From Candidatus Omnitrophota bacterium (GTDB lineage: Bacteria > Omnitrophota > Gorgyraeia > Duberdicusellales > 4484-171): a stretch of DNA of 64,000 nucleotides. A program made the translations under genes and the position numbers. Under the pieces are notes generated by a model that saw nothing but the letters and a program-made list of their open reading frames with translations, had not been told where the DNA came from and did no database searches. Below, one piece after another: positions 1 through 64,000 of this stretch (positions within the stretch are counted from its first letter, which is position 1; each line of letters begins with the position of its first letter). The stretch spans positions 16,403-80,402 of the forward strand of contig JBDRIY010000058.1 of assembly GCA_043815445.1 (NCBI GenBank), read 5' to 3'.

Positions 1-949
1 TTTTTATTTTTTCGCGGCTTATCATATTCAATACCCTTATCAAACCAGAACTGTCAGTAATCATAAGTATACCTGCGTTCTTCAAACGCGCGATAGAAGT
101 GTCATACATTTTATCGAAACGGGCAAGATAAGGGTTACAACCTGCTTTTACCGGGCTGGAAAAAGAATTGTAGTTAGTAATTTGCCTGCTCCGTTGGCGC
201 GAAGCGACTCTTCGGGGTTGTTGGTTGTTGGTTTGGGAAGCAGGGTTGGAAGAAAAATGTGCATATTTGAGGCGGAAGAATACCGGGGTGCCGGGCGGAG
301 GGGCCTGCTGGCGGCAGGATTCTATTTTGGCAAGCTGATAGCTGATACGGAAAAATTGTTCTAAACAAAAGATTACTTTTTGCGGCTCAAAGTTAACTTT
401 TATGATTTCTAACAGACTATAGCCTATTTTTACATAAAATAAGCCTGCTGAGTTTTTCTCGTCTACATCAAGAACTATACTATGAATATTCCTGCCGGAG
501 GAGAATTCAATTACTTTCTTAAATAATTGGGTACCGATATCCCTTTTCCAAAGGCATGGTTTAACCACTATATAGCTTATATAAATTGGGTATTTTCTAA
601 ACGGCCCAAATACTAAATATCCGGCAATTTCATTATTTATATATTTGATTACCGTATGGTTTCGTGGATTTTTTACCGCGCTAATAATATCCATACTATT
701 GCTTTCTACCGGAGCCTGGGGCAGGTTACCTACTGAATAGTTAAACAGTCCTATTGCCCTTTCTATGCTATCGGTAATACTATTTCCTTTAAAAATACAT
801 AGACCTTTATTATCAACTGCCGGGCTGGAAAAGATAAAATCTTTTGAATACGCTTTCAATCTAAAAATAGGAGTAGCGGCCATTTTATTTAAATCGCCCG
901 CGAAAACCTTAATGTTTACAGGCTTTTTAAAAAATAGAAGCGTCCCCAT
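1..949 (-). CDS. GNAT-family N-acetyltransferase domain protein. The 5' end (ATG) is at 949 and the frame runs off the window start. Residues after the GNAT core (window 1-380) form a GC-rich low-complexity segment containing RQQAPP.
   Basis: Reverse-complement translation gives MGTLLFFKKPVNIK...MDIISAVKN...YIVVKPCLWKRDIGTQLFKKVIEF...NIHSIVLDVDEKNSAGLFYVKIGYSLLEI. These are GNAT motif A (R/Q-x-x-G-x-G/A-like) and motif B. The plus strand here is T-rich, which is the minus-coding signature in this window. The 3' part of the frame is unverified. Confidence 0.4.
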   Translation of the reverse strand, partial: MGTLLFFKKPVNIKVFAGDLNKMAATPIFRLKAYSKDFIFSSPAVDNKGLCIFKGNSITDSIERAIGLFNYSVGNLPQAPVESNSMDIISAVKNPRNHTVIKYINNEIAGYLVFGPFRKYPIYISYIVVKPCLWKRDIGTQLFKKVIEFSSGRNIHSIVLDVDEKNSAGLFYVKIGYSLLEIIKVNFEPQKVIFCLEQFFRISYQLAKIESCRQQAPPPGTPVFFRLKYAHFSSNPASQTNNQQPRRVASRQRSRQITNYNSFSSPVKAGCNPYLARFDKMYDTSIARLKNAGILMITDSSGLIRVLNMISREKIK

Positions 950-1013
950 TTTTACGGCAATAGGAATAGTTTTATTGGCTTGACTAATCAAAGAAAATAA
1001 GGTATATATATTA

Positions 1014-1268
1014 GTGATGAAGACTAAAAGAATATCAAAGAAAAGGTTTAATGCTGATGCTTGGCTGGGCAAAAATCTTGAATATCTTGTTAAGAATTTT
1101 GCTGGAGGATACGTTATTATTGTAGATAACGTAGGCCTTGTATTTACAGATGCTGACGGAACACCGAGCGAAATTGTTAAAAAAGCAAAAGCTAAATATC
1201 CGGGGAGCATACCGCTATTTTTCCGTGTTCCCCGCCCGCAAGATTTTGTATGCGCTCTAATTCTATAA
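1014..1268 (+). CDS. Small hypothetical protein (84 aa), directly upstream of and overlapping the aspartic protease ORF.
   Basis: ORF in the track (MMKTKRISKKRFNADAWLGKNLEYLVKNFAGGYVIIVDNVGLVF...). The plus strand is purine-rich here. I recognise no family. Confidence 0.45.
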   Translation: MMKTKRISKKRFNADAWLGKNLEYLVKNFAGGYVIIVDNVGLVFTDADGTPSEIVKKAKAKYPGSIPLFFRVPRPQDFVCALIL

Positions 1269-1642
1269 AATTCCCTTATAAAATCCACAAAGGAATTGCC
1301 TGCCCTATTATTCCTATAGAAATAAAAGGCCTCATAATAGATACTTACGTAGATTCCGGAGCTTTTTATTCTATTTTTTCCACTAAAGAAGCTGAAGCCT
1401 TGGGGATAGAATACCAAAAAGGTAAACCTGCCCCAGCGATTGTAGGAGATGGCGCCCAAATACCTGTTTTTTATCACAAACTCGCTATTAAAATTGGTAA
1501 TACCTCCCTTATCGCAACTATAGGATTTTCTCCACGCCTGGGAGTCGGTTTCAACCTCTTGGGAAGAAAAGATATATTCAACCGTTTTAAAGTCCTTTTC
1601 GACGACAAGCGCCAAGCCATAACTTTTATTCCTTACAAATAA
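1250..1642 (+). CDS. Retropepsin-like (clan AA) aspartic protease.
   Basis: The translation contains the hallmark I-D-T-Y-V-D-S-G-A-F (D-S/T-G-A active-site motif) followed by a hydrophobic flap region. It overlaps the preceding ORF by 19 nt in a different frame. The true start may be internal. Confidence 0.55.
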   Translation: MRSNSIKFPYKIHKGIACPIIPIEIKGLIIDTYVDSGAFYSIFSTKEAEALGIEYQKGKPAPAIVGDGAQIPVFYHKLAIKIGNTSLIATIGFSPRLGVGFNLLGRKDIFNRFKVLFDDKRQAITFIPYK

Positions 1643-1676
1643 AAATACCGGCGAGCTGGAATATTCCTTTATTGTC

Positions 1677-4600
1677 TTAGCAATTTTTACCTCCCTAACC
1701 ATCCCTATATTATTCTTCAAAACATTCTCTTTTGCTCTTTCTAAGGCCTTTTCCCAGTCAACTTCATTTTCTAACTCAAGCCATTGAGCTATTCCATAAA
1801 CTTTTTTAACTTTTTGCTCATAAAACCATTCTCGCCAATTATTATTTATAGCTGTCATTAATTCTTCTAATCCGCGAACATGGTCGTTGTAACGAATTCC
1901 ATCATAACCATTTAAATACCTCTTGCCTTCTAACTCTTGCTCTTGAAAACCCATACTTCGTAACAAATTATACATAGGCATTATATGCTTTCTATAATGA
2001 ACCTTGTATATGCCCGCGGACATATATTCTAATTCTCTTTCTTCAATATCGCTTAAAGTATAATAGGCGTGGGCGTATCGCGCGCCTAAGTTTAACAACA
2101 AGCTTATTCGATATCCGCCAATAAAGGCCCGGGCAATTATCTCTTTTCCTAAGTTTTGCCTTTCAATCTTTAATTTAACCCTGCAGGTATGACAGCTAAC
2201 CGCTAATTCATCTAAATCTAATTTAACCGAACCTATAAAAACATTTCTTTCAGCAGTATAAAGTTTAAGTGAAATTACCCAGCTTCCTGTATCCGAGTTA
2301 AAACCAACCTTCCAAATTTCTTCAATAAAATAACTGCTCACACACTCAGGAAACAGCTTATGAAACTCCTGCTTCAAGGGACTGCTTATCTTATTAAGAG
2401 TTCCATTCTCTAATAAGTATTCTCCTGATTCGGCTATTTCGTAAATAAGGCCGCCTTCTTTTTTTAAGCGGTAGCCGCGCAAACGTTCTTGAGCAGATAT
2501 TTTAGGATCTGCCAGTTCATTTACAGTTAAGTTTTCAAACTCCCAGGATGTATCAGTATAGAATCTGCCTTTAACTAAGATGTTAACGTCTTTGGCCGCC
2601 TGAATTACCAATACTCCGTCTAAATCTAAATTATTAAATTCTACTTTACCTTCTCCTTCTACTACCAAAGTTGAGCGGTTAGTAACAGTGCCGCCGTTTT
2701 TAAAACTATCTATTACTGACTGAAGTGTGGGGTAGATTAAAGGGTCAAGATATATCTTTGCCCCTTTCTGATAGGTAACGCCGTGAGTCTGAGCAGGGGT
2801 GCCATAAACATTGATATCTATGCCGGCGGCTAACAAAGCGATGCGATTGTTACGGTAGAAGTCGCTTTCAGCTAAAGCCAATGTTTCTGAAGGTATGCCT
2901 GCGGCTACTGCGTCTCTTCCTAAAGATAAGCTATTTTTGGCAGCAGAAAATATCCAGGCGCCATCCTCAAACTGAATAACCGCTATTTCTCCTTTATCCC
3001 CTAAGATCTGAGCGATATCCTGCATATTATTCTCTGGCCGGCAGTCAGTTTTAAGCTTATGAGCTTTTATTTCTCCCGGCAAGGTGATTTTTATAAGCTT
3101 ATCCAGGCTGCGTTCTTTATCCTTAGGGTTAACTAACTCGGGCACCAGGCCTTGAGCTTCTTTTAAGGCCTCTTGATAAGGTTGAAATGCGATTACTAAT
3201 CCATTGAGATTACCGGGGAAAGGCGAAAGGCCAATATCATCAGCTTTATCTTTATCTCCTAAAAGCATATATTCTACGTTCATTACGGTCTCTTCTTTGG
3301 TTTGCTTATGGATTAATTTGGCTAAAGCGCCTACGTTTGAACCGGGATAACGCGGGGCGGCAAGAAAAACAAGGACGTATTTTTTTTCCTGAGCTAAAGC
3401 TAAGGCGGGAAGCAAAGAGCGAAAGACGGGTAAATTAGTGTCCTGATAAAAGACGATGAACTTAGCGTCTTTAGCCATGCCTCGCTCTATGACCTTATTC
3501 TGATAAAAAACCATATGAATATCTCCGTGGCCATGAGCTTTTTCAACCATTTTATAAGGATTCGCATTATCAACAACAAAGTGGCCTTCATAAGTAAAAA
3601 CAGAAAATACCAAAGGTTGAGGATACATTTCTATCTGGGAAGCTTTAGCGCCGAAATAGTAGTTTTCTTCGTAGAACGCTTGGATATCCCGATGATTATC
3701 CTCTGAGGTCATAATCGCGTTCATCAAGGTATAGTTTTCACCATTATGCTGGTTGGCAAGCCTTACCCAACCCATAATCTGACGGGCCTGAAAGCCGGCA
3801 AAACAGGAGTTATCACTGATCAAGGCTATGCGCAAGCCTGGCTTTATTCCGGTATAAGTCAAAGATTCATTTTTACTCAAGCGCTCTCCTCTTCCGCCGG
3901 CAGGCTCAGCCCAAATCACTTTATTAGCTATAGACAGGCCTTTTGCTTCTAATCCAAGGTAATATTGAAGAGCAGAATCTATAAGTTTACCCATAGAATC
4001 TACCAAAGAAGCGATAGTAGTTACCTCCGGGACATCTAATTTATAATCATCGAACCTGGCTTTGCCTGAATAGTAGTGTCTCAAAAGCCTCCTAACATTA
4101 TCAATTAAAGCTTCTATTCCTCCAGGGTATTGCTGACCACGGCTTAAGATTTGATTAAGCATTTTTAACTTATCCTGATCTTTTACTCCCGGGACATCCC
4201 AATGAGCAAAAATATGGGCCTGGCCCAAAGACAACATCTTTAAAATAAGCGCCAAGTGTTTAGGGAGGCTAATTACGCCTTGAGTAATATTGGCGGCTAA
4301 ACTCTCTAATCCTAACTCCTTGGCCTGCCGGGCGAGACTGTCCGAATTACTATCTTTATTAATAGGTGAGCTGGGGATATTGTTTGGAATAACAACCCCA
4401 ACCCAAGGTTTATTATGCCAATCTTTAACTTCTATTTCTTTTAGCGGCGCTAATAGCTTCAAGCCAGCGTATTGGAATATTGCCTTTAAATCATCTTCAC
4501 TAAATAAACGGATACATTTACCGTCATATCCTTCATACATTTCTTTTTCTATCGGCTTCTTATATCTAGTGTCTTTGGTAGAAAAAACCTTAAAAACTAA

Positions 4601-5876
4601 AGATCCTTTTGGGCTTAAGACTCTTCTTATCTCTCTAAAAACCGCTTTTGTTCTCCCCCATGAAAAATACTGCAAAGAAAGATGCGCGTAAACTATATCA
4701 AAATAGCCCCTTGGAAACATTTCTAATATTGAAAGCATATCGCCAATTATAAAAAGAGTTCTTCCTTTTTCTTCCTGATTCAACCTGCTTTTAAAACACT
4801 TTATAGCCTCTTTAGAAAAATCAATATGAATACCTGAAAATCCTTGCCGCGCTAACCAATAAGAACCTCCATCTCCATTCCCACAGCCTAAATTTAAAAG
4901 TTTCAGCTTTGAAATATCTTTACCTTCCACAGCTAATTTGACCAATTTTTGCATATTTTCAAAAACCTGAGGTTTAACCCATTTAGACCCGTTAGCGCTT
5001 CTTCCGGTGCTGTATTGCTTATTAAAAATATTTTTTAAAACTCTTAACCTAATGTTCTCCTTGCTTTCAATCGGCGAACTTACTAATTGTATTTTTAATG
5101 CCTCGAAGTTAACCGGACTGCTGGGGTTAGAAACACTCTTTGCTTCAAGAACTTGCCGAAGCTGATAAGCAGGCTGAGCGCCTTTTCTCCATTCTCCTGC
5201 CTTTGCAATTGCGATAGCTTCTTCTAACAGTTCGGGTTTCTGGGTTGCTAAAGCCTTAATTAAATCTGCCCAATAATTATCTATTTGAAAATTAAGCAGG
5301 TATGTTACGCTCCATTTTATTTCAGGATAGCTCATCCACCTAAGGAACCTGAAAGCTCGTTCCCATTGCTCAGCTTTTATTAAATTCTCTAAATGCTGTT
5401 TTGCCATTTGAGTTTTTAGGCTTACTCCATCACAGGTATAAAATAGCTGGCCTTTCTCGTCAATTTCTCCAAGGAAAAATACAATGTTACCTCCTGTTTT
5501 CCAATCTAAAGCTAACTCAGTTTGTTCAAAAAGAGACTTTAATAAAGGCTCAAGCCTTACGCGGTAACCTTTCCATAATTTCATCTCTCCCCACATCTCT
5601 TTAAATATTCGTAACCCTTCAGAGAAATCTTTCTTCGTACTCTTGGCTATCTTATTAAGAAGATCTTGAGCATCATCCCTTATCCGGTATATATCGCTTT
5701 GAAGCCTCTCATCCTCATATGTCTGTCTCGCGCAATTCCACATTGACTTAAATTCTCCAAACGCCCCAGGCCAATCCCCATCCTGAACCCTCTGTTGAAA
5801 CCTATCCCTATAAACTTTAAAATTCGAAATTGGGCTGGAATCTTTATTGACTTGCTCTTGGCTTCCTGCTATCATA
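1677..5876 (-). CDS. Large multidomain enzyme. It has an N-terminal helical region, a class I SAM-dependent methyltransferase, and a UDP-glucose pyrophosphorylase (UDPGP-family) like nucleotidyltransferase with a C-terminal extension.
   Basis: The ATG is at 5876 and the codon phase (plus-triplet starts = 0 mod 3) was checked. The in-frame stop TAA is at 1679-1677. The methyltransferase motif LNLGCGNGDGGSYWL is encoded around 4862-4900. The UDPGP motifs AEPAGGRGERL (~3886-3909) and KAHGHGDIH (~3512-3537) resemble the eukaryotic-type UGPase G-rich loop and P-G-H-G-D motifs. Confidence 0.6.
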
Positions 5877-5916
5877 TCCCTATGAATTTTAGCGGAAAGC
5901 TCAACTGATTGTATGT

Positions 5917-5922
5917 TATTAT
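5917..5922 (+). promoter_or_regulatory. Putative -10 (TATTAT) within the conserved promoter-like block upstream of antitoxin copy A1.
   Basis: The block ctcaactgattgtatgttattatt closely matches the block upstream of copy A2 at 14330-14352. GGAGG at 5933-5937 precedes the ATG at 5948. Confidence 0.35.
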
Positions 5923-5947
5923 TTTGGCGAAAAAGGAGGTAATTAAA

Positions 5948-6190
5948 ATGTCTAATAAAATTACTTTGGAACTTAAGCCTTCCACTGTTGAAGAACTGGT
6001 AGAAATGATGCCCATTGAAGCTAAGATCCGGCTGGTGCGTAAATTGGAAAAAGAGACGTGGGGTAAACGTATAGACACATTGCTCAAAAGAATAGACCAG
6101 CGCCGCAAAAAATACCCTATTTCTCAAAAAGAGATTTCTAAAGAAATAGCTGAAGTGCGAAGACAAATCTATGGTAAAAGCAACAATTGA
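5948..6190 (+). CDS. Antitoxin-like small protein, paralog family subtype A (copy A1). It is the partner of the downstream PIN fragment.
   Basis: MSNKITLELKPSTVEELVEMMPIEAKIRLVRKLEKETWGKRIDTLLKRIDQRRKKYPISQKEISKEIAEVRRQIY. It has an RBS GGAGG and a TGA stop. It is paralogous to 14378-14629, 11093-11338 and 30191-30439. The 20-nt overlap with the downstream PIN ORF is typical of TA operons. Confidence 0.7.
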   Translation: MSNKITLELKPSTVEELVEMMPIEAKIRLVRKLEKETWGKRIDTLLKRIDQRRKKYPISQKEISKEIAEVRRQIYGKSNN

Positions 6191-6380
6191 TACAAATATC
6201 ATTGTTTCCGGACTAATTACCAGAGGAAATCCCCGCAAAATATGGCAAGCGTTTAAGGCCGGAAAATTTAGGGTTGCTTTATCATCGTTAATGTTTGAAG
6301 AGCTAATGGGTGTCTTAGCCAGGTCGAAATTCCATCCCATCATTACCGCTAAAGAATTCATCACACAATTAGAAAAATAA
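6171..6380 (+). pseudogene. PIN-domain toxin, N-terminal fragment only (69 aa, against 137-140 aa in the paralogs).
   Basis: MVKATIDTNIIVSGLITRGNPRKIWQAFKAGKFRVALSSLMFEELMGVLARSKFHP. This matches the first half of the PIN family seen at 14604 and 30411 (first acidic residue IDTNI), but stops at TAA 6378-6380. Confidence 0.5.
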
Positions 6381-6479
6381 TACTCTTTTTCCTTAATAAC
6401 TGACACACTGGAAGCTTCTCTGTTGTCGTAGGAATCTTTTCTTCTATCTATCGGACTGGATATTTGCGGTTGGTTATTC

Positions 6480-6740
6480 GGCAAGAACATCGAAGCTTTT
6501 ACCCCCACTCGTCCCTCGTCCCTCGTCCTTCGTCCTTCGCACTCCATTCCCCCCTTCTCCCTTCTCCCTTCTCCCTCATTGCTAACTGTTAAATGATAAT
6601 TGATAATTGCTAATTGTTCCTTCCCCTCTTCTCCCTTCTCCTCACATCCCACATCCAACATCCCACGTCTTACATCTTCCCCCTTCTCCCCACTAGCACC
6701 CAGCACCCAATATCCAGTATCCAGAACAGAAGCGCCATCA
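6480..6740. repeat. C-rich low-complexity tract built of short tandem units (tcgtccc/t x4, cttctccc x3, gataattg-like x3, catccca-like x4, cacccag/cagtatccag).
   Basis: Direct reading of the sequence. The plus strand is almost T/A-stop free here. The minus strand would encode a Gly/Glu/Arg-rich tail. Confidence 0.8.
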
Positions 6741-6749
6741 TCAAAAGTA

Positions 6750-9700
6750 GAAGGAACACGAATACCCTTGTCAGTTTCTTCCGGCATTGACTCAAGCTGT
6801 TTAATAATTATATTGTGGATTTCCCACGAGTTCATATTCTTAAAGCCTGACCCTTCACCTTCTAAATTAGACTGCGCCTTATCTACTAAATCAGCATCTT
6901 GAAAACGCATATTAACTACCCTTAAAGCTTTTATTGCTTTTTCCTGGCCCATTTGAACCTCTACTTTCCAATCCTCTATAAAAGTTCTTAAAATATCTGT
7001 TGCTTTATAGCTCAAATGTTCAAATGTTTCATCTTTCTTCATTATGCTGCGCAGTTGAAATTCAATATTTAATAAGGCAATAATGTCTATCGGCCTACAC
7101 CCCTGAATGATTTCATCTTTCAAATCATTGATAACCTTTTCTATTACTGCAGGATTAATATTTACATCCAAGGCAAAAATCATATCCTCTATAATTATTA
7201 TCGCATTATTACCATCCGTATACACCTCTACCCCCGCCCCCGACGGCATATCTATTACTCCATCCTCCGCCCTAACATCTCCCGGCGTAGGCAAAATCCA
7301 AGCAACTGTACTTAGAATACCTTGTAATATTGACCCTTTATCTAACAAAGTAGTTTTCTCTTGCTTTTTACCCTGCTTTTCCAATTCTTCCTTATTAAGC
7401 CCGCCTTGCGTTTGCGCATCTACCTGTGAGATGTACATTAATCTATTATATTTATTATCACGATTATTTTTAAGATATTCAATTATCTCACCCCATAATA
7501 ATTCAAATTTTAACTTTACTATCGCAGTATCTGCTTCAGCAGTAATCCCAAAAACGCTAAATGCTCCCAAAAGTGAATTCCCGCGATACTTCTGTTGCGC
7601 GGCGATAACCGTTGGGTAACTCAGAGATTTAGGAAATCCCGCGTATTCCTTGTACCATGAGAATAAACCCTCTTTTTTGAAATCCTGCATAAACCGCGTG
7701 GCAAAGTTCAACTCATTTACCTTATCCTCCATAGTTACAGCACCATGATCTATTACCGGGAGATATTGACTTAATTCATGGGTTAAAACTAAAGCAATTT
7801 GCCCATCCGGCTTATCCTTATATTCAGAGTTCATCTTCACTACCAAAAGCCCTTCTTCTGCTTCTACTACCACAGGCAAACAACTGCCGTCTCCTGCCTC
7901 TGAATCTATCCAGCCGCCGGCCCTTAATATTCCACTGTATTTAGCTAAAGAAGTGTCGTGGTAACCAAGAATTACTGCTACATAATTTACCGCCCAAACT
8001 AATTTATGATTATTTTCATTCTCAGCAGATACCATGCTAACTTTATGATTTATCTCCAAATCATCCGACACCCCATTGCGATTAATATCGCGATAGCGTA
8101 ACTGCATAAGATCATTAGGCATATAAAGACGGTCTAAGGAAAGGGACTCCTCTGCTTTCCTTCCTATCTGCTGCCAGGTTGCTCTTTGACTTATACTTTC
8201 ATCAAGAATAGGCCAGAGATATTTCTGGGATTCAATTGATAATTGATTAGTTCCCAAAAGCTGCACATTAGGCCAAGCGCTTGTCAACAGCACTGCGTAA
8301 TGGTTTAAACTTGAACATGAACCTACGATATAGATTTTTGCAGGGTAGTTATCATTAGGTAAATTAGTAAAGGTTTGATACAGATTGATTCCTATACCTG
8401 AATGGCCATCATATAAAATTCTATGGATATTAGGATCTCTGGCGAATTGGGCTATTTCATTGCTATCGTCTTTTGAAAATAGAGAAATAAATACACTCTC
8501 ATCTACACCGCCAATAACACCTCTATAGATACCTTCTTCACTCTCTTTAAACCCGTATCTTTCTGAAATACCTGCCGTAAAAGAATCCAAAAATTCGCTA
8601 TCATAAAAATAGGCTTTAGTTCCCACTCTGTTTAATTGTCCTCCCTGAGCTTGTGCCCATTCTTCATAAGGAGGCGCTATAGGGAGAGAGGCTAACTGCC
8701 ACAAATCTTTATCTATAACTTCATCGAATCGATACATATCTGGGTCTTGAGACTGACGGGATATTGCCTTAAATACACTGGCTATATGATAAAAGGTTTT
8801 TATAGAATTTAGGGTAGCACCTTCAGCTATCGCTCTCTCTCTTGCCTCTATATATTGAGGAAACATCAAAGATAATCCTTTAGGCGTAACATTCAATAAC
8901 TCTATGCTCAAGGAGCTAATCTCATCTAAACAAAGCGGGCCGAGAATAGAACTTTCATCCACCCTGACCCATTCCCCTAAAAGCCTCTTATCTATTTGAC
9001 TCAGTTTGCCCCGCATCTCAAAATAGCTCTTCACAATACCGCTTAATCTCGTCAACCCCTCCGTCGCATTCAGCTCTTCTGAGTTTATATTAGGCTTACT
9101 ACTAACACAAATGGTTCTTCCTTCTACAGTAACCCAAGGAGATATTTCCCCCGCCCAAGCACAAGGAATTAAATTACTGAAGAAATTCTTTATGCGGGTA
9201 GAAAATATTTTGTCTTCTTTCGGCGGGTCCTTATTATTAAGTTGTATTTTTTCTTCTTTCAATGGCTGTCTCGGACTAAACAAACTAATATCGCCTTCAG
9301 GTTGAGGTAAAATTAAAGACGCAGGCTCTGACTTTCCAGCTTTAGACTGAGACTGTCTAGTACTTATCTCAGGAATCCGCGTAGATTTAGGTAATGGTTT
9401 CGAAGCATCTCCACCTGTATTCTTTAGCAAATTCTTCATTTCGCCAACGCTTAACGCCTGCTTCCAATTATTATTTTGATTACGCAGAATGGGCATACTT
9501 GGAGAATAAGGCACAAATGGCCTAGTTGGAGTATAACCGGAACTAGGAGCTGCTGAAGCATTGCCTCCTGAAAGCATAAAGAACAACCCAATTCCGAAAG
9601 TGAGGACAACAACTACAAAGACCGGGCCATACTTATATGTATAATAACCAAAACTTTTTTTAACCTCGGGTAAATATTTCCTTACAGCAGCAATTGTTTC

Positions 9701-10816
9701 TTTTTCTATCTCAACTTTCTCATTTTCAAACTTAAATTCCTTCCACACATTCTCGGTTATCTTTTCATAAAGACTGTTAATCAATTCCTTTAATTGTTTG
9801 TCAATAGATTCTTTAGATAAATTGTTGCTGTCGTGGAATATTGTGAGAAGTACTATATTTGTTAAGTTATCTTCTGTAAACTCGCTTTCTAAAGTATCTT
9901 CTATAACCTCGCGTGATAAGGACACCCCTATTTCTTTCTCAATTTCTTCCATCTTCTCCAAAGATAAGTATTGTGACGTCTGAGAAAGTTCTTTAATTCT
10001 TTCATTTACCCTTCCGGCAAACTCTTTTTTAATCTGATTATCTTCCAAGTTATAGTTAACGGATGTTGTAACAGCTTCTCTTATAATAGAATAAAGAAGT
10101 TCTATCTTCTCTGGCGCGGTTAATTCGTAATTTTTCCTATTGACTGCTCTTAAGTACTTATTTATTACAAAATCAAATAGATAATCCGCGTTGGATGGTA
10201 TATTGCATTTTCCTTTCGGATTTGTTTTAAATTCAAAGTTTTCCCTCCATACAGCAATTTTCTCCAATTGTTCCTTAAACTCTTTTACTGACTCTTCAAG
10301 GTAATTCAAGCTGCATTTCAAGCGCGAATCTTCACTGCGCTCACTTAGCTTCTTTTTTATCATTTCTAAGGCCGCGTTTAACAAGTCAAACGCGTCTCTT
10401 GTAGAGCTCGTATCTCCCAAAGCGCATATTTCTTTTATACGTTCATCTTCCAATTTATCTCTTATATCTTGTATGTCTCCCTCTTCTATTTCTATAACGC
10501 CAAGAATTTTCATTATTTGTTCATATGTCTTGCCAACATATTCAAAAGCATTGGTTACAGTTTTATTTTCTCCGATTCCATCATAAAACTTCTCCACAAC
10601 ATCTACAGCATGGCCAAAATTATCAATCCCCTTACTTCCTCTCCGTATAATAAACACTGTCGAAACAACCACTGCAATTGCTGCCGCGATAAGATAACCT
10701 GCAGCTACCGCTACCCACCACTGTGCTGAAGTCAAATATAAAAATGTGCTTGAAGCTAAAGTATCTCCTGCAAAAGCAAATCCAACTTTACTAAAGAAAA
10801 CAGCTGCCCCCGCCAT
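6750..10816 (-). CDS. Large membrane-anchored protein. It has N-terminal TM helices, a long helical region, a second TM segment, and a C-terminal alpha/beta region with a His...Cys pair (ILYDGHSG ... IYIVGSCSS), possibly a caspase/CHAT-like protease fold. The 3' end is approximate.
   Basis: ATG at 10816 (phase 2). The two other frames at the start hit stops within 30 codons. Phase 2 was verified open, and the other phases closed, at 6841-6900 and 7021-7080. There is no in-frame stop before the C-rich repeat tract, so the end is not fixed. Confidence 0.45.
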
Positions 10817-11039
10817 AACCGATAGCAAAGCAAACTTTGACTTTCTCAACAAATTCCGCCCCCAATTGCCACCCCATCTTAAAAATAGTGAAAATAGGGA
10901 CACATCCCCTTTTTCGTTTACCACCGCGCTACTTGTCTTCGCGAGAGCCACAGGAAAAACAGAGGAATTTTGAATAAAGTGACGAAGCTGTACGAGGATT
11001 CTTGATTCTCGTAAAATAGAAACATCCCTACACAAATCC

Positions 11040-11068
11040 TTGACATGATTTTTAAGAAATGGTATAGA
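11040..11068 (+). promoter_or_regulatory. Sigma-70-type promoter TTGACA-17 nt-TATAGA for the subtype-B antitoxin.
   Basis: TTGACA 11040-11045, 17-nt spacer, TATAGA 11063-11068, RBS GGGGAGG 11081-11087. A nearly identical block is at 30102-30130. Confidence 0.5.
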
Positions 11069-11092
11069 TAAGCCGTCATAGGGGAGGTGTTT

Positions 11093-11338
11093 ATGACTAA
11101 AATTACGATTGATCTTAAACCAGAGCAAATCAAAGAAGCTTTTCAAAAACTTACTATTCAAGAAAAACTTCGCCTTACCCGAGAAGTTGAAAGGCTTACC
11201 CGGCGTTTCCGCTGGGATAGTCTCATTACTAAAGTCAGAGCCCGCGCTAAAAAATATCCCCTTGCCCAAAAAGAAATAAATCAAATATGTAAAGAAACTC
11301 GTAAAGAACTTTATGAAAAAAGAGCTAACTGCCGCTAA
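11093..11338 (+). CDS. Antitoxin-like small protein, subtype B (copy B1). It is an orphan: no PIN gene follows.
   Basis: MTKITIDLKPEQIKEAFQKLTIQEKLRLTREVERLTRRFRWDSLITKVRARAKKYPLAQKEINQICKETRKELYEKRANCR. It is about 85 percent identical by eye to 30191-30439. The track called the GTG at 11087. The ATG at 11093 is better placed relative to the RBS. Confidence 0.7.
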   Translation: MTKITIDLKPEQIKEAFQKLTIQEKLRLTREVERLTRRFRWDSLITKVRARAKKYPLAQKEINQICKETRKELYEKRANCR

Positions 11339-11462
11339 CAACCCAACGAGCTCGAGGTGGAAAAAAGAACCAGAAAAATTAGAAAAGTGCTTAATAAAAA
11401 ACTTATTCTTGACAAGATAGAACATTTTGTAGATAATAATAAAGCAAAATAAGGAGGAAATT

Positions 11463-11864
11463 ATGGAAGAAAAGAAAATTGCAAAGTTATTAGAAAAAAT
11501 GAATGGTAATATTATCGAGTTGAATAATAAATTTACTGGATTAGATAACAAGGTTACTGGATTAGAAGAAGGACAAAAAGAACTTAAGGCAGGCCAATTA
11601 AGAATAGAAACTAGGCTGGGGAAAGTTGAAATCAGGCTGAAAAAGGTTGAAGATAAATTAGAAGCTACTTTTGTCCGGACAGGCAAAAATTTCGAAGAAA
11701 TTACCCAAATTAAAACCCAGTTAGAAAGCCTTGAAATAATTAAAAAAGACATACTAACTATTAAACATACCCTTAGAAAAAAGGCTGATTTAGAAGAACT
11801 ACAATCCTTAGAAAACCGCATGGCAATAGCAGAAAGACGATTAGCAAAATTCATCCACCATTGA
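11463..11864 (+). CDS. Coiled-coil protein (133 aa), function unknown.
   Basis: RBS AAGGAGG at 11452-11458. The sequence is heptad-rich (LEKMNGNIIELNNKFTGLDNKVTGLEEGQKELKAGQLRIETRLGKVEIRLKKVEDKLE...). Confidence 0.55.
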   Translation: MEEKKIAKLLEKMNGNIIELNNKFTGLDNKVTGLEEGQKELKAGQLRIETRLGKVEIRLKKVEDKLEATFVRTGKNFEEITQIKTQLESLEIIKKDILTIKHTLRKKADLEELQSLENRMAIAERRLAKFIHH

Positions 11865-12055
11865 CCTATCACGGGTTTTTCACCTTGAGGCGCATCTTGG
11901 AATTTTGCTCTATCTTCCTTCCAAATATGAAAAGAAAAATACCAATCCCCCTCTTCAAAGCCCAGCTTTTTAAAAACAACATTATTTAAGCGCCTTTTAA
12001 ATTCTCCTTGATTTCTCAATAAAGATATGTTATCTTTTGTATGAGGTGAATTATA

Positions 12056-12277
12056 ATGACTAAACTGGTTTCCGCTATTTACGAGCATGGGAATCTTAGG
12101 CTTATTAAACCGCTGAAACTGTCTGAACACCAGAAGGTGCTTATTGCTATTGCTGTTAGCAACGATGAGATACCTTCTATGCTCATCAGCAAACTCGCTG
12201 AGAAGTCGAAAAGTTTCCATTTCTTGACCAACCCTGAAGAAGATATTTATTCCCCCTCTGACGGAGAAAAAGTCTAA
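12056..12277 (+). CDS. DUF104-type (AbrB/SpoVT-like fold) antitoxin.
   Basis: MTKLVSAIYEHGNLRLIKPLKLSEHQKVLIAIAV. This matches the 'AIYENGVLKPLEPLxLxEG' signature of the DUF104 antitoxin family. A MazF gene follows 5 nt downstream. Confidence 0.6.
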   Translation: MTKLVSAIYEHGNLRLIKPLKLSEHQKVLIAIAVSNDEIPSMLISKLAEKSKSFHFLTNPEEDIYSPSDGEKV

Positions 12278-12281
12278 CTTT

Positions 12282-12629
12282 ATGAGCCTTAAACGCGGGG
12301 ATATCGTTCTTGTGCCTTTTCCTTTTACAGACTTAACCAGCACAAAGGTTCGTCCGGCAGTTATTATTTCAGCTGACCCCCAAAAAGAAGATATAGTTAT
12401 AGCCTTTATTTCCTCAGTAATTTCCAAGCCTGCCGGTAACACAGAATTTTTACTTACTTTAACCAATCCGGATTTTGCCTCTACCGGCCTTAAAAAAGAC
12501 TCTATATTTAAAATGGGTAAAGTTCTTACTCTTTCAACCGTCCTCATCCTAAGGCGCCTTGGACGCATATCTGCCAACATCCAAAAAGAATTAGACAATC
12601 TGCTCAAGAAAGCGCTGGAACTCACATAA
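12282..12629 (+). CDS. mazF: MazF/PemK-family endoribonuclease toxin.
   Basis: MSLKRGDIVLVPFPFTDLTSTKVRPAVIIS... This is the canonical RGDIVLVDFPFTDxSxxKxRPALVLS N-terminus of PemK/MazF. Confidence 0.8.
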   Translation: MSLKRGDIVLVPFPFTDLTSTKVRPAVIISADPQKEDIVIAFISSVISKPAGNTEFLLTLTNPDFASTGLKKDSIFKMGKVLTLSTVLILRRLGRISANIQKELDNLLKKALELT

Positions 12630-12649
12630 TTTACTATTCCCTGATTTTC

Positions 12650-13480
12650 CTTAGAAAAATAATACTCTTTTTTCACCGGCAAATTGATAGGATTTTCTTT
12701 CGTTTGAACAGAGGCCTGAGCAATAGCGGGGTTATCTTGGTTTGTGCCAATGGGTGAGCTGGGAATACTCGATCCTAGATACTCGATGCTCGATGCTCGT
12801 AAAATAAAAACATCCTTTTTTCCTTGCGGCGGTGAGGCTCCGCTATGTCTGTATCTATCTTCATCTTCAAAAGCAAACTTTTCAAAAACAACATTATTCA
12901 AAAATCTCTCTGCCTTTCCCTCAACTAAACTTTGTTTTGATACAAGTATGCCGGAGCTAGATTTTGTTTTAGAATTAACCTCCACCTTGTCATTCCCTCT
13001 ACCCGGCTCCTGCATTATAATAGCCAATTTTGCGTTGTTGAATTCAAAGCCATAGACGCTGTCTGGATATGATACAAGGAACTCTTCTTTTTCTACTTTA
13101 ATCTTTTGTATATCTTTACCATCCTTATCAGCTAAATAAGCTGTGAATGAACCTTGCCGGCAAAGAGAAATTTCCATTCTACCCTTTCCGTCTTTTATAT
13201 GCTTATGAGCGCTTTCTTTTCCCTTGGCTGTTTTTATACCTACTCCTATACCAGCGCTCCTTGGCGTAATCATTGCCATTTTTGAAGGCGAATACATACT
13301 GGATCTATGAATTACAGCCATTAAATTGCCTTTATCATCTCTATCATACTCAGGATAAGCCTCCAACCCCTCAAACCCCTGAGCTATCTTATCGTATATT
13401 TCAAGAAGAACCGGAGAGCTGGAATGACTGCGGCCGGTTTGAGTTGAATCTTTACTCTTTAGATAGGCTTTCTTGACAAA
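12650..13480 (-). CDS. Hypothetical protein. Minus-strand coding is supported by T-rich plus-strand composition and a protein-like translation. The boundaries are approximate.
   Basis: Reverse-complement translation ...MAVIHRSSMYSPSKMAMITPRSAGIGVGIKTAKGKESAHKHIKDGKGRMEISLCRQGSFTAYLADKDGKDIQKIKVEKEEFLVSYPDSVYGFEFNNAKLAIIMQEPGRGNDKVEVNSK... The two plus-strand track ORFs here (12744-13055, 13273-13476) look like shadows. The ORF ends with a PxxxKKEYYFS tail like the one at 6393-6410. Confidence 0.3.
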
Positions 13481-13558
13481 ATTACCTATACGTGGTAATG
13501 TTATTTTTATAATAACCTTTGAATTATTGTAAACAATAAAAATAATATAGAGGTATAA

Positions 13559-13828
13559 GTGCGGTTTCAAAGATACGAATAGGATGATGCAAATATAGAG
13601 CATATTAGCAGTCATAAAGTCATCCCACAGGAAATAGAAGAAGCTAATTTCAACGAACCTCTTGTAATGAGAGTAAGGGGTAATAGATATATTGTTTATG
13701 GACGTAGTGATAGTGGACGTTATATTTTTATTGTGACTATTCATAAAGGACAAGGGGTTGTGCGCGCTATTGCCGCCCGTGATATGACACAAGCTGAGCG
13801 CAGGCTTTATAATAAAAAGCGAGGTTAA
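13559..13828 (+). pseudogene. brnT: BrnT-family (DUF497) toxin interrupted by an in-frame amber codon (TAG 13580-13582).
   Basis: The translation (GTG start) is VRFQRYE*DDANIEHISSHKVIPQEIEEANFNEPLVMRVRGNRYIVYGRSDSGRYIFIVTIHKGQGVVRAIAARDMTQAERRLYNKKRG. This resembles BrnT (xRFEWDxxK...HGVSFEEA...). The stop falls about where the conserved Trp is, consistent with TGG to TAG. BrnA follows 3 nt downstream. Confidence 0.55.
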
Positions 13829-13831
13829 TCT

Positions 13832-14110
13832 ATGCCCAAAAAGATCCCCAAATTCAGGAGTGAATCCGAGGAAGCTAACTTTTGGGCCACCCATGATAGT
13901 ACTCCATTCTTGAAAGATATGAAGGAAGTCTCCAATATCCGGTTTCCTAAACCAAAGCATAAATCGCTTATCCTTGACCTTGAACAACCATATATAGAAG
14001 CCATCAAAAAGATTGCTAAAAAGAAACATATCCCCTATCACAATCTTATAGAAAGATGGATTAAAGAAAAAGCCCTCCCTAAAATGGCCGCTTCTACTAA
14101 TCTCGAATAA
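13832..14110 (+). CDS. brnA: BrnA-family antitoxin (ribbon-helix-helix).
   Basis: MPKKIPKFRSESEEANFWATHDSTPFLKDMKEVSNIRFPKPKHKSLILDLEQPYIEAIKKIAKKKHIPYHNLIERWIKEKA matches the BrnA signature (IPxFxSExEExEFWxTHDSTDY...). Confidence 0.75.
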   Translation: MPKKIPKFRSESEEANFWATHDSTPFLKDMKEVSNIRFPKPKHKSLILDLEQPYIEAIKKIAKKKHIPYHNLIERWIKEKALPKMAASTNLE

Positions 14111-14323
14111 CTTTTTCGAAACCAATTTTACGGCAGACAAATATTGCGTATAATCAAACAAATAAAAATCATTGTTATTTTTAATACAACTACGAAATCC
14201 TTCAAAACTCATATTATTAATGGATGAACTGTTCTCGTGAGAAAAGGTGTCTGTCCCCTTTTTTAAATAATTATCTTGATTTTCATTAGATGTATCTCTT
14301 TTTTTACGTCCCCTAATCTCTCC

Positions 14324-14352
14324 TTGACTCAATAACACTTGTATGTTATAGT
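14324..14352 (+). promoter_or_regulatory. Sigma-70-type promoter TTGACT-17 nt-TATAGT for antitoxin copy A2.
   Basis: TTGACT 14324-14329, 17-nt spacer, TATAGT 14347-14352, RBS AAGGAG at 14366-14371. The ATG is at 14378. Confidence 0.5.
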
Positions 14353-14377
14353 TTTTTTGTATAAGAAAGGAGAAAGA

Positions 14378-14629
14378 ATGTCTAATAAAATCACTTTGGA
14401 ATTGAATCCTAATCAAGTAAAATCTTTGGTAGAAAAACTTTCTATTCAAGAAAAAATACGCCTTTTGAAAAAACTCGAACAAGAAACTTGGGCAAAAAGA
14501 ATAGATAACGTAACCACAAAAATAAAAAAGAAATTTAAACAATACCCTCTGCCCAATAAAGAAATTACCCGTATTTGTAAAGAAACCCGCCAAAAAATCT
14601 ATAATGAAAGAACTAAAAGTCGTCATTGA
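14378..14629 (+). CDS. Antitoxin-like small protein, subtype A (copy A2).
   Basis: MSNKITLELNPNQVKSLVEKLSIQEKIRLLKKLEQETWAKRIDNVTTKIKKKFKQYPLPNKEITRICKETRQKIYNERTKSRH. It overlaps the PIN start by 26 nt. Confidence 0.75.
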   Translation: MSNKITLELNPNQVKSLVEKLSIQEKIRLLKKLEQETWAKRIDNVTTKIKKKFKQYPLPNKEITRICKETRQKIYNERTKSRH

Positions 14630-15017
14630 TTCTAACATTTTAGTAAGCATACTAAAGGGAAGCGTTTCTCTGTCAATAATATATACCGCTTTTAAAGAAA
14701 ACTCATTTAAACTAATCATAAGCGCTGAAATTCTAAAAGAATTAGCGTCTGTTTTATACCGTCCCCACTTAAAAATTAATCCTTCTGATATAAAAGAACT
14801 CTTCAGATTAATAAAAAATAAATCTATTCGCGTAAAATTGCCCACGCCATTCATCAACGCTTGCCGTGACCCTAAAGATAATTTTATATTAGAACTAGCT
14901 ATAACCGCCCAAGCGAGATTTATTATAACCGGCGATAAAGATTTACTTACTCTTTCTCCATTTAAAGGAATCTCTATCCTATCCGCTAAAGAATTTATCG
15001 CTTTCTTAAAAAAATAA
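14604..15017 (+). CDS. PIN-domain ribonuclease toxin (137 aa).
   Basis: MKELKVVIDSNILVSILKG...ITGDKDLL. This has the PIN-family conserved acidic residues and is full length. It is a paralog of 30411-30833. Confidence 0.8.
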   Translation: MKELKVVIDSNILVSILKGSVSLSIIYTAFKENSFKLIISAEILKELASVLYRPHLKINPSDIKELFRLIKNKSIRVKLPTPFINACRDPKDNFILELAITAQARFIITGDKDLLTLSPFKGISILSAKEFIAFLKK

Positions 15018-15020
15018 CCC

Positions 15021-18000
15021 TCCGGAGAACTTCTCACATCTCCAATCTCCAAGAACAAAACACTTAATTGTTGGCTTTTTACCTGAATTTTTTCAATTAG
15101 GTGTTCTGTCCCCTTAATTATCCCCTTAATTATCCCCTTAATTACAGAAAACAGAAGCTTCCCCTTTTCTACTCCGCCTGCTTCTACGGCAGATGAATAG
15201 ATAGCATTAGAATGCCTATTTTTCTGCGCCAAAAAATACTTTCCTCCGTTCTCACTAACAACATTTATATATGGACAAGTTAATGGTTTACTTAAATCTA
15301 TCAAATAAAAATCCTTTTTTGTTGAACTGCTAGGCTTTACAAGTTCTCCACTAACCGCAGAACTCTGCGCCAATAAAGATGTCAATGAAAACATGAAACC
15401 ATCTATATCCTTAATTACACACCTCTTGTCTAAATAATCTCTTATAGCGTAGTAAAAAAACGAAGATAAATTTCCTCCTTCAACAGCGGGCTTGCCGGTA
15501 ATGCTCTTTATAAACCGGCAAAGATAATTAAACTCTTGTTTTTGAACTTGGCCAAATCTTGAAACGAGATCGACAAAATTAAAAGTTCCAGAAAGTTTAA
15601 GCACATCTACAGGATTATCATTTATGTACCTATCCAAAGATTGCCCTTTCTCTTCTAATGATTTCATAATACTAATTCCAGGAAATAAAAATACTGAATG
15701 GATAGGAACCAAATCAGGAATAGAAACTCTTGCTTGATTTTTTAAATCATCTTTTCCCCACCACAAAACTTTAGATTTTTCTAAACGTTTCACTTTGCTA
15801 AAATACGGCCGAGCCACCTTACCATCCGGAAACGGCATATCTTTACATAAAATATCTTCCATTATCAAAAATTGCGTTTCCGCAGTAAGAGAAACTATTC
15901 CCTTTTGAACACCTGAAGCAATGAAACCATACAAATCTTTATGAATCCTCAAAATCAATTCCCTATCTTGAACAGTTGCCTTTAAAACTAAATAATGACT
16001 ACTTTGCTCAAACCTAATAATTGCTGAAGACCCTGCCCCACCCGACACCTGAACTTTTATCGGTTTTGCTTCTCCAACACAAGAAGGAAACTGCTGATTA
16101 CCTTTCTTAATCAAATCTTGTTTATCTTCCAATATTTTCTTTAAAATTGGCTCAATCTTTAATACAACAAGATTGACAAGACGTTCTTCATAATCTCTTG
16201 TAAGAGAAATATCTCTGCTGGATATGAGGAATATGCAGTTCATACTAATATCTGGGAAATTATTAAAATCTATCGGGCTGGATTTTAGGAAAGATATTAG
16301 CGCTCTCGTCATATTGACAGTATGTTCATTGAAAATGCGAGTGGTTAAGGAAAAATGTATAATTATCCACTGATATTTCTTTTGCTTCGCCCATGATTTA
16401 TAGATTCCATAAGATAACGTGCTTAATTCACTAAACAAACCAAGGCCGATCATAGCCTGGTACGGATTTACTAAAGGCGTAAATTTTCCTGCCGCGGCAA
16501 ATTTAGCGTAATTACGGCCGGTTGGTTTTATCTCTTTGTCCGTAAACTTATCTATTAAATCCGCAATACTCCAATTATTATTTCGCAAAATCCGCACGAT
16601 ACTCCCCTCTTCTATCTTTACAATGCTTCGAAAACATCCCATAAAAAGAACATCATCGTCTAAAACAATATTCAAACGCCGCGTTAAATCCTTAATCTGT
16701 TCAAAAGCGAAAGCCGCTTTACTTCTTTTAAAATAACTGATTGCTGTCTGGTTGAGATCACATCCAAATAAATAGTATCTTTTTCTAACATCTTCAATGA
16801 ATTCATCTACTGCCTTAAAAGCTATAATAACATCCGTATAACTCGCGTTAAAAGAAAGATACTTTGCCAATTTCTTATGCCATTTAATAATATTCAGCTG
16901 GCCGGAATATAACTCTCTTAAAAATAACTCCCTGTATTGTTCAAAAACATTAGCTTTGCCGTTTACTTGTTTAATTACTTTAAGTCTACGGCCTCCCCCT
17001 AACCATGCCCCTGCCTCTTGCTGCAAAACATACTCACATCTAGCAAAATATTCTTTTAATATACGGCGTACGCGCTGTCTTGAAAGGTTCCATTTTTTAG
17101 CAAGATCCTCCGGCGCTTTTCCTTTAATAAACCAGGCAAAAAATATTTTTTTATTCCTGATTATTTTCTCACCGCTATGACTAATTGTTTTAGATAAATG
17201 ACTGTTTAAAATCATTTTTATTCTTTTCTTTTCTTTAATAGTATATTCTTTCTCTATAAAGGCTGGCGCGGATTTTTCATAAAGATTACCTCCACTATTC
17301 TTTATGCAATTAGCATATATAAATTCTATGTTCTCTTCTTCATGCAAATTTTCCGGCGAATATTTTTCGATCCTCTTAACATACCGAATACAGGAGTTTC
17401 TAATCGCTTGTAAAAAATAATTTCTCACTTTAGCATTATATTGTCTATTTTTCTCTTCATCAAATAACTCGATGGCTCTAACTAACCCTCCTCTTCCGAT
17501 ATTATTACCATAAGTTCCTATTTGTATTAAATCATTTAGCTGAAGATTTAACCGGCGATTTTTACGAAGAATCCGCCGGGCCGTATTTTTTACTAAATAC
17601 GCGTTCATTATAAGCAATGTTTCTCTTGCTTCTAAACTGCCTTTTTGAACTAATCTAAGCAACTCTAAATTCTCTTCTTCTGTGAGCGCCCTTGGTAGCG
17701 ATATAACAGTTCGATCTATTACTTTAATATCCGGCAAAATTTCTTTTATTCCATTCCACCCCATATATTTTCCTACCCATGGCCCTTTACCTTTTTTAAA
17801 TGAAGCAATACCGGCTTTCTTAATAATCCTGCTCCACGGCCTTGATGCCCGGGCCCTTACCACCCAAGGATATCCTTCTCGTATCCACTGTGTTGAATTC
17901 CCCGGGTCAGTAATTCCGGGCGGTGGTTTTCTTAGTAAGGCAATAATTTGTTTTTGGGAATATTTTGCTCGTGAAGTACTCTGGGAAATTACCGGACTGC

Positions 18001-19456
18001 TTGAGGGTGGGGCCTGCTGGCGGCGGGATTCTGTGGATTGCTCTACTGTCCGGTATCCTGCATTTTGAGACTTTGCCATAAGCATTATTCTTTTTACTAT
18101 TGCTCTATTAGAAATATTTAAACTACGGGCTGTTGCTCTAAGATTATTTTTTTTCTGTTGATATATATCAAGAACATCTTGCCACAAATCAAATATGCTG
18201 ACTATTTTTTCACAGCTAAGCTTTATCTTAAACCAAACATAACATTTACTCTGTAAACCTTTTAACCCTTCGCTTTCCAGGATTTTCCCTACTTCTTCCC
18301 TGTTTATTTTCTTGTGTGGCGGTATTGTATAAATATTTACGGATTCCCCTTCGGTTTTAAGCTTTTCTTCGTTAATTTCGGGAAACACGCCTATAATACT
18401 CTCGATTATTTTTAAAGGTTTATCTTTATTAGACATATTCAATTTCAATATTTTTGCTATCTCACGAAGTATATCCGCCCGTTGATACTCAAATAAAGCG
18501 TAAAATCTATACCCCTCGCAAATAACCGTAACAATCTTCTCCTTAATAAGAAAAGCGGCTTCCCTATAATGTATTCCATGGAATCTTTTTACTAACCCTG
18601 GAAGCCCTTTTATCCCATATATATTTATAAGTTCCTTTTTTATTTCTTCTGAAAAATTATTATCCCCCGGCGACAATGAGATATTAAGTTCTGTCCGCAA
18701 AGAATCAAAAACAGCGGATATGGGGGCCGCCAAATCACTTCTTAAAAAATTAAAGTAATGCAAAATTACTTGTTTATATTCTTTATTACCGAAAATTAAT
18801 TTATATATTCCGTCAAACATTTTTCCAAATTTATCCGGAAAACCAAGCCCGTTTATAGCCTGATACGGTTTTACCAAAGATGTTAGTTTACCCTTTGTTA
18901 TAAACTGCGTGTAATTTTTTCCATTAGCCTTTATTGTTCTCGTAGTGTTTTCCTCTATCAACAATGAGATATTCCAGCTATTTTTTTGTAAAAACTGCAA
19001 TATATCCTCTTTTGTTTTTCCTACAACATCCAAAAGACATCCTTCAAAATAACTATTATCATCTAAGCCAATATTTAACTGTTTAATCAATCTTTTTACG
19101 CGGTCATAGGTTGTTCTTCTGTTATCAGTTCTAAAATAACTAACCCCTATATATACTAACCTGCCTCCAAGCATATAATAACGCTTTCTAAAATCATTGC
19201 TAAATTCATCTTCCATCCTAAAAGCTCTAACCATATCCGCGTCCGTTGCCCTTGCCGGCCAATACTGGGCTAATTTTTTTCGCCATTGGCCAATATCCAA
19301 TTTCCCTGTACGCGTTTCCTTTAAAATCCGCTCTCTGTAGTATACAAAAACACTGCATTGAAAGAGCTCAGCCGATACCTCTCTATCATTATTAAGGCTT
19401 ATACAACGCCAAACTTTTTTGTCCATACTCTCAATACAACCAATTATTACTTGCAT
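15021..19456 (-). CDS. Giant protein (~1470 aa) with two copies of a ~260-aa domain flanking an embedded sigma-70-like module (region 2 and region 4 HTH).
   Basis: ATG at 19456 (phase 2). I verified by reverse complement that 17461-17640 encodes SLEARETLLIMNAYLVKNTARRILRKNRRLNLQLNDLIQIGTYGNNIGRGGLVRAIELFDEEKNRQYNAKVRNYFLQAIRNS. This is the sigma-70 region 2.1-2.4 pattern DLIQEGxxGLxxAxxKFDxxxGxxFSTYAxxWIRQAI. About 17040-17160 encodes IFFAWFIKGKAPEDLAKKWNLSRQRVRRILKEYFARCE, a region 4-like HTH. The duplicated flanking domains are W(R/H)KKLAxY...KRYY(M/L)(L/F)G...NNWSI(A/S)...GK(L/F)T(S/P)LV(K/N)PYQA(I/M)(N/I)GLG. The phase was checked at 15022 and 19454. The 3' end is approximate. Confidence 0.5.
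15111..15146. repeat. Perfect 3 x 12-nt tandem repeat (ccccttaattat).
   Basis: Direct reading. On the minus strand it encodes IKGIIKGIIKG inside the 3' end of the giant ORF. Confidence 0.7.
17040..17640 (-). other. Sigma-70-like segment (region 2 at ~17461-17640, region 4 at ~17040-17160) embedded in the giant ORF.
   Basis: See the parent feature. The motifs were verified codon by codon on the reverse complement. Confidence 0.6.
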
Positions 19457-19685
19457 TTCATTAAAGAAGCTGTTGTTAGAATCTGAAGGCGGCAAAGCCG
19501 GGCCGCTGCCGGAGATGTGGATTATAAAAATATATGGGGAGTTATTAAGATCTATCAGGCTGGATTTTGGGAAAACTAGAAACGTCTCCTTTTTTACCTC
19601 TCTTGCTTTTTTCAAGCTGAAATCAAGTTTATTGACACCTTCGCGGGAAAATGTTATATTTAAATTGTCCAAATAAGGAGGCTGT

Positions 19686-19913
19686 ATGTTAAGACATTTT
19701 AAAATAGTTATTGAAGAGGAGCCTTTAGGAGGCTTTTCCGTACATGTTCCATCGCTTTCTGGTTGTGCTACCCAAGGTGAAACACTAAAAGAAGCAATAT
19801 CTAACGCCGAAGAAGCTATCAAGCTGTATCTTTGGTCATTACAAGATGATGGTATTTCTATACCCAAATCTGATATGCGGGTAGTATTGAAAGATATCGA
19901 AGTATCTGTATGA
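19686..19913 (+). CDS. hicB: HicB-family antitoxin (UPF0150).
   Basis: MLRHFKIVIEEEPLGGFSVHVPSLSGCATQGETLKEAISNAEEAIKLYL is the typical HicB N-terminal RNase H-like fold signature. It overlaps the HicA start by 4 nt. Confidence 0.75.
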   Translation: MLRHFKIVIEEEPLGGFSVHVPSLSGCATQGETLKEAISNAEEAIKLYLWSLQDDGISIPKSDMRVVLKDIEVSV

Positions 19914-20143
19914 CGAAACTGCCCCAAACTTCCGGAAAAGAAGCTATCCGTGCTCTCCAAAAAGCTGATTTCTTCATCAAGCGTCAAAGCGGTTCCCATG
20001 TAATAATGAGGCATTCCACCGACCTCACCCGGCGCTGTATTGTCCCTGTCCACGGTTCTAGAACTATAAAACCCGGCACCCTCCACTCTATCCTCAAAGG
20101 CGCCGCCATCTCCATAGAAGAATTCATCAGCCTGCTTAAATAA
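19910..20143 (+). CDS. hicA: HicA-family mRNA interferase toxin.
   Basis: SGKEAIRALQKADFFIKRQSGSHVIMRH...IVPVHGSRTIKPGTLHSILKGAAISIEEF is the canonical HicA/YcfA motif. Confidence 0.8.
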   Translation: MTKLPQTSGKEAIRALQKADFFIKRQSGSHVIMRHSTDLTRRCIVPVHGSRTIKPGTLHSILKGAAISIEEFISLLK

Positions 20144-20191
20144 AAGAATTTCATAAACTTCGGGCGTCTTTTCCTTCAACAAATTCGCAAT

Positions 20192-23100
20192 ACTAACAAG
20201 ATGTTCTTCATAACCTCTCTCATTCTCTAAAAAGAAAACCACAGGCGAACTTCTTAATCCCTTTATGCGAGATAAGAGTTTATTATAAGGTTCTATAGGA
20301 TCATGCGGTACACATGAATCTGGAGAAAGGCCTTGCCTTAATGTTTCATCAGTTAAGGCATCCCGTATAATATTAAACACTTCTTCTAATAGTACCTTTA
20401 GGAGATCACTCTCAATAACGGCCTTAATCTTACTATCTCTAACCAACATAGCAACTTGAAATGAATTTTGAATATAGCTATATACCTCCCATGTAAATTC
20501 ATCGATTTGATTAGAATACTTAGTCAGTTCGCATGACTTATCGCCTTTCTGCATTGTAACCGTAACGCCATATTCTCTATTAAACATTGTAACTAAATCA
20601 TACAATACTCCTAAGGGCCTCATATGAAGGTCATATGCTAAGTCAACTTCCCCTGTATATAAATTATTATTAGTATTTTTCTTAGGTAAGAACTCAATAT
20701 CTTCTTTCTTCACCGCACTACTACCCCCCTCAAACCCCTCTATTTCCCCGTCTAAGATCTTAACTCCCTTTTTGGTGATTAAGATGGTTCTTTCCTCCCG
20801 GACGCCGGCTATTAGCAGTTCTATGGTTATTACCATTCCTGGCTTGATTTCTTCTACTTTCTCTAAAGAATACTGATGGCCGGCAAGGCCGGTGCCGTGG
20901 CCCCAGGCTAAGAAGGAGATGTAATATTTAAGGTAAGGGCTGTATTTGGGGCTTGTTTCTAACATTCGCAGGGCTTTTTCTTTAGCGAGGTTAACTTGGC
21001 TATAGGTAACTGTTCCTTGTTTTCTTATTCCTTCCTCTATCGCCTCATAGCAGACACTAAAAAGAAATACTGACATCTCCCGCATAGTTTTATATTTTTG
21101 ATAAAGAGGGTATTTTTTATCAGTAGGCAGAGGTATTTTTCCTACCCACCACGATTCACTGCGGTCATCATTAAATCCGTTCTTTTTAGCGCCCCAGTCT
21201 GTAACAACAATATCTCCGCTTAAGTCTATTTCTGTATCATCCGGCTCACTTTCTGTAATACTTCTTATTTCCTGGCCTATTCTTTCTACTTTCCTATAAT
21301 CCGCGGCAGACAATTCTACTGCTTTGCCTATTCGATTATAAGAGCCTGTAATTTTCTCTTTTTCATCAACCAAACTCATAATCCGCTCAATGTCAGCGCC
21401 GTTTAAGATAGTAACAGGAGACTCTCCGTCTTCAAAGCTTACGCATCCAGCGCCTTTAGCCGCGGCTAATTCCAAAGAAATATCTTTTATCTGACGTTTA
21501 GTTATTTTACTCCCGGGCTTTTTAGCCATATCTTCAACTATTTGCTGAGTCTTTTCTCCGGCTAATTTTCTTATATTCCCAACCTCTTCTATGCCTTTAA
21601 TTGTTTCTTGAGAGTTAACAACATCTTCTTCTTGCTTTTCAACAGATTCAGCTTTGTGCCTACCCCCAAACTCCTCCTGATACAAACGCTTAGCTTGATT
21701 TTGGAGGCTTCCTCCGGAAATTACTGTGTAACGCTGATAAATACGCCGGGTCATTGTTTTAATTGACATTCGACTCAAGCCGCGCCAACCCCACCAGCCC
21801 CTAAAAGGAGTAATTGCTGTTCCCATCATTGGAGATAACAGCCGCTCATAAAGGTTCTTGGACTGCCTTATGTTTTTATCTTTCTTAGCCAAACGCTTAA
21901 CCCAGGCTATACCAAAAACCTGAGCTGCTACTTCATTAAAATCATGGCCAGCCCCAATAGATAAGCTATTAACTCCTAATCTTTTAGCCAAGCAATCCAA
22001 AATAATATGGAAGTTCTCGTGAGGAGTATCAAACTGAACTAAAGTCTCGTCATCTATGCGATAAAACTTCTCGCCTTGATAATCCTCATTAACCCTGCGG
22101 CCGTCTTTATCTAAAGCTAAATGGTCGCGATAGCCGATATTAGCCGCGGAAATATAAATAATATATTTCCCCTCTTTCTCGCTGTATTCTACCTGCTCGC
22201 GGCCGTTATCCCATATTTCCGGCATAAGCCCGGGTAGAACAATTTCTACCCGGAATTTCATTTCATCTAATAAATCCTCTAATTTAACATTTTGGCTGCG
22301 GGCTTTTTGAGCAAGCTGGCCTAACATCCGCGGAACTAACAAATAATGTTTATTATCTTTATCAGCTATTTTCTTATCAGTGTATTGTTCACTTTCTTGC
22401 ATTACCTCCCCTAAAAACTCATAAACATCTTCCTTGCTTTTTAAGCTACTCTTAATACCCTCTAATTGCTTAAAAATATATCCCTCTAACTTTTGCTTTA
22501 TTTCCTTATTAAGCCAAGCTTGAGGATTTATAGACATAAGCAAAGACCCTATAGTTTGCTGAGCCCGGGCCGCAATCATCCGCGGCCTGTCTTTTAACTT
22601 TTTCCAAGAAGGATCATCTTTATTAACTGTCTGGCGCATAGAAATACTCTTAACGGTTTGGTCAAAAAGAGGCAGAATTTTATTTTTAAGTTTATCTACC
22701 ACAGCCTCAATTTCTTCTATTTTTACCTCACACTGTTGAGGTGTTGCCCAATCCTGCCAAACATCATCTGTTTTCAAAGCTTCAGCTTTATCAATCATTT
22801 CTTCTATTAAATAGCGGTAGGCGTCCATTTTAATCATAAAATCATCGCCATAAACAGCCTCAATATCAAACATCCTCTGCTTTAAACAAGCTAAAAGCGA
22901 AGAAATCTTATACTCAGGAACAAGGTGTTCCTGTTCTAAAGGAGTAACCTCATAAGAAATTTCTCCCTTATCAAGTTGTTTAATCCGCGCCTCCATTCGT
23001 AAACCTATTGGCTCAGCCTCGTTGTTATCCCCAGAACTATAAGCATTCTCAAAAAAGTCCGTATGCGCGACTTTTTTAGAAGCATACCTTTTCTTAGCCT

Positions 23101-26100
23101 CTTTAAATAATTTCTTCTTCTCTTTTTTGCTTAACATTTTAGCCTGAGGCTGGCTTATAGGCTTTTCCCGGCCAAAATTAATTCGCGGGTATTTTAAAAG
23201 ATATCCTTTAGTATATATATAAGGTAAGGAAGTTAAATTCATCTTCTTAGCTTTTTTGCCGTTACGCCGCTCATATTCAACGCTGACAATATAGTCAAAA
23301 ATGCCAAAACGCCGCTTCTTCCTAAAAGTAAGCTTGCGGTCGTCACAAGGCAAAGGAACTTCAAAAGTATTGCCTTGTTTAAAATCTATTTTTATCTGCT
23401 TACCTTCCGGAGTCATCATCCAGAGATTATGCTCTTTATCATAATAAATATCAGCCAGCCGGCTTTGTTCTTTTTTCTCATTTTTCTGCTTTTCAGTATC
23501 AGCTACCATCCAATATTTTATCGGGCTGATCTTTTGAACTGCTTGCGCCGACTGCATAGCGATATTAATAGAAACCCTTTTTCCGGAAACTACTTCAGGA
23601 AAATCCTCAGGAGAAAGCCTTTCTAAATGAGCAATAAACCATTCCGGATCTAAACAATCATCAAATCCGCCCTGTTTCTCTGACCTATTTCCCAAAAATT
23701 CAAATTCTTTCATTGCGCTTACCTGGCGTTTTAAATTTAAAACTGTCTGGCGCCAATGCTCAATACTTTGATTTCCCGTGCCTAAATTCAATAAATTAAT
23801 ACCTTTACGCTGACTGGCTATCTGACTAACAGCATTATCCTGATCAAAAATATACTCTAACTGCCTCAGCATATTTTCAATTAAAGTAACTAAAACCTTA
23901 GCCGGCCTTTCTTTACCGCAGGCAGTAAAAATAGCCGACATCACCTCATTTTGTTTTTCTAAAGCCTGTTTAATTTCCTGAATTTTATCTAAATCTTTTC
24001 CCTTGAGCTCCCATTGCCTGATGATTGCGTTTAAAATATTAACCGGCCGGTTCCATACTGAAAAATTCAACTCGCTCCAGTTATTATTCTGACTCAACCG
24101 CTTTTGGCGATATTGAGCGTTGTTAATTATCTCATCTATGGTAGTAGGAATTATTTTTTCCTCGCCAAAACCTTCACCAGTAAGAATCAGCTTGCTAATT
24201 CTCCTTAAATTACGAAGGCGGTGAAGTGCCTGTTTTAAATCTCTGGTAGGAGTATATTTGTTGAATAAAAACACTGCTTCAATTCCCTCCTGGCCTAACA
24301 TTGTCTGGTCTGTTCCGCTATTTGCTCCCCGAGAGTCATAAGCTAAAACCCGCTGGCCTTGGCTTAAGCGCTTAAGAATCTGTTCCTGGGCTTCTGTTTC
24401 CGGAGACCTGGCTTTCTTAAAGAACCAACCGCTATAAGGCTTGATTAATTTTGGACTGCCAACTAATTCTTCTCTTTCTACCTTCTGACAAGTAACAACT
24501 CCTTGGGGCTCAAAAGTATAAAGCCAGCCATCATCAATAATCTTGGCTAAAACTTTCTTAGTATATAAAACATCATCTTGTTTTTTCCTTCCTGGCCGGC
24601 CGTCAATAATTACTTTAGCTTCTCCCAGTTCATAGCTTAAATACTCCAAACTGTCTAAAGCTGTGATTGGCTTGCCTGCTAACATTTCTCTTAAATCCTG
24701 ATTTTCACCCTGAAGTTCAATGTTAAACTGTTTTTTCCGGAATTCTAATTCTTCCTCTACTACATTAAGAGAAAGTAAAATCAGCTTGCGGGCCTGCTGG
24801 CTGTAATACTGAAGAACCTGGGTAGAAGCAACACTATCAGTGCTTTTCAAACTAGAAGGAATCTTAGCGATAATAGCGTAACCTAAAGAATAAACTACGC
24901 TGACAAAGCCCCTTCTAAACCTGCTCCAATCCTTACAAGAATAATTCAGAGCTCTCATAGATGTAATTAACTCTGAAGATAAAGCATGCTTATAACTTTT
25001 AGATACTACGTTATTTCCGGTTCCGTCATTAAGCCTTAACTCAAAATCTCTTTTCTTATTGTCTAAGGTATATCCTTGATAATGGCTGTTTTGATAAACA
25101 TAAACTTTCAGGGCAATAAGAAAATCAGCTAATTTTTTCTGCTGTTTTTCGTCAAAAATACTTAGTAACTGCTGGCTGAAAATATTTTTTTCTCTGGCCG
25201 CGGCTGTCTCCAGCTCATCAGCCCGAGAATGAGGCTGAGCTCCAAACCGGCTGGAATGAATCTTGAAAAAATCCCAGGCAAAATCAATAATTACTCCTCG
25301 GGGAATTTCTAAATTAGAGACATTTCCCTCAGCTTTATCTAAAGCGTCTTCAATCCATTTTTTATCCATTTGAGAATGAATATACCAGAGCATTTTATAC
25401 ATCTTATACCCTTCAATAGACGAAGAGCCTTTTACTTTAGCTTTCCACCAAAGGTTATACCAAGGAGTCTTGCGCCCGGTAGCTAAAGGAGGCGCGGATA
25501 TAGCGTCGGTTCCTTCATCCCAAATAAGCAAAGCTGGAAGCGTATCAATATTTCCGCAAACAGCATCAAAACACTGGCGCAGTTCATCCTGGTCAAGAAT
25601 CTTCAAACCGCTTATCTGAGGAAAAGCGGTTATAAGCCGGATAAACTTCTGTTTAGCCACATTATCCTTAACCACAACCCCCATATCTGAAGGAGCCAAT
25701 CCTGCCCGAGCGCTAATCCAATCCGCCATTAACACCGAAGTTGTAGATTTTCCAATCCCTCCTTCAGCAATAAGCGTCTGGATATTGGCCCTGCCGCTAT
25801 CTATAGCCGCGAATAAATTCTCATAAAATTCCTCTTGTTTTTTAGTATTATCGGCCTTACGCCGGGAAATCAACCCCATCTGCGCGGCCCGGCTCACTCG
25901 TCTGCTTGCTTCTTCACCAAATTCTTCCTTGCTAAAATCAGGAGGGATATTGTGAGAGGCCTTGAAGTTATTGAGAAAAGATTGCGAAGAACTGTTAAAA
26001 CTATAACTATTTAAAAAGCCGCGGCAAATAACTAAAATAACTATTATAAAAACAGTAAGCCAAAATATCTGGTCAAATAACCCTAACCCCCCTGGCGGCC

Positions 26101-29100
26101 CCTGCTTCAGGTTTGCCCCAATCCCAGCTCTGAGAAGCCTTTGTAGGGAAAAAAGGATATTGCTATTAGCGGCGGTAATTCCCCAGGGGATAAGTAAGGC
26201 TCCGTGAAGTTTGCTTTTTTGAAAATTCTTAGGACAAATTGGTTCTATCCTCTTAAGTTCTACCTCCGCCTTAACAGCATATAATATTGAGTCAGGTATG
26301 TTATGCCTTTTCGTTATGCGATCAGCTTCCGCCATAACTGCCTCTAATAACTTTCCTTTATTACCATCAGAATCTTGTGAGGCTATGGCAGTATTGCATT
26401 GAGCCTCTATCCTCACTAAGTCTTCCTTTATTGCGTCTATTTGCTCCAATAAGCGTTGAATTTGCTTATATTCATTCTTACATAAAGTATTATTTAAAAT
26501 ATCAAGGGCTTTACTCCATAGCCCATTTTTTAAATACTGCTCGGCTAACTTTATCCTTAAAATAACAATACTGCCTTTGCCCTGTTTTAAATCTCTTTCA
26601 ACCCTTGTTCTTTTTCTTGTTTTAGGCTGGCTAGCGCTGGGATTAACACTTCCTGTTTTCTTCATTAGCCCATCAAGAATCTCCTTAGCTTTATCTAAAC
26701 TTTCATTACTTTGTTTTTTTAAATATTGCTCAACTTGTTCTATTGTTTTTTCTAAATGCTGGATTTTTTCAATAAAAGAGCCTTCACCTCCGCAAGTTCT
26801 AACAAACTCCTTATCCCAGTTTTTTAATAAACATTTTAACTTTTCTGCTTGTTGTGATAAAATTTTAAACTGCGGGTCAATTTCTTGTTTTTCTTTATTT
26901 TGGTTTAGATATTGTAGAATAATATTATTAGCTTTCTCTACATTACCTTTATACAAATAATCTTTAACTCTCTTGGCATCACCTGCCCTAATACGTAATT
27001 TATTAAATTCCGGATTATCCATATCGCCTAATAGCTCAAGAACTTGAGTATAATTACCTTTTAAATATTCTATTTTTGCTTTTTTATAGTTTGTGATATC
27101 GTTTTGAATATGCCGCATTTCTCGAGGTATTTTTCCTTGAAATTTATTATTTAATATAGTAAGAACTGAATCAATCTTACCTCGAGTATAGTCTTCTAAC
27201 ATTTGCTTAATACTTTTATCCAAACTGTTTGCTTCCTTAATTATTTCATTAACTATAGCTCTTAATTTCGTAAATTCATACAAACAAGGAGATAATTTAT
27301 CTAAGAAATTTTCTGCTAATTGCTTTGCTTCCTTATAATTGCCTTTTGTCAAATTATCTTCCGCGCTCACAAGACTTACCCATAAACTCTCTGTTTCTAT
27401 ATTGCCGGCTTTAGCTAACTCTCTTAGGAATAAGATCTCATCATCCCTATCCATGTGAACCACTAGCTCCAATAAAGCATACCCCATTTCACTAATCTGT
27501 CCCGCCTGCCTAAAACCGCTTATATCCTCATCACCACAGAAAATTAGCTTAACCTTGTTTTTAACCCTGTTGTATATCACATCATCACCCCAATATCTTA
27601 AAATCTTCATAGCTGTCTTTTGCGCCTTTTCCAAAACAACAGCATTTACCTTCTTATCTTCCCCAAAAATACCCTCCCTTAAGACAATATCAACCATAAA
27701 AAAAGCCATTTCCTTTTTGAATTTCGTGTTATTATACCGGGACGCGTCAATGAATCCCTTTACCAAATCTAAAACATAAACTTCCTCCTCAGCCAAAGCT
27801 AAAAAAGCTAAGAAAGAGATTCTCTCTTTATCTTTTATTCTTTGAGAACCTATTATTTTAAGAATCCAAACAAAATAATCCATTCGGTAAAAATCAACTG
27901 TTTCCCCATCAAATTCTTGCTCCAACCGCGAAGCTTTCTCAAAATATTTCACGCTTTCCCTGCCCTTGCCTGTTGAAAACAGGTAAAGAGCTTGAAGGCA
28001 GTTATATTCTATTAAGAACATCTTTTTATGATAACTATCCTCATCACTATTCCCCGAAGTATAATCTTTCTTTGACTTAGAAAACGGAATACGGAGAAAG
28101 CTTTGTTTTTGCGGTATTTGGATATTACAACTTGCTTCCTTATGTAAAGTTTCTAACTCATCAATGGTAGTTTGAATATCCGCGTTATTACTTTCCCCAT
28201 CAAATATCCGCGTAAAGGTAAACTGCAGCCTCACTATAGCAATTATGTACTTATTACTTTTTACTTCCGGCCGCCCAATTGATTCTTGGTAACACCTATG
28301 AGCACCACTATGCTTACCAAGAAACCCATACAAATACATTTTTTTTATCCAAAGAAAACTTCCATCCCAAAACTTTAAAGTGTAATCGCAAACCTTGATT
28401 ATTTCGTTTACCATTTCTGAATTAATTTGAATTATATACATGTAGGCATCAACCAGCTTATTACTAATCATATAAATAGTTTTCTTATGCTGATTAAGCT
28501 CTTTCTCAATATACCCCTCTTCTTCTGATTTTAAACTTTCTATGAATTTACAGGATAGAGCTTCTATCAATTTTTTCTCATCTTGTTCAAGGCGGCCTCT
28601 TAACTGTATATCTATATCCTCTACTTTCGCGCGCTGTTTTAGCTGATAAGACAATGACAGCAAAAAAGAAATTCTAAAATCATAGGCTTTTTCAAAAAAT
28701 GCTATGGATTTAGAAAAATCAAGTATTTGAAAATAATAATCACCCATAAATAAATTCATGGAAACAATCCCATTAAATATTTTTAAAAATAAATCATAAT
28801 CCCCCTGCCAAATACTCTTTTGTTTCCTATCCATCAGGCTCAATATTCTCTCGCGAGCCTCCTCTAACATATACGGAAAATCTTCAGCTAACCATGCCTG
28901 CGCCCGCAAAGAAAGTTTGTCAAACCTATCTAAATTTAAAAGAAGCTCATCGATTACCACAATAAACTCTTCAATAGCTTGTTCTCTTTTCCTTATAATA
29001 TCTTTATTCTTTAAAACTACCCCTTTTGCAAAATCAAAACGCTTAACATTCTTATAAAACTTCTCTTTATACGCCTCCGCTTCCTCATTAGCCAACGCCT

Positions 29101-30100
29101 TCTCCTCAGCGTAACCGCTCCCACTATTTATTATAGCCAACATAGCCAAAAACGCCGCGCCCAGCAAAACCATCCCCCACAACCCCTCTAGCCCTCCCTT
29201 TTCCAACGTCTGCAGCAAATCCTTTAATCCTCGCGCCGAAGCAGGAAACGCAAAAAACAACACTCCCAATCCAACAAAGACCAACACCACCCCCGCGAAT
29301 TTCAACCAATGGTTTTCAGTTTTTAGGCTGTGGGCTTTCCACACTGTCCAGACCAACCATGTTGCTAAGATAAAAACTAACATTATTAAGAAAGGCTGAG
29401 CGATTTCGAGAAAAACAGAAAATCCTGTGGGAATAACTGCGATTGAAGATTTTTCTTTTAAGCAATTATCTTTAATAAGTTGCGGATTCTTTAATTTTCC
29501 TATGCGGGAAAGTAAATTATTGTAATGTTTTGTAATACTTTTAACAGATTCTCCCCAAGGATCAACCCCATTTTTTAATACTATATCTGTTAAAGCATCA
29601 TGAAAAATATTAAAGGCCTCTTTTAACTTCCATTGCGAAACATTACCTTCAAGAACAACTTCAACCTCAGTTTTACTATGAAGAATTATCGCAACCAGGT
29701 TCTGCTGAATCTCAAACACTTGTGTATGCCAAGATAAACATTCGCCCAAAATACATGACCTGCCATCTTTCTCTATCTTAACCGTAACCCCACACTCTTC
29801 TTTAAGCTTCTTAGCTAAATTGAACAATACTCCTGAAGGCCTTTCATGTAACCGATAACCCAACTTTACCTTTTCTCTATAAACATTCTCTTTCTTCAAG
29901 CCGCCATTTGTTATAGTCGATACAGCCAAAACCAAACCCATAAATAAAATAATCCCTAACAGCCCTTCTAAGCTTTTTCCTTCCGGCGCCAGCAGTAGAC
30001 ACTTTAACCCCCACGCCGAGACAGAAGACACAGAGAGCAAGATTCCTAAGCAGATAAAGGATAATATTATGCCAGCGGGTTTTAGGTAAAACTTCCTATC
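20192..30100 (-). CDS. Giant protein (~3300 aa). It has N-terminal TM helices, a TPR-like helical repeat region, a P-loop NTPase (Walker A GGIGKST, Walker B LLIWDEGTD) and a C-terminal M24-peptidase-like (creatinase/prolidase fold) domain. The N-terminal ~230 aa resemble its own C-terminal ~100 aa, which I treat as a module-boundary domain.
   Basis: The phase-2 stop (TAG) is at 20194-20192. Phase 2 was verified open at 21601-21660, 23041-23100, 25741-25800 and 27001-27060. The Walker A is encoded at ~25755-25785. GHGTGLAGHQ...PGMVITIE (M24 metal-ligand motifs) is at ~20830-20900. An internal ATG is at 29383. The frame continues upstream without an ATG to ~30100, so the start is approximate. 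Confidence 0.5.
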
Positions 30101-30101
30101 C

Positions 30102-30130
30102 TTGACACGCTTTTTAAGAAATGGTATAGT
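30102..30130 (+). promoter_or_regulatory. Sigma-70-type promoter TTGACA-17 nt-TATAGT for antitoxin copy B2. It is near-identical to 11040-11068.
   Basis: TTGACA 30102-30107, TATAGT 30125-30130, RBS AAAGGAGG 30173-30180. Confidence 0.5.
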
Positions 30131-30190
30131 TGAGTTGATGAATCTTGTTAGAAATATAATTTTTAACAGGGCAAAAAGGAGGCGTTTAAT

Positions 30191-30439
30191 ATGGCTAAAA
30201 TTACTATTGACCTTAAACCAAAACAGATAGAAGAAGCTTTTCAAAAACTTTCTATTCAAGAAAAACTTCGCCTTACTAGGGAGTTTGAAAGACTTACCCG
30301 GCGTTTCCGATGGGATAGTCTTATTACTAAAGTCAGAACCCGCGCTAAAAAATACCCCCTTCCCCAAAAAGAAATAAACCGAATATGCAAAGAAACTCGT
30401 AAAGAACTTTATGAAAGAAGAACTAATCGCAGTAATTGA
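30191..30439 (+). CDS. Antitoxin-like small protein, subtype B (copy B2).
   Basis: MAKITIDLKPKQIEEAFQKLSIQEKLRLTREFERLTRRFRWDSLITKVRTRAKKYPLPQKEINRICKETRKELYERRTNRSN. It overlaps the PIN start by 29 nt. Confidence 0.75.
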   Translation: MAKITIDLKPKQIEEAFQKLSIQEKLRLTREFERLTRRFRWDSLITKVRTRAKKYPLPQKEINRICKETRKELYERRTNRSN

Positions 30440-30833
30440 TACTAATATATTTACCAGCATATTAATTGCTAAAAGTAGTACCTTTTCTAAAATATTTGAA
30501 GCTTTTGTCGACGGCGTATTCACTCCTGTTTTATCTCTGCCTTTATATTCTGAAATTATAGAAGTTATCCAACGTGAGAAATTTAAAAAATACTTTGAAA
30601 AAGAAAATATTACTAAATTAAAAGAATTGCTTAAAAATGACGCGATTTTTGTTACTCCTTCTTTAAAAATTGACCTCTGCCGAGACCCCGCAGACAACAT
30701 AATCTTAGAAACCGCCATAACCGCTAAAGCTAATATTATCGTAACCGGCGATAAAGACCTGCTAACTATAAAAACCATCCACAAAATCCCTATTATCACC
30801 CCAAAAGAATTTTTAAAATACCTAAAGAAATAA
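30411..30833 (+). CDS. PIN-domain ribonuclease toxin (140 aa).
   Basis: MKEELIAVIDTNIFTSILIAKSS...LCRDPADNIILETAITAKANIIVTGDKDLL is full length. It is a paralog of 14604-15017. Confidence 0.8.
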   Translation: MKEELIAVIDTNIFTSILIAKSSTFSKIFEAFVDGVFTPVLSLPLYSEIIEVIQREKFKKYFEKENITKLKELLKNDAIFVTPSLKIDLCRDPADNIILETAITAKANIIVTGDKDLLTIKTIHKIPIITPKEFLKYLKK

Positions 30834-30859
30834 TTCTCTTTTTTAATAAGTTCAAGTTT

Positions 30860-33800
30860 ACGCGAGATAGAAGAGTTTTTATGGCGGGTGTAAAAGAAGA
30901 GAAAAAGGGTTAAACTAACAACTAATAACACTAACGGCGGACCGCAATGCCGCGCGGATGAAAAACCTCCCCGCAAAAACCTTTGAAAAAAAAGAAAAAT
31001 ATCAGAATTAAAAATAAATACCCCTGTGGACAAATTAAAGCCGTTATTTTTATTACAACGCCGCTGTCTGTCTCCATTTTTGTCAGTTTTCTTTTCTTCC
31101 TCATTTAAAACCTTCTCAATATAAATGGCTTGTTTCTCAACAGGATAACTTCTCTTTAACTGGCAGTTTTTAAACACTTCCAAAAGATGAAAAGCGTCAA
31201 AAGAATATTGCCTACCTCCAGAATCAGAGACTATTACCTTCCAACGCCATATACCAGGACTCACTTCCACTTCAGCTAACTTATAACCATCGTTTAAATG
31301 AATCTTATCGTATAATGCCTGCCTTAAAACACCGGGATCAAACTTCCAGATTTTTCTATCCAGGATTTTTCTCCACACACAACTTTCCCTAAAATGCTTG
31401 AAATAATTCATACGGATATTTTCTGCACTCGCTAGTCCTTCATAATCACTACCGTCTGAAGATGTAATCTTATTACATCCCAACTCCTGTGCGCTTCGTT
31501 TTAAATGTTCAATTGCCTCAGTCCACTTAAGGAAAATAGGATAGTTTTGTCTAAAACTACTGCCTTGAGAGACATAGGTTAAACACCGGTTATGCTGACT
31601 AAAAATAATATGCAATTCCTGTAATCCTTCTACATCGTATCCTTTATAATTAAAACCTATATAACCTAAGCTTCCCGGGTTCGGACATGAGCTACGATAA
31701 CTATTTGACAAAGGACCTCTGCTTATCGTTCGATTACAAGGAAAAACTTCAATAGTTATCCTATCAATACTATAGTGACGCAGACTAAAAAAACATTCTT
31801 CTTTCAAACCGTCTTTTTCTAAAACCATCTGATAGTGAACTCCTGTTAAACTATCTACTAAATAATTTTTATATCTCTCGGTAAATATTTTCTCCAACGC
31901 TAAAATTATACTTCGCTTACTATAAAAATCCTCCCTTCGCAGACGGACAGAATCAAGCCAAAAGAATTTCGGCTTCATCAGTGCCGGAAGAACCTTACTC
32001 AAATTAAACTCGATCTCTCTATTATCTTTCGACAAGAAATACAAAAACCAACTTTCTCTCTTATGCACAAACTTAAAAGGAATTTCATCAAATCCCAAAA
32101 ATCGCATCTCTTTAGGCCTCAAACTCTCAAAAAAAGAGAAGAAAACAGCTTTCACTTGTTTCTCCTTCATATTTCTCAAGTCCAACTTATGCCTTTTCAA
32201 AAAACGAACCGATACTATAGCTTTAGCTGAAATAATAACATCTTTCTTATCAAAAAATCTACAAATTTTACTAAAACTATCGCGAGGCGCCCAAGGAAGA
32301 ATACTAAATGGAGAATAAGTATTCCCTTCTTCAGCATACCAACGATTCTTGCGGTCATATCTAATAAAAATAGATCTGTAGACAAACTCATCGCAGCTAT
32401 AAAATAATTCTATGCTGTTCACGTAAGAATCATTTGCCGGCAAAACCGCCCAAGAATAAAGAAAAGGCTTACCGCTAATCCGCTTTTCCCACCAAAAATT
32501 GTAAATTACAGCTAAAGCTATTTTTAAATTCAATTCCCCTTGCAACAAACCTGCCTTACAAAAAACACCTGCTACTTCTTCATAAGGAAGAATAACAGAT
32601 AATGCCCGCACCAAAGAATTATCTCCTAAACCCGTTGATTGCCAAAAGAAAAAAGGCGAAGAGATTGTGTCCCTGAATTTCCTTTTTTTCTCCTTAAAAT
32701 TTTCTATTAATTGTTTAAAAAAAGGCCGGTTTTTAAAAAACAGGATTAAAAAAACAATCCCTGCAAGAAAAATTAAGATAATCTTTCCATATGAAACACC
32801 CCCCGGCGGAATGAGTAAACCCCCGCAAAGTTTAATTTTTTGATAATTCTTAAGATGCGTTGATTCTATCTTCTTACTTTTCCTCTTTTTATCATCATTC
32901 TGATCCTTTACCTGGAATGAGAGAATACTCCTTAAGAAACTTTTCTCAAACATAGATAATTTAACGAAAATGATAACTGCCTCATCAGTTATTTCAAAAG
33001 TTACATTATGCCTGTCGATTCTACTCAGTAATTTTCTTACATCTTCATTAGAAGGCCTTTCTCTATTTTTACAAATCTCTTGTTGTGGATCAGAACAAGT
33101 CTCCCAACAATTTTTTTCTGAATCAACCCAATGGGCATTATAATCAGGAATACCCCAAAGAATACATCGCGCGCAGGAAGAACGTCTTACTAAAGGTATA
33201 GTTAAACTTAATTCTTTATATGCTCTAATAATTCTTTCTTTAAGCACTTCGGGTAAATACTTTTTATAATCATCCGTTTCATAGGTAGGTATTTTTATGT
33301 TGTGTCTTTGTAGATGAAGCCTTTCTTCATCAGAAAGACTAATCCCTCCTACAAGTATAGAATCAACCTCTGTTTCTTTAGCTATACGAAGAACCTCCCG
33401 GATGCTCTCTTCTGAATCATTCTGTCCTAAAATTATGGGCCTAAAAAACAATATTGACTTGACTCCAAGTTTTTTTAAAAGCTTAATTGACTCCCTAGTT
33501 TTAGAAGAATCTGACAATGGCTCTACTTTAGTAGGCATATTAGAAAAAGTACAACCAATATGTAATCTCACATTTTTGAATTGCGCTAATCTTTCAACAT
33601 CCTTTTGCTTTAAGGACGTCTTGGTTATCACACTTACCAGATTTTTAAGCCCCAATCCATCAAGTATCTCTAAGATAGCAAATGTACACTCTTTAGTTCG
33701 CGTCAAAAGCGGGTCTGTTTTTGAAATCTGTAATCCGAGAGGGGTATAATCGGGAATGAAAAGTGGATGGTTAAATAGCTCTATAATTGTTTCTAAATCA

Positions 33801-36800
33801 TCCTTGGTTCTTACAGGCTTTTCTACATCTTTTTCATATCGAAAACAATAGGCGCAATCGACTGAACAACCAACAAACGGGTCTATTGACAAACAAGCTT
33901 TTTGCTGAGATATATATTCAATAACCCCCCTTTCAGAATCTTCTTTTATTATTTCTAACCAGTCGCTTTTTGGCCTTATCTGATGATCTATACCAGGAAA
34001 TTTATAGTTACCTACGCCTAAGCTAATCGCAAATAATAATATCTGTGAGTCTTGATTATTCAGTTTAAATTTATCATTACATGTTTTAGCTAATTTTAAC
34101 AATGCGGAATTCGAAACAATATTTCCTTCATGCGGCTTATACCCTCCCGCAATGAATCTAATCGCTGAATGTAAAGATTTATGATTTTCCTGATCGAATA
34201 GGTGTGCACATAATCTTAAAGCGTTGATAGGGTCTCCGTAATTCTTTAAATAACAACTATAAATCAAAGCTATCTGAGAAAATGATTGTTCTATACCTAA
34301 CTGAGAATTTCGCTTAAGCCAATTTTCGTAAGCAATAATCGCTCTTTTAAAATGCTCCTGAAGTAACGATAAAGATATTCTGCTTTTTCTCTCATTTTTA
34401 GATTTTAAAGATTCAAAACTTGCTGTTTTTAATTTGCTTAAAAATTGTAACCTTACTATATATTTAAAAACTACGAAAGTACTTTTAAAATATTCCTTAA
34501 AGAAGGGACTGTTGCAGTAAGCAAAGAAGATTATAAGATACACCGCGTAAAATAATATTAACACCTCTGGTGGTCCCTGAGACAAATTTGAAAAAATCCC
34601 TGCCCTTATTAATCTCTGAAAAGAAAACAACATATTACTATCACCAATGAGGGTAAATAAAGCTACGTTTTTGTTTACAGAAGAACTGGATATTTTATCG
34701 CTCATCTTTTGAGGTAAATATCCTGTTATCTCTAAAAACTCTTTCTGCTGAGCGCTATTTAGATTTTTTAAATATGAAACTATCAACTCATTTGACCAGC
34801 GCCCCTTATAAAGCGCTATGCATAATTTAAGTAAATTTCCTTCCGGGGGATAACCAGGAAAAACCTTCTTGTCTGGGGATGTCTTTACACGCAAGTCCTG
34901 AACATCTTGGTCAGGGACTGAACTGCCATACGTAAACCACATACGCCCAAACGCATACTCTATGACTTCCCCAGCTCCCTTCAGCCGCTCAAATATTGTC
35001 ACATAGCCGGCAACATCTGAATTTACAGGACTTTCTTTCTGGATATATTTCTCATGGTTAAATACTCTAGATAAGCAAGCCAGCACCTCCGTGTCTATAC
35101 CTTCGTGATTACAATCAATGTAGCCTTTATTTGTGTATATATCACCAATCACTATAGAATCACTCATATCGTCAAAAACAATATATCCCACATATAAAAC
35201 ATCATCGCCATAATAAATATTATAGCAATTATAATACCCTTTTTTTATCCATATTCTCTTCCCATATCCATGATTCAATGTACCGTCAGAATTGTATTTT
35301 TTGTGGTTTATAATGACTACTTTACCCCCCTGCTTCTTAGGCAAATCAGGTGTAAATAAAACGCTTTTCCAAAGCTCCGCTTTAATCACAGATTCTATCT
35401 CTTTAGCATAAGCATTTGTACATTTATGCCTTAATTCACACAGTGTTTCTATCAAACCAGAAATATCTTTCTTTACACACTGCCCAGAAAACTCCACATC
35501 CTGCCCATTATTGATAACAGTTATATTAGAAAGGCTAACATCAATAGGTATATAACCATCGTTAGATTGCCAAATATCAATCAGCTTCTCAGCAGTCATT
35601 CTTACCAGCCTTTTTTTCTCTATATTAATCTGTTCTTTAGCCTGGCCGGTCGGCCATATATGAAGCTGTTTTTCCAAGGATAGTCCTATTAACGCCTTTA
35701 ATTCCGCCTCTCTTACGTCCACTCCGCTGCTATTTAAAACAGCAAAACTCAAACACCCCCCCACCAATGGATTATTTTTCAAATAAAGCTCTAAAGCATC
35801 TCTTAATTTGGTATAGGCCTCATCACCTGAAATCTCATCAATCGTATCCCTAAAAATCCGTAACGCTTCTTCTCTGCCTAATTCTTCAACTGTCGCGTCA
35901 AAGATAACTTCGTAGGGGATGGAAACATAATCAACTTTATAGGGTGTTAGGCGCGGATCCCGCAAACTGTCCTCAGTATTAACACCCCTGAAAAAGAATT
36001 CCCAGAAACTGATGTTTTGCATCTTATTGGCACCCAAATCCACATACTTCTCCCTTGCCTCGCAGGCTTCTGCCAAGGCTGCGACAGCTCCGGAGCTTAA
36101 TATATTCGCGGCATCGTTAACAATATCTCTTGTAAGAGAGCTCTGATAAACCGCGTCAAAGGCTATATGCTCTGCCGCATGACAGAATGCAGCCTGCTGT
36201 TCATCTACGCTTAAGTCTTTGGATATCAAAATAAGTGAACCTATCTTTAATTCTTTGGCGCGTTTCGGGTCGCCAATCTTATATCCAACAGGTATTGTAT
36301 CTCCTGCCTGATATGTACCATGTGTGTCAATGCCTAAAACCCGCTGAATCCTCTCTATGACCTTCTGTGAAACAATATTAACCCCCGCGTTAAACTCATC
36401 ACCTAAATCAGTAAGAGAATTACCACTCTCTGCCAGATTCTTTAATTCAGCAATAGCAGGCACAGCCACATCATCATTCCCTGCAAGCTCTATACACACT
36501 CCCAACACCCCAGCACCCAACACCCATAGTAACCTGATTCCCAAATCTCTCCCTTCCGGCAACGGCAATAAGCACTTTAACCCCCGCGCTGAAACAAGAG
36601 ATACAGAGAATAAGATTCCTAAACAGATAAAGACCAACACTATGCCGGCGAATCTTAGCTGGCGGGGTTTGACTTTTAAGCTTGAGGATTTGTATGTTGT
36701 CCAAATTAGGTATATTGTTAACAAGACAAAAGCTAATATTATCAAAAAGGGCTGAATGTTTTTGAAAAAACTAGGAAAAACAACAAGATTGAAGTTTTTA

Positions 36801-39800
36801 ATTCCGGAAGGACTGATAGCAATATCACCTTTACTTAAGCGGCTTTGTTCAATCTGATTAATAATGCATTGCGGCACTCTATGCTTATTTATAAAATCAA
36901 TATTGCGCCGGGCGTCCTCCTCTATTAGCCACTGCTGCAGTTTCAATGTCATTCTATAGTTAGCTTCTTTAATGTCCATACCGTCAAGTTGTATTAAATT
37001 TCCTAAATTAGTCTGTTCCACTACAAATACTAATGGTTTTGAGAGAAAGCTATCATCGAATAATCTTATATCTTTGAAACTGCTATCATATTTTCTGCAC
37101 CTTTCAGACAATAATGCAAAAAGATAACGATCCTCAAGATAAGAAAAATATGTCTTGTAAAAATCTGCGAGTAAAAGTATCGGAAAATCTTTTGAGAGTT
37201 TAATATTAGAATCATTACATAATAACGTTACTAAATTAATTTCATTATTAAGGTTGCTAAAAAATCCATAATTAATTGAATATGTACCATTCAAACATAG
37301 ATGGGTATCTTTCCATATACTGCAGAGACAGGTTTGAGAAAATAATGCCTCTAGAATACGGCGTGTAAGGCGCTTTCCTAAAATAGTATCTGCTTCATCA
37401 TATAAAAAGTCAGGAGGAATGTCTTGAAAAGTTCCTTTGAAATAACGCTTCTCAAAAAATCGTTTCTCAAGGGTTGTGATCATCTGCTTGATATCAGCCG
37501 GCGTATTCTCTTCTTTTTGAAGCTGAGAAACTCCCCGCCTAATAAATTCACCCCAGCCAAATAACCCATTCAACCTCCCAACAGTTCTCCCGAAATCACC
37601 TAGAAAAGCATAATAACGTTCTTTTAACAATCCTGAATCTTCTATCTGCTTACATAATTTAGAAATCATTTTATTAGCATCCTTACCATAGGCAGCAATA
37701 AAATCTTCCTGAGTAAACATAAACGGTTTCTCTAACAACCAAATTGGATATTTAGGCGCATTCTGAAGTTTAAGCAATGCAACTTTTTCTTCCAGAGTTA
37801 AGAAATCTTCATTATCAGAAGCAATCCCATACTCATCATAATCCTGCGGAGAATTAGATTGTCTAAACAATTTACGATTCTGCGGCTTTGCCTGAGCAAT
37901 AGCTATGCGCCGAAAAATCATAAGAAACATTTCTTCTATACTATTGGGTAACGAGTACCCATTATTTTCCTGATATTCGCAAAAACGCTTAAAATAGTGC
38001 TTAAGGCCAGGGTCTAAATCTAAAATTTGCGGCATTTTATCCAATCGATACGGCGAGATAAGATCAAAAATTATAACTGGCTGAATAGTCTGCTTAAGAT
38101 CTTGAGCGTCAAGCATACCTTTAGTACTCACTCTCTTACCTTTTTCATTAATATAAACATAAAGTTCACGATATGCCACATAACCAGCATGTTCTTCAGT
38201 ATCGTTCCCAAGCTTTGCTTGTGCAAACAATGTTCTATTAACTTCTTTTTTTGAGGCTATACCAACATTTCGTTTACCGTCCTTATCCAGCCAATACGGC
38301 GACATATCTTCAAACCGATGCTGGCCTTCACCTTTAGCGCTTAACCAAAGAGAGCCAACTTTCCATGATGTCCGCCTGCTATTAACAACTTGGAAATTAA
38401 ATGTTTTATCGGATTTTCGGTCAGTAAATCCAATAATAATTTCTTCATCAGGATGGCCGGCTAATTCATTAGCACGAACAGCATTCAAGATTAAAAAACA
38501 ACCATATTTCTCTAAAATATTCCTTCCTTCTCGTAATTGATTCGTAGAGTTATCTACAATATCACCCTTCCCTTGAGTAATTAATGCTTCCCTGCCGAGT
38601 TTTCTCAACTTGAACTCATTAGGCTTATTAATAGGGCCTATTTCTCCCTTTTCTTCTCTTAACCGGAGCATAAATACTGCTTTTAAATAAGGATTTTCAT
38701 CCAAAAAGCTAACAATTTCATAAGTAAACAGCTTACGCAAGTTAGCGAATAGAAGAAGGTCATGCTCTTTAAAGCAACGCCATTTCTTTCTTTTAAGGTC
38801 TTTTGATATTGGATTGTCACCTCCCGCCACACACACCCCCAACAAAACCGCCCCCAATGCCCCTACCACCAACCTAATCCATAACCCTCTCCCTTCCGGC
38901 AGCAACCCCGTCCGCCCCCAAGCTAAAGGAGAAAAACCAAAAGCCCCAATAATAATCCCCAACAAGGCGAATTTTCCGGTAAGTTTAAGCGGACGCGAAA
39001 TAGAGAAGTTTTTATGGCGGGTATAAAAGAAAAGAAGAGAAACTAAGCCTAAAACAGCCCATAACACCGGCGGGGCTAAATTGCCTAACAGGCTCATTTT
39101 ACCGCTAAGCAAAAGCTTATGGAACCCGGCTAATTTATACAATGCCGCCGTAAGAATTGTAAAAGCTAAAACTACAGGTATAAGTATAACCCTGCTAAAA
39201 CCATTACATAGCTGAGGAGATAACCTATGGAAATCATTGGCAGTAAATCCATCCAAAATTTGTTTAAAGAAAGACGTAAAACTATTTTCTTGTCTACTGG
39301 TTTTCTCCTCATATTCTCTTATCCTCTGTAAAATCCTATTTTTTATAAATAACAACTGTTCTTGTGACGCTGTTATTTCTTTCAAGGCTTGATTAATTGC
39401 TTGTTCTGCCTCAAGAACAGTAACAGATCTTTGGTCAACATATTCCAGGCCTTTTTGCGTTGTGACATTAAAATTCTTCAACAGCGTCTCCCATACCCCA
39501 TGATTTTGGCCAAACTTAGTAGATGCTTCCCGCGTTCTAACTAAACTATAATTAATTAACTCTTTCTGCTTATTAAAAATCGCGATATTCACTCCAAACT
39601 TTTGACTCATAATATCCGAAATATTAAAAAATAACTGTTCTGATAGGTCAGAGGTCATCCGTCCTTCAAGCGCAAAAGGATAACCAGGATCATCAGCCAT
39701 TTGTGATATTTGAGTTTCACCAACTCTCCCTAAAACTTCATGGGAAGAATCTTTAGGTATTTCCATACCAAAGACTAAGCGAAAATTCAAATGGTTTATC

Positions 39801-42800
39801 ACCGCGCCCGCGCCTTTTGAGCTAAAACCAATAATCCCATTAGTCTTTTTAGCTAATCTATTCATTGTTTTGATGTCTTCTAAACAAATGTTATTCTGTC
39901 CACGGTGTTTTTTAGATAAAACCACAAAAGTATCTGCCTGCCATCCATAAACATCGGGTATAATAATAAAATGCCTATTCCAGCTAATGCCTTTTATTAT
40001 CCAATGCCTATTACATAAAATACATTCAGGATCGTAACGATAAAAATGCTTGATTATACCCGTTTTAAATTTATAGACTAAAAACCAAACTGATAAATAT
40101 AAAGCTATTAATAAAGTGTATCCTCTGAATATATTCCTTAAGTTTTTTGGGGCGTTAACCGCTATAGTAAAACCTTTCTGTTTAACTTTATGATCTTTGC
40201 TGGGGTTATAAATAACATTATAATGGGGCAAACTTTGAATTTCATTCTTTAAGAATTTATTCACATCAATTATACCTAAATATCTATACTGAGCGCTTAA
40301 TGACCTTAATACAGACTCCATATCCCAGATTCTAAAAAAGGATATAAATTTAAGCAATAATCCAAACAAATAAAAATCTAAACAACCGACAATTATTTTT
40401 ATCATACTCAACGATTTTAACGCTTGCTTATTGCCTTCTAATCTTGCTTTAAACCATTCTAAGGCCATCAAATCTAATTCATAACAGTCGACGAGTAAAT
40501 TTAAGACATAATTGAAATGGTAATCAGTAGGAGAACAATCAAAGCAGGAAATACTTGGGTCCAGTAACATTGTTTGCTGCCGTCTTTTACTGCTCCAAAT
40601 TTGCCTAAAGGTGTTACCTTTGCCTAAAACTCCAAACTTACCACCTGAAACATTGCGATGTTGACAACAGCCAAAAAATTCTCTTTTGGGATTAACAACT
40701 GCCTGCCACCTTCTTACAAAACAACGCTTTACTTTAGGTTTTATTGCTTGATTAACTTTCTGCCAAGCTTCCTCTAAACTATACATTTTTTCAATATTCA
40801 GTTTATCCCCCCATTTATCTATTGAAAAATCTATTAATCTATAAGCCTCAGCTAACTTTTGATAAGAAAACTTAACTGACTCTTTAGAATAATGTTCCAT
40901 TTTAAAAATAATCTGGTTAATGCCGGCGATACAAGATAACTTTTCACATATCCGAGCTACCCCTAAATAATTGTAAGGATGCATTAAGTAACTTACATCT
41001 ATTTTGAGTTTACTATTTAATCTATCCCTGGTTCTTATTACCCCGGGGATATATTCATTGATTATTTTGGGAAAACAATCCCTGGGCTGGCCGGGTTTAA
41101 CCTTCTGATTTGATTCCTCATCGTAGGCGTCTAAAGAAATATTTAAAATATCAACATATTCCGCTAAAGTTTTCCAGGTTCTCTCATCCATGTATCTGGC
41201 GCTGGTATAAACAAAAAGTAAAGATTTTATCTCCGCGATTTTCTTAATAATATCCAGCAAATCTCTATGATTAAAAGGCTCGCCAATATCAGAAGCAATC
41301 CGCACTATAGGGGTATAACCGTATTGCTTAATATCATCTATAAGCTCAAACAAATTATCTTTATCCATAAATTCTTCTTTAGCTAATTCACTACGGCTGC
41401 CTCCTTCACACCAAATACATAAATTACCGCAGACACTGGTGATCTCTAACTGTAAAAACAACAATCTGCCCCCTACGCTTCCGGAAATCACTTCTTTTAT
41501 ATCTGACCAATAAGGCAGCCACTGATTCTTAAACCGCTCAGGATAAATACCCCCTTGGTCAACCCATTCACCAATTCTTTTTCTATATTGATAAATCTTC
41601 CCCAGCGTAAAAAATAAATGCCCCCTAGTTTTTTGTTTTTGAACACTTACCTTTAAATGTTTATACAAAAAGAAAAGAACTAAGCCTAAAGCAACCCACA
41701 ACATCGGTGGGGCAAAGGTCTGATACCAGCTTAAAATAGGGTATTTTGGCAAGAATTGAAGGTTTGGAAATGAAGTAAAGAATCCTATGGGGGTAAATAG
41801 GGTGAGGTTTTTGTTTGCAGAAGAGTTGACTGTTTTATTGTTAATCTTTTGAGGTGAATACCCTGTTGCCTCTAAAAACTTTTTCTGCTCATTACTGTTT
41901 AGATTTTTTGTCCATGAGGCTATAAATTCCTTTGACCAGCAACCACCTTTATAAAGCGCTATGCATAATTTAAGTAAATTTTCTTCTGGTGGATAATCAG
42001 GAAAAATCTTCTTGCCTGTAGATATCTCTACCCAAAGATCACAAGCTTTATTATCGGGAACCAAATTGTCATATTCTGTCCATTTAGTGCTCCCCACAAC
42101 TCTATATTTTATACTCCCCTCATTTCCTTTTAACCTCTCCAATATTGTCACACAACCTTGCCTATATGAATCTTTGACTCCGGCTATTATGGTATCTTTT
42201 TCATAGTTGTACGCCCTAGATAACCATGCTAACACCTCTGTACCTATGCCGTTACGGCTATAATTGGTGCGGCTTTTATCAGTGTATATACGTTCAATAA
42301 CTATATTATTACCCTCAACGTAAAAAGTAATGTATCCTACATATAAAGTATCTTTGACATAAAAAATACTAAACAATTCACCACACTTCTTTACTACCCA
42401 TATTCTCTTCCCGTATCCTGGATTCAGCACTCCGCCTGAATTACGTTTCTTATGGTTTATAAGAACTGCCTTATCCGAACGTTTTTTAGGCAAATCAGGG
42501 GTAAATAAAACACTTTTCCACAGCTCCGCTTCAATCGCAGATTCTATTTCTGAAGTGTAATCTATGCCGAAATGGAGTATTTTAGGGTTAAGTTTAGAGG
42601 CGTAGACCTTATTCTTGGAAAGCTTAACACGTAAAGAACCTATTTTGCCCTTAGTATCCAAATCCTCCCGGCTAATATATGGCTGCCAGTCCCATTTTCC
42701 ATTGACCTCTTGAATAGCATATTCTATTTTATCCCCCACTCTCTCAAAAATCTTAAGCCATCCGCCTATGCTACCTAATAGAGGACCATCACCTTCTAAA

Positions 42801-43669
42801 TATTCATAACCCAATCCTGAAAACCACATAGCTATAGCTGTACCTATTCCTCTTTCAGTGAAATCATCTTTATTCTTGTCTTTGTCCGCACGAAAATTCA
42901 TCCATATTTTTATCGAACCAGGACTGGACCGCCAAAGATAAATTATTCCTGCAAATTCACCGGTTTCTCCGTAATAAACGCTATACGTACCCTGAGAAGC
43001 ATCAGCACATATTATCTTTATCTTTTTGCCGGATTGGTCAGATTTCTGATTAATCAGAACAACTTCTTCCCCTTCTGCCGGCAGGCCACGGGGGGATGTG
43101 TCATTTACTTGTCTTCGCAATCTTCCAAGCGCTTCTATCAAACCAGAGATATCTTTCTTTACATACTCCCCAGTAAATACTATATCCTGCCTGTCACTTG
43201 TAACAGTTATATTAGAAAGCCTAACATCAACTGGTACACAACCCTTGGATTGCCAAATATCAATTAGTTCCTTAGCAGCCATTTTTACCAGCCTTTTTCT
43301 TTCAGCCTTAATTTGGTTTGGAGTTAAACCAGCCGGCCAAGCATGAAGCTGTTCTTTTAAGGATAATCCTGCTAATGCCTTCAATTCCACCTCTCTTACC
43401 TCCCCTCCCCTGATATTTAAACCAGCAAAACCCAAACACGCCCCTCCCAACAAAACCAACCCCAACAACCCCCCTAACCCTGCCTTTTCCGGCGGCAGCA
43501 GTAGATACCTTGACATCTGCACCGAGACAAGAGAGACAGAAAACAATACTCCTAAGCAGATAAAAGACAATACTATGCCGGCGAATTTCATCTGGCGGGG
43601 TTTGGCTTTTAGGCTTGGGGATTTTCTTGCTGTCCAAATTAGCCATGTTAATAAGACAAGAGCTAACAT
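30860..43669 (-). CDS. Giant modular ORF (~4270 aa) built of at least three tandem paralogous modules, with junctions at ~39100 and ~36700. Each module begins with a TM hairpin (KPRQ(M/L)(K/R)FAGIVLxFICLGxLFSVSLVS), then a conserved ~600-aa region and a further TM anchor. Two modules carry a radical-SAM CxxxCxxC motif.
   Basis: ATG at 43669 (MLALVLLTWLIWTARKSPSLKAKPRQMKFAGIVL...). Both module junctions (39130-38820 and 36840-36640) were reverse-complemented explicitly. They contain no in-frame stop and stay in phase 2. Phase 2 was open, while phases 0 and 1 hit stops, at 33000, 35041-35100 and 40021-40080. The radical-SAM-like motifs are VGCSVDCAYCF (33843-33872) and VCGNLCIWCE (41406-41432). 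I could not fix the 3' end because phase 2 stays open through the antisense of the PIN gene. The end of homology with other modules is ~30860. Confidence 0.5.
33843..33872 (-). other. Radical-SAM CxxxCxxC cluster motif (GCSVDCAYCF) in module 3 of the giant ORF.
   Basis: Direct reverse-complement translation of 33843-33872. Confidence 0.5.
41406..41432 (-). other. Radical-SAM CxxxCxxC cluster motif (CGNLCIWCE) in module 1 of the giant ORF.
   Basis: Direct reverse-complement translation of 41406-41432. Confidence 0.5.
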
Positions 43670-43795
43670 TTGAAAAACAACATTGATATTGACATTATAA
43701 TTGAAAAATGGTATGTTTATGATAGCTAAGGAGGCAGACGCAGGAAATTGAGAGATGCTTTCTTTAGATGAATACGTATTGGAAGGAGATAACGA

Positions 43796-44029
43796 ATGGA
43801 TAATAAAATAATAGAAAAAATTGAAGACATTGAAGATAGAATTGAAAGTATTAAATGGCTGATTAACGCGCGTTCTTTTGCCGATAAATCTCATATTTCT
43901 GCCACCATTAACATAATAAGAGAAAGCGGAGGAATTTTGAATAAAAATTGCCTCAAAGGAACTACTTTCGAAAATAGAATCCGCCGAGCATGGAAAACTA
44001 ACTTCTCCAAAAGGACAAAATACTCCTGA
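43796..44029 (+). CDS. Putative VapB-like antitoxin (77 aa), upstream partner of the PIN toxin.
   Basis: ORF with its stop 3 nt before the vapC start. MDNKIIEKIEDIEDRIESIKWLINARSFADKSH... I recognise no specific family. The assignment is by position. Confidence 0.45.
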   Translation: MDNKIIEKIEDIEDRIESIKWLINARSFADKSHISATINIIRESGGILNKNCLKGTTFENRIRRAWKTNFSKRTKYS

Positions 44030-44032
44030 TTT

Positions 44033-44407
44033 ATGCGTTATCTTATAGATACGAATATTATTATCGACCACTTGCGTGGAGATAAAAGTGTTACTTCCTT
44101 TTTGGAAAAGATAGAGAATAAAAAATCTCAAGCGAGTATATCTGTTATCACTGAATACGAACTTCTTATTTATCCTCCGCTTACTTCCCAGCAAGAAAAA
44201 GAAATTATTTCTTTTATAAATATTTTTGCTGTCCTTAATATTACCTCTTCCATTGTTAGAATCGCTGTTCGTTTTAGAAAAAAGTATAATACTGATATAA
44301 TAGATTCCCTTATCGCCGCTACAGCTCATAAAAATAAATCCATCCTTATCACCCGCAATATTAAACATTTTAAGAATATCAAAGAAATCCAAATTGAAAC
44401 CATTTAG
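44033..44407 (+). CDS. vapC: VapC-type PIN-domain toxin.
   Basis: MRYLIDTNIIIDHLRGDKS...IIDSLIAATAHKNKSILITRNIKHF has the classic VapC PIN acidic residues (D6, E, D, D). It ends with TAG at 44405-44407. Confidence 0.75.
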   Translation: MRYLIDTNIIIDHLRGDKSVTSFLEKIENKKSQASISVITEYELLIYPPLTSQQEKEIISFINIFAVLNITSSIVRIAVRFRKKYNTDIIDSLIAATAHKNKSILITRNIKHFKNIKEIQIETI

Positions 44408-44439
44408 TAAAATTCCGAATAATTGAGAGATGCTCTCTT

Positions 44440-47400
44440 GAGTTGACTCTTTACCAAATTCTTCCTTACTAAAATTAGACGAGGTATTATGATCTATCTT
44501 GAGGTTATTTAGAAAAGATTGAGGGGGGATGTCAAAACCATAATTATTATAAAAATTAAAACAAATAACTAAAACAATTATCCCGAAAGCAGCCAGCCAA
44601 GCTACCCGGCCAAACGATAATGCTGACACTCCCGGCTCCGCCAACCCCGTCTCCCCCCAAGCTAAACCAGAAAACCCAAAAACGCCGATAATACTTGCTA
44701 ACAAGGTGAGTTTTACAATAAGTTTAAGTTTATGCAGAATAGAAGAGTTTTTATGATGGGTATAAAAGAAAAGGAAAAGAACTAAACTTAAAACAACCAG
44801 CGGCGGGGCAAGGATTTGATATGAGCTTACAATGGGAAATTTTGGCAAAAATTGAAAATTTGGTAATGAAGTAACTAATCCTATAGGGGTAATTAAAGCA
44901 AGGTTTTTGTTTACAGAAGAGCTGGATATTTTGTTATTAATCTTTTGAGATGAAAGCTCTGTTAACTTGTAAAGCTCTTCCTGCTGGACGCTATTTAGAT
45001 TCTCTGAATATAAAGCTATCAACTTATTCGACCAGCGACCTTTATAAAGCGCTATGCATAATTTAAGTAAATTTCCTTCCGGGGGATAGTTAGGAAAAAT
45101 CTTTTTGCCTGGAAATGTTTTTACCCGAAGATATTTAATGTCTTTCAAAGGAACTAAACTGCTATAATTATACCAATCGCGGCCTTGGTCGTATTTTGAA
45201 TATTCTATAACCTCTCCTTCCCTTTTTAACCTCTTAAATATTACCAGATAGCCAGGTATAGCTAATCTAATAGGTTTATTTATTTGAATTACTTTCTTAT
45301 GGTCAAATACTCTCGTGTAATAAGCTAAGATCGCTGTGCCTATGCCCTTTCGACTGCAATCAATATCACCTTCATTTAGATGCATTCTAGTAATTTCTAT
45401 AGAAGAACCCACAATTCCAGAAGTAACATACCCCACATATAAAGGATGTACACCATAAAAAATCTTATGACGATTATAGTTCTTGTTTTGTATCGTAATT
45501 TTATTGCCATATTCCATATTAAGCGTGCCGTTTGAATGATATTCTTCACGATTTATAATGTGTGCCTTATCCCAAGGGTTTTTAGGCAAAGCAGGGGTAA
45601 ATAAAACACTCTTCCATAGTTTCTCCTTAATAGCCGCTTCTATCTCAAATGCATAATCTATATCCGGACAACTCTTAACAGCCTTTAAAGTACTTAGGCA
45701 TTCATCTCTTAATTTTCCTAAAGTTTCTATCAAACCGGAAATATCTTTCTTTACACACTGCCCGATAAACATCACATCCCGCCCATCATTAGTGACAGTT
45801 ATTTTAGAAAGGCTAACATCGACAGGTATATAACCGTCATTGGACTGCCAAGTATTAATTAGTTCCTCAGCAGTCATCCTCACCAGTCTTTTCCTTTCTG
45901 CCTTAATTTGTTCTGGAGTCTGGCTGGCTGGCCAAGTATGAAACTGTTCTTCTAGGGTCAGTCCCGTTAACGCCTGTGGTTGCCTCTCTGTTACTCCCCC
46001 TCTACTAATATTTAAAACAGAAAAAACCAATTTTCCGCATAAAATATCTAATATCTTCTTTTTTATTTTGTTATTAGTCGCAGTATCTTCATTTAAGCTA
46101 TGCGCATATTCTTCCTCTATTACGTCTAAAAAATTACTGTAGTATTTCCCAAAAGCCCAAAGCCCTCCAACAACACCGCTAAGTTTGAAGCGGGAAGAAA
46201 AACTGGAAGGATTGGTAGAAAGGTGTTTAACGAAGAAAAATACGAAAAACAAAAACAATATAAACCCTATAACAAGAGGCGGAGCAAGGGTTTGATACCA
46301 ACTCACAACAGGAAATTTTGGTAAAAATTGAAGGGTTGGGAATAAGAAAGATAATTCTCTATAATTATCACCAATCAAAGCTTTCGAGTCCACTTTAGCG
46401 GCAGTTTCTTTAATTCGAGTTTTCATTTCTAAAAGCACGGAACGGGTAAGATTAAAAAAGAGGCTTTGAGCTAAATGTTGAACAGAGACAGCAGAATTTA
46501 TTATTAAAGAATATGCTTGAACATATTCGGTATTTATCTCGGCAGGAACGCGATAATTAGAATCGGCCAGCGAAGACTGGACAAAATCATAAACCTCTTT
46601 CAGGTAATCAGGCGAAACTTTGAATAGTTGACCCAGATTATAAATATCAAGTTTAGGAATATAACTACCATCAGCCTGTTTATTTACATAATCCTGATAC
46701 TGTACTGCCGCAATCAACCCATTTATCTCATAACCAAGAGCAAGGTACATTAAAAAATCAGCATAAAATTTTGCTTGTTGCTTTATTCCTCTTACCAACG
46801 TGCTATCCGCGCTTATTAATACGGATGCTTGTTCAAGGCTTAAAGCTCGCTGCTTTAATCCTTTTATTATCGCGATATCCACAGCCCTTGCCTCGGCTTC
46901 GCTGAATCCCATTGCATGTCTAAACTCATGCGCCGCGTACATAATAATATCTGCTGCTGTCGCGATGTTTGCCGCGTATAAAGTGTTTCCTTCAAATCTA
47001 AACGCCGGGGAAAGAGCAGCATTTCCTCTAAGCATCAAACTAACATAAGGAACTACCTCAATATTTATATCCCTACCCACAGCTTTACTAAATACCCCTT
47101 TTATAAAGCCTAAAGTACTACCCTTGCCTCTAGCTACTTCGCCTAATGTTCTCTGAAACGAAAATCCAATATTATCTATACGTAAACTCAAGCTGTTATA
47201 AAATTCTCTGGCGCTAGGTGAATCAAGGCCCATACTAACCAGCTCGTTATTTAAAAAATCGCGGAAAATACTATCTGCTTGTTCTAATTGCTCTTGAGGA
47301 ACTCGGCCTTTAACGATAATCTTTATACTTATGCCTGACGGTAATTCTCCATCCCTGAAAAAACCTAATGACCTAATAGAACTTACCCACCTCAACCAAA

Positions 47401-50400
47401 TATTATCTGTAGTCAAGTTAAATTCTTCATCCGCTATCTTTAAAGCAACAAAAATTTCAGCTCCATACTTGAGCTGATTACCTAAAAAAATCATCTTTTC
47501 TAACGGCCTTTTATGAACTATGTAGCGTGTTGTAACTGTTTCTTCATAAACGTTTTCCTTTTCCACTATCCTTTTTTTATCAACCCACTCATTATGCGCT
47601 TCTGCCAATGCCTGAAGCTGACAGCGGAATTCTTCGGAAATTCTCTGCTCTGCTTTGATCTCAAAAAGATTTATCTTTTTCACTTCCCTTGTTGATAATA
47701 AATCACGCATAATAATATTACTTTCTGGGTGGAAAAAATAACCAAAAGGACTAGAAGAATGTTTAAGCAACAGGAGGAATTTGATAAGGAAAATGATTGA
47801 AACAAATATAACAAACAGCACAACCAAGCCAGTCCCTGCGCGGATAGGATTGGCAAAAAAGATAAACTGTAAAAACCGGTTATGCTTATTCCCTTCATCT
47901 TCTTTAACAAACATATATTTATCTTCTACCCGCCAGGATTTATAAGCTATTTTATTCTTACGGATAAGGCTAAGAAAAACATCAACGATCTCCCCATCAA
48001 ACTGTTTTCCGCTTTTATCTTCTAAAACAGAAATTGCTTTCCTCTCCGACAATCCTTGTTTATAAACCCTTTCTGAAGTAAGCGCGTCAAATACATCCGC
48101 GACAGCTAAAATCCGCGCGACTAACGGAATATTCTCGCCTTTTAACCCTGAAGAATACCCTTCGCCGTCATATGATTCATGATGGTACTCAGCGCCATTA
48201 TACAATATCTTTAAAAATTCATCTTTACCCTCAATATCCCCTCCGTTAATAACCGAAAAAATAACTTCAAGGCTTTTCCTGTCCATTTCTAATAATTCTA
48301 CCCCATACTCCGTATGTCTTTTCATGATAATAAATTCTACCTCAATTAAACAACCCAATTTCATAATAATCTTCTTGGTAATACGAAGCTTTCCAATATC
48401 ATGCAGCCATCCCGCCATCTCGATTGCTTTTATCTGCCCATAGGGCAAGCCCGAAGCAACAGCAATATTTCGGCTATAATAGGCAACTCGTTCGGAATGC
48501 CGCTTAGTATAAATATCCATACTTTTCAAATATCCCGACAATACCTCCAGCGCCTCTTGATACCTTTCTTTTAAATCTCCTTCCAGAAAGCTTAGATGGT
48601 TAAAAAAACACTCTTTCATCCCATAAATTTTAATTTCCTCACTAAGACTTTTCACTTTACACTTCAACTCCCTTAGATTTTTCAACTGATAACCCGTATC
48701 AATAAACACTGGCGTTGACCTTACCGGCGCGGCCTTAAGAAACACAAAATGATGTTCTTTAGGCAAAAGCATTCTTTTACGGATTTTTTCATCGGCGTAA
48801 ATACAAATAGAGTTATCATTCTTCTTTTTATCAGCCAAATATAATTTTATCCGTTCACTAAACGGCACAAAACCAAATTCCATAAGCATTTTTATAAATA
48901 CGGGGTGGTAAACTACAGCTGTATCTCTAAACTTAAACTGCCTCAAAAACCGGGAATCTTTTATAGTCAATAAAAACGCGGCGAATAAATATTCAGACAA
49001 CCCCTTTCCCTGATAATCATCAAATACTTCAAATGTATTAAGCTTTAATTCTTTGCCGGACAAACAAATTTCAACTTCTAACGCCATCTGCCTGTTTTTC
49101 ATATCCATAAATTCCAATAAATATAACTCACAATAAGGCAATGAAAAGACCGGTCTTAATGAAAACTTAAATTTATAACCTAAAAATTCAACTTTTCCCC
49201 GTAAAGACAAAATGCCTTTATGATTAGTTTTGAAAATACTGGCTAACCGAAAGGCTATTTTATGCCGTAAGCAGTTTAACCAGGAATAACTATTTTTCAG
49301 CAGACAAGAAGAAAAACTGGAAAGATTGGAAGAATGTTTACGAGAAAGAAGGAATTTGATAAGGAGAACGATTAAAATAAATAACACAAACGCCCCCGTC
49401 CCCGCGCGGATAGGATGGCCGACGAAGCCGAAATAGAGAATTTTTTGCAGAGAAAAGTTGGTGTTAGATAAGCTGGGGAAGAATAGAATAGCAGTTAAGC
49501 TATTCTTAGAATTCACTATATTATCCCGCAATCCTGAAGTTTTATCTATCTTACGAAATAATACGCCATCAATACGAAGTCTACACTGTACGTCTTGTTT
49601 AGTTTCTACCCCCGCGCAAATGTTAACGATATCCGGGATTAAGTTCCAGATTGAAATAATATCCTCACTATGTTCTCTTTCTTTATCCGCAAGTTCCTCT
49701 CTCAAAACAGCAATATTTCCTTTCTTTTTATTGAAAATATCTAATATTTCATTCTTATCTTTGTCTAAAATGCTTAAAAGACAGCCTCGACAAAGTTCAG
49801 AATTTTCAAAATCAATGGGAAATCTACTAAGAATGTGATCTTTAAGGTAAGATTTGCTAATCCCCATGCTGATCGCGACTTGTTCACGATTATCTTTAAG
49901 CAAGTAATAGCGTTTTATGATCTCAATAATAATTCTCTCCTTGATATCAAAATAAATAATTATATCTACTATATTTTTTCTTTTTGCGTAGGGCAAATAG
50001 GCCTTAAGCAGCTTCTTTAAATTACCTAAGTTAAACCCCTGATATGAATGTTCCCAGATATCCAATGCCTTGAATTTAACGACTTTCTGAAAATAATCTT
50101 CTGTGAGCGCGCCGAATTTCTTTTTCTCATCAGCTTTATTTTCTATTTCCTTAATAACAATACCTAAATCCTCAGAAATCCCAAGTATCCTTTCTGACCG
50201 CTCAATACAGAACCATTTACAAACAGCTTCAAGCTCTCTATTATAAAACTGAAGTACTTCGTGAAATATCTGGTTAAACTGCTTTGCGAAACCTAACGCT
50301 TTTATTTTTCCTCCGTCTGAAAAGTTTTCAAGCGCCGGGATTTCTTTTGTATAAAACTCTAATAAACCAGGTAAATCCAATGTTGCATCTATTGCCAAAA

Positions 50401-53400
50401 CAACCTTTCCATCTTTATAAAACTTCTCCATTATCAAAGAAATCTCAGCAAGCAGCCCTTTAAGCCATTCTCCTCTGCGCACTGTAAGATGCCATCTTAC
50501 AATAGGCCTTTTTTTCACTTTATTATCTAATCCGTTTAAAATTAAAAACGCGTTATTAAAATCATGCTGTTTCATAAACTCTTGTGCTTCTATCATTGCT
50601 TCACATATCGCAATCTCTTTTTTTATAGCAAGATCGAGTTCTTCCTGATGAAATTCGTCTAAAATATCTTTTGCCTTATAAAACGCGCCTATTCTAATAT
50701 ATTCTTCCGCGTTCGCTTGTTTTTCTTCTCTTTTTTCTACTTCTTTATCATCTCCATACCACTCTCCCCAGGGATATAAAACCAACATCAAACCCGCCGG
50801 AATCAACAAAACCTTGGTAATCGAAATTTCTCCCCCTACTCCCAAACAAAACAAAACCAACCCCAACACCGCGACAGCCCCTGCTTCTTCTTTATACCTC
50901 CCTACCTTGCTCAATTTATCTTTATCTAAATATCTCATAACAAAAAATATAATTACCCCTAATAGCACCATACCCGAAACTGCGATAAAAAAACCTATGC
51001 CATTAATAATTTTCTTATCAGGATATGGCTGAATATTATTGTTGGGCATTTTGCCTAAATAACCAAGCTTAGCAACGCATATATTATGTATGAAATATAT
51101 CTCATCCTGTACCTGACTGCCGCCAATCTCAATAAGCCTATTTTTTACTATAGTAATATCTTTACTACACTTTAAATAGTCCTTATTTAAACCTTGTTTT
51201 TTCGCTCTCACTAACCTCTCACTGCGAACAAGAAAAGCCAGGGTAAAATAAAATACTCTATATTCTTTAGCCCTATCTTCTTCCCGCGTTTTTTCTTGCG
51301 GGCTAAAAAGAATATTTTGAATAATTTCAATCATTTTTCTCTTATAAAAATCCTCCTTGATTTGTCTTTGCTTAATATCTAAACTGCTGAGAAAGCTTAA
51401 AAGAAACTGAGTATTTTTTTCATTTAAAAATATTGCTGATACTTTTTCCAAAGGCTGGTTACGCAAATTATCTATAAGATTAATCTTCTTTAAGCGTAAA
51501 ATATAGTTAATCTGTTCCGGCTCTAATAAGACGGCGCCGCCATCTTTAAACTCTAAAAAAGCATTACGCGGGTAAAGCCCAAGATAAAATCCGCTTAAGC
51601 TGCAATATTGAGCCAAACACTTTGATAAACCACACAGAAGCTGAATTCGGATAATTCTGCTTACTATAAGATTTTTACTGGTTTTCCCTAAAGTATTCTC
51701 ATTCTTCTGACATATTACCGGCTGTAATACTTCAGGCCCAAAAACTTTATCCATATCCCTATTTTGCCGCCTAAACATAAAACACATCGCCATAAACATA
51801 ACCGCGAAAATTAGTATAGAAATAACCAGAGGCGTTCTCAATAATACAGCTATATTAACAGAGTTGAGCTGAACTTCTTTGGAGCTCTTTTTTCCCGATT
51901 CCGCGCCGAGAATCAAGCCTTTTCTCACTGGAATATTAACCGTCCAATTATCTAAGCTTAAGCCTTTTAGAAAAGAAGTATCCAATTGATTTTTTATAGC
52001 ATAAATATATAATTTCAGACATATTCTTTGAAATTCGTAAGTTTCTACAGGGGCTTTTAATATTTCACATAATGGCTTAAGGCCTCGTGAAATTAAATTC
52101 TCAATGCTGTGTTGGATGAAATCCTCATCAACCACCTTAATTCTTTCTTGGGGCAAGATCTCCTGGGCAACTAACAGTGTGAACTCGGCAATCTTTTCCA
52201 TTACCTCCAAAGCTCTCGAATTTTGCTCCGAGGCCCCTTTCTTCACAACCAGAAACTCCTCAGAAATATGCTCCAGAAAATCTTGAAGAATCACAAAAAG
52301 ACACTTCCAATAATAGGATTCTAAATTAAAAAACCTTTTATGAAGTTTTATACGCATTGACTCTGCAGAAATTGAGATTGATTTTTCTGCAGAAACAAGA
52401 AACGTAAAATCACGAGCATAGTTAACCGTCTTACTATTTCTTTCCTCAATAATCTTATTTATCCGAAACAGCAAAATCTTCTTCAAATCTCTTTGAATAG
52501 GGTAAACAGAATTAACCGCTCCCATAATCTTGATAATTTTCCTTATATCAAACACCTCTTTTTCTTCTTTGGTTAGACAATCCTCGGTGAACTGAATCAG
52601 TTCTTTTTTAAACTTTTCATAATCATCTAACTCCCCGTTTTTAAGGCGTTTAGGGAGAATTTCATTAAAATAACCTTCTAAACTACTCTTCCGAGATCGC
52701 TGTCTTATCGCCATCTCAATAACTAAACGATTATAATATTCAGAAGCACAGCTAAAACCTTTTTCTCGTAACTCTCCAATATACACGCTGACCTTGATTT
52801 CTTCCTCAGCTAAAATATCTAAGAAGCTATATCTCACATCCTTTTGAGTATGCGCAGAGCTTTCCCTATCATCACCGCTTAGAATATGGCAAACATCATG
52901 AACCAGCCCTACTTGAGCGAATATCCGGCAAGCTACGGAATTGTCAAAATAATTTCTTAAAATAAATATTACGTTGTGTTCGCGGGAAGGAATTTGGATG
53001 GCGTAAGGGGAAGACTCAGGAATTGTATCTACCCCAATAACTCTAATTTCTCTTTGTTCTTTTATTTTAAACCGCGACTGAGCCTCAGCCAACAAAGCTC
53101 CATAATCACTATCAGATAAAAAGCTTAAACTCTCATCCACGGATAAGCTCACTTCCCCCTGCTTTATTTCCTTAAATTTAATACTCTCATCATTAATTAT
53201 TGCCTGCGCCCCTTGCTTCTCACCCCGCTGAAAATCCTCACCAATCTTTGTATGCCCCTGCCGCAACTCAGAAGCTTCAAAAGGAACACTAATTTGTTGA
53301 GCCTCAGCCAGCATAAACCCTCCAGTCTCAGGATTAATTTCAATCATAGGATTCTCAAAAGCCTTTATTATTTCTATAAATCTATCAAGCCATTCTACCA

Positions 53401-56400
53401 ATTGTTTAATTACCTCCAGAGAACCGCTGATATCCTCGCCTCTATCTATTTCTAACAGCATTGATTCAATATAAATAACCAAAGGATTAGTGAATTTGTC
53501 ACTAATATCAAATTTTTCTAATTTAGTAAAAGCATTTGACGATTTACTTGTGAAAGTATGCGCTTTTCTTTGAATAACTCCCAAAGTGTATTTTTTACAT
53601 ATCTTACCGCTCTCCAATAATTCAATAACTTTCAGATTTTCACAAATCGATTTCTTAACTTCTGAAGCTTGAGCTATGAAGATGTCACGCTCTTCCCTTA
53701 CTCGTTCATCCCCCTTAATATTTTCTACTATCAGATTTATGGTATCGCTATTTAAACATTGACCGTCTATTGTCTGAATAGCCCTCAACTCGGCTTTTAA
53801 ATTTATAAGGCCCTCGTCATCAAATTTTGGCTGTTCTCTTATAACTTTTAATACCATTTCCGCGGCAGAAGGCCAGGCCTGAGAATCAATAACCCTAACC
53901 ATATCTAAAGCTGGTTCAATACGCAAATTGCAGATTTTATTACACGGTGTGCTGTCCGCTAAAGGCTTCCAACTATAAGGCCCGCGATTAGCGCTAAACT
54001 CAATTCCTGACGAACAATGACTCAATGTTTTTTTCCATATTATCCTTACTCTTTTAGTCCTAAGATCATCAATGATAATATATTTTATCCCCATCTTTAA
54101 AGCTATCCGGCATAAATATTTTATAATTTCCGCTCCTATGCCTTGATTAGTATCCCCATCGCTACGATTATTTAAAAATAACCTTTTAACGATAAGGCTA
54201 TCGTCCTTGATTAAAATAGTTAACGGCAAAATTCTCGATTCTTTAGAATTTAATGCACGCTCTTCGTAATATACGTTATAAGAAATCTTATTTTCTTCTC
54301 TGGCATTTCTATATCCATACCCCAATCTTATTATCTTGCCATAACTCGCTTTTTTCCTACCATTCGAATCCTTTTGAGTGCCAACAAGCAACACAGATTC
54401 ACCCAGCTTCTTAGGTAACGGCAGAGTCATATTCTGAGGCTGATTCATATCCTGAGGAATTAAAGCCTTAATTTTCTCCAACGTTTCATCTGACAATCCA
54501 TAGCAATCTTCGCCTCTGACCATACTCTTATCAAGTTTGCTCACCTCACTCTCATTCATTATTATTAATATCAACAGTAAGATAACTAAAAAGAGGCTGA
54601 GCCTAAAAAGCAGTAACCCGCATAACATATTTTCTGTATTAGTTTCTTGCTCATCGCCGGCCCTCTCAATCAAAAGATTTTCGCCTTCTCTCCAATGGAA
54701 AGTGTTTTCTTGGTAATTGCAGATGGTGTATTCGCTAACTCCTTTAGCTCTTAATACTGCTTCCCATACTCCTGAACCTTTGGATGTTTGTTTTAGCCGG
54801 CGCATACAAATTTTTACCCAATTGCCGGCAGAATCTGTTATTCCCGCTAAAACAAAACCCGGCTGTTCTTGCTGTATAAGCACCGGACAATTTCTATCAA
54901 TTTTTTTGCCGGACTGCCAAGACACAGGTTTACCAGCCAGATACTCAATACCCATAACCTGACGAATTTTATCTTCTAAAGCCTTTTTAAGCTTCCGGCG
55001 CTGTTTAGCTATCTTTTCTTTATTATTTTCCATAACCTCAGCATAATAATTTAAATATCGCGCGGTTGCCCAAGGGCCGATTAACAGCGTAAAAATAAAA
55101 GGGTTTTTTAAAAAATTGGGCGGATTAATTAACAGTGTTTGCTTACGCGCTTTTCTAATCTCTTCCGGTAATCTCTTTATTCCCACATTAATTACTACCC
55201 CTAAAGGCTGCTGCAATGCACAATCATCTTTTTCCGCCCGGTTAAAATCAGCAATAAATATAAAATTCTCCAAAGGCAAGCCAAGCCATTCAGCCAGCAT
55301 TTTCATAGCCTCGCCTTTATTCTTAGCCTGAATAGGCAGTTTCCAATAATCATTATCGAGCTTAACCCACAGCTCATTGCCAATAGCCACAATAAGAAAA
55401 AAGGGAGAAAAACTATCCTCTAACTGGAATATCCTCTGACAGCAAAGGTCTAAATTAGCTCCAGTATTAATACCGCTGATTGCTCCAGCCTTTTCAATCC
55501 TGGCCAGGATTTCTTTAATTTCCTTAGGTATCGCATCATCAAAAACAAGCGTATTATGAATATCAACAAATAATATTAAAGGCTTATTCCCTTTATCACT
55601 AATTTTATTAAGCTTATGCTGAAATTCATTCTTGAATTGCTCTAAAACAATATCTTTAAAATATATATGGATATCCCTGCCTATCCACCCCCCGCCTTCA
55701 CCAAAAAAGCAAATGGTAGCTATCTCAGTTTCAGCAACATCAATAATAACCTCCCATTCTCCCTCTTTAACCTTTTTAAACAATTTCATCCACATAAAGT
55801 TAAGGTTCCAGCCGCCTTCGCCATTCTTAAATGAGGCCATTATAAAACCCGGTTTAGAGAATTTTAGGCGAAGCGGAGTTGTGCCTTCTACTCCAATAAA
55901 AACATCTTCCTGTTTCGATGTATTTTGGATTATTTCCTCCTCAAATATCCAGGCTTTTGGCTTACCCTTAAGGTAATTTACCTTGCCGCAGCTATGGTGT
56001 TCTATCTTTTCAATAAGCTTTTTCTGCAAGTTAGTAAACATACTATTTGATTTTAATTTTATCTCATCAGCATAAAGAGTTACCGCCTCCAGCAATATAG
56101 TTAGGTATTTTTCAATAATTTCTTCATCAGTTAACTGAGAGTTTTGCCGGTGCAGTTTAATAATTAAGGTTTCCGGAAACATAAAATCTTCTAATTCTGT
56201 CTCTAATAATTCAGCCAAAACTTTGATGCTATTGCCTTTATCACCCGCTCCTTCCGGAGATTGCCAGTAAGTATTACCTAATTTCACCCATATTTCCCTT
56301 CCTGAACTAACATTAAGAAATGAAATAGGAAACTCATTATTTATTCCGGCTAATACCTTTTGTCCGCAAGCGCCAATATCTTCAGAGCTGGTTACAGCAA

Positions 56401-59400
56401 TAAGCACGCCTGCTTTGCTTAATTCCTTAAGTAGTGCTTGAATGGTTGGCGATACTGTTTCCGGAATATCAAGACAAACTACAGGAACCCTTCCTTTATC
56501 CGCGATTTCCTTTATTTTCGGCCTAAGCTTATCCCGATAAACATAAAAATGACTGCCTAACTTATCCCAATGCCCACCGCTTCGCCACCAGCCTCGGTAA
56601 TAACACAAATACAAATTAAACACATTAATCTCCGGGTCCAATAATTCCGCTTCCCATACTCCGGGCTTAACTTCTTTAAAAGGAACAAGATAAATCCTAT
56701 TCTTATCCCACTCCCCATTCTCATCCTCAACCCCAGCATAAGCAAATATCGGATACCTGCCGGGATATTTTGCTTCTAAAGCCTTTTGGGTAACCTGAAT
56801 ACACAGGCACTGCCCTATCTTAGCTGTAAAAAATTCACTATCTCTATGCTCAACGTAGCACCAATCAAACAATTCTCCTTTTACCGGAGCCGAAACTTCT
56901 TCACGCTTGCATCTTAACTTTTGAATCGTTTTCCGCTGAGACTTTCCATTATGGCTAAGAATAATTTCTAAGGTTTTCTTTAAAAACTCTTCCCCTTTCC
57001 ACGGCCTAAAACAAGGATAGTCAGATAACAAAATAACAAGTTCAGCTGTATCCTCCGAGCTAAGCCCTAAGAAACCAGCTAACTCTTCATCCATCTCATC
57101 CTGGCTATTTGACTTTAAAAGTATTTCTTGATACCCCTGTATTTTTTCATCCCATATCCACAAGGCCCTTCCATTATTCGTAATAAAAAATAAAATATGG
57201 ATCTCATTGTTAGTAAATTGAGAAATAAAATTCGCTGATTCTTCAAGATTTTCACAATTTATTTTTATTCCGAATAATGGTAAATTGGATTTATCGATTT
57301 TCTTAGATAAACCTCCTATAAAATTATCGTAATTAATTTTATTAAAATACTCCTTTTCAATCACTAATATAGGAACGCGCCCTTGTTTTAAAAACTTTTT
57401 AAATTCTGACTTATATTTTCCCAAATTTTTTTGCTGTTCTTCTAAATACTCCTGTTCTCCTTGGATAATAAAAACACGGGCATCGTAAGGATCCAGTTCA
57501 ACATAAATTCCTTTTTCTTTAATATCACACCCCTTCCATTCATAATTTCCATTATAAAAAATATCTTTTAAATGATATGTTTGATTGGGGTCTAATTGCC
57601 CGTTAGGATAAATTCTTCCCGACTGTGTTTTCTCGGACATATTGATTATTATTAAGGCTCGGCCTTCTTTGCCATATCTTGTAAATGCTAAAAGACTGGG
57701 GTTTTCCGGGTTAAGAACGAATAATCTTCCTAATCGCAGCGCCGGGTATGAAGCTATCTTCATTATTTTCAAATACAAATCTTCTTTTTCAACGTCCGCT
57801 GTTTCACCTTCAGCAAATACTTGCTGAATAGCAATCTTATTCTTATACCCTTTTGCCTGAAGGTCATATATAAAAGGTATCCCCGCGATTGTTGCTATAA
57901 GCACAGCCGCGGCTTTCTCAAAATCTCCCAACCAGCAAGCGGGATTTTCATCGTGGTTCTGAAGATAATGAATAAGTTTATTTAATACTTCCGGGGGGGT
58001 TCCAATGAGATAATTTTTAATTGCCGCCGCATCTTCTTCTCCCTTTTTAAACTTAGCTAAAAGGTCGAGAAGGCGTTTCTGATAAACAAATACACGGGGA
58101 TGCAATAAAGGAAGATAATGTTCTACGCTATCGCCATAGGCCTCCTTTAATAAAATCATATCCGGGTACTCCCTTAAAACATCGGAAACCACATCACTCC
58201 AAAAATCCTCTTCTACCGGCCATAGCTTATCAAATTCTTCCCAGGGCATCTGAGGATACCAGTTTTTCTTAAACTCCATCCGGGTTACCAAGTTTGACAT
58301 ATCACATCTTAAATTAATATTTCTTTGAGCCCAAAATCTTATGGTTTGTTTCATATAATATCGGGTATATTCTTTCGTATAATTTAACTGAACCGTGTCT
58401 GTCCACCCGTCAAAATAAGGGTCTCGGCCATGAGCCATTAAAATTCTGCTCTTTTTATCACCTGGAGTTCTATAGAATACAAAATAATGGTGTAAAGGGT
58501 ATCTTCCGCCCTTTTCTTTATTCTCATACCAAGGGTTATATTTATCTAAAAGTTCTTTATCGCTAAGATTCAAATCTTCAGAATTAAGAAATTTATGTAT
58601 AATACAATCCCAGTGTTGGATAATCCAAGGGTCATCAATCCCCATATGGTTAGAAGTAAAATCTATAAAAAATCTCACACCTTGACTCTTATATTTTTTT
58701 GCAAGATTCTCTAACTCCTTGTTTTTCCCCCAGTCAAGATTAATCCCCCTTAAATAGCAAGGAGCGAACGGACTGCCCTGATAATCCTTTTCTCCTTTCC
58801 ATTCCTGACGGATAAACATCCGTTTTTCACCGGTTTTTTCATCCCTTACTGTATAAAAAGGCGTATTTTCATCTTCTTTACTTCGCTGGCCCCGGCTCAT
58901 TATATAAGCAGTATTTCCAATAGGCAGAAGCCCTGTTAAATAGATATTTTTAGAATACTTTCTAATAATGCCGGGTAATTCTTTTTTAAGATATGAAATG
59001 CCGCCTAATTTGAATTTACCGTTGATTTTTTGCGTGCCCAACACCCGGGCGTTAATCTGAAAAATAGGGCTTCTGATAAATTCATTTCTCACTTCCTTGG
59101 AGAGTTTTGTGGGAAGGAATAGTTCTAAAACATATCTTTCTACCATATTCTTAACATATAAAACCTTTGATTCTTTATATATTTTATGACGAAGGTTTAT
59201 CCAGCGCTTATCTCCGTTATTTATCCAATTATAATATAAATTCGATATCACCTTCAAAGCGTTATATAATCCTATCTGATTGTTGCCTTCAATAAAAAAT
59301 CCGTTACCAAAACCTGTTTCCGGATTATACTGGCGCAAATATTCTAAAGGCCCGCCGTCTTTTGAAGCCACAATCACATTTGCATTCTCAAAAGCCCGCA

Positions 59401-62400
59401 TTCCGCTGGTTCCACAAGCCTCCTCGGGAGGCCGCGGCATCTCCAGCCAGCTATCAGCTCCCGCGGCAACTTTTTTCATCAACTCTACGTCATTACCGGA
59501 TATAAATACAAACCTTCCTTTAAAAGCGGGATTCCGCATCCAACTAATAAATTCCTTTATCCAAAAGCATAATTCCTCATTAAAAGGATCTGTAGTTATT
59601 CCTCCGATAACAATAGTCATTTCTAATCCTTCTATTTCTACATCTTTACCATCAACCTTTACCCAATTCTTAACACCCTTATCCTGACATAATGCCCAAA
59701 CAATATCTTTTAACATAGGATATTGCTGTTTATAATTAGCTATTCTTCTAACAGCGACAGCTATATGCCTATTTATACCTAAATCAAGGTGAAGATCATT
59801 ATCAGGATCCAAGCCTGTATCTTCCTTGATCCTTCTTTTAATTAACTCAATCATTTCCTGTTTGTCGTTCTGATGAACATCCCAAAGTTTTTCCGGAGTT
59901 ATCTTCCCTTTCCTTCTTTCCAAAGCAACCAAAATATCGCTTTTCCAGAATTCACCGCTTCCATTCATTATTCCGTGAATCTTTCCGGCAAATTCAGGAA
60001 ACATCCTCTTAAGAACCTGAGCGTGTTTTTTGCTTACGCCGTTAACAATATCCGCCAAAGCCATAGCTGCCCGGGAAAAATCCAAATCTTCTCCTCTTAC
60101 AAAAATATCTTTATATTTTTCTAACAGCCCCAGGCGCCCAAACCAGTGGCCTTTACCATGGTATATTTGAAGGCCGGCAGTAACAGGAGTATGATTAGTA
60201 AAAGAATAAGTAACGCCTTTAAAATAAGAGTCATCTCTCATTGTGGGCATAGCTATGACTGTATGGGCCTCATTCAAGCGTAAAATTGATGGTTTAATGC
60301 CGAACTTTTTCAATATTTCAGGCACAGCTTTACCAATTAAAACCTGCTGGGTTAATCTTTGGGCTTGGTCATCAGTATAAAGAATATCGTTTATCTCCTG
60401 ACAGGCTAACAAAAATGCCGGCGTTCCTCCCCGGCTGGTTACATATACAGCAATATGAAAATCTCTAAATTGCCCTTTACTTTGATCAAAAAGGCTTACT
60501 GTAATTTTAATTTCCTTTCCATTTTCATCAGTTACAACTTTTATAGGAAACCGCTTATTGATTTCCAATTCCGGATATTTTAATTTCTTATTATTAATTA
60601 AAGTATGATAATCAACTTTATTTTCAAAATCAATAAGCTCTCTATATTCTACAAACACCCTCTTAAGCCATTGCGATTTTTCTCCTATATTAGTTTTAGG
60701 CTCAAGCCGTTTCTCATACATCGGCATAATAATAAAAGCTTTAACCCCTGCTTTAGCGTAGCCCTCACCAGTATCACCTTCTAAAATACCTAACCCGCCT
60801 TTAGCGCTTTGATTAGCATATTTCAATAATTCTACTAACAGCGCCTCCATAGAAACATCTATTATCGGCCCGCCTAACTTCTCTAACTTCCTCAACCAAG
60901 CCTTCTTGCTGATTTTCGGCGTCAGATACCCTGGCTGTTTATCTTCTACTTCTGTTTCCGTAAAAAAGGAAAATAGGACATAGAAGATGAGTATTAACAA
61001 TGCTATATTTAAAGAACCTGGTATCACCACGCATAAAAGAGAATCTTGAACTCCTGTTGAAAGGCCATTACCTTTAACTATCTTATACCCTGATCCAATA
61101 CCGGAAGCCTGCCAAAGATAAGTATGTTCTAAGGACTCAATAATATTCATCTCAATAGAATCTTCCTTCTTGTCCATGTTCTGGCTAACATAACTAAACC
61201 CGTTAAAGTTAAGAACTTGATACTTCTGTTCTACCTTTGATTTAAAGCAAATAGCCCTGCTGTTCGGAGTCCGGCGCGTAAAATTACTTTTAGAATTCGC
61301 GGTAAACTGAAGGATTAATTTATTCTCATCAGCGGATGATAAGTGCTGGTCAAAATCAGCATGAAAAATGCCCGGGACAGCGGCATCTTGCCGAGCGAAA
61401 ATCACGTCACTAAAATCATTGTTCTTAAACCCTTCCCGAACCCTTTTATTGATTTCTTCAACAATTTTATACAAGAAATTAGTGTCTATGTTTTTAAGCT
61501 CTAACTCATCAAATGAAATATTAGCCAAATTCTCTAAAATAAAAGGCAGTATCCCTCCATTCACAACAATTCTATCGCCTAATACACAAGCAGCAACCAG
61601 CCGTCTTTCAAGAACATCATCTTTTATCCCCATGGCTAAATTTAAATATCGCGAATAATTCTCTGGTTCAACCACTGACCTATACAATTCAAGCTTATGA
61701 TCTCCCAAAAGCGTAATAACCTTTCCTCCTGCTTCCTCTACTGCTATCCGCAAAGTTTTTAGGTAAAAATATAATTCTTCCTCCTCTATACATTCACCCA
61801 TAAAAATAAGTTCCCCGTCTTCCCCTGTCCAAACATCGCTCTGCCAAGTATCACCCTTATCTATATACTTCAGCTCCGTCAAAACGCGCCTAACCTCTTT
61901 TAAGTTAAGAGCGTCGGCGCCAAAAACTGTAACCTTTCTTATATCTATAGGGTGGCAATAATGTTCAATTACCTGCTGAACAGTATTATGATTTTTTGCT
62001 AACTCAGTTTTTTCTAACGCTTTATTAACCTGATTGATTCTCTTATTTGTATACTCACTGGTGCTGCGTTTTTTCTTTATATAACAATCCTGTTCTGAAT
62101 CTATCTCTACATTAAAACAAAACGTCGCTAAGCCATCTAAACAAACTTTCCCCAAATCAAAAAGATGAGCACTGCCCTGGTAATTCCTTTCAAACCCTCT
62201 AATGCCGTCAGAAACTCCGTAAATAGGCGCGTTTTTATAAACACACTGCTTATTTAATTTAAATGTTACTTTAGTGTGAGAAACAGCATCCTCAATAACA
62301 ATGCTATCTATCTCTCCAACAGTTAAAGAATCCAAATCTTGAGGCATAGAATAAACCCTGCCATTAATACGTACCTTTATAAAATCGCCAATATGAGTAA

Positions 62401-64000
62401 GCATAAGAATGTTCGCCAAAACACAATTAAAATCTAACTGGCCGTTAGTAAGATTAGTAAAAGAAAACTTACACTTCATTTTCCCATTTTCTAAAAATCT
62501 TAACTGCTTACAAACCATTAATCTATCTTCCATAGTAGAATAACGCGCTTCATATCCACCATTTTTAGAAAAGGCTAATTCTCCGCGTAATTCCAATTCC
62601 TCCATATCAAAATTACCCTTTATAAAATCTGGCCCGGTAATATTTTTACGCGAAATAATTGGCTGGCATAAAAACGGCAGGCCGAATATCTGCCCTAAAC
62701 TTCTACCCTGCGGGGGTATATACTTTAATATATCCCGCGGATTTTTACTACCTATGGTATCAAGGTTAATCCTGGGTGAGGCCGCCGGCCGGCCGCCGGG
62801 CGCGGCTGTGCCAGATGTTTGAGGAGAAAAATCTTTCTCCTCCATATACCTAACGGCTTGCTCTACATCACTATATTTGGCATCATTATGAGGATAAAGA
62901 AACCATTCATCTATAGGAAGAAAAGATTTAGACACAGGGTTTTGACGCCCCCTATCTCCCTTAGGCTGCCAAAAAATAATGTTTCCTTGACTATTAATAA
63001 TCACCCACTGATTATTGTAAGAATCCGTAACAAACCTGCCGCTAAATCTATAGGGGCCGGAAATTTCTTCTCTATTACTAATTTCAATTCCAGCTTCTTC
63101 CATAAGATGCAAGACAGTGCTGAAGGAACTAAATACATAATCGCGAAAATGAGGAAACATCAGCCCCCCGAATTTACCGTGGAAAAGATGGCAGGAGCAT
63201 AACCCGCTAATCAACGTAACCTCGGCAATCCGCGCTAATTCACTATCAGATTCCTTTAATCTTTCAGTTACAAACCGCGAAAAACCAAGCACAAAATCAA
63301 GAAAAACATACTTCTTAACCTGGCCAACATATCCTCTTTCTACCAGATTTAGATATAAAAATCTTTCATCCTTAGTAAGACTTTTCCACCCTTTAGCCTC
63401 TATTTTTCGGGTCAAAATCTCAAACTGTTCCCTTTCTTCAGGAGTAAGCGACCACCAGGAAAATTCAGCGTAAGACCCGCCGGAAACAGTACGTAACCGG
63501 ATTGGTTTAATATCTTTGAGAAATCCGCTGATTAATTCAGTTTGGATAACGGCGGCTTTGTTCTTAGGGTCAACCGCCTTGGCAAAATTATCCATCCATC
63601 CGCCAGGCTTATAACAATAATCATAGTTATCCCCCCAATCTTTACTACCGGCTTTACTGTAGTCATCAGCATAAACAATAACCGGTATCTGTGGATTAAG
63701 GCGCGATATTATTTTATTAAATCTCTTGACTAAATTTTTGCTTCCTAAACCTTTATCCTTAGCAGACATTTTAGAAAGGATTTCCTCTGCCCTTTTTAAA
63801 TCCTTTTTATGCTTACTTTTAAACTTTTCAATTTTATCTTTAGCAAAATCCTCTAATGCCTTAACTTCAGAAAAGGGTATTATCTGCCTCAAGAAATAAG
63901 ATCCTCTTACTACCTTAAATTCCGGGCAAGCCCGCGTAGTAAACACAACATCTTCATCACGAATATCAATACCCAATTTCCAGGCTGTCCAGTCAAAAAT
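44440..64000 (-). CDS. Minus-strand coding continues to the window end as one giant phase-2 ORF or several. The recognisable domains, from 3' to 5', are a conserved module like those of 30860-43669, an HExxH metalloprotease motif, an HD-GYP phosphodiesterase domain, a GNAT acetyltransferase, a TM-linked helical region, a second GNAT plus HD-like segment, a GH13-like alpha-amylase catalytic segment, two HAD-like phosphatase segments, a GT35 alpha-glucan phosphorylase, and an N-terminal region of unknown fold. It is partial at the 5' end (off-window).
   Basis: The phase-2 codons were checked at HEFRHAMGF (46919-46945) and LHKLKL (44721-44738). Recurrent TM linkers HPIRAGTG(A/L)(F/V)VLF are at ~49400 and ~47820. 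I translated by eye and did not verify continuity across the whole span, so several same-strand genes are possible. Confidence 0.35.
46919..46945 (-). other. Zinc-metalloprotease HExxH motif (HEFRHAMGF).
   Basis: Reverse-complement translation, phase 2. Confidence 0.45.
47980..48520 (-). other. HD-GYP phosphodiesterase-like domain (HDIGK ... HHESYDGEGYSSGLKGENIPL).
   Basis: The HD motif is encoded at ~48391-48410 and the HHExxDGxGY(P) motif at ~48150-48190. This matches the c-di-GMP HD-GYP family signature. Confidence 0.5.
58630..58680 (-). other. GH13-like alpha-amylase catalytic-region motif (VRFFIDFTSNHMGIDDPW).
   Basis: Reverse-complement translation. It resembles GH13 conserved region I (xxVILDxVxNH). 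Confidence 0.35.
59300..60900 (-). other. GT35 alpha-glucan (glycogen/maltodextrin) phosphorylase-like domain with Lys replaced by Arg at the PLP site.
   Basis: GGLGILEGDTGE (~60770-60797), FTNHTPV and LNEAH motifs, and WLEMPRPPEEACGTSGMRAFENANV (59391-59450), were all verified by explicit reverse complement. Canonical GT35 has E-A-S-G-T-x-x-M-K. Confidence 0.55.

Follow-up and report, generated by a model that had tools for sequence, protein, structure and literature searches.

Giant proteins have been described in Omnitrophota, including an 'Archaeovorin' type (West-Roberts et al. 2023, bioRxiv 10.1101/2023.11.21.568195) and a 'multi-enzyme metabolic cluster' class (Nielsen & Lui 2026, bioRxiv 10.64898/2026.06.07.730766), but a UDPGP/USP domain does not come up in the main text of either paper, and neither speaks of opposite-strand nested genes. 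Embedded antisense overlapping genes have been reported elsewhere, in E. coli and Pseudomonas (e.g. PMC8850804, PMC9927249). Regarding the enzymes themselves, the USPs (EC 2.7.7.64) used for comparison are that of Leishmania major (LmUSP; PDB 3OGZ/3OH0-4, 8TG2), the so-called 'MbUSP' (9UML/9UMK) and the free-standing USPs of PVC-superphylum bacteria. There are also known cases, such as GlmU, in which a sugar-nucleotide pyrophosphorylase is fused to a group-transfer enzyme of the same pathway; GlmU belongs to another nucleotidyltransferase fold family, its partner is a left-handed beta-helix acetyltransferase, and the fusion is conserved across bacteria.

A fusion of that general kind had been proposed in the initial annotation of the window, by which we mean the whole stretch of 64,000 bases analysed here: positions 1677-5876 were read as a 1400-aa protein joining a SAM methyltransferase to a eukaryotic-type UDPGP-like domain. 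Neither 1677 nor 5876 carries a start or stop codon, and the reading frame is open through the window. We consider it probable that these positions cover some 1,400 codons of a giant, membrane-tethered multi-enzyme gene of Omnitrophota type, at least 64 kb long, in which two independent domains have come to lie side by side by domain shuffling and do not form a dedicated bifunctional enzyme. The features on the minus strand are as follows.

2-64000, minus strand: giant open frame, at least 21,333 codons long (codons at 64000, 63997 and so on), cut at both window ends.
Along the giant frame, minus strand: domains matched in Pfam or PDB, namely AmyA-gluTrfs_C, Glyco_transf_5, Alpha-amylase, HD_5, two Radical_SAM, Peptidase_M24, Methyltransf_11, USP and GNAT.
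4967-5947, minus strand: about 325 aa without annotation, located upstream of the methyltransferase and predicted mostly helical, with no Pfam, NCBIfam or PDB match.
4451-4966, minus strand: class I SAM-dependent methyltransferase domain (giant aa about 19678-19849), from Pfam HMMs.
4865-4888, minus strand (read 4888-4865): methyltransferase motif I GCGNGDGG, the SAM-binding glycine loop, read from the translation.
4241-4450, minus strand: P/S/N-rich linker of about 70 aa between methyltransferase and USP, from the domain boundaries.
2420-4240, minus strand: complete USP domain (UDPGP family; giant aa 19920-20526) that includes the N-terminal part, the catalytic part and the C-terminal beta-helix.
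3878-3904, minus strand (read 3904-3878): nucleotide-binding loop PAGGRGERL, equivalent to LmUSP G122-L128, including E126 and R127.
3515-3535, minus strand (read 3535-3515): HGHGDIH motif of the USP catalytic core, with H256, H258 and D260 invariant in the clade.
1643-2419, minus strand: unannotated stretch of about 260 aa downstream of the USP, without family match.
416-676, minus strand: GNAT acetyltransferase domain, the first to be recognised after the USP in the downstream direction (Pfam Acetyltransf_1 8e-9 / 3.4e-9; Acetyltransf_7 and _10).

Across the 64,000 bases the giant frame contains no stop codon, against 878-2438 in each of the other five frames; its translation is free of '*' and its codon-usage score is positive almost everywhere. 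Because it runs past both window ends, it is absent from the program-made list of open reading frames. At least ten distinct enzyme domains were found in it besides about 42 hydrophobic segments, which amounts to one every 500 aa or so, and an alpha-glucan phosphorylase-like PDB match lies in the same frame. From its sequence we infer that the whole frame may be translated as a single chain. The likeness to the Omnitrophota giants extends to a length of tens of thousands of codons, scattered unrelated enzymes, long unannotated spacers and hydrophobic segments every few hundred residues, and also to peptidase and glycoside hydrolase domains; PF08241, PF00583, HD, PF08323 and PF04055 match the Omnitrophota long-protein catalogue in its modules 1 and 2, as well as the 'Archaeovorin' class. 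No NUDIX or SecA-like domain was seen within the 64-kb window, no close relative of this particular giant gene was found, and sequence similarity to the fetched giant fragments was confined to the methyltransferase and USP domains. For the two unannotated stretches no homologues were found; AF2 gave a helical, low-confidence model for 4967-5947 from the single sequence (pLDDT 44), and a pLDDT of 34 for 1643-2419. The proposed fusion holds insofar as both domains are in one polypeptide, but the supposed unit is a small part of a far longer ORF, which encodes at least 21,333 aa and at least ten unrelated enzyme domains.

The three motifs on which the initial annotation was built, GCGNGDGG, PAGGRGERL and HGHGDIH, are indeed present in one reading frame of the minus strand, and neither a frameshift nor a stop codon separates them; their spacing, put at about 500 aa, measures 328 aa, and the domains themselves are about 60-70 aa apart. 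The methyltransferase was borne out by an HMM scan, in which Methyltransf_11 (PF08241; 5.3e-14, 53-54 bits vs a cutoff of 21.2) was joined above cutoffs by four more families, Methyltransf_25 (2e-13), _31 (2e-12), _23 (9e-11) and _12 (3e-8), with accessions PF13649, PF13847, PF13489 and PF08242. Motif I stands in the context LNLGCGNGDGG and is followed by GIHIDFS, with the acidic residue about 20 residues on at the end of beta-2; the variant LNLG[CA]GxGxGGS is common to two Omnitrophota homologues, P0117 and P0150. The nearest PDB chains (6mro, 1ve3, 8gdu) are uncharacterised small methyltransferases. No NCBIfam equivalog was reached at cutoff, MduS, BioC, CpaM, UbiE and others scoring far below, and neither in NCBIfam nor in PDB did the domain match a sugar or nucleotide-sugar methyltransferase family. 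By these matches it is a methyltransferase of generic class I SAM type, to which no substrate class is assignable.

The assignment of the second domain to the UDPGP family was confirmed by full-length alignment to solved USPs over all three domains, though Pfam UDPGP (PF01704) gives it only 12 bits (E 0.087), below the 22-bit cutoff, where USP relatives of the same clade score 30-109 bits. In a phmmer search against PDB it matches 'MbUSP' (9uml/9umk) with E 1e-63 to 1e-68 over chain residues 22-583 of 600, the 9uml alignment pairing query residues 1-581 with chain residues 35-583 of 600, and the Leishmania USP with E 6.5e-30 (3oh0, chain residues 42-615 of 641) and 2e-29 (8tg2). The UDPGP-like motifs align well to the family and the catalytic residues are conserved: residues with described catalytic or substrate-binding roles in LmUSP (PMC12584669) have identical counterparts at E126, R127, K134, K398, K434 and HGHGD, and the window USP shares with known USPs the nucleotide-binding loop GGxGERL, the K134 equivalent, HGHGD, QDTN, NVEY, PGNxN, NPK (K398) and KN (K434). 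On alignment, the 'eukaryotic-type UDPGP' domain can be placed more exactly, among the USP-type members of the family, and it most likely catalyses the reaction UTP + sugar-1-phosphate <-> UDP-sugar + PPi. Unlike known USPs, which are enzymes of about 600-640 aa, it is embedded in a giant polypeptide, has Arg instead of Leu as the third residue of the nucleotide-binding loop, and carries insertions of 6 aa after this loop and of about 14 aa after NPK. Every column that is invariant in the Omnitrophota-embedded USP clade is kept in it, although it is the most divergent member of that clade, with about 30-37% identity at most to any relative; its insertions are unique and several substitutions fall at otherwise well-conserved positions, so that activity is not guaranteed.

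Among 1.84 billion representatives, 224 USP relatives fall below 1e-30. The best of them lie inside 'partial' proteins that measure 1-4.8 thousand aa and come from MAGs of Candidatus Omnitrophota, and the closest relatives of the methyltransferase (42-48% identity) are likewise in Omnitrophota MAG fragments. Omnitrophota would be the probable phylum by these homologues; the window itself holds no phylogenetic marker. At three USP genome loci the frame is open over the entire contig piece: L003 (>7033 aa), L004 (>4799 aa) and L005 (>3967 aa). The neighbours of embedded USPs vary and are mostly sugar or nucleotide enzymes, including ROK kinase, ribulose-phosphate epimerase, PGM, PFK, PPDK_N, HAD and cytidylate kinase; a GT48 glucan synthase occurs once. 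This recurrence of a complete, apparently competent 'eukaryotic' UDPGP-family USP near sugar and nucleotide domains of giants suggests tethered nucleotide-sugar supply lines. The USP of the window would probably belong to the sugar-metabolism part of its giant and feed UDP-sugars to glycosyltransferase domains on the same polypeptide; the frame also carries a starch-synthase-type GT5 domain and alpha-glucan enzymes. No hydrophobic segment occurs between aa 18145 and 20983, the span that includes both methyltransferase and USP, and the module would face the cytoplasm, because UTP and SAM are cytoplasmic. As the score of 12 bits illustrates, catalogues based on Pfam only can miss an embedded USP.

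The initial annotation further suggested that the pair couples sugar-nucleotide formation with methylation, that is, a dedicated methyltransferase-USP unit which would methylate a sugar-1-phosphate or UDP-sugar and yield a methylated sugar donor. The two domains are unusually close, at about 70 aa where most domains of the giant frame are separated by hundreds to thousands of residues, and no hydrophobic segment lies between them, which places both within the same membrane-delimited compartment. Conservation of the adjacency gives no support for this coupling. Of about 43 other giant-embedded USPs examined by profile and motif search, only that of L005 has a methyltransferase directly upstream, which is roughly chance level; this one ends about 40 aa before the USP, is of another subfamily and has no detectable relation to that of the window, and in L003 a weak methyltransferase lies about 1,080 aa ahead. 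None of the 150 best USP relatives has a methyltransferase of the window type adjoining the USP. Conversely, the closest relatives of the window methyltransferase, P0117, P0150 and P0103, are without a USP, even though about 970 and 1,490 aa are present downstream of it in P0117 and P0150. Among the 1.84 billion representatives, no USP of about 600 aa is long enough to hold an added methyltransferase, and local searches of the longer USP-bearing proteins found no methyltransferase beside the USP. Since the adjacency is rare and the methyltransferase subfamily occurs without USP, the adjacency looks sporadic; unlike in GlmU, it is not conserved and the partner is a methyltransferase without an assigned substrate. 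These comparisons lend no support to a dedicated enzyme for a methylated sugar donor, and we regard one as improbable, while the short linker and the second, independent case in L005 may leave room for some functional pairing. Under domain shuffling, the methyltransferase and the USP would fold independently, about 70 residues apart in the giant protein, and their adjacency would be one outcome of extensive shuffling among giants. Novel-looking fusions in giant Omnitrophota-type genes are then to be expected, and a bifunctional reading needs conserved adjacency.

Another explanation gives the methyltransferase a polymer as its substrate: methyltransferase, USP, GNAT and alpha-glucan enzymes would together build a methylated or acylated alpha-glucan, the USP giving UDP-glucose and the methyltransferase modifying the polymer, not the nucleotide sugar. 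Such a scheme would be analogous to the synthesis of methylglucose lipopolysaccharide in mycobacteria. It is consistent with the presence of AmyA-gluTrfs_C, GT5 and an alpha-amylase catalytic domain in the same ORF as methyltransferase, USP and GNAT, and with the co-occurrence of PGM, ROK kinase and glucan synthase with the USP in relatives. We nevertheless hold it to be quite unlikely: this evidence is one of co-occurrence, the glucan domains are about 18,000 residues and many membrane segments away from the methyltransferase and USP, unrelated HD, radical SAM and M24 domains share the same giant, and the methyltransferase does not specifically resemble any known polysaccharide methyltransferase.

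At least eight type II toxin-antitoxin (TA) cassettes were observed on the plus strand inside the giant frame. The matches are PemK_toxin (1.6e-12), PIN_3 (2e-21 and 4.5e-19), PIN (5e-17), HicA (5.5e-18), HicB (1e-11), CopG_antitoxin (1e-18) and AF2212-like (1e-7), with GGAGG-type Shine-Dalgarno sequences upstream of the first genes of the pairs. The nested genes would be systematically hidden from gene callers, because the giant ORF outcompetes them. Two antisense islands border the region of methyltransferase and USP.

1014-1642, plus strand: lower border island, a DUF5678 ORF (1014-1268) and a retropepsin-like aspartyl protease ORF (1250-1642).
5948-6380, plus strand: upper border island, an antitoxin-like ORF with Shine-Dalgarno (5948-6190) and a truncated PIN toxin (6171-6380).

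The lower island is matched in Pfam by DUF5678 (24.6 bits, cutoff 23.2) and Asp_protease_2 (25.9 bits, cutoff 24.3), and the giant-frame coding score falls there. In the upper island the toxin matches PIN_3 with 1.1e-8 over profile positions 3-66 of 115, the Shine-Dalgarno upstream of the antitoxin-like ORF is AAAGGAGG, and the plus frame outscores the giant frame. Inside the antisense genes TTA, CTA and TCA are avoided, specifically with respect to the giant frame (P ~1e-25, internal phase control), which shows that selection holds the giant frame open across them.

That the giant frame is not one functional protein but an artefact, a decaying gene or a set of separately expressed modules, with 1677-5876 being effectively its own gene product, is very unlikely. 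This interval does coincide with the gap between the two islands; at the islands the giant-frame coding signal drops to about zero, and the island-encoded peptide is antisense-like in composition. But no stop codon occurs anywhere, so that ribosomes cannot terminate between modules, no Shine-Dalgarno with a start codon that would convincingly serve the methyltransferase-USP module was seen, the codon avoidance shows selection on an open giant frame, and no long exact repeats suggestive of misassembly are present in the window.

We are instead somewhat inclined to read the giant gene as dual-coding, with at least eight intact, promoter-bearing type II TA cassettes and the DUF5678/aspartyl-protease pair apparently nested antisense in it, the giant frame being kept stop-free while purifying selection acts on the TA genes. 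Translation of the giant protein would run on without a break through 'passenger' segments, rich in F and S, whose sequence the TA genes dictate, and the 'methyltransferase-USP protein' would be one inter-island module. TA cassettes are known to stabilise large arrays such as superintegrons, and the islands resemble them as small, promoter-bearing mobile modules; more speculatively, the cassettes could serve as addiction modules by which a gene of >64 kb, prone to deletion, is protected. No description of a giant frame kept open through intact opposite-strand TA genes was found in the literature. If translation through the antisense TA genes is true, long antisense dual coding with conserved families would have an unusually clear example in nature, bearing on the upkeep of >60 kb genes and on the number of nested genes missed by annotation pipelines. 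As in the known antisense overlapping genes, two protein-coding frames lie on opposite strands of the same DNA; those cases concern a novel small ORF in an ordinary gene, whereas the window has at least eight embedded genes, of conserved families (PIN, MazF, HicAB, CopG/BrnA), in a host frame that is a giant gene and whose sole visible constraint across the islands is the avoidance of stop codons.

No stop codon occurs among the 21,333 codons of the minus-strand frame read from position 64000, and over the whole window the other five frames hold 878-2438 stops each; hence the window is an internal piece of one open reading frame (ORF) of at least 64 kb, open at both ends. A log-odds scan of codon usage along this giant frame scores it as coding nearly throughout. 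The initial annotation had placed here, with no strand given, a 1400-aa fusion of a methyltransferase with a UDPGP-like domain at 1677-5876, and these boundaries are wrong since the frame stays open throughout the window. Frame 1 at exactly 1677-5876 was tried and rejected, as it contains many stops on both strands and the true frame is shifted by one base; no ORF above 170 aa was listed for the region, in a listing that omits ORFs running off the sequence ends. The annotated domains are as follows.

Domains of the giant protein (giant aa, residue numbering along the translation of the minus-strand frame)
446-613, AmyA-gluTrfs_C
1176-1344, starch-synthase GT5
1752-2063, alpha-amylase catalytic domain
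5157-5338, HD/HD-GYP-like
about 7519-7641, radical SAM, first
about 10041-10201, radical SAM, second
14253-14410, Peptidase M24
about 19678-19849 (window 4451-4966, minus strand), class I SAM methyltransferase, by Pfam
19920-20526 (window 2420-4240, minus strand), UDP-sugar pyrophosphorylase (USP), by end-to-end alignment to solved USPs
about 21108-21194, GNAT

Long domain-free stretches separate these domains, and hydrophobic segments number about 42, or one in every 500 aa or so; giant proteins of Omnitrophota are reported to be built in this way. Judged from its sequence, the locus is an Omnitrophota-type giant multi-enzyme gene in which a divergent, apparently competent USP stands beside a generic methyltransferase.

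The minus strand contains all three motifs named in the initial annotation (GCGNGDGG at 4888-4865, PAGGRGERL at 3904-3878 and HGHGDIH at 3535-3515), and both domains lie in a single frame as proposed, with neither stop nor frameshift between the motifs; the motif spacing, given there as about 500 aa, was measured as 328 aa. The domain HMM scan confirmed the methyltransferase, which passes five Pfam class I models (Methyltransf_11, E 5.3e-14), but not the second domain, whose Pfam UDPGP score of 12 bits falls short of the 22-bit cutoff. For the methyltransferase no substrate-specific family was found, all NCBIfam matches being far under cutoff, and its PDB neighbours are small uncharacterised methyltransferases. 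Its nearest homologue is a protein of an Omnitrophota MAG, and its subfamily, with the motif LNLG[CA]GxGxGGS, also occurs in three relatives from the protein search (P0117, P0150 and P0103) at 42-48% identity.

Taken by themselves, Pfam and NCBIfam would imply that the second domain is not UDPGP, a reading overturned by the PDB sequence search, in which the domain matched 'MbUSP' (9uml/9umk; chain residues 22-583 of 600) with E values of 1e-63 to 1e-68, Leishmania major USP (LmUSP, 3oh0) at 6.5e-30 and 8tg2 at 2e-29. The full-length alignment with solved USPs thus upholds the family first proposed for it, and since Pfam UDPGP misses a clearly homologous USP, Pfam-based catalogues of giant proteins will undercount USP domains. 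Catalytic or PPi-binding residues of LmUSP are E126 and R127 of the NB-loop, K134, K398 and K434 (PMC12584669). In the alignment, all five and the HGHGD motif have identical counterparts in the window USP, which also keeps every invariant column of the clade of embedded USPs. Even so, it diverges further than any other member of that clade, with Arg at position 3 of the NB-loop, two insertions and several second-shell substitutions, and for this divergence we grade its activity as likely but not certain.

A word-indexed homologue search returned only nine USPs, all stand-alone and about 30% identical, and an HMMER search run exhaustively over 1.84 billion representatives gave 224 proteins below 1e-30, the best of which carry the USP embedded in proteins of 1,000-4,763 aa. 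Several of these best relatives are 'partial' proteins of Candidatus Omnitrophota MAGs, and some are named UTP--glucose-1-phosphate uridylyltransferase by NCBI. The genomes were scanned with a tighter alignment of embedded USPs (A2), the first one (A1) being too divergent for pattern scanning. On Omnitrophota-type contigs the USP lies in frames open from one end of the fetched locus to the other (more than 7,033 aa in L003, 4,799 in L004, 3,967 in L005 and 2,754 in L011), and in Verrucomicrobiota, Kiritimatiellales, Pontiella and Lentisphaera it is an ordinary stand-alone gene of about 620 aa; hence this clade is a PVC-group enzyme that became built into giant genes. Close relatives were found neither for the USP among genome contigs nor for the methyltransferase-USP stretch among metagenome contigs, where an exact 39-mer likewise had no match, and the window ORF outside the USP had no match in the fetched giant fragments. 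Its placement in Omnitrophota is thus inferred.

The initial annotation had further proposed that the two domains form a dedicated bifunctional enzyme for a methylated sugar donor, and this is unsupported. Of the 150 best relatives, not one shows a methyltransferase of the window type beside its USP, and in P0117 and P0150 about 970 and 1,490 aa follow the methyltransferase with no USP in them. As the BLAST-level adjacency test was too insensitive for L005, adjacency was tested again by scanning the large loci with Pfam and by using a local HMM and motif regular expressions. In L005, Pfam places a Methyltransf_23/11 domain upstream of the USP at a distance of about 40 aa; in L003 the upstream methyltransferase is a weak one and lies about 1,080 aa from the USP. 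The L005 domain and that of the window are not detectably related, neither detecting the other even in a tiny database. About 43 embedded USPs have 200 aa or more of sequence upstream, and besides the window only L005 has a directly adjacent methyltransferase, a frequency roughly that expected from domain density alone. The other neighbours of USPs are ROK kinase with ribulose-phosphate 3-epimerase, DUF4922 with PGM, PPDK_N, PFK with PGM, and HAD with PRK. In L003 (SBBM01000032.1, binned as Planctomycetales) they are a eukaryote-type GT48 1,3-beta-glucan synthase (PF02364, E 8.6e-87), a second UDPGP domain, radical SAM and cytidylate kinase; with the USP as one of the two UDPGP-family domains, this set occupies aa 1257-1721, 2673-2940, 3366-3948 and about 6730-6960, and L003 looks like a tethered line supplying and using UDP-glucose. 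The recurring theme of these neighbours is sugar and nucleotide metabolism and not methylation, and we conclude that the USP recurs in the giants as a component of their sugar module. Its role would be to make UDP-sugars from sugar-1-phosphates and UTP near glycosyltransferase domains tethered on the same chain.

We conclude that the methyltransferase is probably an independent neighbour of the USP, positioned by domain shuffling. A functional pairing of the two is kept in consideration for the short linker and the L005 case, and we think it quite improbable. For the module as a unit, its own translation start was not convincing, promoter and terminator scans stayed at chance level, a word-indexed search gave no homologues of either unannotated flank, and AlphaFold2 on single sequences modelled the flanks with low pLDDT (34 and 44). 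Since the stretch from aa 18,145 to 20,983 is free of hydrophobic segments, the methyltransferase and the USP should share one compartment, presumably the cytoplasm, where UTP and SAM are found. A signal-peptide-like N-terminus was observed at the start of P0014, a relative from the protein search, and of several other long USP-bearing proteins, which puts a purely cytoplasmic location in question; these proteins also have a conserved unannotated domain (MWVNLSPYE..RIIP..FG.TEMGRDLLAQDY.LKQL) between this N-terminus and the USP.

Among the DNA repeats, plus-strand copies read as a ribosome-binding site with start codon and a PIN-toxin peptide, and listing of plus-strand ORFs gave small genes antisense within the giant frame, most of them supported by Pfam. 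At least eight type II toxin-antitoxin (TA) cassettes (PIN, MazF/PemK, HicAB, BrnT/CopG, AF2212-like) lie antisense in the stop-free frame, at plus-strand spans 5948-6380, 11087-11338, 12056-12629, 13667-14110, 14378-15017, 19686-20143, 30191-30833 and 43796-44407, with genes mostly full length and preceded by Shine-Dalgarno sequences.

Antisense genes within the giant frame (window positions; E values from Pfam)
1014-1268, plus, DUF5678, marginally over cutoff
1250-1642, plus, retropepsin-like aspartyl protease, marginally over cutoff
5948-6190, plus, antitoxin-like ORF with Shine-Dalgarno sequence, no match
6171-6380, plus, truncated PIN, 1.1e-8
11087-11338, plus, orphan antitoxin-like ORF, no match
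12056-12277, plus, AF2212-like partner of the MazF gene, about 1e-7
12282-12629, plus, MazF/PemK toxin, 1.6e-12
13667-13828, plus, partial BrnT toxin, 1.1e-5, under cutoff
13832-14110, plus, CopG/BrnA antitoxin, 1e-18
14378-14629, plus, antitoxin-like ORF upstream of PIN gene, no match
14604-15017, plus, PIN_3 toxin, 2e-21
19686-19913, plus, HicB antitoxin, 1e-11
19910-20143, plus, HicA toxin, 5.5e-18
30191-30439, plus, antitoxin-like ORF upstream of PIN gene, no match
30411-30833, plus, PIN_3 toxin, 4.5e-19
43796-44029, plus, antitoxin-like ORF upstream of PIN gene, no match
44033-44407, plus, PIN toxin, 5e-17

The DUF5678 and aspartyl-protease ORFs form an antisense island directly below the methyltransferase-USP stretch, and 1677-5876 is exactly the giant-frame stretch between the islands 1014-1642 and 5948-6380. 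The mobile unit is promoter, antitoxin and toxin. At 14.3-15.0 kb the PIN cassette lies between direct repeats of about 16 nt, GGTGT(T)CTGTCCCCTT, at 14246-14262 and 15100-15117 (plus strand), whose core has no further occurrence in the window; the distance between the two is 855 nt, or 3 x 285, which is compatible with an in-frame insertion with target duplication.

In the log-odds scan the codon score of the giant frame drops to about zero at the antisense islands and that of the plus-strand frames rises. We resampled the synonymous codons of 15 TA ORFs with the giant gene's own usage, in which the commonest Leu codon is TTA, and obtained a probability of about 1e-25 that no giant-frame stop arises from any of the 15. 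In the codon-aligned TA genes (834 codons) none of 67 Leu codons is TTA or CTA and none of 56 Ser codons is TCA, whereas those offset by one base (541 codons) have 26 TTA and 13 CTA in 65 Leu and 7 TCA in 42 Ser. At the stop-creating offset, the offset genes contain 0 such trinucleotides against 31 at that offset in the aligned ones. This dependence of TTA, CTA and TCA avoidance on frame phase is explained only by selection on the minus frame. Differences between paralogous TA cassettes at codon positions 3/1/2 number 17/11/3, 78/65/39 and 41/34/21, with many of the differing codons synonymous; being most frequent at third and fewest at second positions, they show that the TA genes evolve as coding sequence, and the substitution patterns in the TA frames indicate purifying selection on these genes. 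The giant-frame peptide across the islands differs in composition from that elsewhere (F 13.2% vs 5.3%, S 12.4% vs 6.8%, E 2.9% vs 7.3%); it is antisense-like, with its sequence dictated by the TA genes.

Applied to 47 kb of other giant ORFs (L003-L005), the same coding-signal scan gave no antisense islands, so the nested antisense TA genes may be specific to this lineage. A phmmer search with the window's TA proteins gave nothing antisense in nine giant fragments, and exact matches to three of these proteins were not found. Nested or antisense genes are unmentioned in both giant-gene papers (West-Roberts et al. 2023, bioRxiv 10.1101/2023.11.21.568195; Nielsen & Lui 2026, bioRxiv 10.64898/2026.06.07.730766), and literature precedent was not found. 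What would set the methyltransferase-USP locus apart is a giant frame apparently kept open through nested TA genes.

The codon-usage score is also about zero at 101-550 and 49151-49600, where neither strand has a recognisable gene. Rfam and tRNA scans of the window gave no match. A GC-rich 50-nt repeat (…GGGGCCTGCTGGCGGC.GGATTCT; D17) occurs at 274-323 and 17983-18032 in surrounding DNA of 37% GC; it has no Rfam match and its predicted RNA structure is not significant.

BLAST of the giant protein against itself at 1e-5 found no internal repeats; nevertheless, diverged DNA repeats and TM cassettes are present, and two TM cassettes each occur several times. The first has three helices in about 100 aa (...KFAGIVLxFICLGILFSVSLVSA...), with copies as listed.

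Copies of TM cassette 1 (giant aa; window positions)
about 6770-6860; about 43700-43420
9077-9175; 36770-36475
11270-11365; 30190-29905
11526-11625; 29420-29125

The second is a unit 'FQFLPKFP...LAPP...LFLFFYT(R/H)HKN' at about giant aa 5905, 6389, 7427, 8307 and 11018. Diverged internal duplications of 65-89% nucleotide identity relate 34.6-35.8 kb, 41.9-43.5 kb and 44.9-46.0 kb to one another, and 11092-11328 to 30190-30426, showing that the giant gene grew partly by segmental duplication, TA cassettes included.

Follow-up and report, generated by a model that had tools for sequence, protein, structure and literature searches.

A heptanucleotide repeat mosaic within a giant stop-free frame of a Candidatus Omnitrophota bacterium: a probable internal low-complexity linker

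The repeat mosaic at positions 6508-6724 of the DNA analysed here (64,000 nucleotides from a Candidatus Omnitrophota bacterium, hereafter the window) probably represents a low-complexity linker, translated within a giant multi-enzyme open reading frame (ORF) on the minus strand and built by local heptamer slippage. We place the probability of this reading at about 0.6. The mosaic lies within a frame that is open across the whole window and passes, on the opposite strand, through several toxin-antitoxin (TA) genes.

Repeat mosaic

The repeat mosaic is real, non-random and far denser than expected by chance. Seven tandem arrays, each with a period of 7 nt, were found within a repeat core of 217 bp (6508-6724) by Tandem Repeats Finder and an exact-duplication scan; the former retrieved six arrays (6508-6709) and the latter the seventh, TATCCAG x2. 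The arrays were distributed as follows:

6508-6539, array 1: CTCGTCC x4.6, drifting to CTTCGTC (Tandem Repeats Finder)
6552-6576, array 2: CCCTTCT x3.6, perfect; minus strand GGGAGAAGGGAGAAGGGAGAAGGGGGG (Tandem Repeats Finder)
6578-6616, array 3: TAAnTGn / ATTGATA x5.6, AT-rich (Tandem Repeats Finder)
6619-6641, array 4: CCTTCTC x3.1 (Tandem Repeats Finder)
6643-6666, array 5: CACATCC x3.4 (Tandem Repeats Finder)
6695-6709, array 6: AGCACCC x2.1 (Tandem Repeats Finder)
6711-6724, array 7: TATCCAG x2 (exact-duplication scan)

Copy number per array ranged from 2 to 5.6, most arrays being imperfect, and the longest perfect tracts reached 3 and 3.6 units. A 19-nt family was common to 6553-6571, 6627-6645 and 6675-6693, and the core was bordered by unique flanks (6480-6507 and 6725-6740). 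Cytosine accounted for 44% and guanine for 7% of positions 6500-6720, against 22% and 15% in the window. An earlier reading made from the sequence alone had described at least five different short tandem repeats in a cytosine-rich tract; both points were confirmed, the count now standing at seven. As the unit is 7 nt long in every array, the arrays are heptanucleotide repeats rather than generic microsatellites.

The mosaic, which covers 0.34% of the window, contained 8 of its 18 exact two-copy period-7 duplications, while 6.0 were expected in the whole window from first-order Markov simulation. Only periods 7 and 6 were enriched in the window (4, 5 and 8 were not), which fits a mutational preference for heptamers of the kind noted in bacteria at large; heptamers are reported to be the most abundant class of long simple sequence repeats (SSRs) in many bacteria (Mrazek et al. 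2007, as summarised in PMC4679880). The mosaic tract gave no Rfam match and contained no intrinsic terminator, and no RNA fold of the mosaic was better than those of shuffled sequences. An inverted repeat around the mosaic (6455-6473 / 6700-6718, 79% match) was discarded, being of the same quality as 11 other chance-level pairs.

Giant open reading frame

The minus-strand frame 2..64000 was stop-free over 21,333 codons and ran off both ends of the window in a six-frame scan, while the longest open stretch of the other five frames was at most 170 codons, with stops at 4-11% of codons. Between 5840 and 6740 the giant frame held no stop, while its two minus-strand neighbours had 18 and 29; between 6500 and 6720 the counts were 0, 3 and 4. 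Array 3 carried many stops on the plus strand and none in the giant frame. In mononucleotide shuffles, an open giant frame was obtained with P = 0.006 for the mosaic alone and in 0 of 20,000 cases for the antisense TA segment.

Because no stop interrupts the giant frame in the mosaic, in the spacer or opposite the TA genes, the mosaic lies inside the ORF and is not its tail. The sequence-only reading had put the tract at the tail of a giant gene, with a truncated TA cassette on its other side. The truncation of the cassette stood up (PIN_3 profile positions 3-66 of 115), whereas a spacer outside the giant gene is contradicted by the same frame remaining open through the mosaic and the antisense TA genes down to position 2. 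A C-terminal tail conflicts with the presence of a recurrent SSP motif on both sides of the cassette and with a frame open across the whole window. The Gly/Glu/Arg-rich in-frame character claimed for the minus strand was found as described: the translation of 6508..6724 (minus strand), LDTGYWVLGASGEKGEDVRRGMLDVGCEEKGEEGKEQLAIINYHLTVSNEGEGRREKGGMECEGRRTRDEGRVGV, contains 59% G/E/R/K/D residues and averages -0.97 in hydropathy.

Predicted tryptic peptides across the mosaic were GMLDVGCEEK and EQLAIINYHLTVSNEGEGR. In an AlphaFold single-sequence model the mosaic peptide was coil, with the lowest pLDDT (23-35); as the mean of the whole model was itself only 36.8, these values make a weak call and are just consistent with disorder. 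A self-trained codon-usage score was lowest over 5801-6700 (0.08-0.15 vs about 0.25 bits per codon elsewhere), although stop penalties dominate this scoring, which was set aside as not discriminating.

Recognisable domains of the giant frame were found on both sides of the mosaic:

Upstream of the mosaic, minus strand: Pfam domains alpha-amylase, GT5 starch synthase, 4-alpha-glucanotransferase C-terminal, HD_5, Radical_SAM and Peptidase_M24
Downstream of the mosaic, minus strand: Pfam domains Methyltransf_11 and GNAT

A sugar-nucleotidyltransferase-like region was also present among the downstream modules.

The window ORF resembles the giant proteins described in Omnitrophota, which include multi-enzyme 'Archaeovorins' (West-Roberts et al. 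2023, bioRxiv 10.1101/2023.11.21.568195) and 'multi-enzyme metabolic clusters' (Nielsen and Lui 2026, bioRxiv 10.64898/2026.06.07.730766), the latter work providing a catalogue of 916 giant proteins. With 21,333 codons it exceeds the 10,000-codon minimum, its Pfam set (PF08241, PF00583, HD, PF08323, PF04055, glycoside hydrolase, peptidase) corresponds to modules 1 and 2 of those proteins, for most of it no homologue could be detected, and it contains TM-like segments. Their N-terminal SecA_DEAD/C39 hallmarks fall outside the window, which covers only the interior of the ORF. According to both preprints, Omnitrophota giant proteins are mostly unique in sequence, which fits the near-absence of homologues for the window ORF. 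Term searches of the two preprints returned nothing on heptamer linkers, on junction motifs that recur or on TA genes embedded antisense.

Antisense toxin-antitoxin genes

A truncated TA cassette lies beside the mosaic, antisense to the giant frame:

5847..5875, plus strand: sigma-70-like promoter, TTGACT-17-TATCAT with upstream TG, ahead of the antitoxin gene (consensus match only)
5948..6190, plus strand: antitoxin-like gene, 80 aa, apparently intact, codon-aligned with the giant frame, 20-nt overlap with the toxin start
6171..6380, plus strand: truncated PIN_3 toxin, 69 aa, profile positions 3-66 of 115, E 1.1e-8, antisense inside the giant frame

The layout is that of type II TA systems, with the antitoxin first and two small overlapping ORFs, but the toxin domain is not full-length. 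The antitoxin resembles the one that precedes a full PIN_3 gene elsewhere in the window (14526-15014). No trace of the C-terminal part of PIN_3 was seen in any plus-strand frame downstream of the truncated gene or under the mosaic, and the mosaic and spacer occupy the place where the 3' half of the toxin would be expected.

At least five TA toxin genes, four of them full-length, were embedded antisense within the open frame, along with a protease fragment:

1196-1639, plus strand: aspartyl-protease fragment, antisense to the giant frame
12228-12626, plus strand: PemK/MazF, full-length, antisense to the giant frame
14526-15014, plus strand: PIN_3, full-length, antisense to the giant frame
30378-30830, plus strand: PIN_3, full-length, antisense to the giant frame
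44030-44404, plus strand: PIN/VapC, full-length, antisense to the giant frame

Antitoxin-like ORFs preceded two of these toxins (about 12057-12230 and 14400-14530). Opposite each cassette the giant frame carried no stop, against 5-21 in the other two frames. Codon choice in the embedded genes followed their phase relative to the giant frame. In the codon-aligned genes (5948-6187 and 44033-44404), none of the 16 Leu and 16 Ser codons was TTA, CTA or TCA. In the four non-aligned genes (6171-6377, 12282-12626, 14604-15014 and 30411-30830), TTA or CTA supplied 35 of the 57 Leu codons, and codons for Tyr, His or Gln never came after one ending in T. The avoided patterns are exactly those that would create stops in the giant frame; codon choice thus argues that the giant frame is kept open by selection, even across embedded genes.

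The antisense translation of the PIN_3 cassette had homologues inside four other long proteins (P0009, P0012, P0015 and P0018), at 29-43% identity and always in the same antisense phase. The three PIN_3 copies of the window shared one antisense phase, matching that of the four proteins. An open antisense frame may be inherent to this cassette family. A word-indexed protein search of limited sensitivity returned no match for the antisense PIN_3 translation. For two of the four proteins the arrangement was confirmed in the DNA, on contigs from independent Hainich groundwater metagenomes with PIN_3 opposite a long stop-free frame:

L030, 7119-7730, minus strand: PIN_3, full-length Pfam profile match
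L033, 6390-6878, minus strand: PIN_3, recognised by ORF translation only

Both contigs lacked heptamers, and the 3' flanks of five cassettes showed no DNA similarity (z <=1.2), so the mosaic was rejected as a conserved 3' end of the cassette. On these two grounds, the arrays look like a lineage-specific mutational habit in weakly constrained linkers rather than a part of the cassette. Since L030 and L033 share the antisense PIN_3 cassette and not the arrays, the association of mosaic and cassette may be coincidental.

Several further arrangements were observed around cassettes and long open frames. On contig L034, a plus-strand open frame (1738-2478) spanned a minus-strand TA cassette (1743-2445), with similar cases on L035 and L036 and with TPR, histidine kinase and response regulator neighbours. 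P0015 corresponds to a 235-aa gene called on five contigs from the open antisense frame over the same TA family. P0009 (4053 aa) has the same 18 residues at its start and end (AKSNIESGRLFIDPRLGY), about 22 SSP and an antisense PIN_3 cassette, as if a stop-free frame had been followed all the way round a circular contig of about 12 kb. The plus-strand frames of L030 (2-6691, 6529-9228, 9210-10127 and 10012-19230) are long and stop-free, with short overlaps and different phases, and resemble a giant ORF split by three frameshifts, real or due to sequencing errors.

Within the window, a direct host repeat of about 20 aa flanks the MazF cassette and the heptamer/SSP linker that belongs to it (ERFLNNVVFEKFAFEDEDRY at about 12844-12901 and RRLNNVVFKKLGFEEGDWY at about 11932-11989, minus strand); its appearance would fit a long target duplication or a footprint of recombination. 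A hydrophobic TM-like element (..FLPKFP..APPL..LVLFLFFYT[RH]HKN..) recurs in the minus frame at about 46285, 44809, 41713, 39076 and 30898, two of its copies being translated immediately before the antisense VapC and PIN_3 cassettes. The plus-strand ORFs 36348-36752 and 43347-43670 have a repeated peptide in common. Antisense TA segments were twice as rich in TM-like 19-mers as the complete ORF.

Junction motifs and distant relatives

Short SSP motifs recurred along the giant frame, including on both sides of the TA cassette:

6449..6460, minus strand: SSPI(D) junction motif, TCC AGT CCG ATA, translated 48 nt after the mosaic
5828..5839, minus strand: next SSPI(S) junction motif, just beyond the antisense TA segment in the direction of translation

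SSP was found 19 times in the giant frame against 3.7 expected (about 5-fold), mostly followed by I or V, an enrichment that counts only against the composition of this frame, since the C/T-rich plus frame also gives 27 SSP tripeptides through composition. Among the 19 sites were 20251, 18001, 16282, 15031, 13420, 12760, 6460, 5839, 5122, 5080, 4372, 2386, 1657, 829 and 160. The serine codons of the motif displayed every combination of TCN and AGY, indicating that SSP is kept at the protein level and ruling out a DNA-level repeat.

Other multi-copy heptamer duplications were located at 216-233, 333-347, 12782-12799 and 15038-15052, each at most 200 nt upstream of an SSP in the sense of translation. 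Those at 12782-12799 and 15038-15052, like the mosaic, lie at the 3' flank of a TA cassette. A perfect 12-nt repeat in three copies (TCCCCTTAATTA) at 15109-15144 encodes (IKGI)x3 in the giant frame; it adjoins the heptamer duplication 15038-15052 and the SSP at 15031, where the full PIN_3 gene has its 3' end.

Homologues were found for the modules on either side of the mosaic and for the antisense TA segment, and none covered the mosaic. Searches with the 588-aa flank found no homologous locus in genome, metagenome and viral contig collections, the 1001-aa flank had no match among 5.8 billion proteins, and a HMMER search of representative proteins returned just contigs of about 1 kb, for the upstream module. 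The methyltransferase module matched only generic methyltransferases in GTDB genomes, mostly from Patescibacteria (31-41% identity), which were discarded as uninformative. From the composition of the mosaic peptide, its coil-like model and its lack of homologues we conclude that the putative linker would be under little sequence constraint apart from stop avoidance.

A single contig, L032, carried a module related to the upstream neighbour of the mosaic, as a distant relative (40% identity) that diverges from the window before the position equivalent to the mosaic. It was stop-free over 12,271 nt and contained five in-frame heptamer arrays of unrelated units, two of them directly upstream of a recurrent junction motif, [PA]RSE[MVI]R (11 copies; RSEVR). 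No embedded Pfam-detectable gene was present near these arrays. The only homologue of the downstream methyltransferase module, P0001, had RTSP[LFTV] as its junction motif. Each giant ORF displayed its own over-represented junction peptide: SSP[IVL] for the window ORF and for P0009, RTSP[LFTV] for P0001 and [PA]RSE[MVI]R for L032. These motifs may be processing sites or linker signatures.

Discussion

In the linker reading, slipped-strand duplication of seven different heptanucleotides would have produced the mosaic, the main visible constraint on the segment being the absence of stop codons in the giant frame. Its product, if translated, would be a stretch of about 75 residues, rich in Gly, Glu, Arg and Lys and probably disordered, joining the upstream module to the SSPI junction motif, and presumably without any dedicated regulatory role. 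The linker would occupy the site where the toxin of the antisense PIN_3 cassette lost its 3' half. Against this reading, seven arrays in 217 bp are extreme even for a giant ORF, and such a density hints at something beyond neutral slippage; the concentration of G-quadruplex (G4) motifs in the mosaic (see below) also counts against it.

Cyanobacterial STRR elements are bacterial heptanucleotide SSRs. The mosaic is like bacterial heptamer SSRs in its 7-nt unit, its short arrays (2-6 copies) and the occurrence of several arrays per genome. TAACTGA direct repeats are found in Beggiatoaceae, cyanobacteria and Bacteroidetes (PMC4679880), and positions 6584-6618 (TAACTGT TAAATGA TAATTGA TAATTGC TAATTGT) read as a degenerate TAACTGA, a loose match and the only such block in the mosaic. 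Known heptamer SSRs are mainly intergenic, often just upstream of start codons, with one consensus per family. Unlike TAACTGA and STRR repeats, the mosaic combines seven unrelated units in 217 bp inside an ORF, in the stop-free orientation.

A wider scheme, which we hold tentatively and consider rather doubtful as a whole, would make the mosaic one junction of a polyprotein-like giant ORF. Its lineage-specific motifs would be possible processing sites, heptamer linkers and antisense TA cassettes would travel as passengers between modules as long as the frame stays open, PIN_3 would be a mobile family adapted to an antisense life within giant genes, which it would perhaps stabilise against deletion, and the arrays would be frame-tuning scars or truncation switches at the cassette edges. 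The window ORF is like interdomain linkers and viral-style polyproteins in having charged low-complexity spacers between enzyme modules, and the short motifs at module boundaries (SSP[IVL], RTSP[LFTV] in P0001 and [PA]RSE[MVI]R in L032) add to the likeness; cleavage is hypothetical.

Heptamer duplications, each adding +1 to the frame, could also be repair scars compensating for the frame lost when an antisense TA cassette was inserted or truncated, an unlikely explanation in our view. It agrees with the position of heptamers on the 3' side of three plus-strand TA cassettes (from 6381, 12630 and 15015 onward), with the truncation of PIN_3 beside the mosaic and with an open frame under selection. 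Against it, units of 4, 5 and 8 nt, whose lengths would likewise shift the frame, were not enriched; the embedded cassettes of L030 and L033 have no heptamers, and the arrays of L032 have no embedded Pfam-detectable gene nearby.

The sequence-only reading had also proposed that the slippage-prone tracts may act as a phase-variation or recombination element. As a truncation switch, a gain or loss of one or two heptamers would end the giant protein at the linker and reversibly switch off the downstream modules. This would be mechanically possible, since the arrays are in frame, a unit of 7 nt is not divisible by 3 and either shift would bring up a stop codon at most about 25 codons from any array. 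A precedent exists in Haemophilus influenzae hmw1a, where (AATTTTG)14 lies within the ORF and produces a frameshift (PMC2651432); as in hmw1a/hmw2a, a copy change in the mosaic would shift the frame. The documented heptamer switches have 13-38 copies (PMC2651432), whereas the mosaic arrays have 2-5.6, mostly imperfect, with at most 3.6 perfect copies, and so lack the long uninterrupted tract of such switches. Phase variation is weak a priori because of this low copy number, and the ORF appears strongly selected to stay open across embedded genes; we regard the switch as improbable.

Readings at the level of RNA or DNA structure fare worse. The plus strand could act as a rut-like Rho-loading tract, which would end antisense TA transcription before a head-on meeting with the giant gene. 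At least about 80 nt of C-rich, G-poor sequence (44% C, 7% G) do follow the stop codon of the truncated toxin, downstream of the promoter-like site, and the plus-strand RNA is essentially unstructured (-18.4 kcal/mol over 261 nt, z about 0 vs shuffles). The whole plus strand is richer in C than in G, however (GC skew -0.06 to -0.34), Rho is not known for the host, and the tract shows no conservation and has no intrinsic terminator, which leaves this role quite improbable.

A G-quadruplex or i-motif element pausing polymerase or ribosome, or promoting recombination, is very improbable. The window holds four canonical motifs (four G-tracts of at least 3 bases, loops of at most 7), all on the coding strand, two of which are inside the mosaic (6549-6575 and 6679-6708); the only others are at 29174-29198 and 36501-36525 (minus strand), the latter overlapping a heptamer/octamer array. 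Known precedents are the G4-forming GGGNATC heptamer repeats of Xanthomonas and Nostoc, which favour four units (Rehm et al. 2015, PMC4692102), and GGGAGAA x3.6 in the mosaic likewise gives exactly four G-tracts, tens of bases from the stop of the neighbouring gene. A quadruplex appeared in the minimum-energy structure (ViennaRNA with G-quadruplex folding), but composition-matched shuffles folded equally well (z = 0.43). The G4 potential raised by the sequence-only reading thus holds for the two motifs and not for their stability, which does not exceed that of shuffles. Unlike GGGNATC repeats, which are mainly non-coding (PMC4692102), the G-rich strand of the mosaic codes for the giant ORF, and no conservation was found.

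A true intergenic spacer, with the giant gene ending near 6740 and an accidental open frame onward, is hardly credible: the lowest codon-usage score (5801-6700) and the lack of homologues of the segment would agree with it, while 0 in-frame stops against 18 and 29 over 300 codons, none in 64 kb, and SSP motifs and recognisable domains continuing downstream in the same frame speak against it.

Taken alone, the repeat patch that we read as a linker is a modest curiosity; its context, with TA genes lying antisense in an open frame, is more striking. A frame of at least 64 kb stays stop-free across junk-like repeats and opposite-strand toxin genes, and the codon choice of the toxins adapts to it. 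This sequence-level evidence indicates that such enormous ORFs would be selected as single reading frames, and the context suggests how giant ORFs grow and tolerate insertions. Junction motifs, linker peptides and embedded TA cassettes provide handles on a possible polyprotein-like processing, and embedded genes, translated antisense, may account for some of the hydrophobic TM-like segments that are predicted in giant proteins.

Follow-up and report, generated by a model that had tools for sequence, protein, structure and literature searches.

How a sigma-70 sequence comes to lie in the middle of a very long reading frame, and what it could do there, is the question raised by a locus in a 64,000-nt stretch of an Omnitrophota contig (referred to here as the window). 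A preliminary description had assigned sigma-70 regions 2 and 4 to a large repeat protein of ~1470 aa, bounded by positions 15021 and 19456, in which two copies of an unrelated domain flank the sigma part. The analyses described below point to a different host. It is likely that the locus is a slice of a giant open reading frame (ORF) carrying a sigma-70-family module of an Omnitrophota family, that the frame is translated, and that the module has a role in binding RNA polymerase.

A giant open reading frame of the multi-enzyme type

The minus-strand frame is indeed open from 19456 down to 15021, as described, but the methionine at 19456 is internal and neither proposed limit carries a stop. 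No stop occurs in any of the 21,333 codons of this frame in the window, whereas the other five frames contain 878-2438 stops each; at 4.1% per codon, the lowest stop density among those other frames, the chance of finding none is ~e^-890. Codon-usage scores are highest in the giant frame for 205 of the 212 intervals of 600 nt. The window holds neither the start nor the end of the ORF, and its length of at least 21,333 codons is a lower bound; the one ORF of at least 150 aa reported for the window came from an ORF listing that omitted frames running past the ends. A stand-alone sigma gene is ruled out by this continuity, and the region around 17040-17700 is free of the stops that would delimit one. 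The module is thus not free-standing, in agreement with the preliminary description, although its host is this giant ORF rather than a large repeat protein. Scans for tRNA, tmRNA and Rfam families across the window gave no match.

Mis-assembly or an unusual genetic code might in principle open such a frame and disguise an ordinary sigma gene, but we consider this barely conceivable. In its favour, exact 45-nt DNA matches are absent from the genome and metagenome contig collections searched, and the whole 1478-aa slice found no homologue in a word-indexed database at E<=0.001. This explanation is contradicted by the frame stop counts, in which all three stop codons are missing from a single frame while the plus-strand genes of the window terminate with normal stops, and by the same embedding on independent Omnitrophota contigs. 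Furthermore, mis-assembly cannot yield the stop avoidance at synonymous sites of antisense genes that is described below.

Pfam matches (PF08323, PF00128, GH57 domains, HD_5, two Radical_SAM, Peptidase_M24, Methyltransf_11 and GNAT) form sparse enzyme islands along the giant frame, comprising GH57 amylase, starch synthase, alpha-amylase, HD, two radical SAM, M24 peptidase, methyltransferase and GNAT types. Most score modestly. Signature motifs are kept in the islands checked where readable (radical SAM CxxxCxxC in both copies, HD, methyltransferase GxGxG, and alpha-amylase DxxxNH/NHD); in the M24 island the ligands are plausible only. For the starch-synthase island, the closest homologues come from Omnitrophota MAGs, at 48-56% identity. 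Fusion of a whole homologue was rejected, the embedded part being the core only, residues ~47-680 of free-standing relatives of ~806-818 aa. A Kyte-Doolittle scan of the frame yielded 45 candidate hydrophobic segments, six of them on the antisense of plus-strand genes.

The window therefore lies within a single giant minus-strand ORF of the "multi-enzyme" Omnitrophota type. Giant Omnitrophota ORFs of the "multi-enzyme metabolic cluster" class are already known (Nielsen & Lui 2026, bioRxiv 10.64898/2026.06.07.730766; West-Roberts et al. 2023, bioRxiv 10.1101/2023.11.21.568195; Seymour et al. 2023, PMC10066038); the window adds a sigma module, junction motifs and antisense toxin-antitoxin operons, which the main text of the three papers does not mention. 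Like the multi-enzyme giants, the window ORF exceeds 10,000 aa (the class requires 10,000 aa or more), is sparsely tiled by many Pfam families, none of which predominates (PF08323, PF04055, PF08241, HD, GNAT), contains diverged internal repeats, and has its nearest homologues in Omnitrophota. It shares the Pfam set of published class-1 giants and resembles them in how densely candidate hydrophobic segments are spaced (~1 per 470 aa in the window). The comparison covers the interior of the ORF, both ends of which, and with them any signal peptide, C39 or S8 peptidase or SecA-like domains of the kind found in the giants, lie outside the window. The literature calls these ORFs poorly understood and states explicitly that the points at which they are cleaved are unknown.

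Intact toxin-antitoxin genes are nested antisense, on the plus strand, within the giant frame, and their synonymous codons avoid stops in that frame. Such avoidance, in operons on the opposite strand, is direct evidence at the sequence level that selection acts to keep the giant frame open. The passage through antisense genes also means that not every part of the frame must encode functional protein. Caution is warranted: what is read as "giant protein" may in part be other genes translated in antisense, and some of the predicted transmembrane helices may have this origin.

Table 1. Positions of features in the window
Feature	Position	Strand	Basis and remarks
Giant open reading frame	2..64000	-	Per-frame stop count; runs past both window ends
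Junction-like motif FPKSSLIDLNN	19541..19573	-	Upstream copy of a 46-nt direct repeat (19529-19574)
KRYY domain, copy 1	18755..19360	-	Giant aa 14881-15082; all-helical
Junction motif PPSSSPVIS	17984..18010	-	Immediately ahead of the sigma unit
HNH_repeat-like segment and sigma-70 module	17033..17983	-	Family profile match; only copy in the window
Homing-endonuclease-associated-repeat-like segment (LRKPPPGITDPGNSTQW...SRIIKKAGIASF)	17798..17956	-	Alignment to PF18780-matching relatives
Family-specific motif KGPWVGKYMGWNGIKEILPD	17729..17788	-	Consensus KPxWxxKYxDWxxVxxIxPD; W84 invariant, W91 nearly so (alignment A2)
Sigma-70 regions 1.2 to 2.4	17372..17686	-	TIGR02937, RpoS alignment, alignment A2; region 2.2 insertion typical of the family
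Sigma-70 region 4 helix-turn-helix (RNKKIFFAWFIKGKAPEDLAKKWNLSRQRVRRILKEYFARC)	17036..17158	-	TIGR02937, Sigma70_r4 (E=0.03), second domain of the RpoS match
KRYY domain, copy 2	16352..16957	-	Giant aa 15682-15883; relative P0130 matches 16484-16867
Junction motif FLKSSPIDFNN	16259..16291	-	Downstream copy of the 46-nt repeat (16247-16292); closes the unit aa 15334-15907
Partial third KRYY-like copy, weaker	49679..50044	-	Self-BLASTP E=5e-7 and 2e-6; P0130 39% identity; alignment A1

A sigma-70 module with an altered region 2.3

The assignment of sigma-70 region 2 was confirmed by the NCBIfam model TIGR02937 (E=6.2e-13, 48.7 bits, cutoff 42.9) and by a phmmer search of the PDB, in which RpoS (7vf9_F) aligned across regions 1.2-2.4 with E=2.5e-6. 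The TIGR02937 alignment spans profile positions 1-157 of 165 and hence matches both regions 2 and 4, so that the helix-turn-helix reported after region 2 also stands; the RpoS alignment is weak in region 4.2. Taken singly, the Pfam models remain under their cutoffs (Sigma70_r2, E=0.009 and 16 bits where 24 are required; Sigma70_r4, E=0.03). The best 50 PDB fold matches of a predicted structure of the module were all sigma factors, a result that is partly circular because the alignment behind the model consisted of canonical sigma factors. SigE and SigK models were among the better NCBIfam matches, which is due to general similarity to group 3 sigma factors.

Regions 1.2, 2.1-2.4 and 4.2 align with group 2-3 sigma-70 factors (RpoS and the SigE/SigK/SigF types), and region 2.2 (DLIQxG...GLxRAIELFD) is conserved. 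In contrast to those factors, the module lies about 15,300 residues deep in a giant ORF and has no region 3 match. Further differences, common to its family, are 5-9 residues inserted in region 2.2, an HNH_repeat-like segment at the N terminus and the motif KPxWxxKYxDW.

Homology in regions 2 and 4 thus places the module in the sigma-70 family, but it departs from the family in the aromatic residues of region 2.3 (KFSTYAxWWI). The window copy reads QYNAKVRNYF where the consensus of alignment A2 is KFSTYAxxxI; compared with RpoS, it has K in place of Y and N in place of W. In canonical sigma factors these aromatics serve -10 recognition and melting. With the KFSTYA..W motif missing, classical sigma activity of the window copy is doubtful, and judged from its sequence any sigma activity is uncertain.

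An Omnitrophota family of embedded modules

An exhaustive HMMER search of 1.84 billion proteins identified 27 relatives of the combined HNH_repeat and sigma module; a profile search of the word-indexed protein database returned canonical sigma factors only and no family members. The named members of this family are all Candidatus Omnitrophota, one being annotated as "sigma-70 family RNA polymerase sigma factor, partial". The module is embedded in at least 10 Omnitrophota ORFs, sometimes twice in one ORF, with hosts of 2,000-4,900 aa, and the same combination is also found in proteins of 350-520 aa. A search with a 4-row alignment found one related locus in genomes, an Omnitrophota MAG locus (L004) in which a module about 31% identical to the window copy lies within an ORF of at least 2,701 aa, and none in metagenomes. 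Against primary sigma factors the family profile gave E=1.7e-18, and the relative P0126 exceeds the Pfam cutoffs of both Sigma70_r2 and Sigma70_r4. Directly upstream of the sigma part, relatives match HNH_repeat (PF18780; 37.4 bits for P0126 against a cutoff of 26, 19-25 bits for others). The corresponding window segment aligns with these relatives and by itself has no Pfam match.

Alternatively, the window copy could be an in-frame relic, a sigma gene absorbed by the growing giant ORF and carried along as stop-free filler without sigma-related function. The loss of the region 2.3 residues, the low Pfam scores for regions 2 and 4, the modest scores of most enzyme islands, and the course of the frame through antisense toxin-antitoxin genes are all consistent with decay. 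A relic is nevertheless unlikely. A leave-one-out HMM built from 16 relatives, with the window row excluded, recovered giant aa 15340-15656 with 236 bits (E=2.1e-74), and every family-invariant residue is retained (W84, A134, G174, G181 and R184 in window-sequence numbering; alignment A2). Most relatives retain KFSTYA, but the altered region 2.3 is common to P0122 (KYKCKIKNYF, likewise without KFSTYA..W), which is just 35% identical overall, so that the change is old and was retained. The recurrence of the module among Omnitrophota ORFs also argues against decay.

Possible roles of the module

The recurrence of a conserved sigma-70-derived module in giant ORFs implies a link between giant polypeptides and the transcription machinery. 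According to the preferred reading, the giant ORF would be translated through the sigma region, and the module would be a conserved regulatory module that binds RNA polymerase. The window copy appears to retain the core-binding helix of region 2.2 and the region 4 helix-turn-helix; given the loss of the region 2.3 aromatics, it may serve to bind core RNA polymerase, to sequester it, or to bind DNA, instead of opening promoters in the standard way.

A tethered or sequestered sigma, as proposed earlier, fits several relatives, in which the module lies between hydrophobic segments (read off the sequences). It fits the window less well: membrane tethering would be less direct here, since the nearest hydrophobic segments are more than 1,100 aa from the module. 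The module would act tethered to a membrane-associated giant polypeptide, or in a pro-sigma-like manner once released by proteolysis at junction motifs.

A further explanation would be delivery, with a predatory or episymbiotic Omnitrophota cell releasing the sigma-like module of its giant protein into or onto its prey, where it would redirect the RNA polymerase of the prey or block it in the manner of phage-encoded sigma-like factors. A predation role and possible cleavage of giant proteins have been proposed in the literature, the module is conserved across giants, and its modified -10 recognition region could mean a different target. Such an effector is nonetheless improbable, because the module sits in a ~4,100-aa stretch without hydrophobic segments, beside cytoplasmic-type domains such as the M24 peptidase. 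Archaeal RNA polymerase, moreover, works without sigma factors, and the one cultured relative is described, in the title of a paper, as a predator of archaea.

Flanking domains, junction motifs and unit layout

The duplicated flanking domain was verified by self-BLASTP, in which the two copies of the KRYY domain are 39.6% identical over 202 aa (E=2e-48; alignment A1). The flanks also show protein-like conservation, with relatives P0130 (E=6e-11) and P0133 (E=4e-8). The domain matches no Pfam family, and its AF2 model is all helix (pLDDT 61 overall, about 70-85 across residues 12-150) with no match among PDB folds (best E=1.1). A suspected likeness of the first half to a sigma region 4 helix-turn-helix was backed by no tool.

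The proposal that selfish inserts of the intein or homing-endonuclease type interrupt or flank a sigma gene within a ~1470-aa protein is highly improbable on these data. The family does carry an HNH_repeat-like ("homing endonuclease associated repeat") segment ahead of the sigma part, but no endonuclease catalytic domain accompanies it. Pfam nuclease and intein domains were absent from a 3,333-aa segment at E<=0.01 and from pieces of the flanks at E<=1 and E<=0.1, with Hint, LAGLIDADG, HNH and GIY-YIG all lacking a match at these permissive thresholds. The KRYY flanks are helical and match no endonuclease fold, the ORF is not 1470 aa long, and the sigma regions are contiguous in the RpoS alignment; because the sigma region is uninterrupted, excising the flanks to restore a sigma frame, as once suggested, is superfluous.

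In the sigma part of the giant ORF, modules are separated by SSP[V/I] junction motifs. The pattern SS[PA][VILAM] occurs 20 times in the window against 3.1+-1.9 expected (~6-fold enrichment), and the use of both serine codon families indicates constraint at the protein level. Five relatives each show enrichment of a junction variant of their own; a motif falls at the edge of the sigma module, or close to it, in three to four of these five. Between aa 15334 and 15907 (window 16282-18001), one unit joins the HNH_repeat-like segment, the sigma-70 module with regions 1.2-2.4 and 4, and one KRYY domain; the other KRYY copy belongs to the unit before it (aa ~14815-15334). The two copies of the 46-nt repeat are 87% identical and in frame (blastn self-comparison). 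These protein-constrained motifs delimit modules and could be the missing processing sites of the giants, a cleavage function that we infer purely.

In Bacillus sporulation, pro-sigma-E and pro-sigma-K are inactive, membrane-associated precursors that are activated by proteolysis. The likeness is by analogy only: in both cases a sigma sequence is part of a larger polypeptide, and release from the giant ORF by cleavage would be hypothetical. The pro-sequences of pro-sigma-E and pro-sigma-K are short, tens of residues, whereas thousands of residues are attached to the module here, and no SpoIIGA-like or SpoIVFB-like protease was found.

We regard as tentative the more far-reaching possibility that the giant ORF is a true bacterial polyprotein, with modules that include a sigma-like factor able to bind RNA polymerase, lineage-specific junction motifs as processing sites (SSP[V/I] in the window, RRSASG or GA[AG]SP.E in relatives), and a frame that selection keeps open through functional antisense toxin-antitoxin operons. 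If so, it would entail long-range dual coding on both strands at these operons, and the sigma module would be made with a delay, once translation had passed through about 15,000 codons.

A GC-richer patch at 17800-18100 and a plus-strand ORF at 17682-18068 overlap the junction and the repeat segment. Both are best explained by Pro/Gly/Arg/Ala-rich coding of these two elements.

A Sigma-70 Module within a Window-Filling Reading Frame

The segment initially described as a protein of ~1470 aa is open throughout (1478 of 1478 codons), and extending its minus frame by a further 1.5 kb on the upstream side and 300 nt on the downstream side met no stop. By direct count, TAA, TAG, and TGA are absent from all 21,333 codons of the minus frame that begins with base 64000, with 878 to 2438 stops in the other five frames. 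The described protein thus represents part of a single giant ORF spanning the whole window, in which the methionine at 19456 is internal. The ORF listing, which omits ORFs running off the window ends, contains a single ORF of at least 150 aa in the whole window. Scored for codon usage with its own Pfam-supported parts as the training set, the giant frame ranked first in 205 of 212 600-nt windows; the other seven fall on or near plus-strand ORFs, mostly Pfam-bearing ones. DNA repeats in the window are all direct and, apart from one short 50-nt repeat, keep the reading frame. Scans of the 64-kb window for tRNA, tmRNA, and Rfam families found none. Exact 45-nt stretches of its DNA had no match in the genome and metagenome collections searched.

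The presence of sigma-70 regions 2 and 4 in this frame was confirmed by the NCBIfam superfamily model TIGR02937, which spans both regions (profile positions 1-157 of 165; E=6.2e-13; 48.7 bits versus a cutoff of 42.9). Pfam Sigma70_r2 (E=0.009) and Sigma70_r4 (E=0.03) each scored under their cutoffs. A phmmer search against the PDB aligned RpoS (7vf9_F) across regions 1.2-2.4 (E=2.5e-6), with a weak alignment of region 4.2. The top 50 PDB matches of an AF2 model of the module (pLDDT 63) were sigma factors only, a fold check that is partly circular because the model was built on canonical sigma factors as its alignment.

In canonical sigma factors, aromatic residues of region 2.3 serve −10 recognition. 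Compared to RpoS, the window module carries an insertion in region 2.2 (TYGNNIG) and reads QYNAKVRNYF in place of KFSTYATWWI in region 2.3, so that these aromatic residues are replaced. Because region 2.2 and the helix-turn-helix of region 4 are preserved and the melting residues are missing, we rate a predicted role as a binder of core polymerase or DNA above that of a classical sigma factor opening promoters in the standard way.

A GC-richer patch (0.45-0.50 versus ~0.33) encodes a Pro/Gly/Arg/Ala-rich junction and the HNH_repeat-like segment preceding the sigma regions; the plus-strand ORF overlapping it is therefore probably spurious. No RNA family matches were found in this patch.

Features of the giant ORF and its antisense strand (window coordinates)
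Feature	Position	Strand	Remark
Slice of giant ORF	19456-15021	-	1478 codons
Sigma module	17033-17983	-	HNH_repeat-like segment, regions 1.2-2.4 and 4
KRYY domain, copy 1	18755-19360	-	
KRYY domain, copy 2	16352-16957	-	
KRYY-like partial third copy	49679-50044		
SS[PA][VILAM] sites	160-20722	-	
46-nt direct repeat	16247-16292, 19529-19574		
GC-richer patch	17800-18100		
ORF overlapping the patch	17682-18068	+	128 aa
Enzyme islands with catalytic motifs kept	57692-60595, 47867-48652, 40958-41566, 33278-34000, 4331-5086	-	
Diverged repeat units	34430-46340	-	
Bicistronic antitoxin-plus-PIN operons (three)	14339-15017, 30191-30833, 43796-44407	+	PIN gene of the second, 30411-30833
CopG	13832-14110	+	
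MazF/PemK gene	12282-12629	+	
Retropepsin-like gene	1250-1642	+	
Antitoxin-like ORF	5909-6190	+	resembles 14339-14629; without Pfam family
Coiled-coil ORF	11463-11864	+	without Pfam family
Antisense-derived hydrophobic segments	30434-30808, 11423-11788	- (translation)	
249-nt direct repeat	11083-11328, 30178-30426		88% identity

A Family of Sigma Modules in Omnitrophota

A word-indexed homologue search returned zero matches; an exhaustive HMMER search recovered 27 relatives, in nearly all of which the match covers the sigma module. The closer ones add ~120 residues upstream, comprising a repeat (NPPxxIxDPxNSxxWxxxGY...FGSWxxAxxxAGIxP) that in relatives matches Pfam HNH_repeat (PF18780, "homing endonuclease associated repeat") and a second element with the motif KPxWxxKYxDWxxVxxIxPD. 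All name-bearing relatives are Candidatus Omnitrophota, and one is annotated as "sigma-70 family RNA polymerase sigma factor, partial". The module lies inside long ORFs in P0121 (4042 aa), P0122 (4053 aa), P0123 (4552 aa), P0125, P0127 (4872 aa), P0128, and P0129, several of which hold two modules; in proteins of 350-520 aa in P0126, P0134, P0135, and P0137; and, at a locus in an Omnitrophota MAG (L004), within an ORF that is cut off by the start of the contig and spans at least 2,701 aa. As read from the sequences, it sits between hydrophobic segments in several relatives (P0124, P0125, P0134, and P0135).

The family profile matches primary sigma factors (E=1.7e-18), and a profile made without the window row detects the window copy, the sole one in the window, at E=2.1e-74. 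The insertion in region 2.2 characterizes the family; KFSTYA has been lost from region 2.3 only in the window copy and P0122. These two proteins, of which P0122 is the closest relative, share 35% identity, which argues for the altered region 2.3 being an old, retained variant and not the product of recent decay. That the module is a functionless relic carried in frame appears unlikely to us. In the role proposed here, the giant frame would be translated through the sigma module, which would constitute a conserved RNA-polymerase-related regulatory unit of giant polypeptides, acting while tethered or once released at junction motifs.

P0122 (MFH1505233.1; Candidatus Omnitrophota) fills an entire 12,160-bp contig. 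Its start and end are the same ~22-residue stretch (PAKSNIESGRLFIDPRLGY...), a pattern resembling that of a circular contig or of one closed on a repeat.

Flanking Domains and Junction Motifs

The duplication of the domain flanking the sigma module (KRYY domain) is borne out by the comparison of giant aa 14881-15082 with 15682-15883 (39.6% identity across 202 aa; E=2e-48). No Pfam family matched the domain; its AF2 model consists of helices only, with moderate confidence at residues 12-150, and has no PDB match. Two distant relatives, P0130 and P0133, contain it in tandem repeats. The flanks had also been likened to inteins or homing endonucleases, a resemblance that was not supported, as neither an intein nor an endonuclease domain was detected by Pfam anywhere in the slice.

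Within this stretch of the giant ORF, short peptides separate the modules. The pattern SS[PA][VILAM], in most cases SSPV or SSPI, has 20 giant-frame occurrences versus 3.1±1.9 in shuffles, and all 20 sites lie beyond giant aa 14,400, in one third of the window. Serine at these sites is encoded by both AGY and TCN codons, which indicates that the protein, and not the DNA, is constrained. Within the slice, junction motifs occur at giant aa 14730, ~14815 (a P-to-L variant), 15334, 15907, and 15991. Those at 15334 and 15907 delimit a unit composed of the HNH_repeat-like segment, the sigma regions, and KRYY copy 2, in that order; copy 1 belongs to the preceding unit. The 46-nt direct repeat corresponds to two junction copies (FLKSSPIDFNN and FPKSSLIDLNN).

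Enriched junction motifs in Omnitrophota relatives include RRSASG, GA[AG]SP.E, and [SA]SPL. Five relatives are each enriched for motifs of their own: RRSASG in P0123 (12 observed versus 0 expected) and P0127 (10 versus 0), [GSA][AGS]SP[ALV] in P0128 (8 versus 0.04), and further motifs in P0131 (15 versus 0.46) and P0122 (15 versus 0.9). In three to four of these five, a motif falls at or near a sigma-module boundary. The cleavage points of giant proteins have been stated as unknown (West-Roberts et al. 2023, bioRxiv 10.1101/2023.11.21.568195); junction motifs may be processing or linker sites of such proteins.

The giant ORF differs in style on the two sides of window 20,700-20,800. At higher coordinates, corresponding to earlier parts of the protein, the SSP junction motif is absent and the frame carries large families of diverged repeats with "APPL" hydrophobic segments; at lower coordinates the frame is SSP-delimited, and most of the nested antisense genes are located there. 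Window 34430-46340 contains three to four diverged copies, all direct and in frame, of a ~250-400-aa unit containing hydrophobic segments (46-60% amino-acid and 68-79% nucleotide identity).

Enzyme Islands and Class of the Giant ORF

Pfam islands in the giant frame include GH57 alpha-amylase/4-alpha-glucanotransferase domains, starch synthase (PF08323), alpha-amylase (PF00128), HD_5, two Radical_SAM domains, Peptidase_M24, Methyltransf_11, and GNAT. Signature motifs are kept (radical SAM CxxxCxxC twice, HD...HHExxDGxGY, methyltransferase GxGxG, and amylase DxxxNH and NHD), and the Peptidase_M24 ligands are plausible-looking; judged by these catalytic motifs, the embedded enzymes look functional. 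The closest homologues of the starch-synthase island are Omnitrophota MAG proteins (48-56% identity), encoded as free-standing genes in ordinary contexts in their genomes; their catalytic core alone is embedded in the giant frame.

A hydropathy scan identified ~45 candidate hydrophobic segments in the giant frame. The giant ORF matches the "multi-enzyme metabolic cluster" giants reported from the Omnitrophota class Gorgyraeia, for which identical Pfam families are listed, along with a helix density close to that of the candidate segments. It is thus of an already known kind. Nielsen & Lui 2026, West-Roberts et al. 2023, and Seymour et al. 2023 make no mention of the HNH_repeat-plus-sigma module in their main text, nor does one further paper retrieved by a combined full-text search, and no literature pairing the HNH_repeat name with "sigma" was found.

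Intact Genes Nested Antisense within the Giant Frame

Possibly more surprising than the sigma module are the intact plus-strand genes nested antisense within the stop-free giant frame, with Pfam E-values down to 2e-21. Synonymous-codon shuffles of nine such genes predicted 1.2-5.8 giant-frame stops opposite each, versus 0 observed. The joint probability of zero stops across the nine is ~1e-18, an approximate value given that shuffle codons were drawn from the giant frame's own usage. All nine lie in the two plus frames in which synonymous change allows stop avoidance and none in the third, in which it would be hardest, and TTA, CTA, and TCA codons are absent from the nested genes in the codon-aligned frame.

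Among the 45 hydrophobic "helices", six derive from translating two plus-strand genes in antisense, the PIN gene of the second operon and the coiled-coil ORF. Published helix counts for giant ORFs could partly stem from antisense translation of plus-strand genes. An antisense-PIN cassette is read through by P0122 as well, in a segment common to P0122 and the window.

In the 249-nt direct repeat, one copy makes up the 5' portion of the antitoxin gene that precedes the PIN gene at 30411-30833, and the other has no adjoining PIN gene. The repeat resembles the product of a recent duplication at cassette level or of gene conversion, with the giant frame left intact.

Follow-up and report, generated by a model that had tools for sequence, protein, structure and literature searches.

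Giant genes of the Omnitrophota have been described as multi-enzyme or 'Archaeovorin' giants (West-Roberts et al., 2023, bioRxiv 10.1101/2023.11.21.568195; Nielsen and Lui, 2026, bioRxiv 10.64898/2026.06.07.730766), and GT5 (PF08323), radical SAM (PF04055), methyltransferase (PF08241), GNAT (PF00583) and HD domains are typical of them (Nielsen and Lui, 2026). A divergent SecA_DEAD domain is found in most, not all, giants of this type, C39/S8 peptidase domains were suggested as possible cleavers of giant proteins (West-Roberts et al., 2023), and the published proteomics on the translation of giant ORFs is inconclusive. The locus analyzed here resembles the giants of both papers in being an ORF of tens of kilobases with about one transmembrane (TM) segment per several hundred residues. 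It also shares with them the mosaic of GT5 starch-synthase, radical SAM, methyltransferase, GNAT, HD, glycosyl hydrolase and peptidase domains, the internal repeats that have diverged at the DNA level, the extreme sequence isolation and the mostly unannotated sequence, and all five of the typical domains named above are present in its frame. It differs from them in that the window, by which we mean the whole stretch of 64,000 nucleotides that was analyzed, gave no Pfam match to SecA_DEAD, C39, HEAT or dockerin. HPr-fold domains, M24 and toxin–antitoxin (TA) cassettes nested in antisense are unmentioned in the two papers.

The open minus-strand frame and the block within it

Frame 0 of the minus strand contains no stop codon in 64,000 bases (21,333 codons) and leaves the window at both ends, compared with 878–2,438 stops in each of the other five frames. 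It is the preferred frame in each 1.5-kb block of the window, which is uniform in composition, codon usage and GC skew, and with at least 21,333 codons it is, like the Omnitrophota-type giants, a single ORF of >10,000 aa. An alternative genetic code behind missing ORFs was considered and could be ruled out, since the standard code already leaves the frame open. Rfam and tRNA scans of the window gave no match, and marker genes, tRNAs and rRNAs are absent from it. Protein and alignment scans of genome, metagenome and viral collections, and a scan of these for an exact 40-mer from the window, gave no match. Homolog searches found no relatives of the giant protein: a slice of 3,300 aa had no homologs, the N-terminal 2,100 aa matched one ordinary protein, and a search with the HD domain returned only normal-sized HD-GYP proteins, the nearest of which are spread over many phyla. 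All TM calls are crude hydropathy predictions; there are 39 hydropathy peaks in the giant frame, several of which lie within spacer that is antisense to TA cassettes and may be artefacts. Part of what is taken for 'TM helices' or 'dark matter' in giant proteins may likewise be antisense spacer.

We consider it probable that the region of interest is part of a giant gene which spans at least 64 kb and is multi-enzyme and membrane-threaded as described in the Omnitrophota, and that it forms a block of 3,318 codons in this gene (Table 1). The block would be delimited by two autonomous TA cassettes that lie in frame on the opposite strand, and not by start and stop codons; the block lacks both a start and a stop of its own, and the plus strand across it carries no nested genes. 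An earlier note on this DNA had taken it for a self-contained ORF of 9.9 kb, a description that has to be given up: there is no stop at 20192 and no start near 30100, minus frame 0 is unbroken, and these two limits are the edges of plus-strand TA cassettes within the open frame. The observation that an ATG-less N-terminus abuts a TA cassette holds, and PIN_3 of that cassette reaches 69.8 bits.

Table 1. Positions of the features in the 64-kb window (cassettes numbered c1 to c9; aa, residues of the window frame)
Feature	Position	Strand	Remarks
Stop-free frame, 21,333 codons	1..64000	-	Pfam domains: GH57-type AmyA, GT5, GH13, HD-GYP, two radical SAM, M24, methyltransferase, GNAT
c1	1017..1642	+	DUF5678 (24.7 bits) + retropepsin-like aspartyl protease (25.9 bits)
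c2	5948..6380	+	Antitoxin-like ORF + truncated PIN_3 (36.4 bits)
Cassette cluster c3–c6	11036..15017	+	
c3	in 11036..15017	+	Antitoxin paralog of c8 (88% DNA identity) + coiled-coil ORF
c4	in 11036..15017	+	AF2212-like (32.7 bits) + MazF/PemK (48 bits)
c5	in 11036..15017	+	BrnT (34.7 bits) + CopG/BrnA (68.2 bits)
c6	in 11036..15017	+	Antitoxin-like ORF + PIN_3 (77.4 bits)
c7	19632..20143	+	HicB antitoxin 19686-19913 (45.6 bits), HicA toxin 19910-20143 (65.3 bits)
Coding block, 3,318 codons (aa 11301-14619)	20144..30097	-	Between two antisense TA cassettes
Predicted HPr-fold domain, copy 3 (aa 14446-14588)	20237..20662	-	C-terminal 'boundary' domain of the earlier note; homology to copy 2
M24 metallopeptidase (pita-bread) domain (aa 14253-14410)	20771..21241	-	Pfam PF00557
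Unannotated, ~1,380 aa	21242..25390	-	No match in Pfam, NCBIfam, PADLOC, PDB
Probable P-loop NTPase core	25391..25810	-	Walker A AEGGIGKST (25742-25768), Walker B LLIWDEG (25511-25531)
Single TM-like segment (aa 12644-12662)	26012..26068	-	Hydropathy; precedes P-loop domain
Unannotated, ~990 aa	26080..29050	-	'TPR-like' region of the earlier note; TPR not significant
TM module copy, three hydrophobic segments (aa 11526, 11567, 11605)	29051..29467	-	Hydropathy
Predicted HPr-fold domain, copy 2 (aa 11372-11509)	29474..29884	-	N-terminal 'boundary' domain of the earlier note; Y-x2-H-x-R-P
Two hydrophobic TM-like segments (aa 11308-11326, 11345-11363)	29909..30076	-	Part of repeated TM module
c8	30098..30833	+	82-aa antitoxin-like ORF 30191-30439, PIN_3 toxin 30411-30833 (69.8 bits)
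c9	43796..44407	+	Antitoxin-like ORF + PIN toxin (63.1 bits)
Predicted HPr-fold domain, copy 1 (aa 5483-5611)	47168..47551	-	Outside the block, at no block edge

Toxin–antitoxin cassettes and the stop codons of the host frame

At least nine TA cassettes lie on the plus strand of the window, antisense inside the open minus frame. They resemble the known type II systems (VapBC/PIN, HicAB, MazEF, BrnTA) in having two small overlapping or adjacent genes, promoters of their own and TA Pfam families; Pfam domains were found in genes of eight of the nine, and c3 carries a paralog of the antitoxin of c8, with 88% identity at the DNA level. Strong promoters precede several cassettes, such as the one at 19632-19660 of c7 (TTGACA-17-TATATT) and the sigma-70-like one at 30102-30130 of c8 (TTGACA-17-TATAGT), each with 11/12 matches and a TG, and c8 also has the Shine–Dalgarno sequence AAGGAGG. 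This cassette spans exactly 251 codons between two repeated elements of the giant protein. The lower edge of c9 lies ~130 nt above a boundary placed at 43669 in the earlier note. An exact look-up found none of the TA proteins on record, because gene callers skip genes that are antisense within a long ORF, and annotation pipelines thus hide nested genes within giant ORFs.

What separates the cassettes from known type II systems is their position in antisense within a host ORF and a codon choice that spares this ORF its stops, an arrangement that is not described in the literature searched. Inteins are selfish in-frame insertions in host genes, and the cassettes are like them in that an insertion is tolerated in an essential coding frame since the frame is kept; unlike inteins, they are encoded on the strand opposite to the host gene, and there is no sign of their being excised from RNA or protein. 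Within the cassettes, the giant frame contains 0 stops where ~110 are expected (P ~3e-50), whereas 131 and 188 were counted in the two other frames of the antisense strand. The TA genes that are codon-aligned with the giant frame use TTA, CTA or TCA in 0 of 991 codons, whereas the offset genes do so in 62 of 759. As only translation 'sees' stop codons, this avoidance is evolutionary evidence for read-through translation, and from the stop avoidance only we infer that ribosomes translate through the cassettes, which would make the giant ORF one polypeptide or a polyprotein. The host frame would then read through the cassettes as a compositionally odd spacer peptide: the phenylalanine content of the cassette spacer is 13.4%, compared with 5.2% elsewhere, and the dN/dS of the duplicated antitoxin is 0.15 in the plus frame and 0.40 in the giant frame, the latter being equal to the control (0.41). 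The stop avoidance in the cassettes bears on the question of whether ultra-small bacteria really translate their giant ORFs as predicted, and the same simple stop count can be applied to any other giant gene.

The continuity of the frame would be without functional significance if the block were a separate gene of ~9.9 kb, one of several large minus-strand genes that are split by plus-strand TA cassettes. The block edges do coincide with cassette edges, two blocks open with a TM module right next to a cassette, where an N-terminal anchor would be expected, and the giant-frame peptide across a cassette shows no protein-level constraint; however, no block ends in a stop codon, none is headed by a Shine–Dalgarno sequence with a start codon, all blocks are in one frame, and the highly significant stop avoidance is limited to the phase in which the giant frame runs on, so that we regard separate genes as improbable. 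The stop-free frame could also be an artefact of an assembly error or of a non-natural (edited or generated) sequence. The sequence and the small proteins indeed have no match in the public collections searched, and the pattern is without precedent in the literature searched, but a misassembly is unable to strip the stops from a single frame, and the uniformity of composition, codon usage and GC skew, the natural promoters, Shine–Dalgarno sites and overlapping toxin and antitoxin genes of the cassettes, and the natural substitution patterns of the paralogs together make such an origin very improbable.

A sub-case of the giant-gene explanation is a polyprotein in which the whole frame is translated and then cut to block-sized proteins, the cassette spacers being discarded. 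This would agree with the abnormal composition and missing constraint of the spacers, and with the suggested cleavage of giant proteins by C39/S8 peptidase domains (West-Roberts et al., 2023). Nevertheless, there is no C39- or S8-type protease domain in the window, a recurring cleavage motif was not identified at the block edges, and this variant thus appears unlikely.

Architecture of the block

Within the giant gene that we favor, the block would begin with two TM segments, followed by an HPr-fold domain, three further TM segments, ~990 unannotated residues, one TM segment, the probable P-loop NTPase, ~1,380 unannotated residues, the M24 domain and a second HPr-fold domain. The TM module is present in four copies in the window. 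HPr copy 2 and the P-loop lie an even number of TM segments (four) apart, so that M24, the P-loop and the HPr-like domains may all face the cytoplasm. TPR-like repeats, which had been assigned to the ~990-residue stretch, found no support: the best Pfam match had an E of 0.094 (below threshold), internal repeats were not detected, the motif enrichment had a P of 0.12, and the stretch had no match in any other library scanned. Scans of the unannotated stretches of the block against NCBIfam, PADLOC and PDB gave nothing usable.

The motifs from which an NTPase and an M24 peptidase had been proposed, GGIGKSTTS (aa 12746, window position 25762) and LLIWDEG (aa 12823) for the former, and GHGTGLAGHQ (aa 14366) and PGMVITIE (aa 14386) for the latter, occur once each and in the same frame. 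A frame break between the two parts, which had been named as a refutation, was looked for, and none is present. The distance of Walker A from the N-terminus assumed at that time has to be corrected from ~1200 aa to 1,444 aa.

Judged from its sequence, the block probably contains a P-loop NTPase. The Walker A and B motifs are 77 aa apart, which is the canonical spacing, and an equivalent pair arises in 1.3% of shuffles. The motif pair thus speaks for the proposed NTPase, as does, weakly, a match to AAA_22 (15 bits, under the cutoff of 27). As to its class (AAA/STAND, SIMIBI, SF2/SecA or KAP), a match to ParA-type PF-32 had an E of 0.83, there was no PADLOC match to the region, and a single-sequence AF2 model of it (pLDDT 39) was set aside. 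A SecA-type motor, suggested by a motif resemblance, was not supported for the P-loop: BLASTP against E. coli SecA was not significant, and the motif windows had z values of 0.6 and 0.0. The Pfam SecA search found nothing at E ≤ 10, and a weak collinear alignment to SecA motif III/NBD2 (z ~3), which is the one signal above noise in the ~1,380-residue stretch, is not significant.

The M24 domain with its intact metal ligands is confirmed at the sequence level, by the HMM scan that the earlier note had asked for (PF00557, 35.8 bits, gathering threshold 23) and by the alignment of all five ligands (D, D, H, E, E) to MetAP/prolidase chains. It shares the GHGxG and xITIE motifs and the five ligands with M24 metallopeptidases such as methionine aminopeptidase and Xaa-Pro dipeptidase, but differs from the M24 families in that only profile positions 66-208 are aligned and that an insertion lies ahead of the first Asp. 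NCBIfam equivalog scores were far under their cutoffs, and unlike the free enzymes, the domain is internal to a giant protein.

A duplicated domain with a predicted HPr-type fold

The earlier note had further described a duplicated 'boundary' domain at the two ends of the block. The homology is real (34% identity over 146 aa, E = 2e-19, between aa 11372-11509 and aa 14446-14588), so the self-similarity whose absence had been named as a refutation is present, and DALTD...YNxLLSRIxxL is found in both copies; the lengths, however, are ~140 aa each, and not 230 and 100 aa. A profile search with the domain found one protein among 1.84 billion representatives, a stand-alone protein of 588 aa (P0003). 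DUF6933 was dismissed as the identity of the domain, as just one of the copies matched it and the score of 24.9 bits fell short of the cutoff (27).

A model based on an alignment of four sequences predicts that the domain has a divergent HPr-type fold. Each of two methods ranked HPr proteins first, at almost full coverage and with the lowest rmsd, and the predicted fold is the beta-alpha-beta-beta-alpha-beta-alpha open-faced sandwich of HPr, in which helix 1 begins at residue 21 and has a His as its N-cap, with an Arg at +2. H20, R22 and P23 are invariant in 4/4 aligned sequences, and copy 2 has the invariant Y-x2-H-x-R-P and a C-terminal helical extension that bears YNxLLSRI. On the sequence level, Pfam PTS-HPr gave nothing even at E ≤ 10, the PDB profile search found no HPr, and hhalign against E. 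coli HPr was weak (E = 0.035). The PROSITE His signature of the HPr family (PF00381) is G-[LIVM]-H-[STA]-R-[PA], and its Gly and [STA] positions are unmatched in the domain; membership of the HPr sequence family was thus not detected.

The domain is like the HPr/PTS phosphocarriers in its predicted sandwich, in the N-capping His of helix 1 and the Arg (+2) and Pro (+3) behind it, and in a core of ~85-100 residues. It is unlike HPr in lacking the Gly before and the small residue after the His, in the Ser46 site and its region, which are not conserved, in the extra C-terminal helical extension of ~45 aa, and in being embedded with three copies in a giant membrane protein. HPr domains are also known as fusions in multidomain proteins (FruB/FPr, DhaM, MTP). 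Unlike in the PTS, an EI or EIIA partner was not found in the window; a PEP-utilising/EI domain was not found there either, and the gene extends past both ends of the window. We regard it as somewhat unlikely that, instead of a phosphocarrier, the domain is a generic module of the alpha/beta type (KH-like or ferredoxin-like) with a structural or binding role: the ranking of HPr proteins by both methods speaks against it, as do the invariant H-x-R-P at the position of the HPr active site, and a weak match (E = 0.055) of P0003 to PEP-utilisers_N, the Enzyme I N-domain that binds HPr.

If the HPr-type prediction holds, the HPr-like domains could serve the enzyme modules as phospho-histidine carriers or docking stations, coupling or regulating them, and their conserved His would be the first concrete biochemical handle on such coupling or regulation in a protein of this kind. 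We give about an even chance to a broader proposal, according to which TA cassettes colonise the antisense strand of the giant gene as insertions that are in frame and free of stops, with a codon usage that is shaped to keep the host frame open, translation runs through the entire ORF of at least 64 kb, the cassettes are a previously unseen class of nested genes that standard callers miss, and the three orphan HPr-fold copies with their intact H-x-R-P form an internal phospho-relay or docking system.

The proposed role of the domain as the end of one module and the start of the following one, throughout a family of giant genes, could not be maintained, as there are just three copies in 21,333 aa and most blocks have none. 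A role at junctions is also at odds with the predicted globular HPr-type fold and with the location of copy 1, which is internal and ~920 aa away from the closest cassette; the real delimiters are the antisense TA cassettes.

A giant reading frame with two new aspects

The block (3,318 codons, aa 11301–14619 of minus-strand frame 0) belongs to a type of giant gene already described and adds two novel features to it: a predicted orphan HPr-fold domain in three copies, and antisense toxin–antitoxin (TA) cassettes that appear, from their sequences, to be co-adapted to the host frame. The observation made in the earlier note was partly confirmed and its interpretation partly supported. Length, transmembrane (TM) density and poor conservation match the Omnitrophota multi-enzyme or ‘Archaeovorin’ giants, as does the Pfam repertoire of GT5, radical SAM, MTase, GNAT, HD and glycosyl hydrolase domains, and our searches found no relatives of any part of the giant; the sequence itself did not occur in the genome, metagenome and viral collections that were searched. 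HPr-like and M24 domains, which occur in the block, and opposite-strand nested genes, which occur in the window, are mentioned in neither giant-gene paper (West-Roberts et al., 2023, bioRxiv 10.1101/2023.11.21.568195; Nielsen and Lui, 2026, bioRxiv 10.64898/2026.06.07.730766).

It was believed that the block is a self-contained 9.9 kb ORF, but it has neither a stop codon at 20192 nor a start codon near 30100. Frame 0 is free of stops over 21,333 codons, and thus in all 64,000 bases of the window (878–2,438 in the five other frames), and a leave-one-out codon model prefers it in every 1.5-kb block. The supposed ORF is therefore a slice of a much larger frame, and a Shine–Dalgarno sequence with a start codon was found at none of the block heads. 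An ORF listing with the bacterial code gave at most 140 aa as the largest ORF between 15 and 45 kb, because ORFs running off the window are left out. The motifs GGIGKSTTS, LLIWDEG, GHGTGLAGHQ and PGMVITIE were correctly read, each occurring once and all in one frame.

Antisense cassettes and the open frame

What delimits the block are antisense TA cassettes. The positions given in the earlier note (20192, 30100, 30860 and 43669) lie at or near the edges of three of them. The adjoining TA cassette that had been recognized (c8) indeed encodes a PIN_3 protein (69.8 bits), whose gene follows an overlapping ORF for an 82-aa antitoxin-like protein, an AAGGAGG Shine–Dalgarno sequence and an 11/12 sigma-70 promoter, and the other block edge adjoins a HicB/HicA pair (c7) with an equally strong promoter. 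The window has at least nine plus-strand cassettes, which all run antisense to the open frame. Eight of these nine have Pfam matches to TA-type domains; c3, which has no such match, is a paralog of the c8 antitoxin (88% DNA identity). Their contents are PIN (four times), MazF with an AF2212-like antitoxin, BrnT/BrnA, HicAB, and DUF5678 with a retropepsin-like protease. The c8 cassette comprises exactly 251 codons and lies between two elements repeated elsewhere in the giant protein. A full-text literature search gave no description of long ORFs with TA cassettes nested on their antisense strand, and exact look-up found no record of the TA proteins, as would be expected if gene callers suppress genes that overlap a longer ORF.

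Within the cassettes (1,762 codons), frame 0 contains 0 stops, and the other two antisense frames contain 131 and 188. In TA genes codon-aligned with the giant frame, TTA, CTA and TCA are absent from 991 codons, versus 62 in 759 codons of offset genes (Fisher P = 7e-24). Stop-forming codon junctions number 0 in offset and 38 in aligned genes (P = 5e-10). Altogether, about 110 giant-frame stops were expected within the TA genes and none was seen (P ~3e-50). That the frame stays open through the cassettes is thus a maintained feature rather than an accident, and the simplest reading would be that ribosomes pass through them and that selection acts against premature termination. In a recently duplicated antitoxin, dN/dS is 0.15 in the plus frame, 0.40 in the giant frame and 0.41 in a control frame (0.36–0.58 in genuine giant-protein repeats); purifying selection therefore acts on the plus frame, and the giant frame behaves like the control. 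The giant-frame peptide across the cassettes is rich in Phe and Ser and poor in Glu, as expected of antisense translation, and some hydropathy ‘TM helices’ are located in these spacers.

The four TA-type cassettes c3–c6 lie within 4 kb, separated by only 64–318 codons of giant-frame sequence, a pattern resembling a hotspot for insertions into the giant ORF. The c8 promoter and antitoxin are duplicated at c3 (88–94% DNA identity), which has no PIN toxin; the ORF after it encodes a 133-aa coiled-coil protein. In this antitoxin family, all four paralogs are in one and the same phase with respect to the giant frame. The DUF5678/retropepsin-like aspartyl protease pair is nested antisense like the TA cassettes and is not a classical TA family.

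Coordinates of features in the window
Feature	Window position	Strand
DUF5678/retropepsin-like pair	1017–1642	+
c3–c6 cluster	11036–15017	+
c3 copy of c8 promoter and antitoxin	11036–11328	+
Coiled-coil ORF after c3	11463–11861	+
c7 (HicB/HicA)	19632–20143	+
Block	20144–30097	−
c8 (PIN_3)	30098–30833	+
c8 promoter and antitoxin	30098–30426	+
PIN_3 ORF	30411–30833	+
c9 (PIN)	43796–44407	+
Three-helix TM module, four copies	29051–29467, 29810–30214, 36362–36844, 43307–43780	−
~390-aa repeat family	34644–35767, 41667–42565, 43119–43450, 44769–46030	−
Two radical SAM domains inside the giant frame, CxxxCxxC motifs (aa 7523, 10044)	41078–41443, 33398–33877	−
HD-GYP domain	47986–48529	−
Glycogen/starch-type enzyme block: GH57 AmyA middle and C domains, GT5 starch synthase, GH13 alpha-amylase	57800–63270	−

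Enzyme domains and topology

The proposed M24 peptidase fold was confirmed as the sole block domain above its curated threshold (35.8 bits, cutoff 23), and alignment to prolidase and MetAP chains placed all five metal ligands, namely two Asp in VTDWG...NDDRS, His in GHGTG, and Glu in ITIE and REE. For the P-loop NTPase, the motifs are present, and AAA_22 is the sole profile match and a weak one (15 bits, E = 0.03). For a protein of this length, Walker A by itself is at the level of chance (2 observed versus 1.4 expected), and Walker A and B at canonical spacing occur in 1.3% of shuffles, on which basis we regard the region as a probable NTPase of no assigned class. A resemblance to SecA motifs did not hold up when tested. 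The postulated TPR-like repeats were unsupported, and some 2,400 aa in the block have no match in Pfam, NCBIfam, PADLOC or PDB.

Crude hydropathy analysis of the block gives two TM segments, HPr copy 2, three TM segments, one further segment and the P-loop, which puts four TM segments between HPr copy 2 and the P-loop; the ~2,000 aa that extend from the P-loop to HPr copy 3 and include M24 have none. This crude topology is consistent with a shared side, presumably the cytoplasmic one, for all domains that depend on nucleotides or phosphate. Two copies of a recurring three-helix TM module lie directly downstream of c8 and c9, and a second TM element, ‘xPPLV’, recurs upstream of both, which points to membrane-linker regions as sites where insertions are tolerated. 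A ~390-aa repeat family of no assigned function occurs at least three times (at most 56% protein and 70–78% DNA identity, dN/dS 0.36–0.58). The glycogen/starch-type block has a sole database relative, P0001 (1,187 aa), encoded in a GlgC–GlgA–debranching operon of a MAG (L001).

The predicted HPr-fold domain

The self-similarity noticed earlier was borne out (residues 11372–11509 versus 14446–14588, 34% identity, E = 2e-19), and an iterative HMM found three copies and no more in the window, of which the third is at aa 5483–5611. Searched against 1.84 billion representative proteins, the three-copy profile had a single match, P0003 (E = 1.8e-18), a 588-aa protein that carries the domain in the middle. 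Its ATG has a stop codon shortly before it, which shows that P0003 truly stands alone. It follows that the domain is an autonomous, very rare globular unit, and not one that closes and opens modules across a gene family. As sequence-level tests detected no HPr family membership, we call its fold HPr-type and its predicted active-site geometry HPr-like, according to a model built on a thin alignment, and do not place the domain in the HPr sequence family. It may have a phosphocarrier or docking role.

P0003 (L003, 34–1800), the only external protein with this domain, weakly matches the HPr-binding N-domain of PTS Enzyme I in its C-terminal part (PEP-utilisers_N, E = 0.055). An HD-GYP domain (HD_5, 91 bits) precedes HPr-fold copy 1 by about 150 aa, and a single hydrophobic segment separates the two. 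The closest relatives of the HD-GYP domain come from many phyla and are ordinary signalling proteins of the c-di-GMP phosphodiesterase type.

Follow-up and report, generated by a model that had tools for sequence, protein, structure and literature searches.

Recurring membrane-anchor linkers and nested antisense operons in a giant multi-enzyme ORF of Candidatus Omnitrophota

The DNA blocks which recur at module junctions of the window (the whole stretch of 64,000 nucleotides analysed here) represent a single coding element in several copies, namely a membrane-anchor linker within a single minus-strand giant ORF. We consider it likely that the full explanation combines old duplication of the linker, selection on its peptide, past shuffling of modules and the presence of nested operons which the giant frame reads through.

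The giant multi-enzyme gene

Across its 21,333 codons, minus frame 0 contains no TAA, TAG or TGA, where the two remaining minus frames have 1,818 and 2,438 stops. It constitutes one stop-free giant multi-enzyme gene (2..64000, minus strand), open at both window ends, and its size is a lower bound (at least 21,333 codons). As this frame is free of stops across the window, all linker copies sit in one ORF and not in different giant genes, as the initial annotation had it. Translation of the whole ORF is predicted solely from the absence of stops. GC skew is negative along the entire window.

The Pfam matches of the giant frame, which exceed the curated cut-offs, are Glyco_transf_5, Alpha-amylase, HD_5, two Radical_SAM, Peptidase_M24 and a methyltransferase. 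One Radical SAM domain (PF04055, E 1.4e-10; 41078..41446, minus strand) lies in the module ending in junction J6, and the second, diverged one (PF04055, E 2e-7; 33398-33880, minus strand) in the module ending in J8. The window contains no marker gene, searches with the sense-strand domains found no close relative, and no orthologous giant gene was recovered. The ORF has 59 peaks of hydropathy (hydropathy being the only basis), 16 of which (27%) fall in antisense read-through of the nested operons described below and may not be real helices.

Recurrence of the two blocks

Block 1 has a 32-nt core, ATAGAAGAGTTTTTATGGCGGGTATAAAAGAA, which is present with one or two mismatches at 30867-30898, 39000-39031 and 44739-44770 and did not occur once in 100 dinucleotide-preserving shuffles. 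In self-blastn the copies align at 78.3% identity over 157 nt (38903-39059 with 44642-44798, E 1e-30), 79.8% over 84 nt (30839-30922 with 44711-44794) and 84.2% over 57 nt (30847-30903 with 38980-39036). Block 2 copies are found at 29943-30085, 36552-36748 and 43449-43677, and a fourth copy, absent from the initial annotation, at 29146-29384, with identities of 71-78% over 107-240 nt. The recurrence originally reported is therefore confirmed as far beyond chance, with blastn E values of 6e-10 to 1e-30. That chance, low complexity or misassembly produced the repeats is hardly credible: the region is A+T-rich and the motif includes runs of A and T, but the shuffles gave no match, and one frame runs unbroken through all junctions over 64 kb, where a misjoin breaks the frame two times out of three. 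The repeats are too short and too diverged to be the assembly hotspot that had been feared, and the frame is intact through each junction.

The description of the blocks as near-identical was an overstatement, since block 1 identity is 78-84% over 57-157 nt and the longest exact shared runs are 16-17 nt in block 1 and 13-15 nt in block 2. Repeats elsewhere in the window are equally or more similar: in self-blastn a repeated domain reaches 78.5% over 321 nt and an antisense antitoxin gene 88.4% over 249 nt; the longest exact repeat of the window, 47 nt, is within the repeated domain D. Nor are the paralogues otherwise diverged, as the flanking D-domain repeats retain 70-78% nucleotide identity over 321-1,140 nt.

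Anatomy of the linker

Nine junction copies, spanning 25943..49513 on the minus strand, were aligned and an HMM was built from them, which found no further copy in the search. The copies are J1 (49280-49513), J2 (47705-47932), J3 (46163-46384), J4 (44693..44920), J5 (41597-41824), J6 (38957..39187), J7 (34433-34684), J8 (30821..31051) and J9 (25943-26191), and the three block 1 cores lie, in the order given above, in J8, J6 and J4. The layout is a pre-helix motif F-Q-x-L ... P-P, then a hydrophobic helix, then a basic serine-rich loop, for example FFYTRHKNSSISRKLKL. J4 comprises the pre-helix motif, helix 1 and the basic loop, and J8 helix 1 and the basic loop only.

At six sites the linker lies within, or is half of, a three-helix module of about 115 aa, full or split; HMM hits with E values from 1e-32 to 5e-49 support these six modules, and three partial copies were hit as well. 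Modules a (44507-44848) and c (38774-39121) begin with J4 and J6, respectively. The block 2 copies at 43.6 and 36.6 kb belong to modules b (43376..43723, HMM E 5e-49) and d (36449..36793), both also supported by alignments, and the fourth copy to module f (29090..29443), found by self-blastn and HMM. Module e is split: helices 2 and 3, recognised by similarity to the other block 2 copies, are at 29873..30088 (the 30.0-kb copy), and helix 1 with its loop is J8, on the other side of a nested operon, which gives a loop 1 of 271 aa. All modules are on the minus strand. Block 1 covers helix 1 with loop 1 in one type of module, and block 2 covers loop 1 with helix 2 in a second, distantly related type (blastp of aa 8303-8396 against 9077-9177, 33% identity, E 1.4e-5).

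Loop 1 has a net charge of +2 to +6 and loop 2 of about 0. The linkers terminate successive enzyme-bearing modules of 500-1,600 aa each, and the earlier view that the blocks encode hydrophobic transmembrane-type linkers at module ends is upheld by hydropathy peaks, HMM matches and loop charge. Judging from hydropathy and the positive-inside rule, the linkers would probably hold every enzyme module at the inner membrane and have their basic loop on the cytoplasmic side. No relative of the linker was detectable anywhere searched, and a model of the structure of domain D with the linker could not be used, its pLDDT being 41.6. Against the proposed topology, a crossing by every helix with its basic loop inside would require extra crossings between modules, and none was seen.

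Age of the copies and selection

The orphan repeated domain D was used as an internal yardstick for duplication age. It was recognised by protein self-comparison (56% identity over 383 aa, E 7e-146), with copy A at 44846..45994 and further copies at 42623-43405, 41801-42565 and 34610-35767, all on the minus strand; a homologue search found none. The D copies share 70-78% of their nucleotides, with a dS of 0.73-0.81. In the junction copies dS is 0.80-1.32, as high as or above that of the adjacent domain D, and dN/dS is 0.24-0.56. These values show that the linker copies derive from an old intragenic duplication and are kept similar by selection on the peptide, the leftover nucleotide similarity being a trace of that duplication and not of fresh homogenisation.

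Ongoing gene conversion or recent recombination, which would keep linker DNA similar while the modules diverge, had been suggested in the initial annotation and is very improbable. It could account for the 32-nt core common to three copies with unrelated upstream domains, and for a fraction of same codons at identical residues which is slightly higher in the junctions (0.71-0.77) than in domain D (0.65-0.71; 0.53 in one more diverged domain pair). However, the signs of conversion tracts that were looked for, a dS reduced relative to domain D and identical tracts longer than 17 nt, were absent from the junctions, whereas domain D holds the 47-nt exact repeat; identity is just 78-84% over at most 157 nt, and the dN/dS values account for retention through peptide selection.

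Mosaic junctions

The closest partner of a junction differs block by block. The best partners of J4 are J7 for the upstream domain, J5 for the pre-helix motif, J8 for helix 1 and the loop, and J6 for the downstream helices. A local match of aa 9786-9829 to 12611-12659 (E 3e-9) joins two junctions whose upstream domains are unrelated. The mosaic is evident as a pattern; from sub-blocks of one junction having different closest relatives we infer that modules were joined in new combinations in the past, by recombination with breakpoints at or beside the linkers, and uneven decay could be part of the cause. Of the earlier proposal that recombination at linkers shuffles modules, the switching of partners thus favours the past event and the high dS speaks against a conversion still going on.

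Operons nested on the opposite strand

Within the giant ORF are ten small plus-strand operons in antisense, with 18 genes and 5.2 kb in all. Eight are toxin-antitoxin-type operons or remnants of such, one is a DUF5678/aspartyl-protease pair and one a lone coiled-coil gene. The DUF5678 gene and its retropepsin-like aspartyl protease partner (1017..1642, Pfam) are followed by an antitoxin gene with a truncated PIN_3 gene (5948..6380, Pfam). An island of five operons (11093..15017), outside the range of the initial annotation and recognised by Pfam, pre-start signals and stop avoidance, contains a lone antitoxin (11093-11338), the coiled-coil gene (11463-11864), and the Pfam-supported pairs of AF2212-like and PemK/MazF (12056-12629), BrnT and CopG antitoxin (13583-14110) and antitoxin and PIN_3 (14378-15017). 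A HicB/HicA operon (19686..20143; HicB_lk_antitox E 1e-11, HicA_toxin E 5.5e-18) has TTGACA and AGGAGG ahead of its start.

The two remaining operons, both within the range of the initial annotation, adjoin linker modules. In the basic loop of linker module e there is a complete antitoxin/PIN_3 operon (30098..30833), with a promoter-like site at 30102-30130 (TTGACA-17-TATAGT, 11 of 12 positions matched), AGGAGG ahead of the ATG, an antitoxin-like gene (30191-30439) and a PIN_3 toxin gene (30411-30833; E 4.5e-19, profile positions 2-115 of 115). Since this operon occupies loop 1, the similarity of J8 to J4 and J6 breaks off abruptly at about 30846, at a distance of 13 nt from the PIN stop codon; on the other side, module e ceases to resemble the other block 2 copies near 30085. 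A VapC-type operon (43746..44442, PIN E 5e-17), with a small upstream gene (43796-44029) and the VapC-type PIN toxin gene (44033-44407), lies between modules a and b. It is flanked by a direct repeat, the only one among the nested operons, with starts at 43746 and 44421, 675 nt (225 codons) apart; the repeat is 19 nt with one mismatch, or about 27 nt at lower identity.

The toxins match their family profiles near full length and above the curated cut-offs, with bit scores of 69.8 and 77.4 for PIN_3, 63.1 for PIN, 48.0 for PemK, 65.3 for HicA and 34.7 for BrnT (cut-off 34.5). Partner genes are adjacent or overlapping, by 4-29 nt in several pairs. The first gene of every nested operon is preceded by an AGGAGG-like purine run resembling a Shine-Dalgarno sequence, as a consensus match only, and TTGACA-type hexamers precede seven of the ten operons, again consensus matches only, seen by eye with a consensus scan of one region.

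Over the nested operons the giant frame has no stop against about 57 expected, and the other two antisense frames have 183 and 129. For the antitoxin/PIN_3 operon the expectation is 5.5 and for the VapC-type operon 8.7 (P of zero stops below 0.0005 for the toxin gene), with none found in either. The giant frame thus reads through the antitoxin/PIN operon and the nine others without a stop. As dN/dS of the nested genes is 0.15-0.32 in the plus frame and 0.43-0.93 in the giant frame, selection on amino acids over the nested operons acts mainly on the small genes, and on the giant frame mainly by exclusion of stops. The missing stops are direct evidence, at the level of sequence, that the giant frame is held open by selection over its whole length.

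The position of the two operons next to linkers raises the alternative that the blocks are ends or attachment sites of a mobile cassette which brought toxin-antitoxin operons into the giant gene. The end of J8 13 nt from the PIN stop codon, that of the 30.0-kb block 2 copy about 15 nt ahead of the promoter-like site, and the location of the VapC operon exactly between modules a and b with its flanking repeat would all agree with such a cassette. We nevertheless find it very improbable, because the roughly 2 kb between modules c and d (39.0 and 36.6 kb) hold no nested gene, the other eight nested operons have no adjoining linker modules, the linker motif is absent from all frames of the loci that carry the same cassette family (L001-L011), the blocks evolve like coding sequence of the giant frame (dN/dS below 1), and a search for flanking inverted repeats found none. 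The blocks are best read as linker copies, one of them opened by an operon.

Relatives in other assemblies

The antisense arrangement within a giant ORF was present in eight of nine distinct relatives from public assemblies. At loci L001-L008 and L012-L015 the antisense frame across the antitoxin/PIN_3 cassette is free of stops, and the phase of the cassette relative to that frame is identical wherever computed. Two of three genome-collection relatives of the nested antitoxin are in Candidatus Omnitrophota assemblies. At one locus the same cassette occupies an ordinary spacer, rich in stops, with a large gene on either side; together with the operons nested in an open ORF this suggests a way for giant genes to grow, namely by fusion of neighbouring genes across spacers.

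A tentative reading, to which we give somewhat less than even chances, is that a lineage of toxin-antitoxin operons has adapted to antisense life in giant genes, stop-free in the host frame and in the same phase, always the same one, and that giant ORFs can thereby take up entire operons, or the spacers which contained them, unbroken. If so, the giant gene may be a safe harbour in a small crowded genome, or the operons may be addiction modules guarding a long repeat-rich gene against deletion. The membrane-anchor linkers would then be joints for splicing in modules and cassettes, and the 'dark' sequence of giant proteins, like some of their predicted helices, would in part be antisense read-through and not functional domains.

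Comparison with known systems

Giant 'multi-enzyme metabolic cluster' proteins of Omnitrophota, also named Archaeovorin-type, have been described (West-Roberts et al. 2023, 10.1101/2023.11.21.568195; Nielsen and Lui 2026, 10.64898/2026.06.07.730766), with a divergent SecA DEAD helicase domain reported in most of the full-length ones. The present gene resembles them in an ORF far above 10,000 codons, many predicted transmembrane helices at intervals of a few hundred residues, dispersed domains of the starch-synthase, amylase, radical SAM, HD, methyltransferase and peptidase kinds, and internal repeats diverged at the nucleotide level. It differs in its conserved linker motif and opposite-strand genes, which neither of the two studies mentions, in a linker and domain D without detectable relatives, and in that no SecA DEAD match was seen in aa 1-20,000 of this partial ORF, which continues past both window ends. 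As old internal linker duplications in a known kind of giant gene, the gene conversion and assembly aspects are ordinary. What the 30.85-kb junction reveals are complete operons with their own expression-type signals, antisense in an ORF which is still open, and the absence of stops bears on the question of whether such giant ORFs are read as one unit.

In PKS/NRPS megaenzymes conserved inter-module linkers serve as recombination points. Here too similar short linkers stand between differing catalytic modules and the relationships of neighbouring segments conflict, but carrier and docking domains are absent, the modules represent enzyme types that are unrelated and stand alone, and what lies between them is a hydrophobic membrane anchor.

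Chromosomal type II toxin-antitoxin operons (PIN/VapC, PemK/MazF, HicAB, BrnTA) have in some cases been proposed to stabilise gene arrays such as superintegrons. The nested operons are like them in pairing two small genes that adjoin or overlap, in carrying their own promoter-like and ribosome-binding-like signals, and in what appear, from profile matches, to be near full-length family members in several paralogous copies. They are unlike them in being wholly inside, and antisense to, a larger ORF whose stops their codon choice avoids.

Antisense overlapping ('nested') protein genes of bacteria are rare and usually consist of one short, disputed ORF. Literature searches found no published description of complete operons antisense inside a giant ORF. 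Frames open on both strands over the same DNA are common to both cases, but here the ten operons share one host ORF, belong to well-known families and keep their phase across independent assemblies. Annotation of such regions calls for caution, both for the hydropathy peaks due to read-through and because, in public records, gene callers either mask the nested genes or cut the giant ORF into pieces on both sides of them.

Open reading frame and domain content

The whole 64,000-nt window is a single ORF running off both ends. Minus-strand frame 0 contains no TAA, TAG or TGA in 21,333 codons, the other two minus frames having 1,818 and 2,438 stops, and because of this stop-free frame almost no ORFs are listed on the plus strand with the standard bacterial code. 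An alternative genetic code was rejected as the cause of the missing ORFs, since all three stop codons are absent from the frame. GC skew is negative along the whole window, which fits one coding strand, and an Rfam scan of the window returned no family.

Pfam domains in the giant frame include a starch-synthase catalytic domain, parts of an alpha-amylase and of a 4-alpha-glucanotransferase, an HD domain, two radical SAM domains, a peptidase M24 and a methyltransferase, and dozens of hydrophobic helices are detected along it by hydropathy. Giant proteins of Omnitrophota have been described with numerous transmembrane helices and with the same Pfam families (10.1101/2023.11.21.568195; 10.64898/2026.06.07.730766), and the domains and helices of the window match the "multi-enzyme" giant proteins of these reports.

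Linker blocks and three-helix modules

Two recurring DNA blocks had been described in the initial annotation as near-identical sequences at junctions of different giant genes. Their recurrence is confirmed: a 32-nt core of block 1, present at 30867-30898, 39000-39031 and 44739-44770, has no more than two mismatches at any site and was absent from 100 shuffles; block 2 is found at about 30.0, 36.6 and 43.6 kb and in a fourth copy at 29.3 kb. The copies are not near-identical: identity is 78-84% across 57-157 nt in block 1 and 71-78% across 107-240 nt in block 2, the longest exact runs being 16-17 nt and 13-15 nt respectively, and all of them lie within one ORF.

Block 1 encodes the end of a hydrophobic helix followed by a basic, serine-rich loop (FFYTRHKNSSISRKLKL). 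In block 2, which belongs to a second module type, the corresponding loop is encoded together with the helix that comes next (KPRQxxFAGIVLSFICLGILFSVS). With an HMM made from the block copies, six modules were recovered, each about 115 aa long and containing three hydrophobic helices, at aa 6385, 6760, 8294, 9070, 11260 and 11520 of the giant frame, besides three partial copies. The two module types are distantly related (aa 8303-8396 against 9077-9177, 33% identity, E 1.4e-5 by blastp). A wider junction signature, in which a pre-helix F-Q-x-L ... P-P motif is followed by helix 1 and the basic loop, is present in nine copies (J1 to J9) at window positions 25,943 to 49,513, each of which closes a module of 500-1,600 aa. 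The net charge is +2 to +6 in loop 1 and about 0 in loop 2, which under the positive-inside rule would place loop 1 on the cytoplasmic side; the linkers probably anchor the modules in the membrane. Directly past J9, at aa ~12,700-12,780 (window 25,700-25,900), the giant frame reads EGGIGKSTTS, a P-loop-like motif suggestive of a MinD/ParA-type ATPase module, for which Pfam reported nothing at E below 0.01.

Three of the junctions (J4, J5 and J7) are directly preceded by an orphan domain of about 380 aa, named here domain D, whose four copies (34610-35767, 41801-42565, 42623-43405 and 44846-45994) are at most 56% identical over 383 aa. Domain D has no Pfam match and no relative among 5.8 billion protein clusters, and an alignment of domain D plus linker found none in genome and metagenome contigs. 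The predicted structure of domain D with its linker is a poor model (pLDDT 41.6); a G-I-G-T motif located downstream of beta strands may point to an acetyltransferase-like fold. The three-helix module profile likewise had no match among the 5.8 billion protein clusters, and among 1.84 billion representatives it retrieved only P0001, a spurious repeat protein.

Age of the linkers and probable past shuffling of modules

Conservation of the blocks at the nucleotide level had been proposed to reflect ongoing gene conversion. We used domain D as an internal clock for the age of the linker copies, with dS and dN/dS calculated by the Nei-Gojobori method and the fraction of identical residues encoded by the same codon compared to the ~0.4 expected from codon usage alone. 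The copies of domain D have dS 0.73-0.81, dN/dS 0.34-0.60 and a same-codon fraction of 0.65-0.71 (0.53 for one more diverged pair). For the junction copies of block 1 the values are 0.80-1.32, 0.24-0.56 and 0.71-0.77, and for block 2 they are 0.69-1.19, 0.49-0.64 and 0.49-0.65. By this comparison the linker copies are no younger than the neighbouring repeats and their divergence is old, with no sign of ongoing conversion or homogenisation; selection at the peptide level explains their similarity. The repeats are also too short and too diverged to be the assembly hazard that had been suspected.

Shuffling was evaluated by dividing the junctions into four sub-blocks and scoring all nine against one another. 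The closest partner of a junction changes along the sequence. J4 is most similar to J7 in the upstream domain (score 351), to J5 in the pre-helix motif (102), to J8 in helix 1 and loop (111) and to J6 in the downstream helices (89). The upstream domain of J7 is common to J4 and J5, while its pre-helix motif pairs instead with that of J9 (aa 9786-9829 against 12611-12659, E 3e-9). The relationships between junction copies are therefore mosaic, the trace expected of recombination at or beside the linkers. The idea of linkers as points of module shuffling finds support as a past event and none as a current process. As a whole, the initial annotation is correct in part of its facts and mostly mistaken about mechanism.

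Antisense operons nested in the giant ORF

The few plus-strand ORFs look like real genes. Ten complete operons, all on the plus strand and antisense within the giant ORF, comprise 18 genes and 5,162 nt: DUF5678 with an aspartyl protease, an antitoxin with a truncated PIN_3, a lone antitoxin, a lone coiled-coil gene, AF2212-like with PemK/MazF, BrnT with a CopG antitoxin, two copies of an antitoxin/PIN_3 pair, HicB with HicA, and a small gene with VapC. An AGGAGG-like run precedes the start codon of the first gene in every operon, and TTGACA-type hexamers were seen by eye upstream of most, the consensus promoter scan having covered one region only. At most of these sites the codon-usage score is higher for the plus-strand frames than for the giant frame. 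That the nested ORFs are mere shadows of the giant frame is rejected on the basis of their near full-length family matches and promoter-like signals, and is also countered by the lower dN/dS in their own frame.

Two operons lie in the linker region. The first pairs an antitoxin-like gene at 30191-30439 with an overlapping PIN_3 toxin gene at 30411-30833 (E 4.5e-19, covering profile positions 2-115 of 115). The similarity of J8, the 30.85-kb junction copy, to J4 and J6 ends 13 nt from the PIN stop codon, and the block 2 similarity at 30.0 kb ends about 15 nt before the TTGACA-17-TATAGT promoter-like site of the operon; the operon therefore sits in loop 1 of a split three-helix module, where this loop measures 271 aa. 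The second, located between the first two three-helix modules (a and b), consists of a small gene (43796-44029) followed by a VapC-type PIN toxin (44033-44407; E 5e-17). This operon is flanked by a direct repeat (43746-43772 and 44421-44447; 19 nt with one mismatch, ~27 nt at lower identity), whose copies are 675 nt or exactly 225 codons apart, both encode [K/Q]ESISQ in the giant frame and look like an in-frame insertion scar. Among the ten nested operons flanking direct repeats were present only here. An invertible or transposon-like element was dropped as an explanation, the inverted repeats around the two operons of this region being A/T-rich noise only.

The top repeat of the window (11083-11328 against 30178-30426, 88.4% over 249 nt) corresponds to the nested antitoxin gene and its promoter region and not to a linker. 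The antitoxin family has four copies, all in identical phase relative to the giant frame, and when the 18 nested proteins were run against the window by tblastn, no additional decayed copies turned up. Two of the nested toxins, looked up by exact match in a gene-call index, are not listed there, as would be expected if callers discard genes lying within a longer ORF. Minor repeats include a 22-nt exact repeat (6369-6390 and 12651-12672) near the ends of two unrelated toxin genes, the truncated PIN_3 and MazF, and a small tandem repeat with a 12-nt period at 15109-15144, just past a PIN_3 gene ending at 15017.

Read in antisense, the small genes, rich in lysine, glutamate and isoleucine, become peptides rich in phenylalanine, leucine and serine, and these score as transmembrane. 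Sixteen of 59 hydropathy peaks (27%; e.g. aa 11062-11174, 16490-17551, 19259 and 20977-20990) fall within the read-through of nested operons, which is only 8% of the sequence. Helix counts of such giant proteins may be inflated in this way.

The initial finding would by itself be of low interest; the flagged junction led to an arrangement for which we found no description and which recurs across public assemblies. Neither of the two reports on giant Omnitrophota proteins (10.1101/2023.11.21.568195; 10.64898/2026.06.07.730766) nor a related preprint on Omnitrophota gene transfer mentions antisense or nested genes in giant ORFs. In the full texts searched, toxin-antitoxin operons lying inside a larger ORF are nowhere described; as the search covered only a minority of subscription journals, this is absence of evidence only.

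Avoidance of host-frame stops

The nested genes avoid stops in the host frame. With the nested protein sequences fixed and synonymous codons redrawn from the codon usage of the giant gene, 57 giant-frame stops are expected across the 18 genes and none is observed, the probability of zero stops being at most 0.005 for each of nine genes. The other two antisense frames carry 183 and 129 stops. TTA, the commonest leucine codon in sense regions (44%), accounts for 22% of leucine codons in nested genes. Comparison of paralogous cassettes gives dN/dS values of 0.15-0.32 for the plus frame and 0.43-0.93 for the giant frame; within cassettes, amino-acid selection acts mainly on the small genes, and the giant frame is mainly kept stop-free. 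Translation of the giant frame presumably proceeds through the nested operons.

Related cassettes in public assemblies

A profile of the four antitoxin copies searched against 185,579 species genomes identified three loci (L001-L003), in two Candidatus Omnitrophota assemblies and one labelled Planctomycetales. Each locus is free of stops along its full length on the strand running antisense to the cassette (3,562, 4,081 and 14,763 nt). An antitoxin alignment found no relative in metagenome contigs, and HMMs of linker and junction had no match in all six frames of loci L001-L011.

Six contig sets with homologues among called proteins were compared. The antisense frame stays open across the cassette in L004, L005, L006-L008 and L012-L015, and often along the contig as a whole, up to 11,215 nt. 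In L004 (JGI 3300035688) and in L006 and L007 (JGI 3300035535, 3300035525) the long stop-free minus-strand frame was nevertheless broken up by the gene caller around the small genes, which appear as if intergenic next to a large gene called to one side or to both; the nesting is therefore invisible in the annotations. In L009-L011 the cassette occupies an ordinary, stop-rich spacer that separates two large minus-strand genes, and even so its corresponding antisense frame has no stop in the antitoxin and one in the toxin. The L009 copy (1114-1786, JGI 3300020074) is distant (32% identity), with its protein named from a Candidatus Omnitrophica MAG; it may have recently exited a giant ORF, or "transparency" to a host frame may be an intrinsic property of the cassette lineage.

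The nested arrangement thus recurs in other assemblies, in eight of nine distinct relatives. Phase was computed directly for eight cassettes, four from L001-L003 and four from the window, and is identical in all of them: the antitoxin is codon-aligned with the host frame and the toxin shifted by one base. The antisense stop pattern of L004-L006 and L009 agrees with it. The third phase is used by none of the 18 nested genes of the window. Cassettes would either have entered in frame, or spacers holding them would have been absorbed when neighbouring genes fused; loci of the L009 type look like the unfused state. More speculatively, the giant gene might offer the nested operons a safe harbour, or the operons might protect it from deletion.

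In L006 (4638-4681) and L007 (2145-2188) two very long minus-strand open frames overlap by 44 nt in different frames, just upstream, in the direction of the giant gene, of HicBA and an antitoxin/PIN_3 pair; the overlap may mark a genuine gene boundary, or reflect a frameshift that is either an error or programmed.
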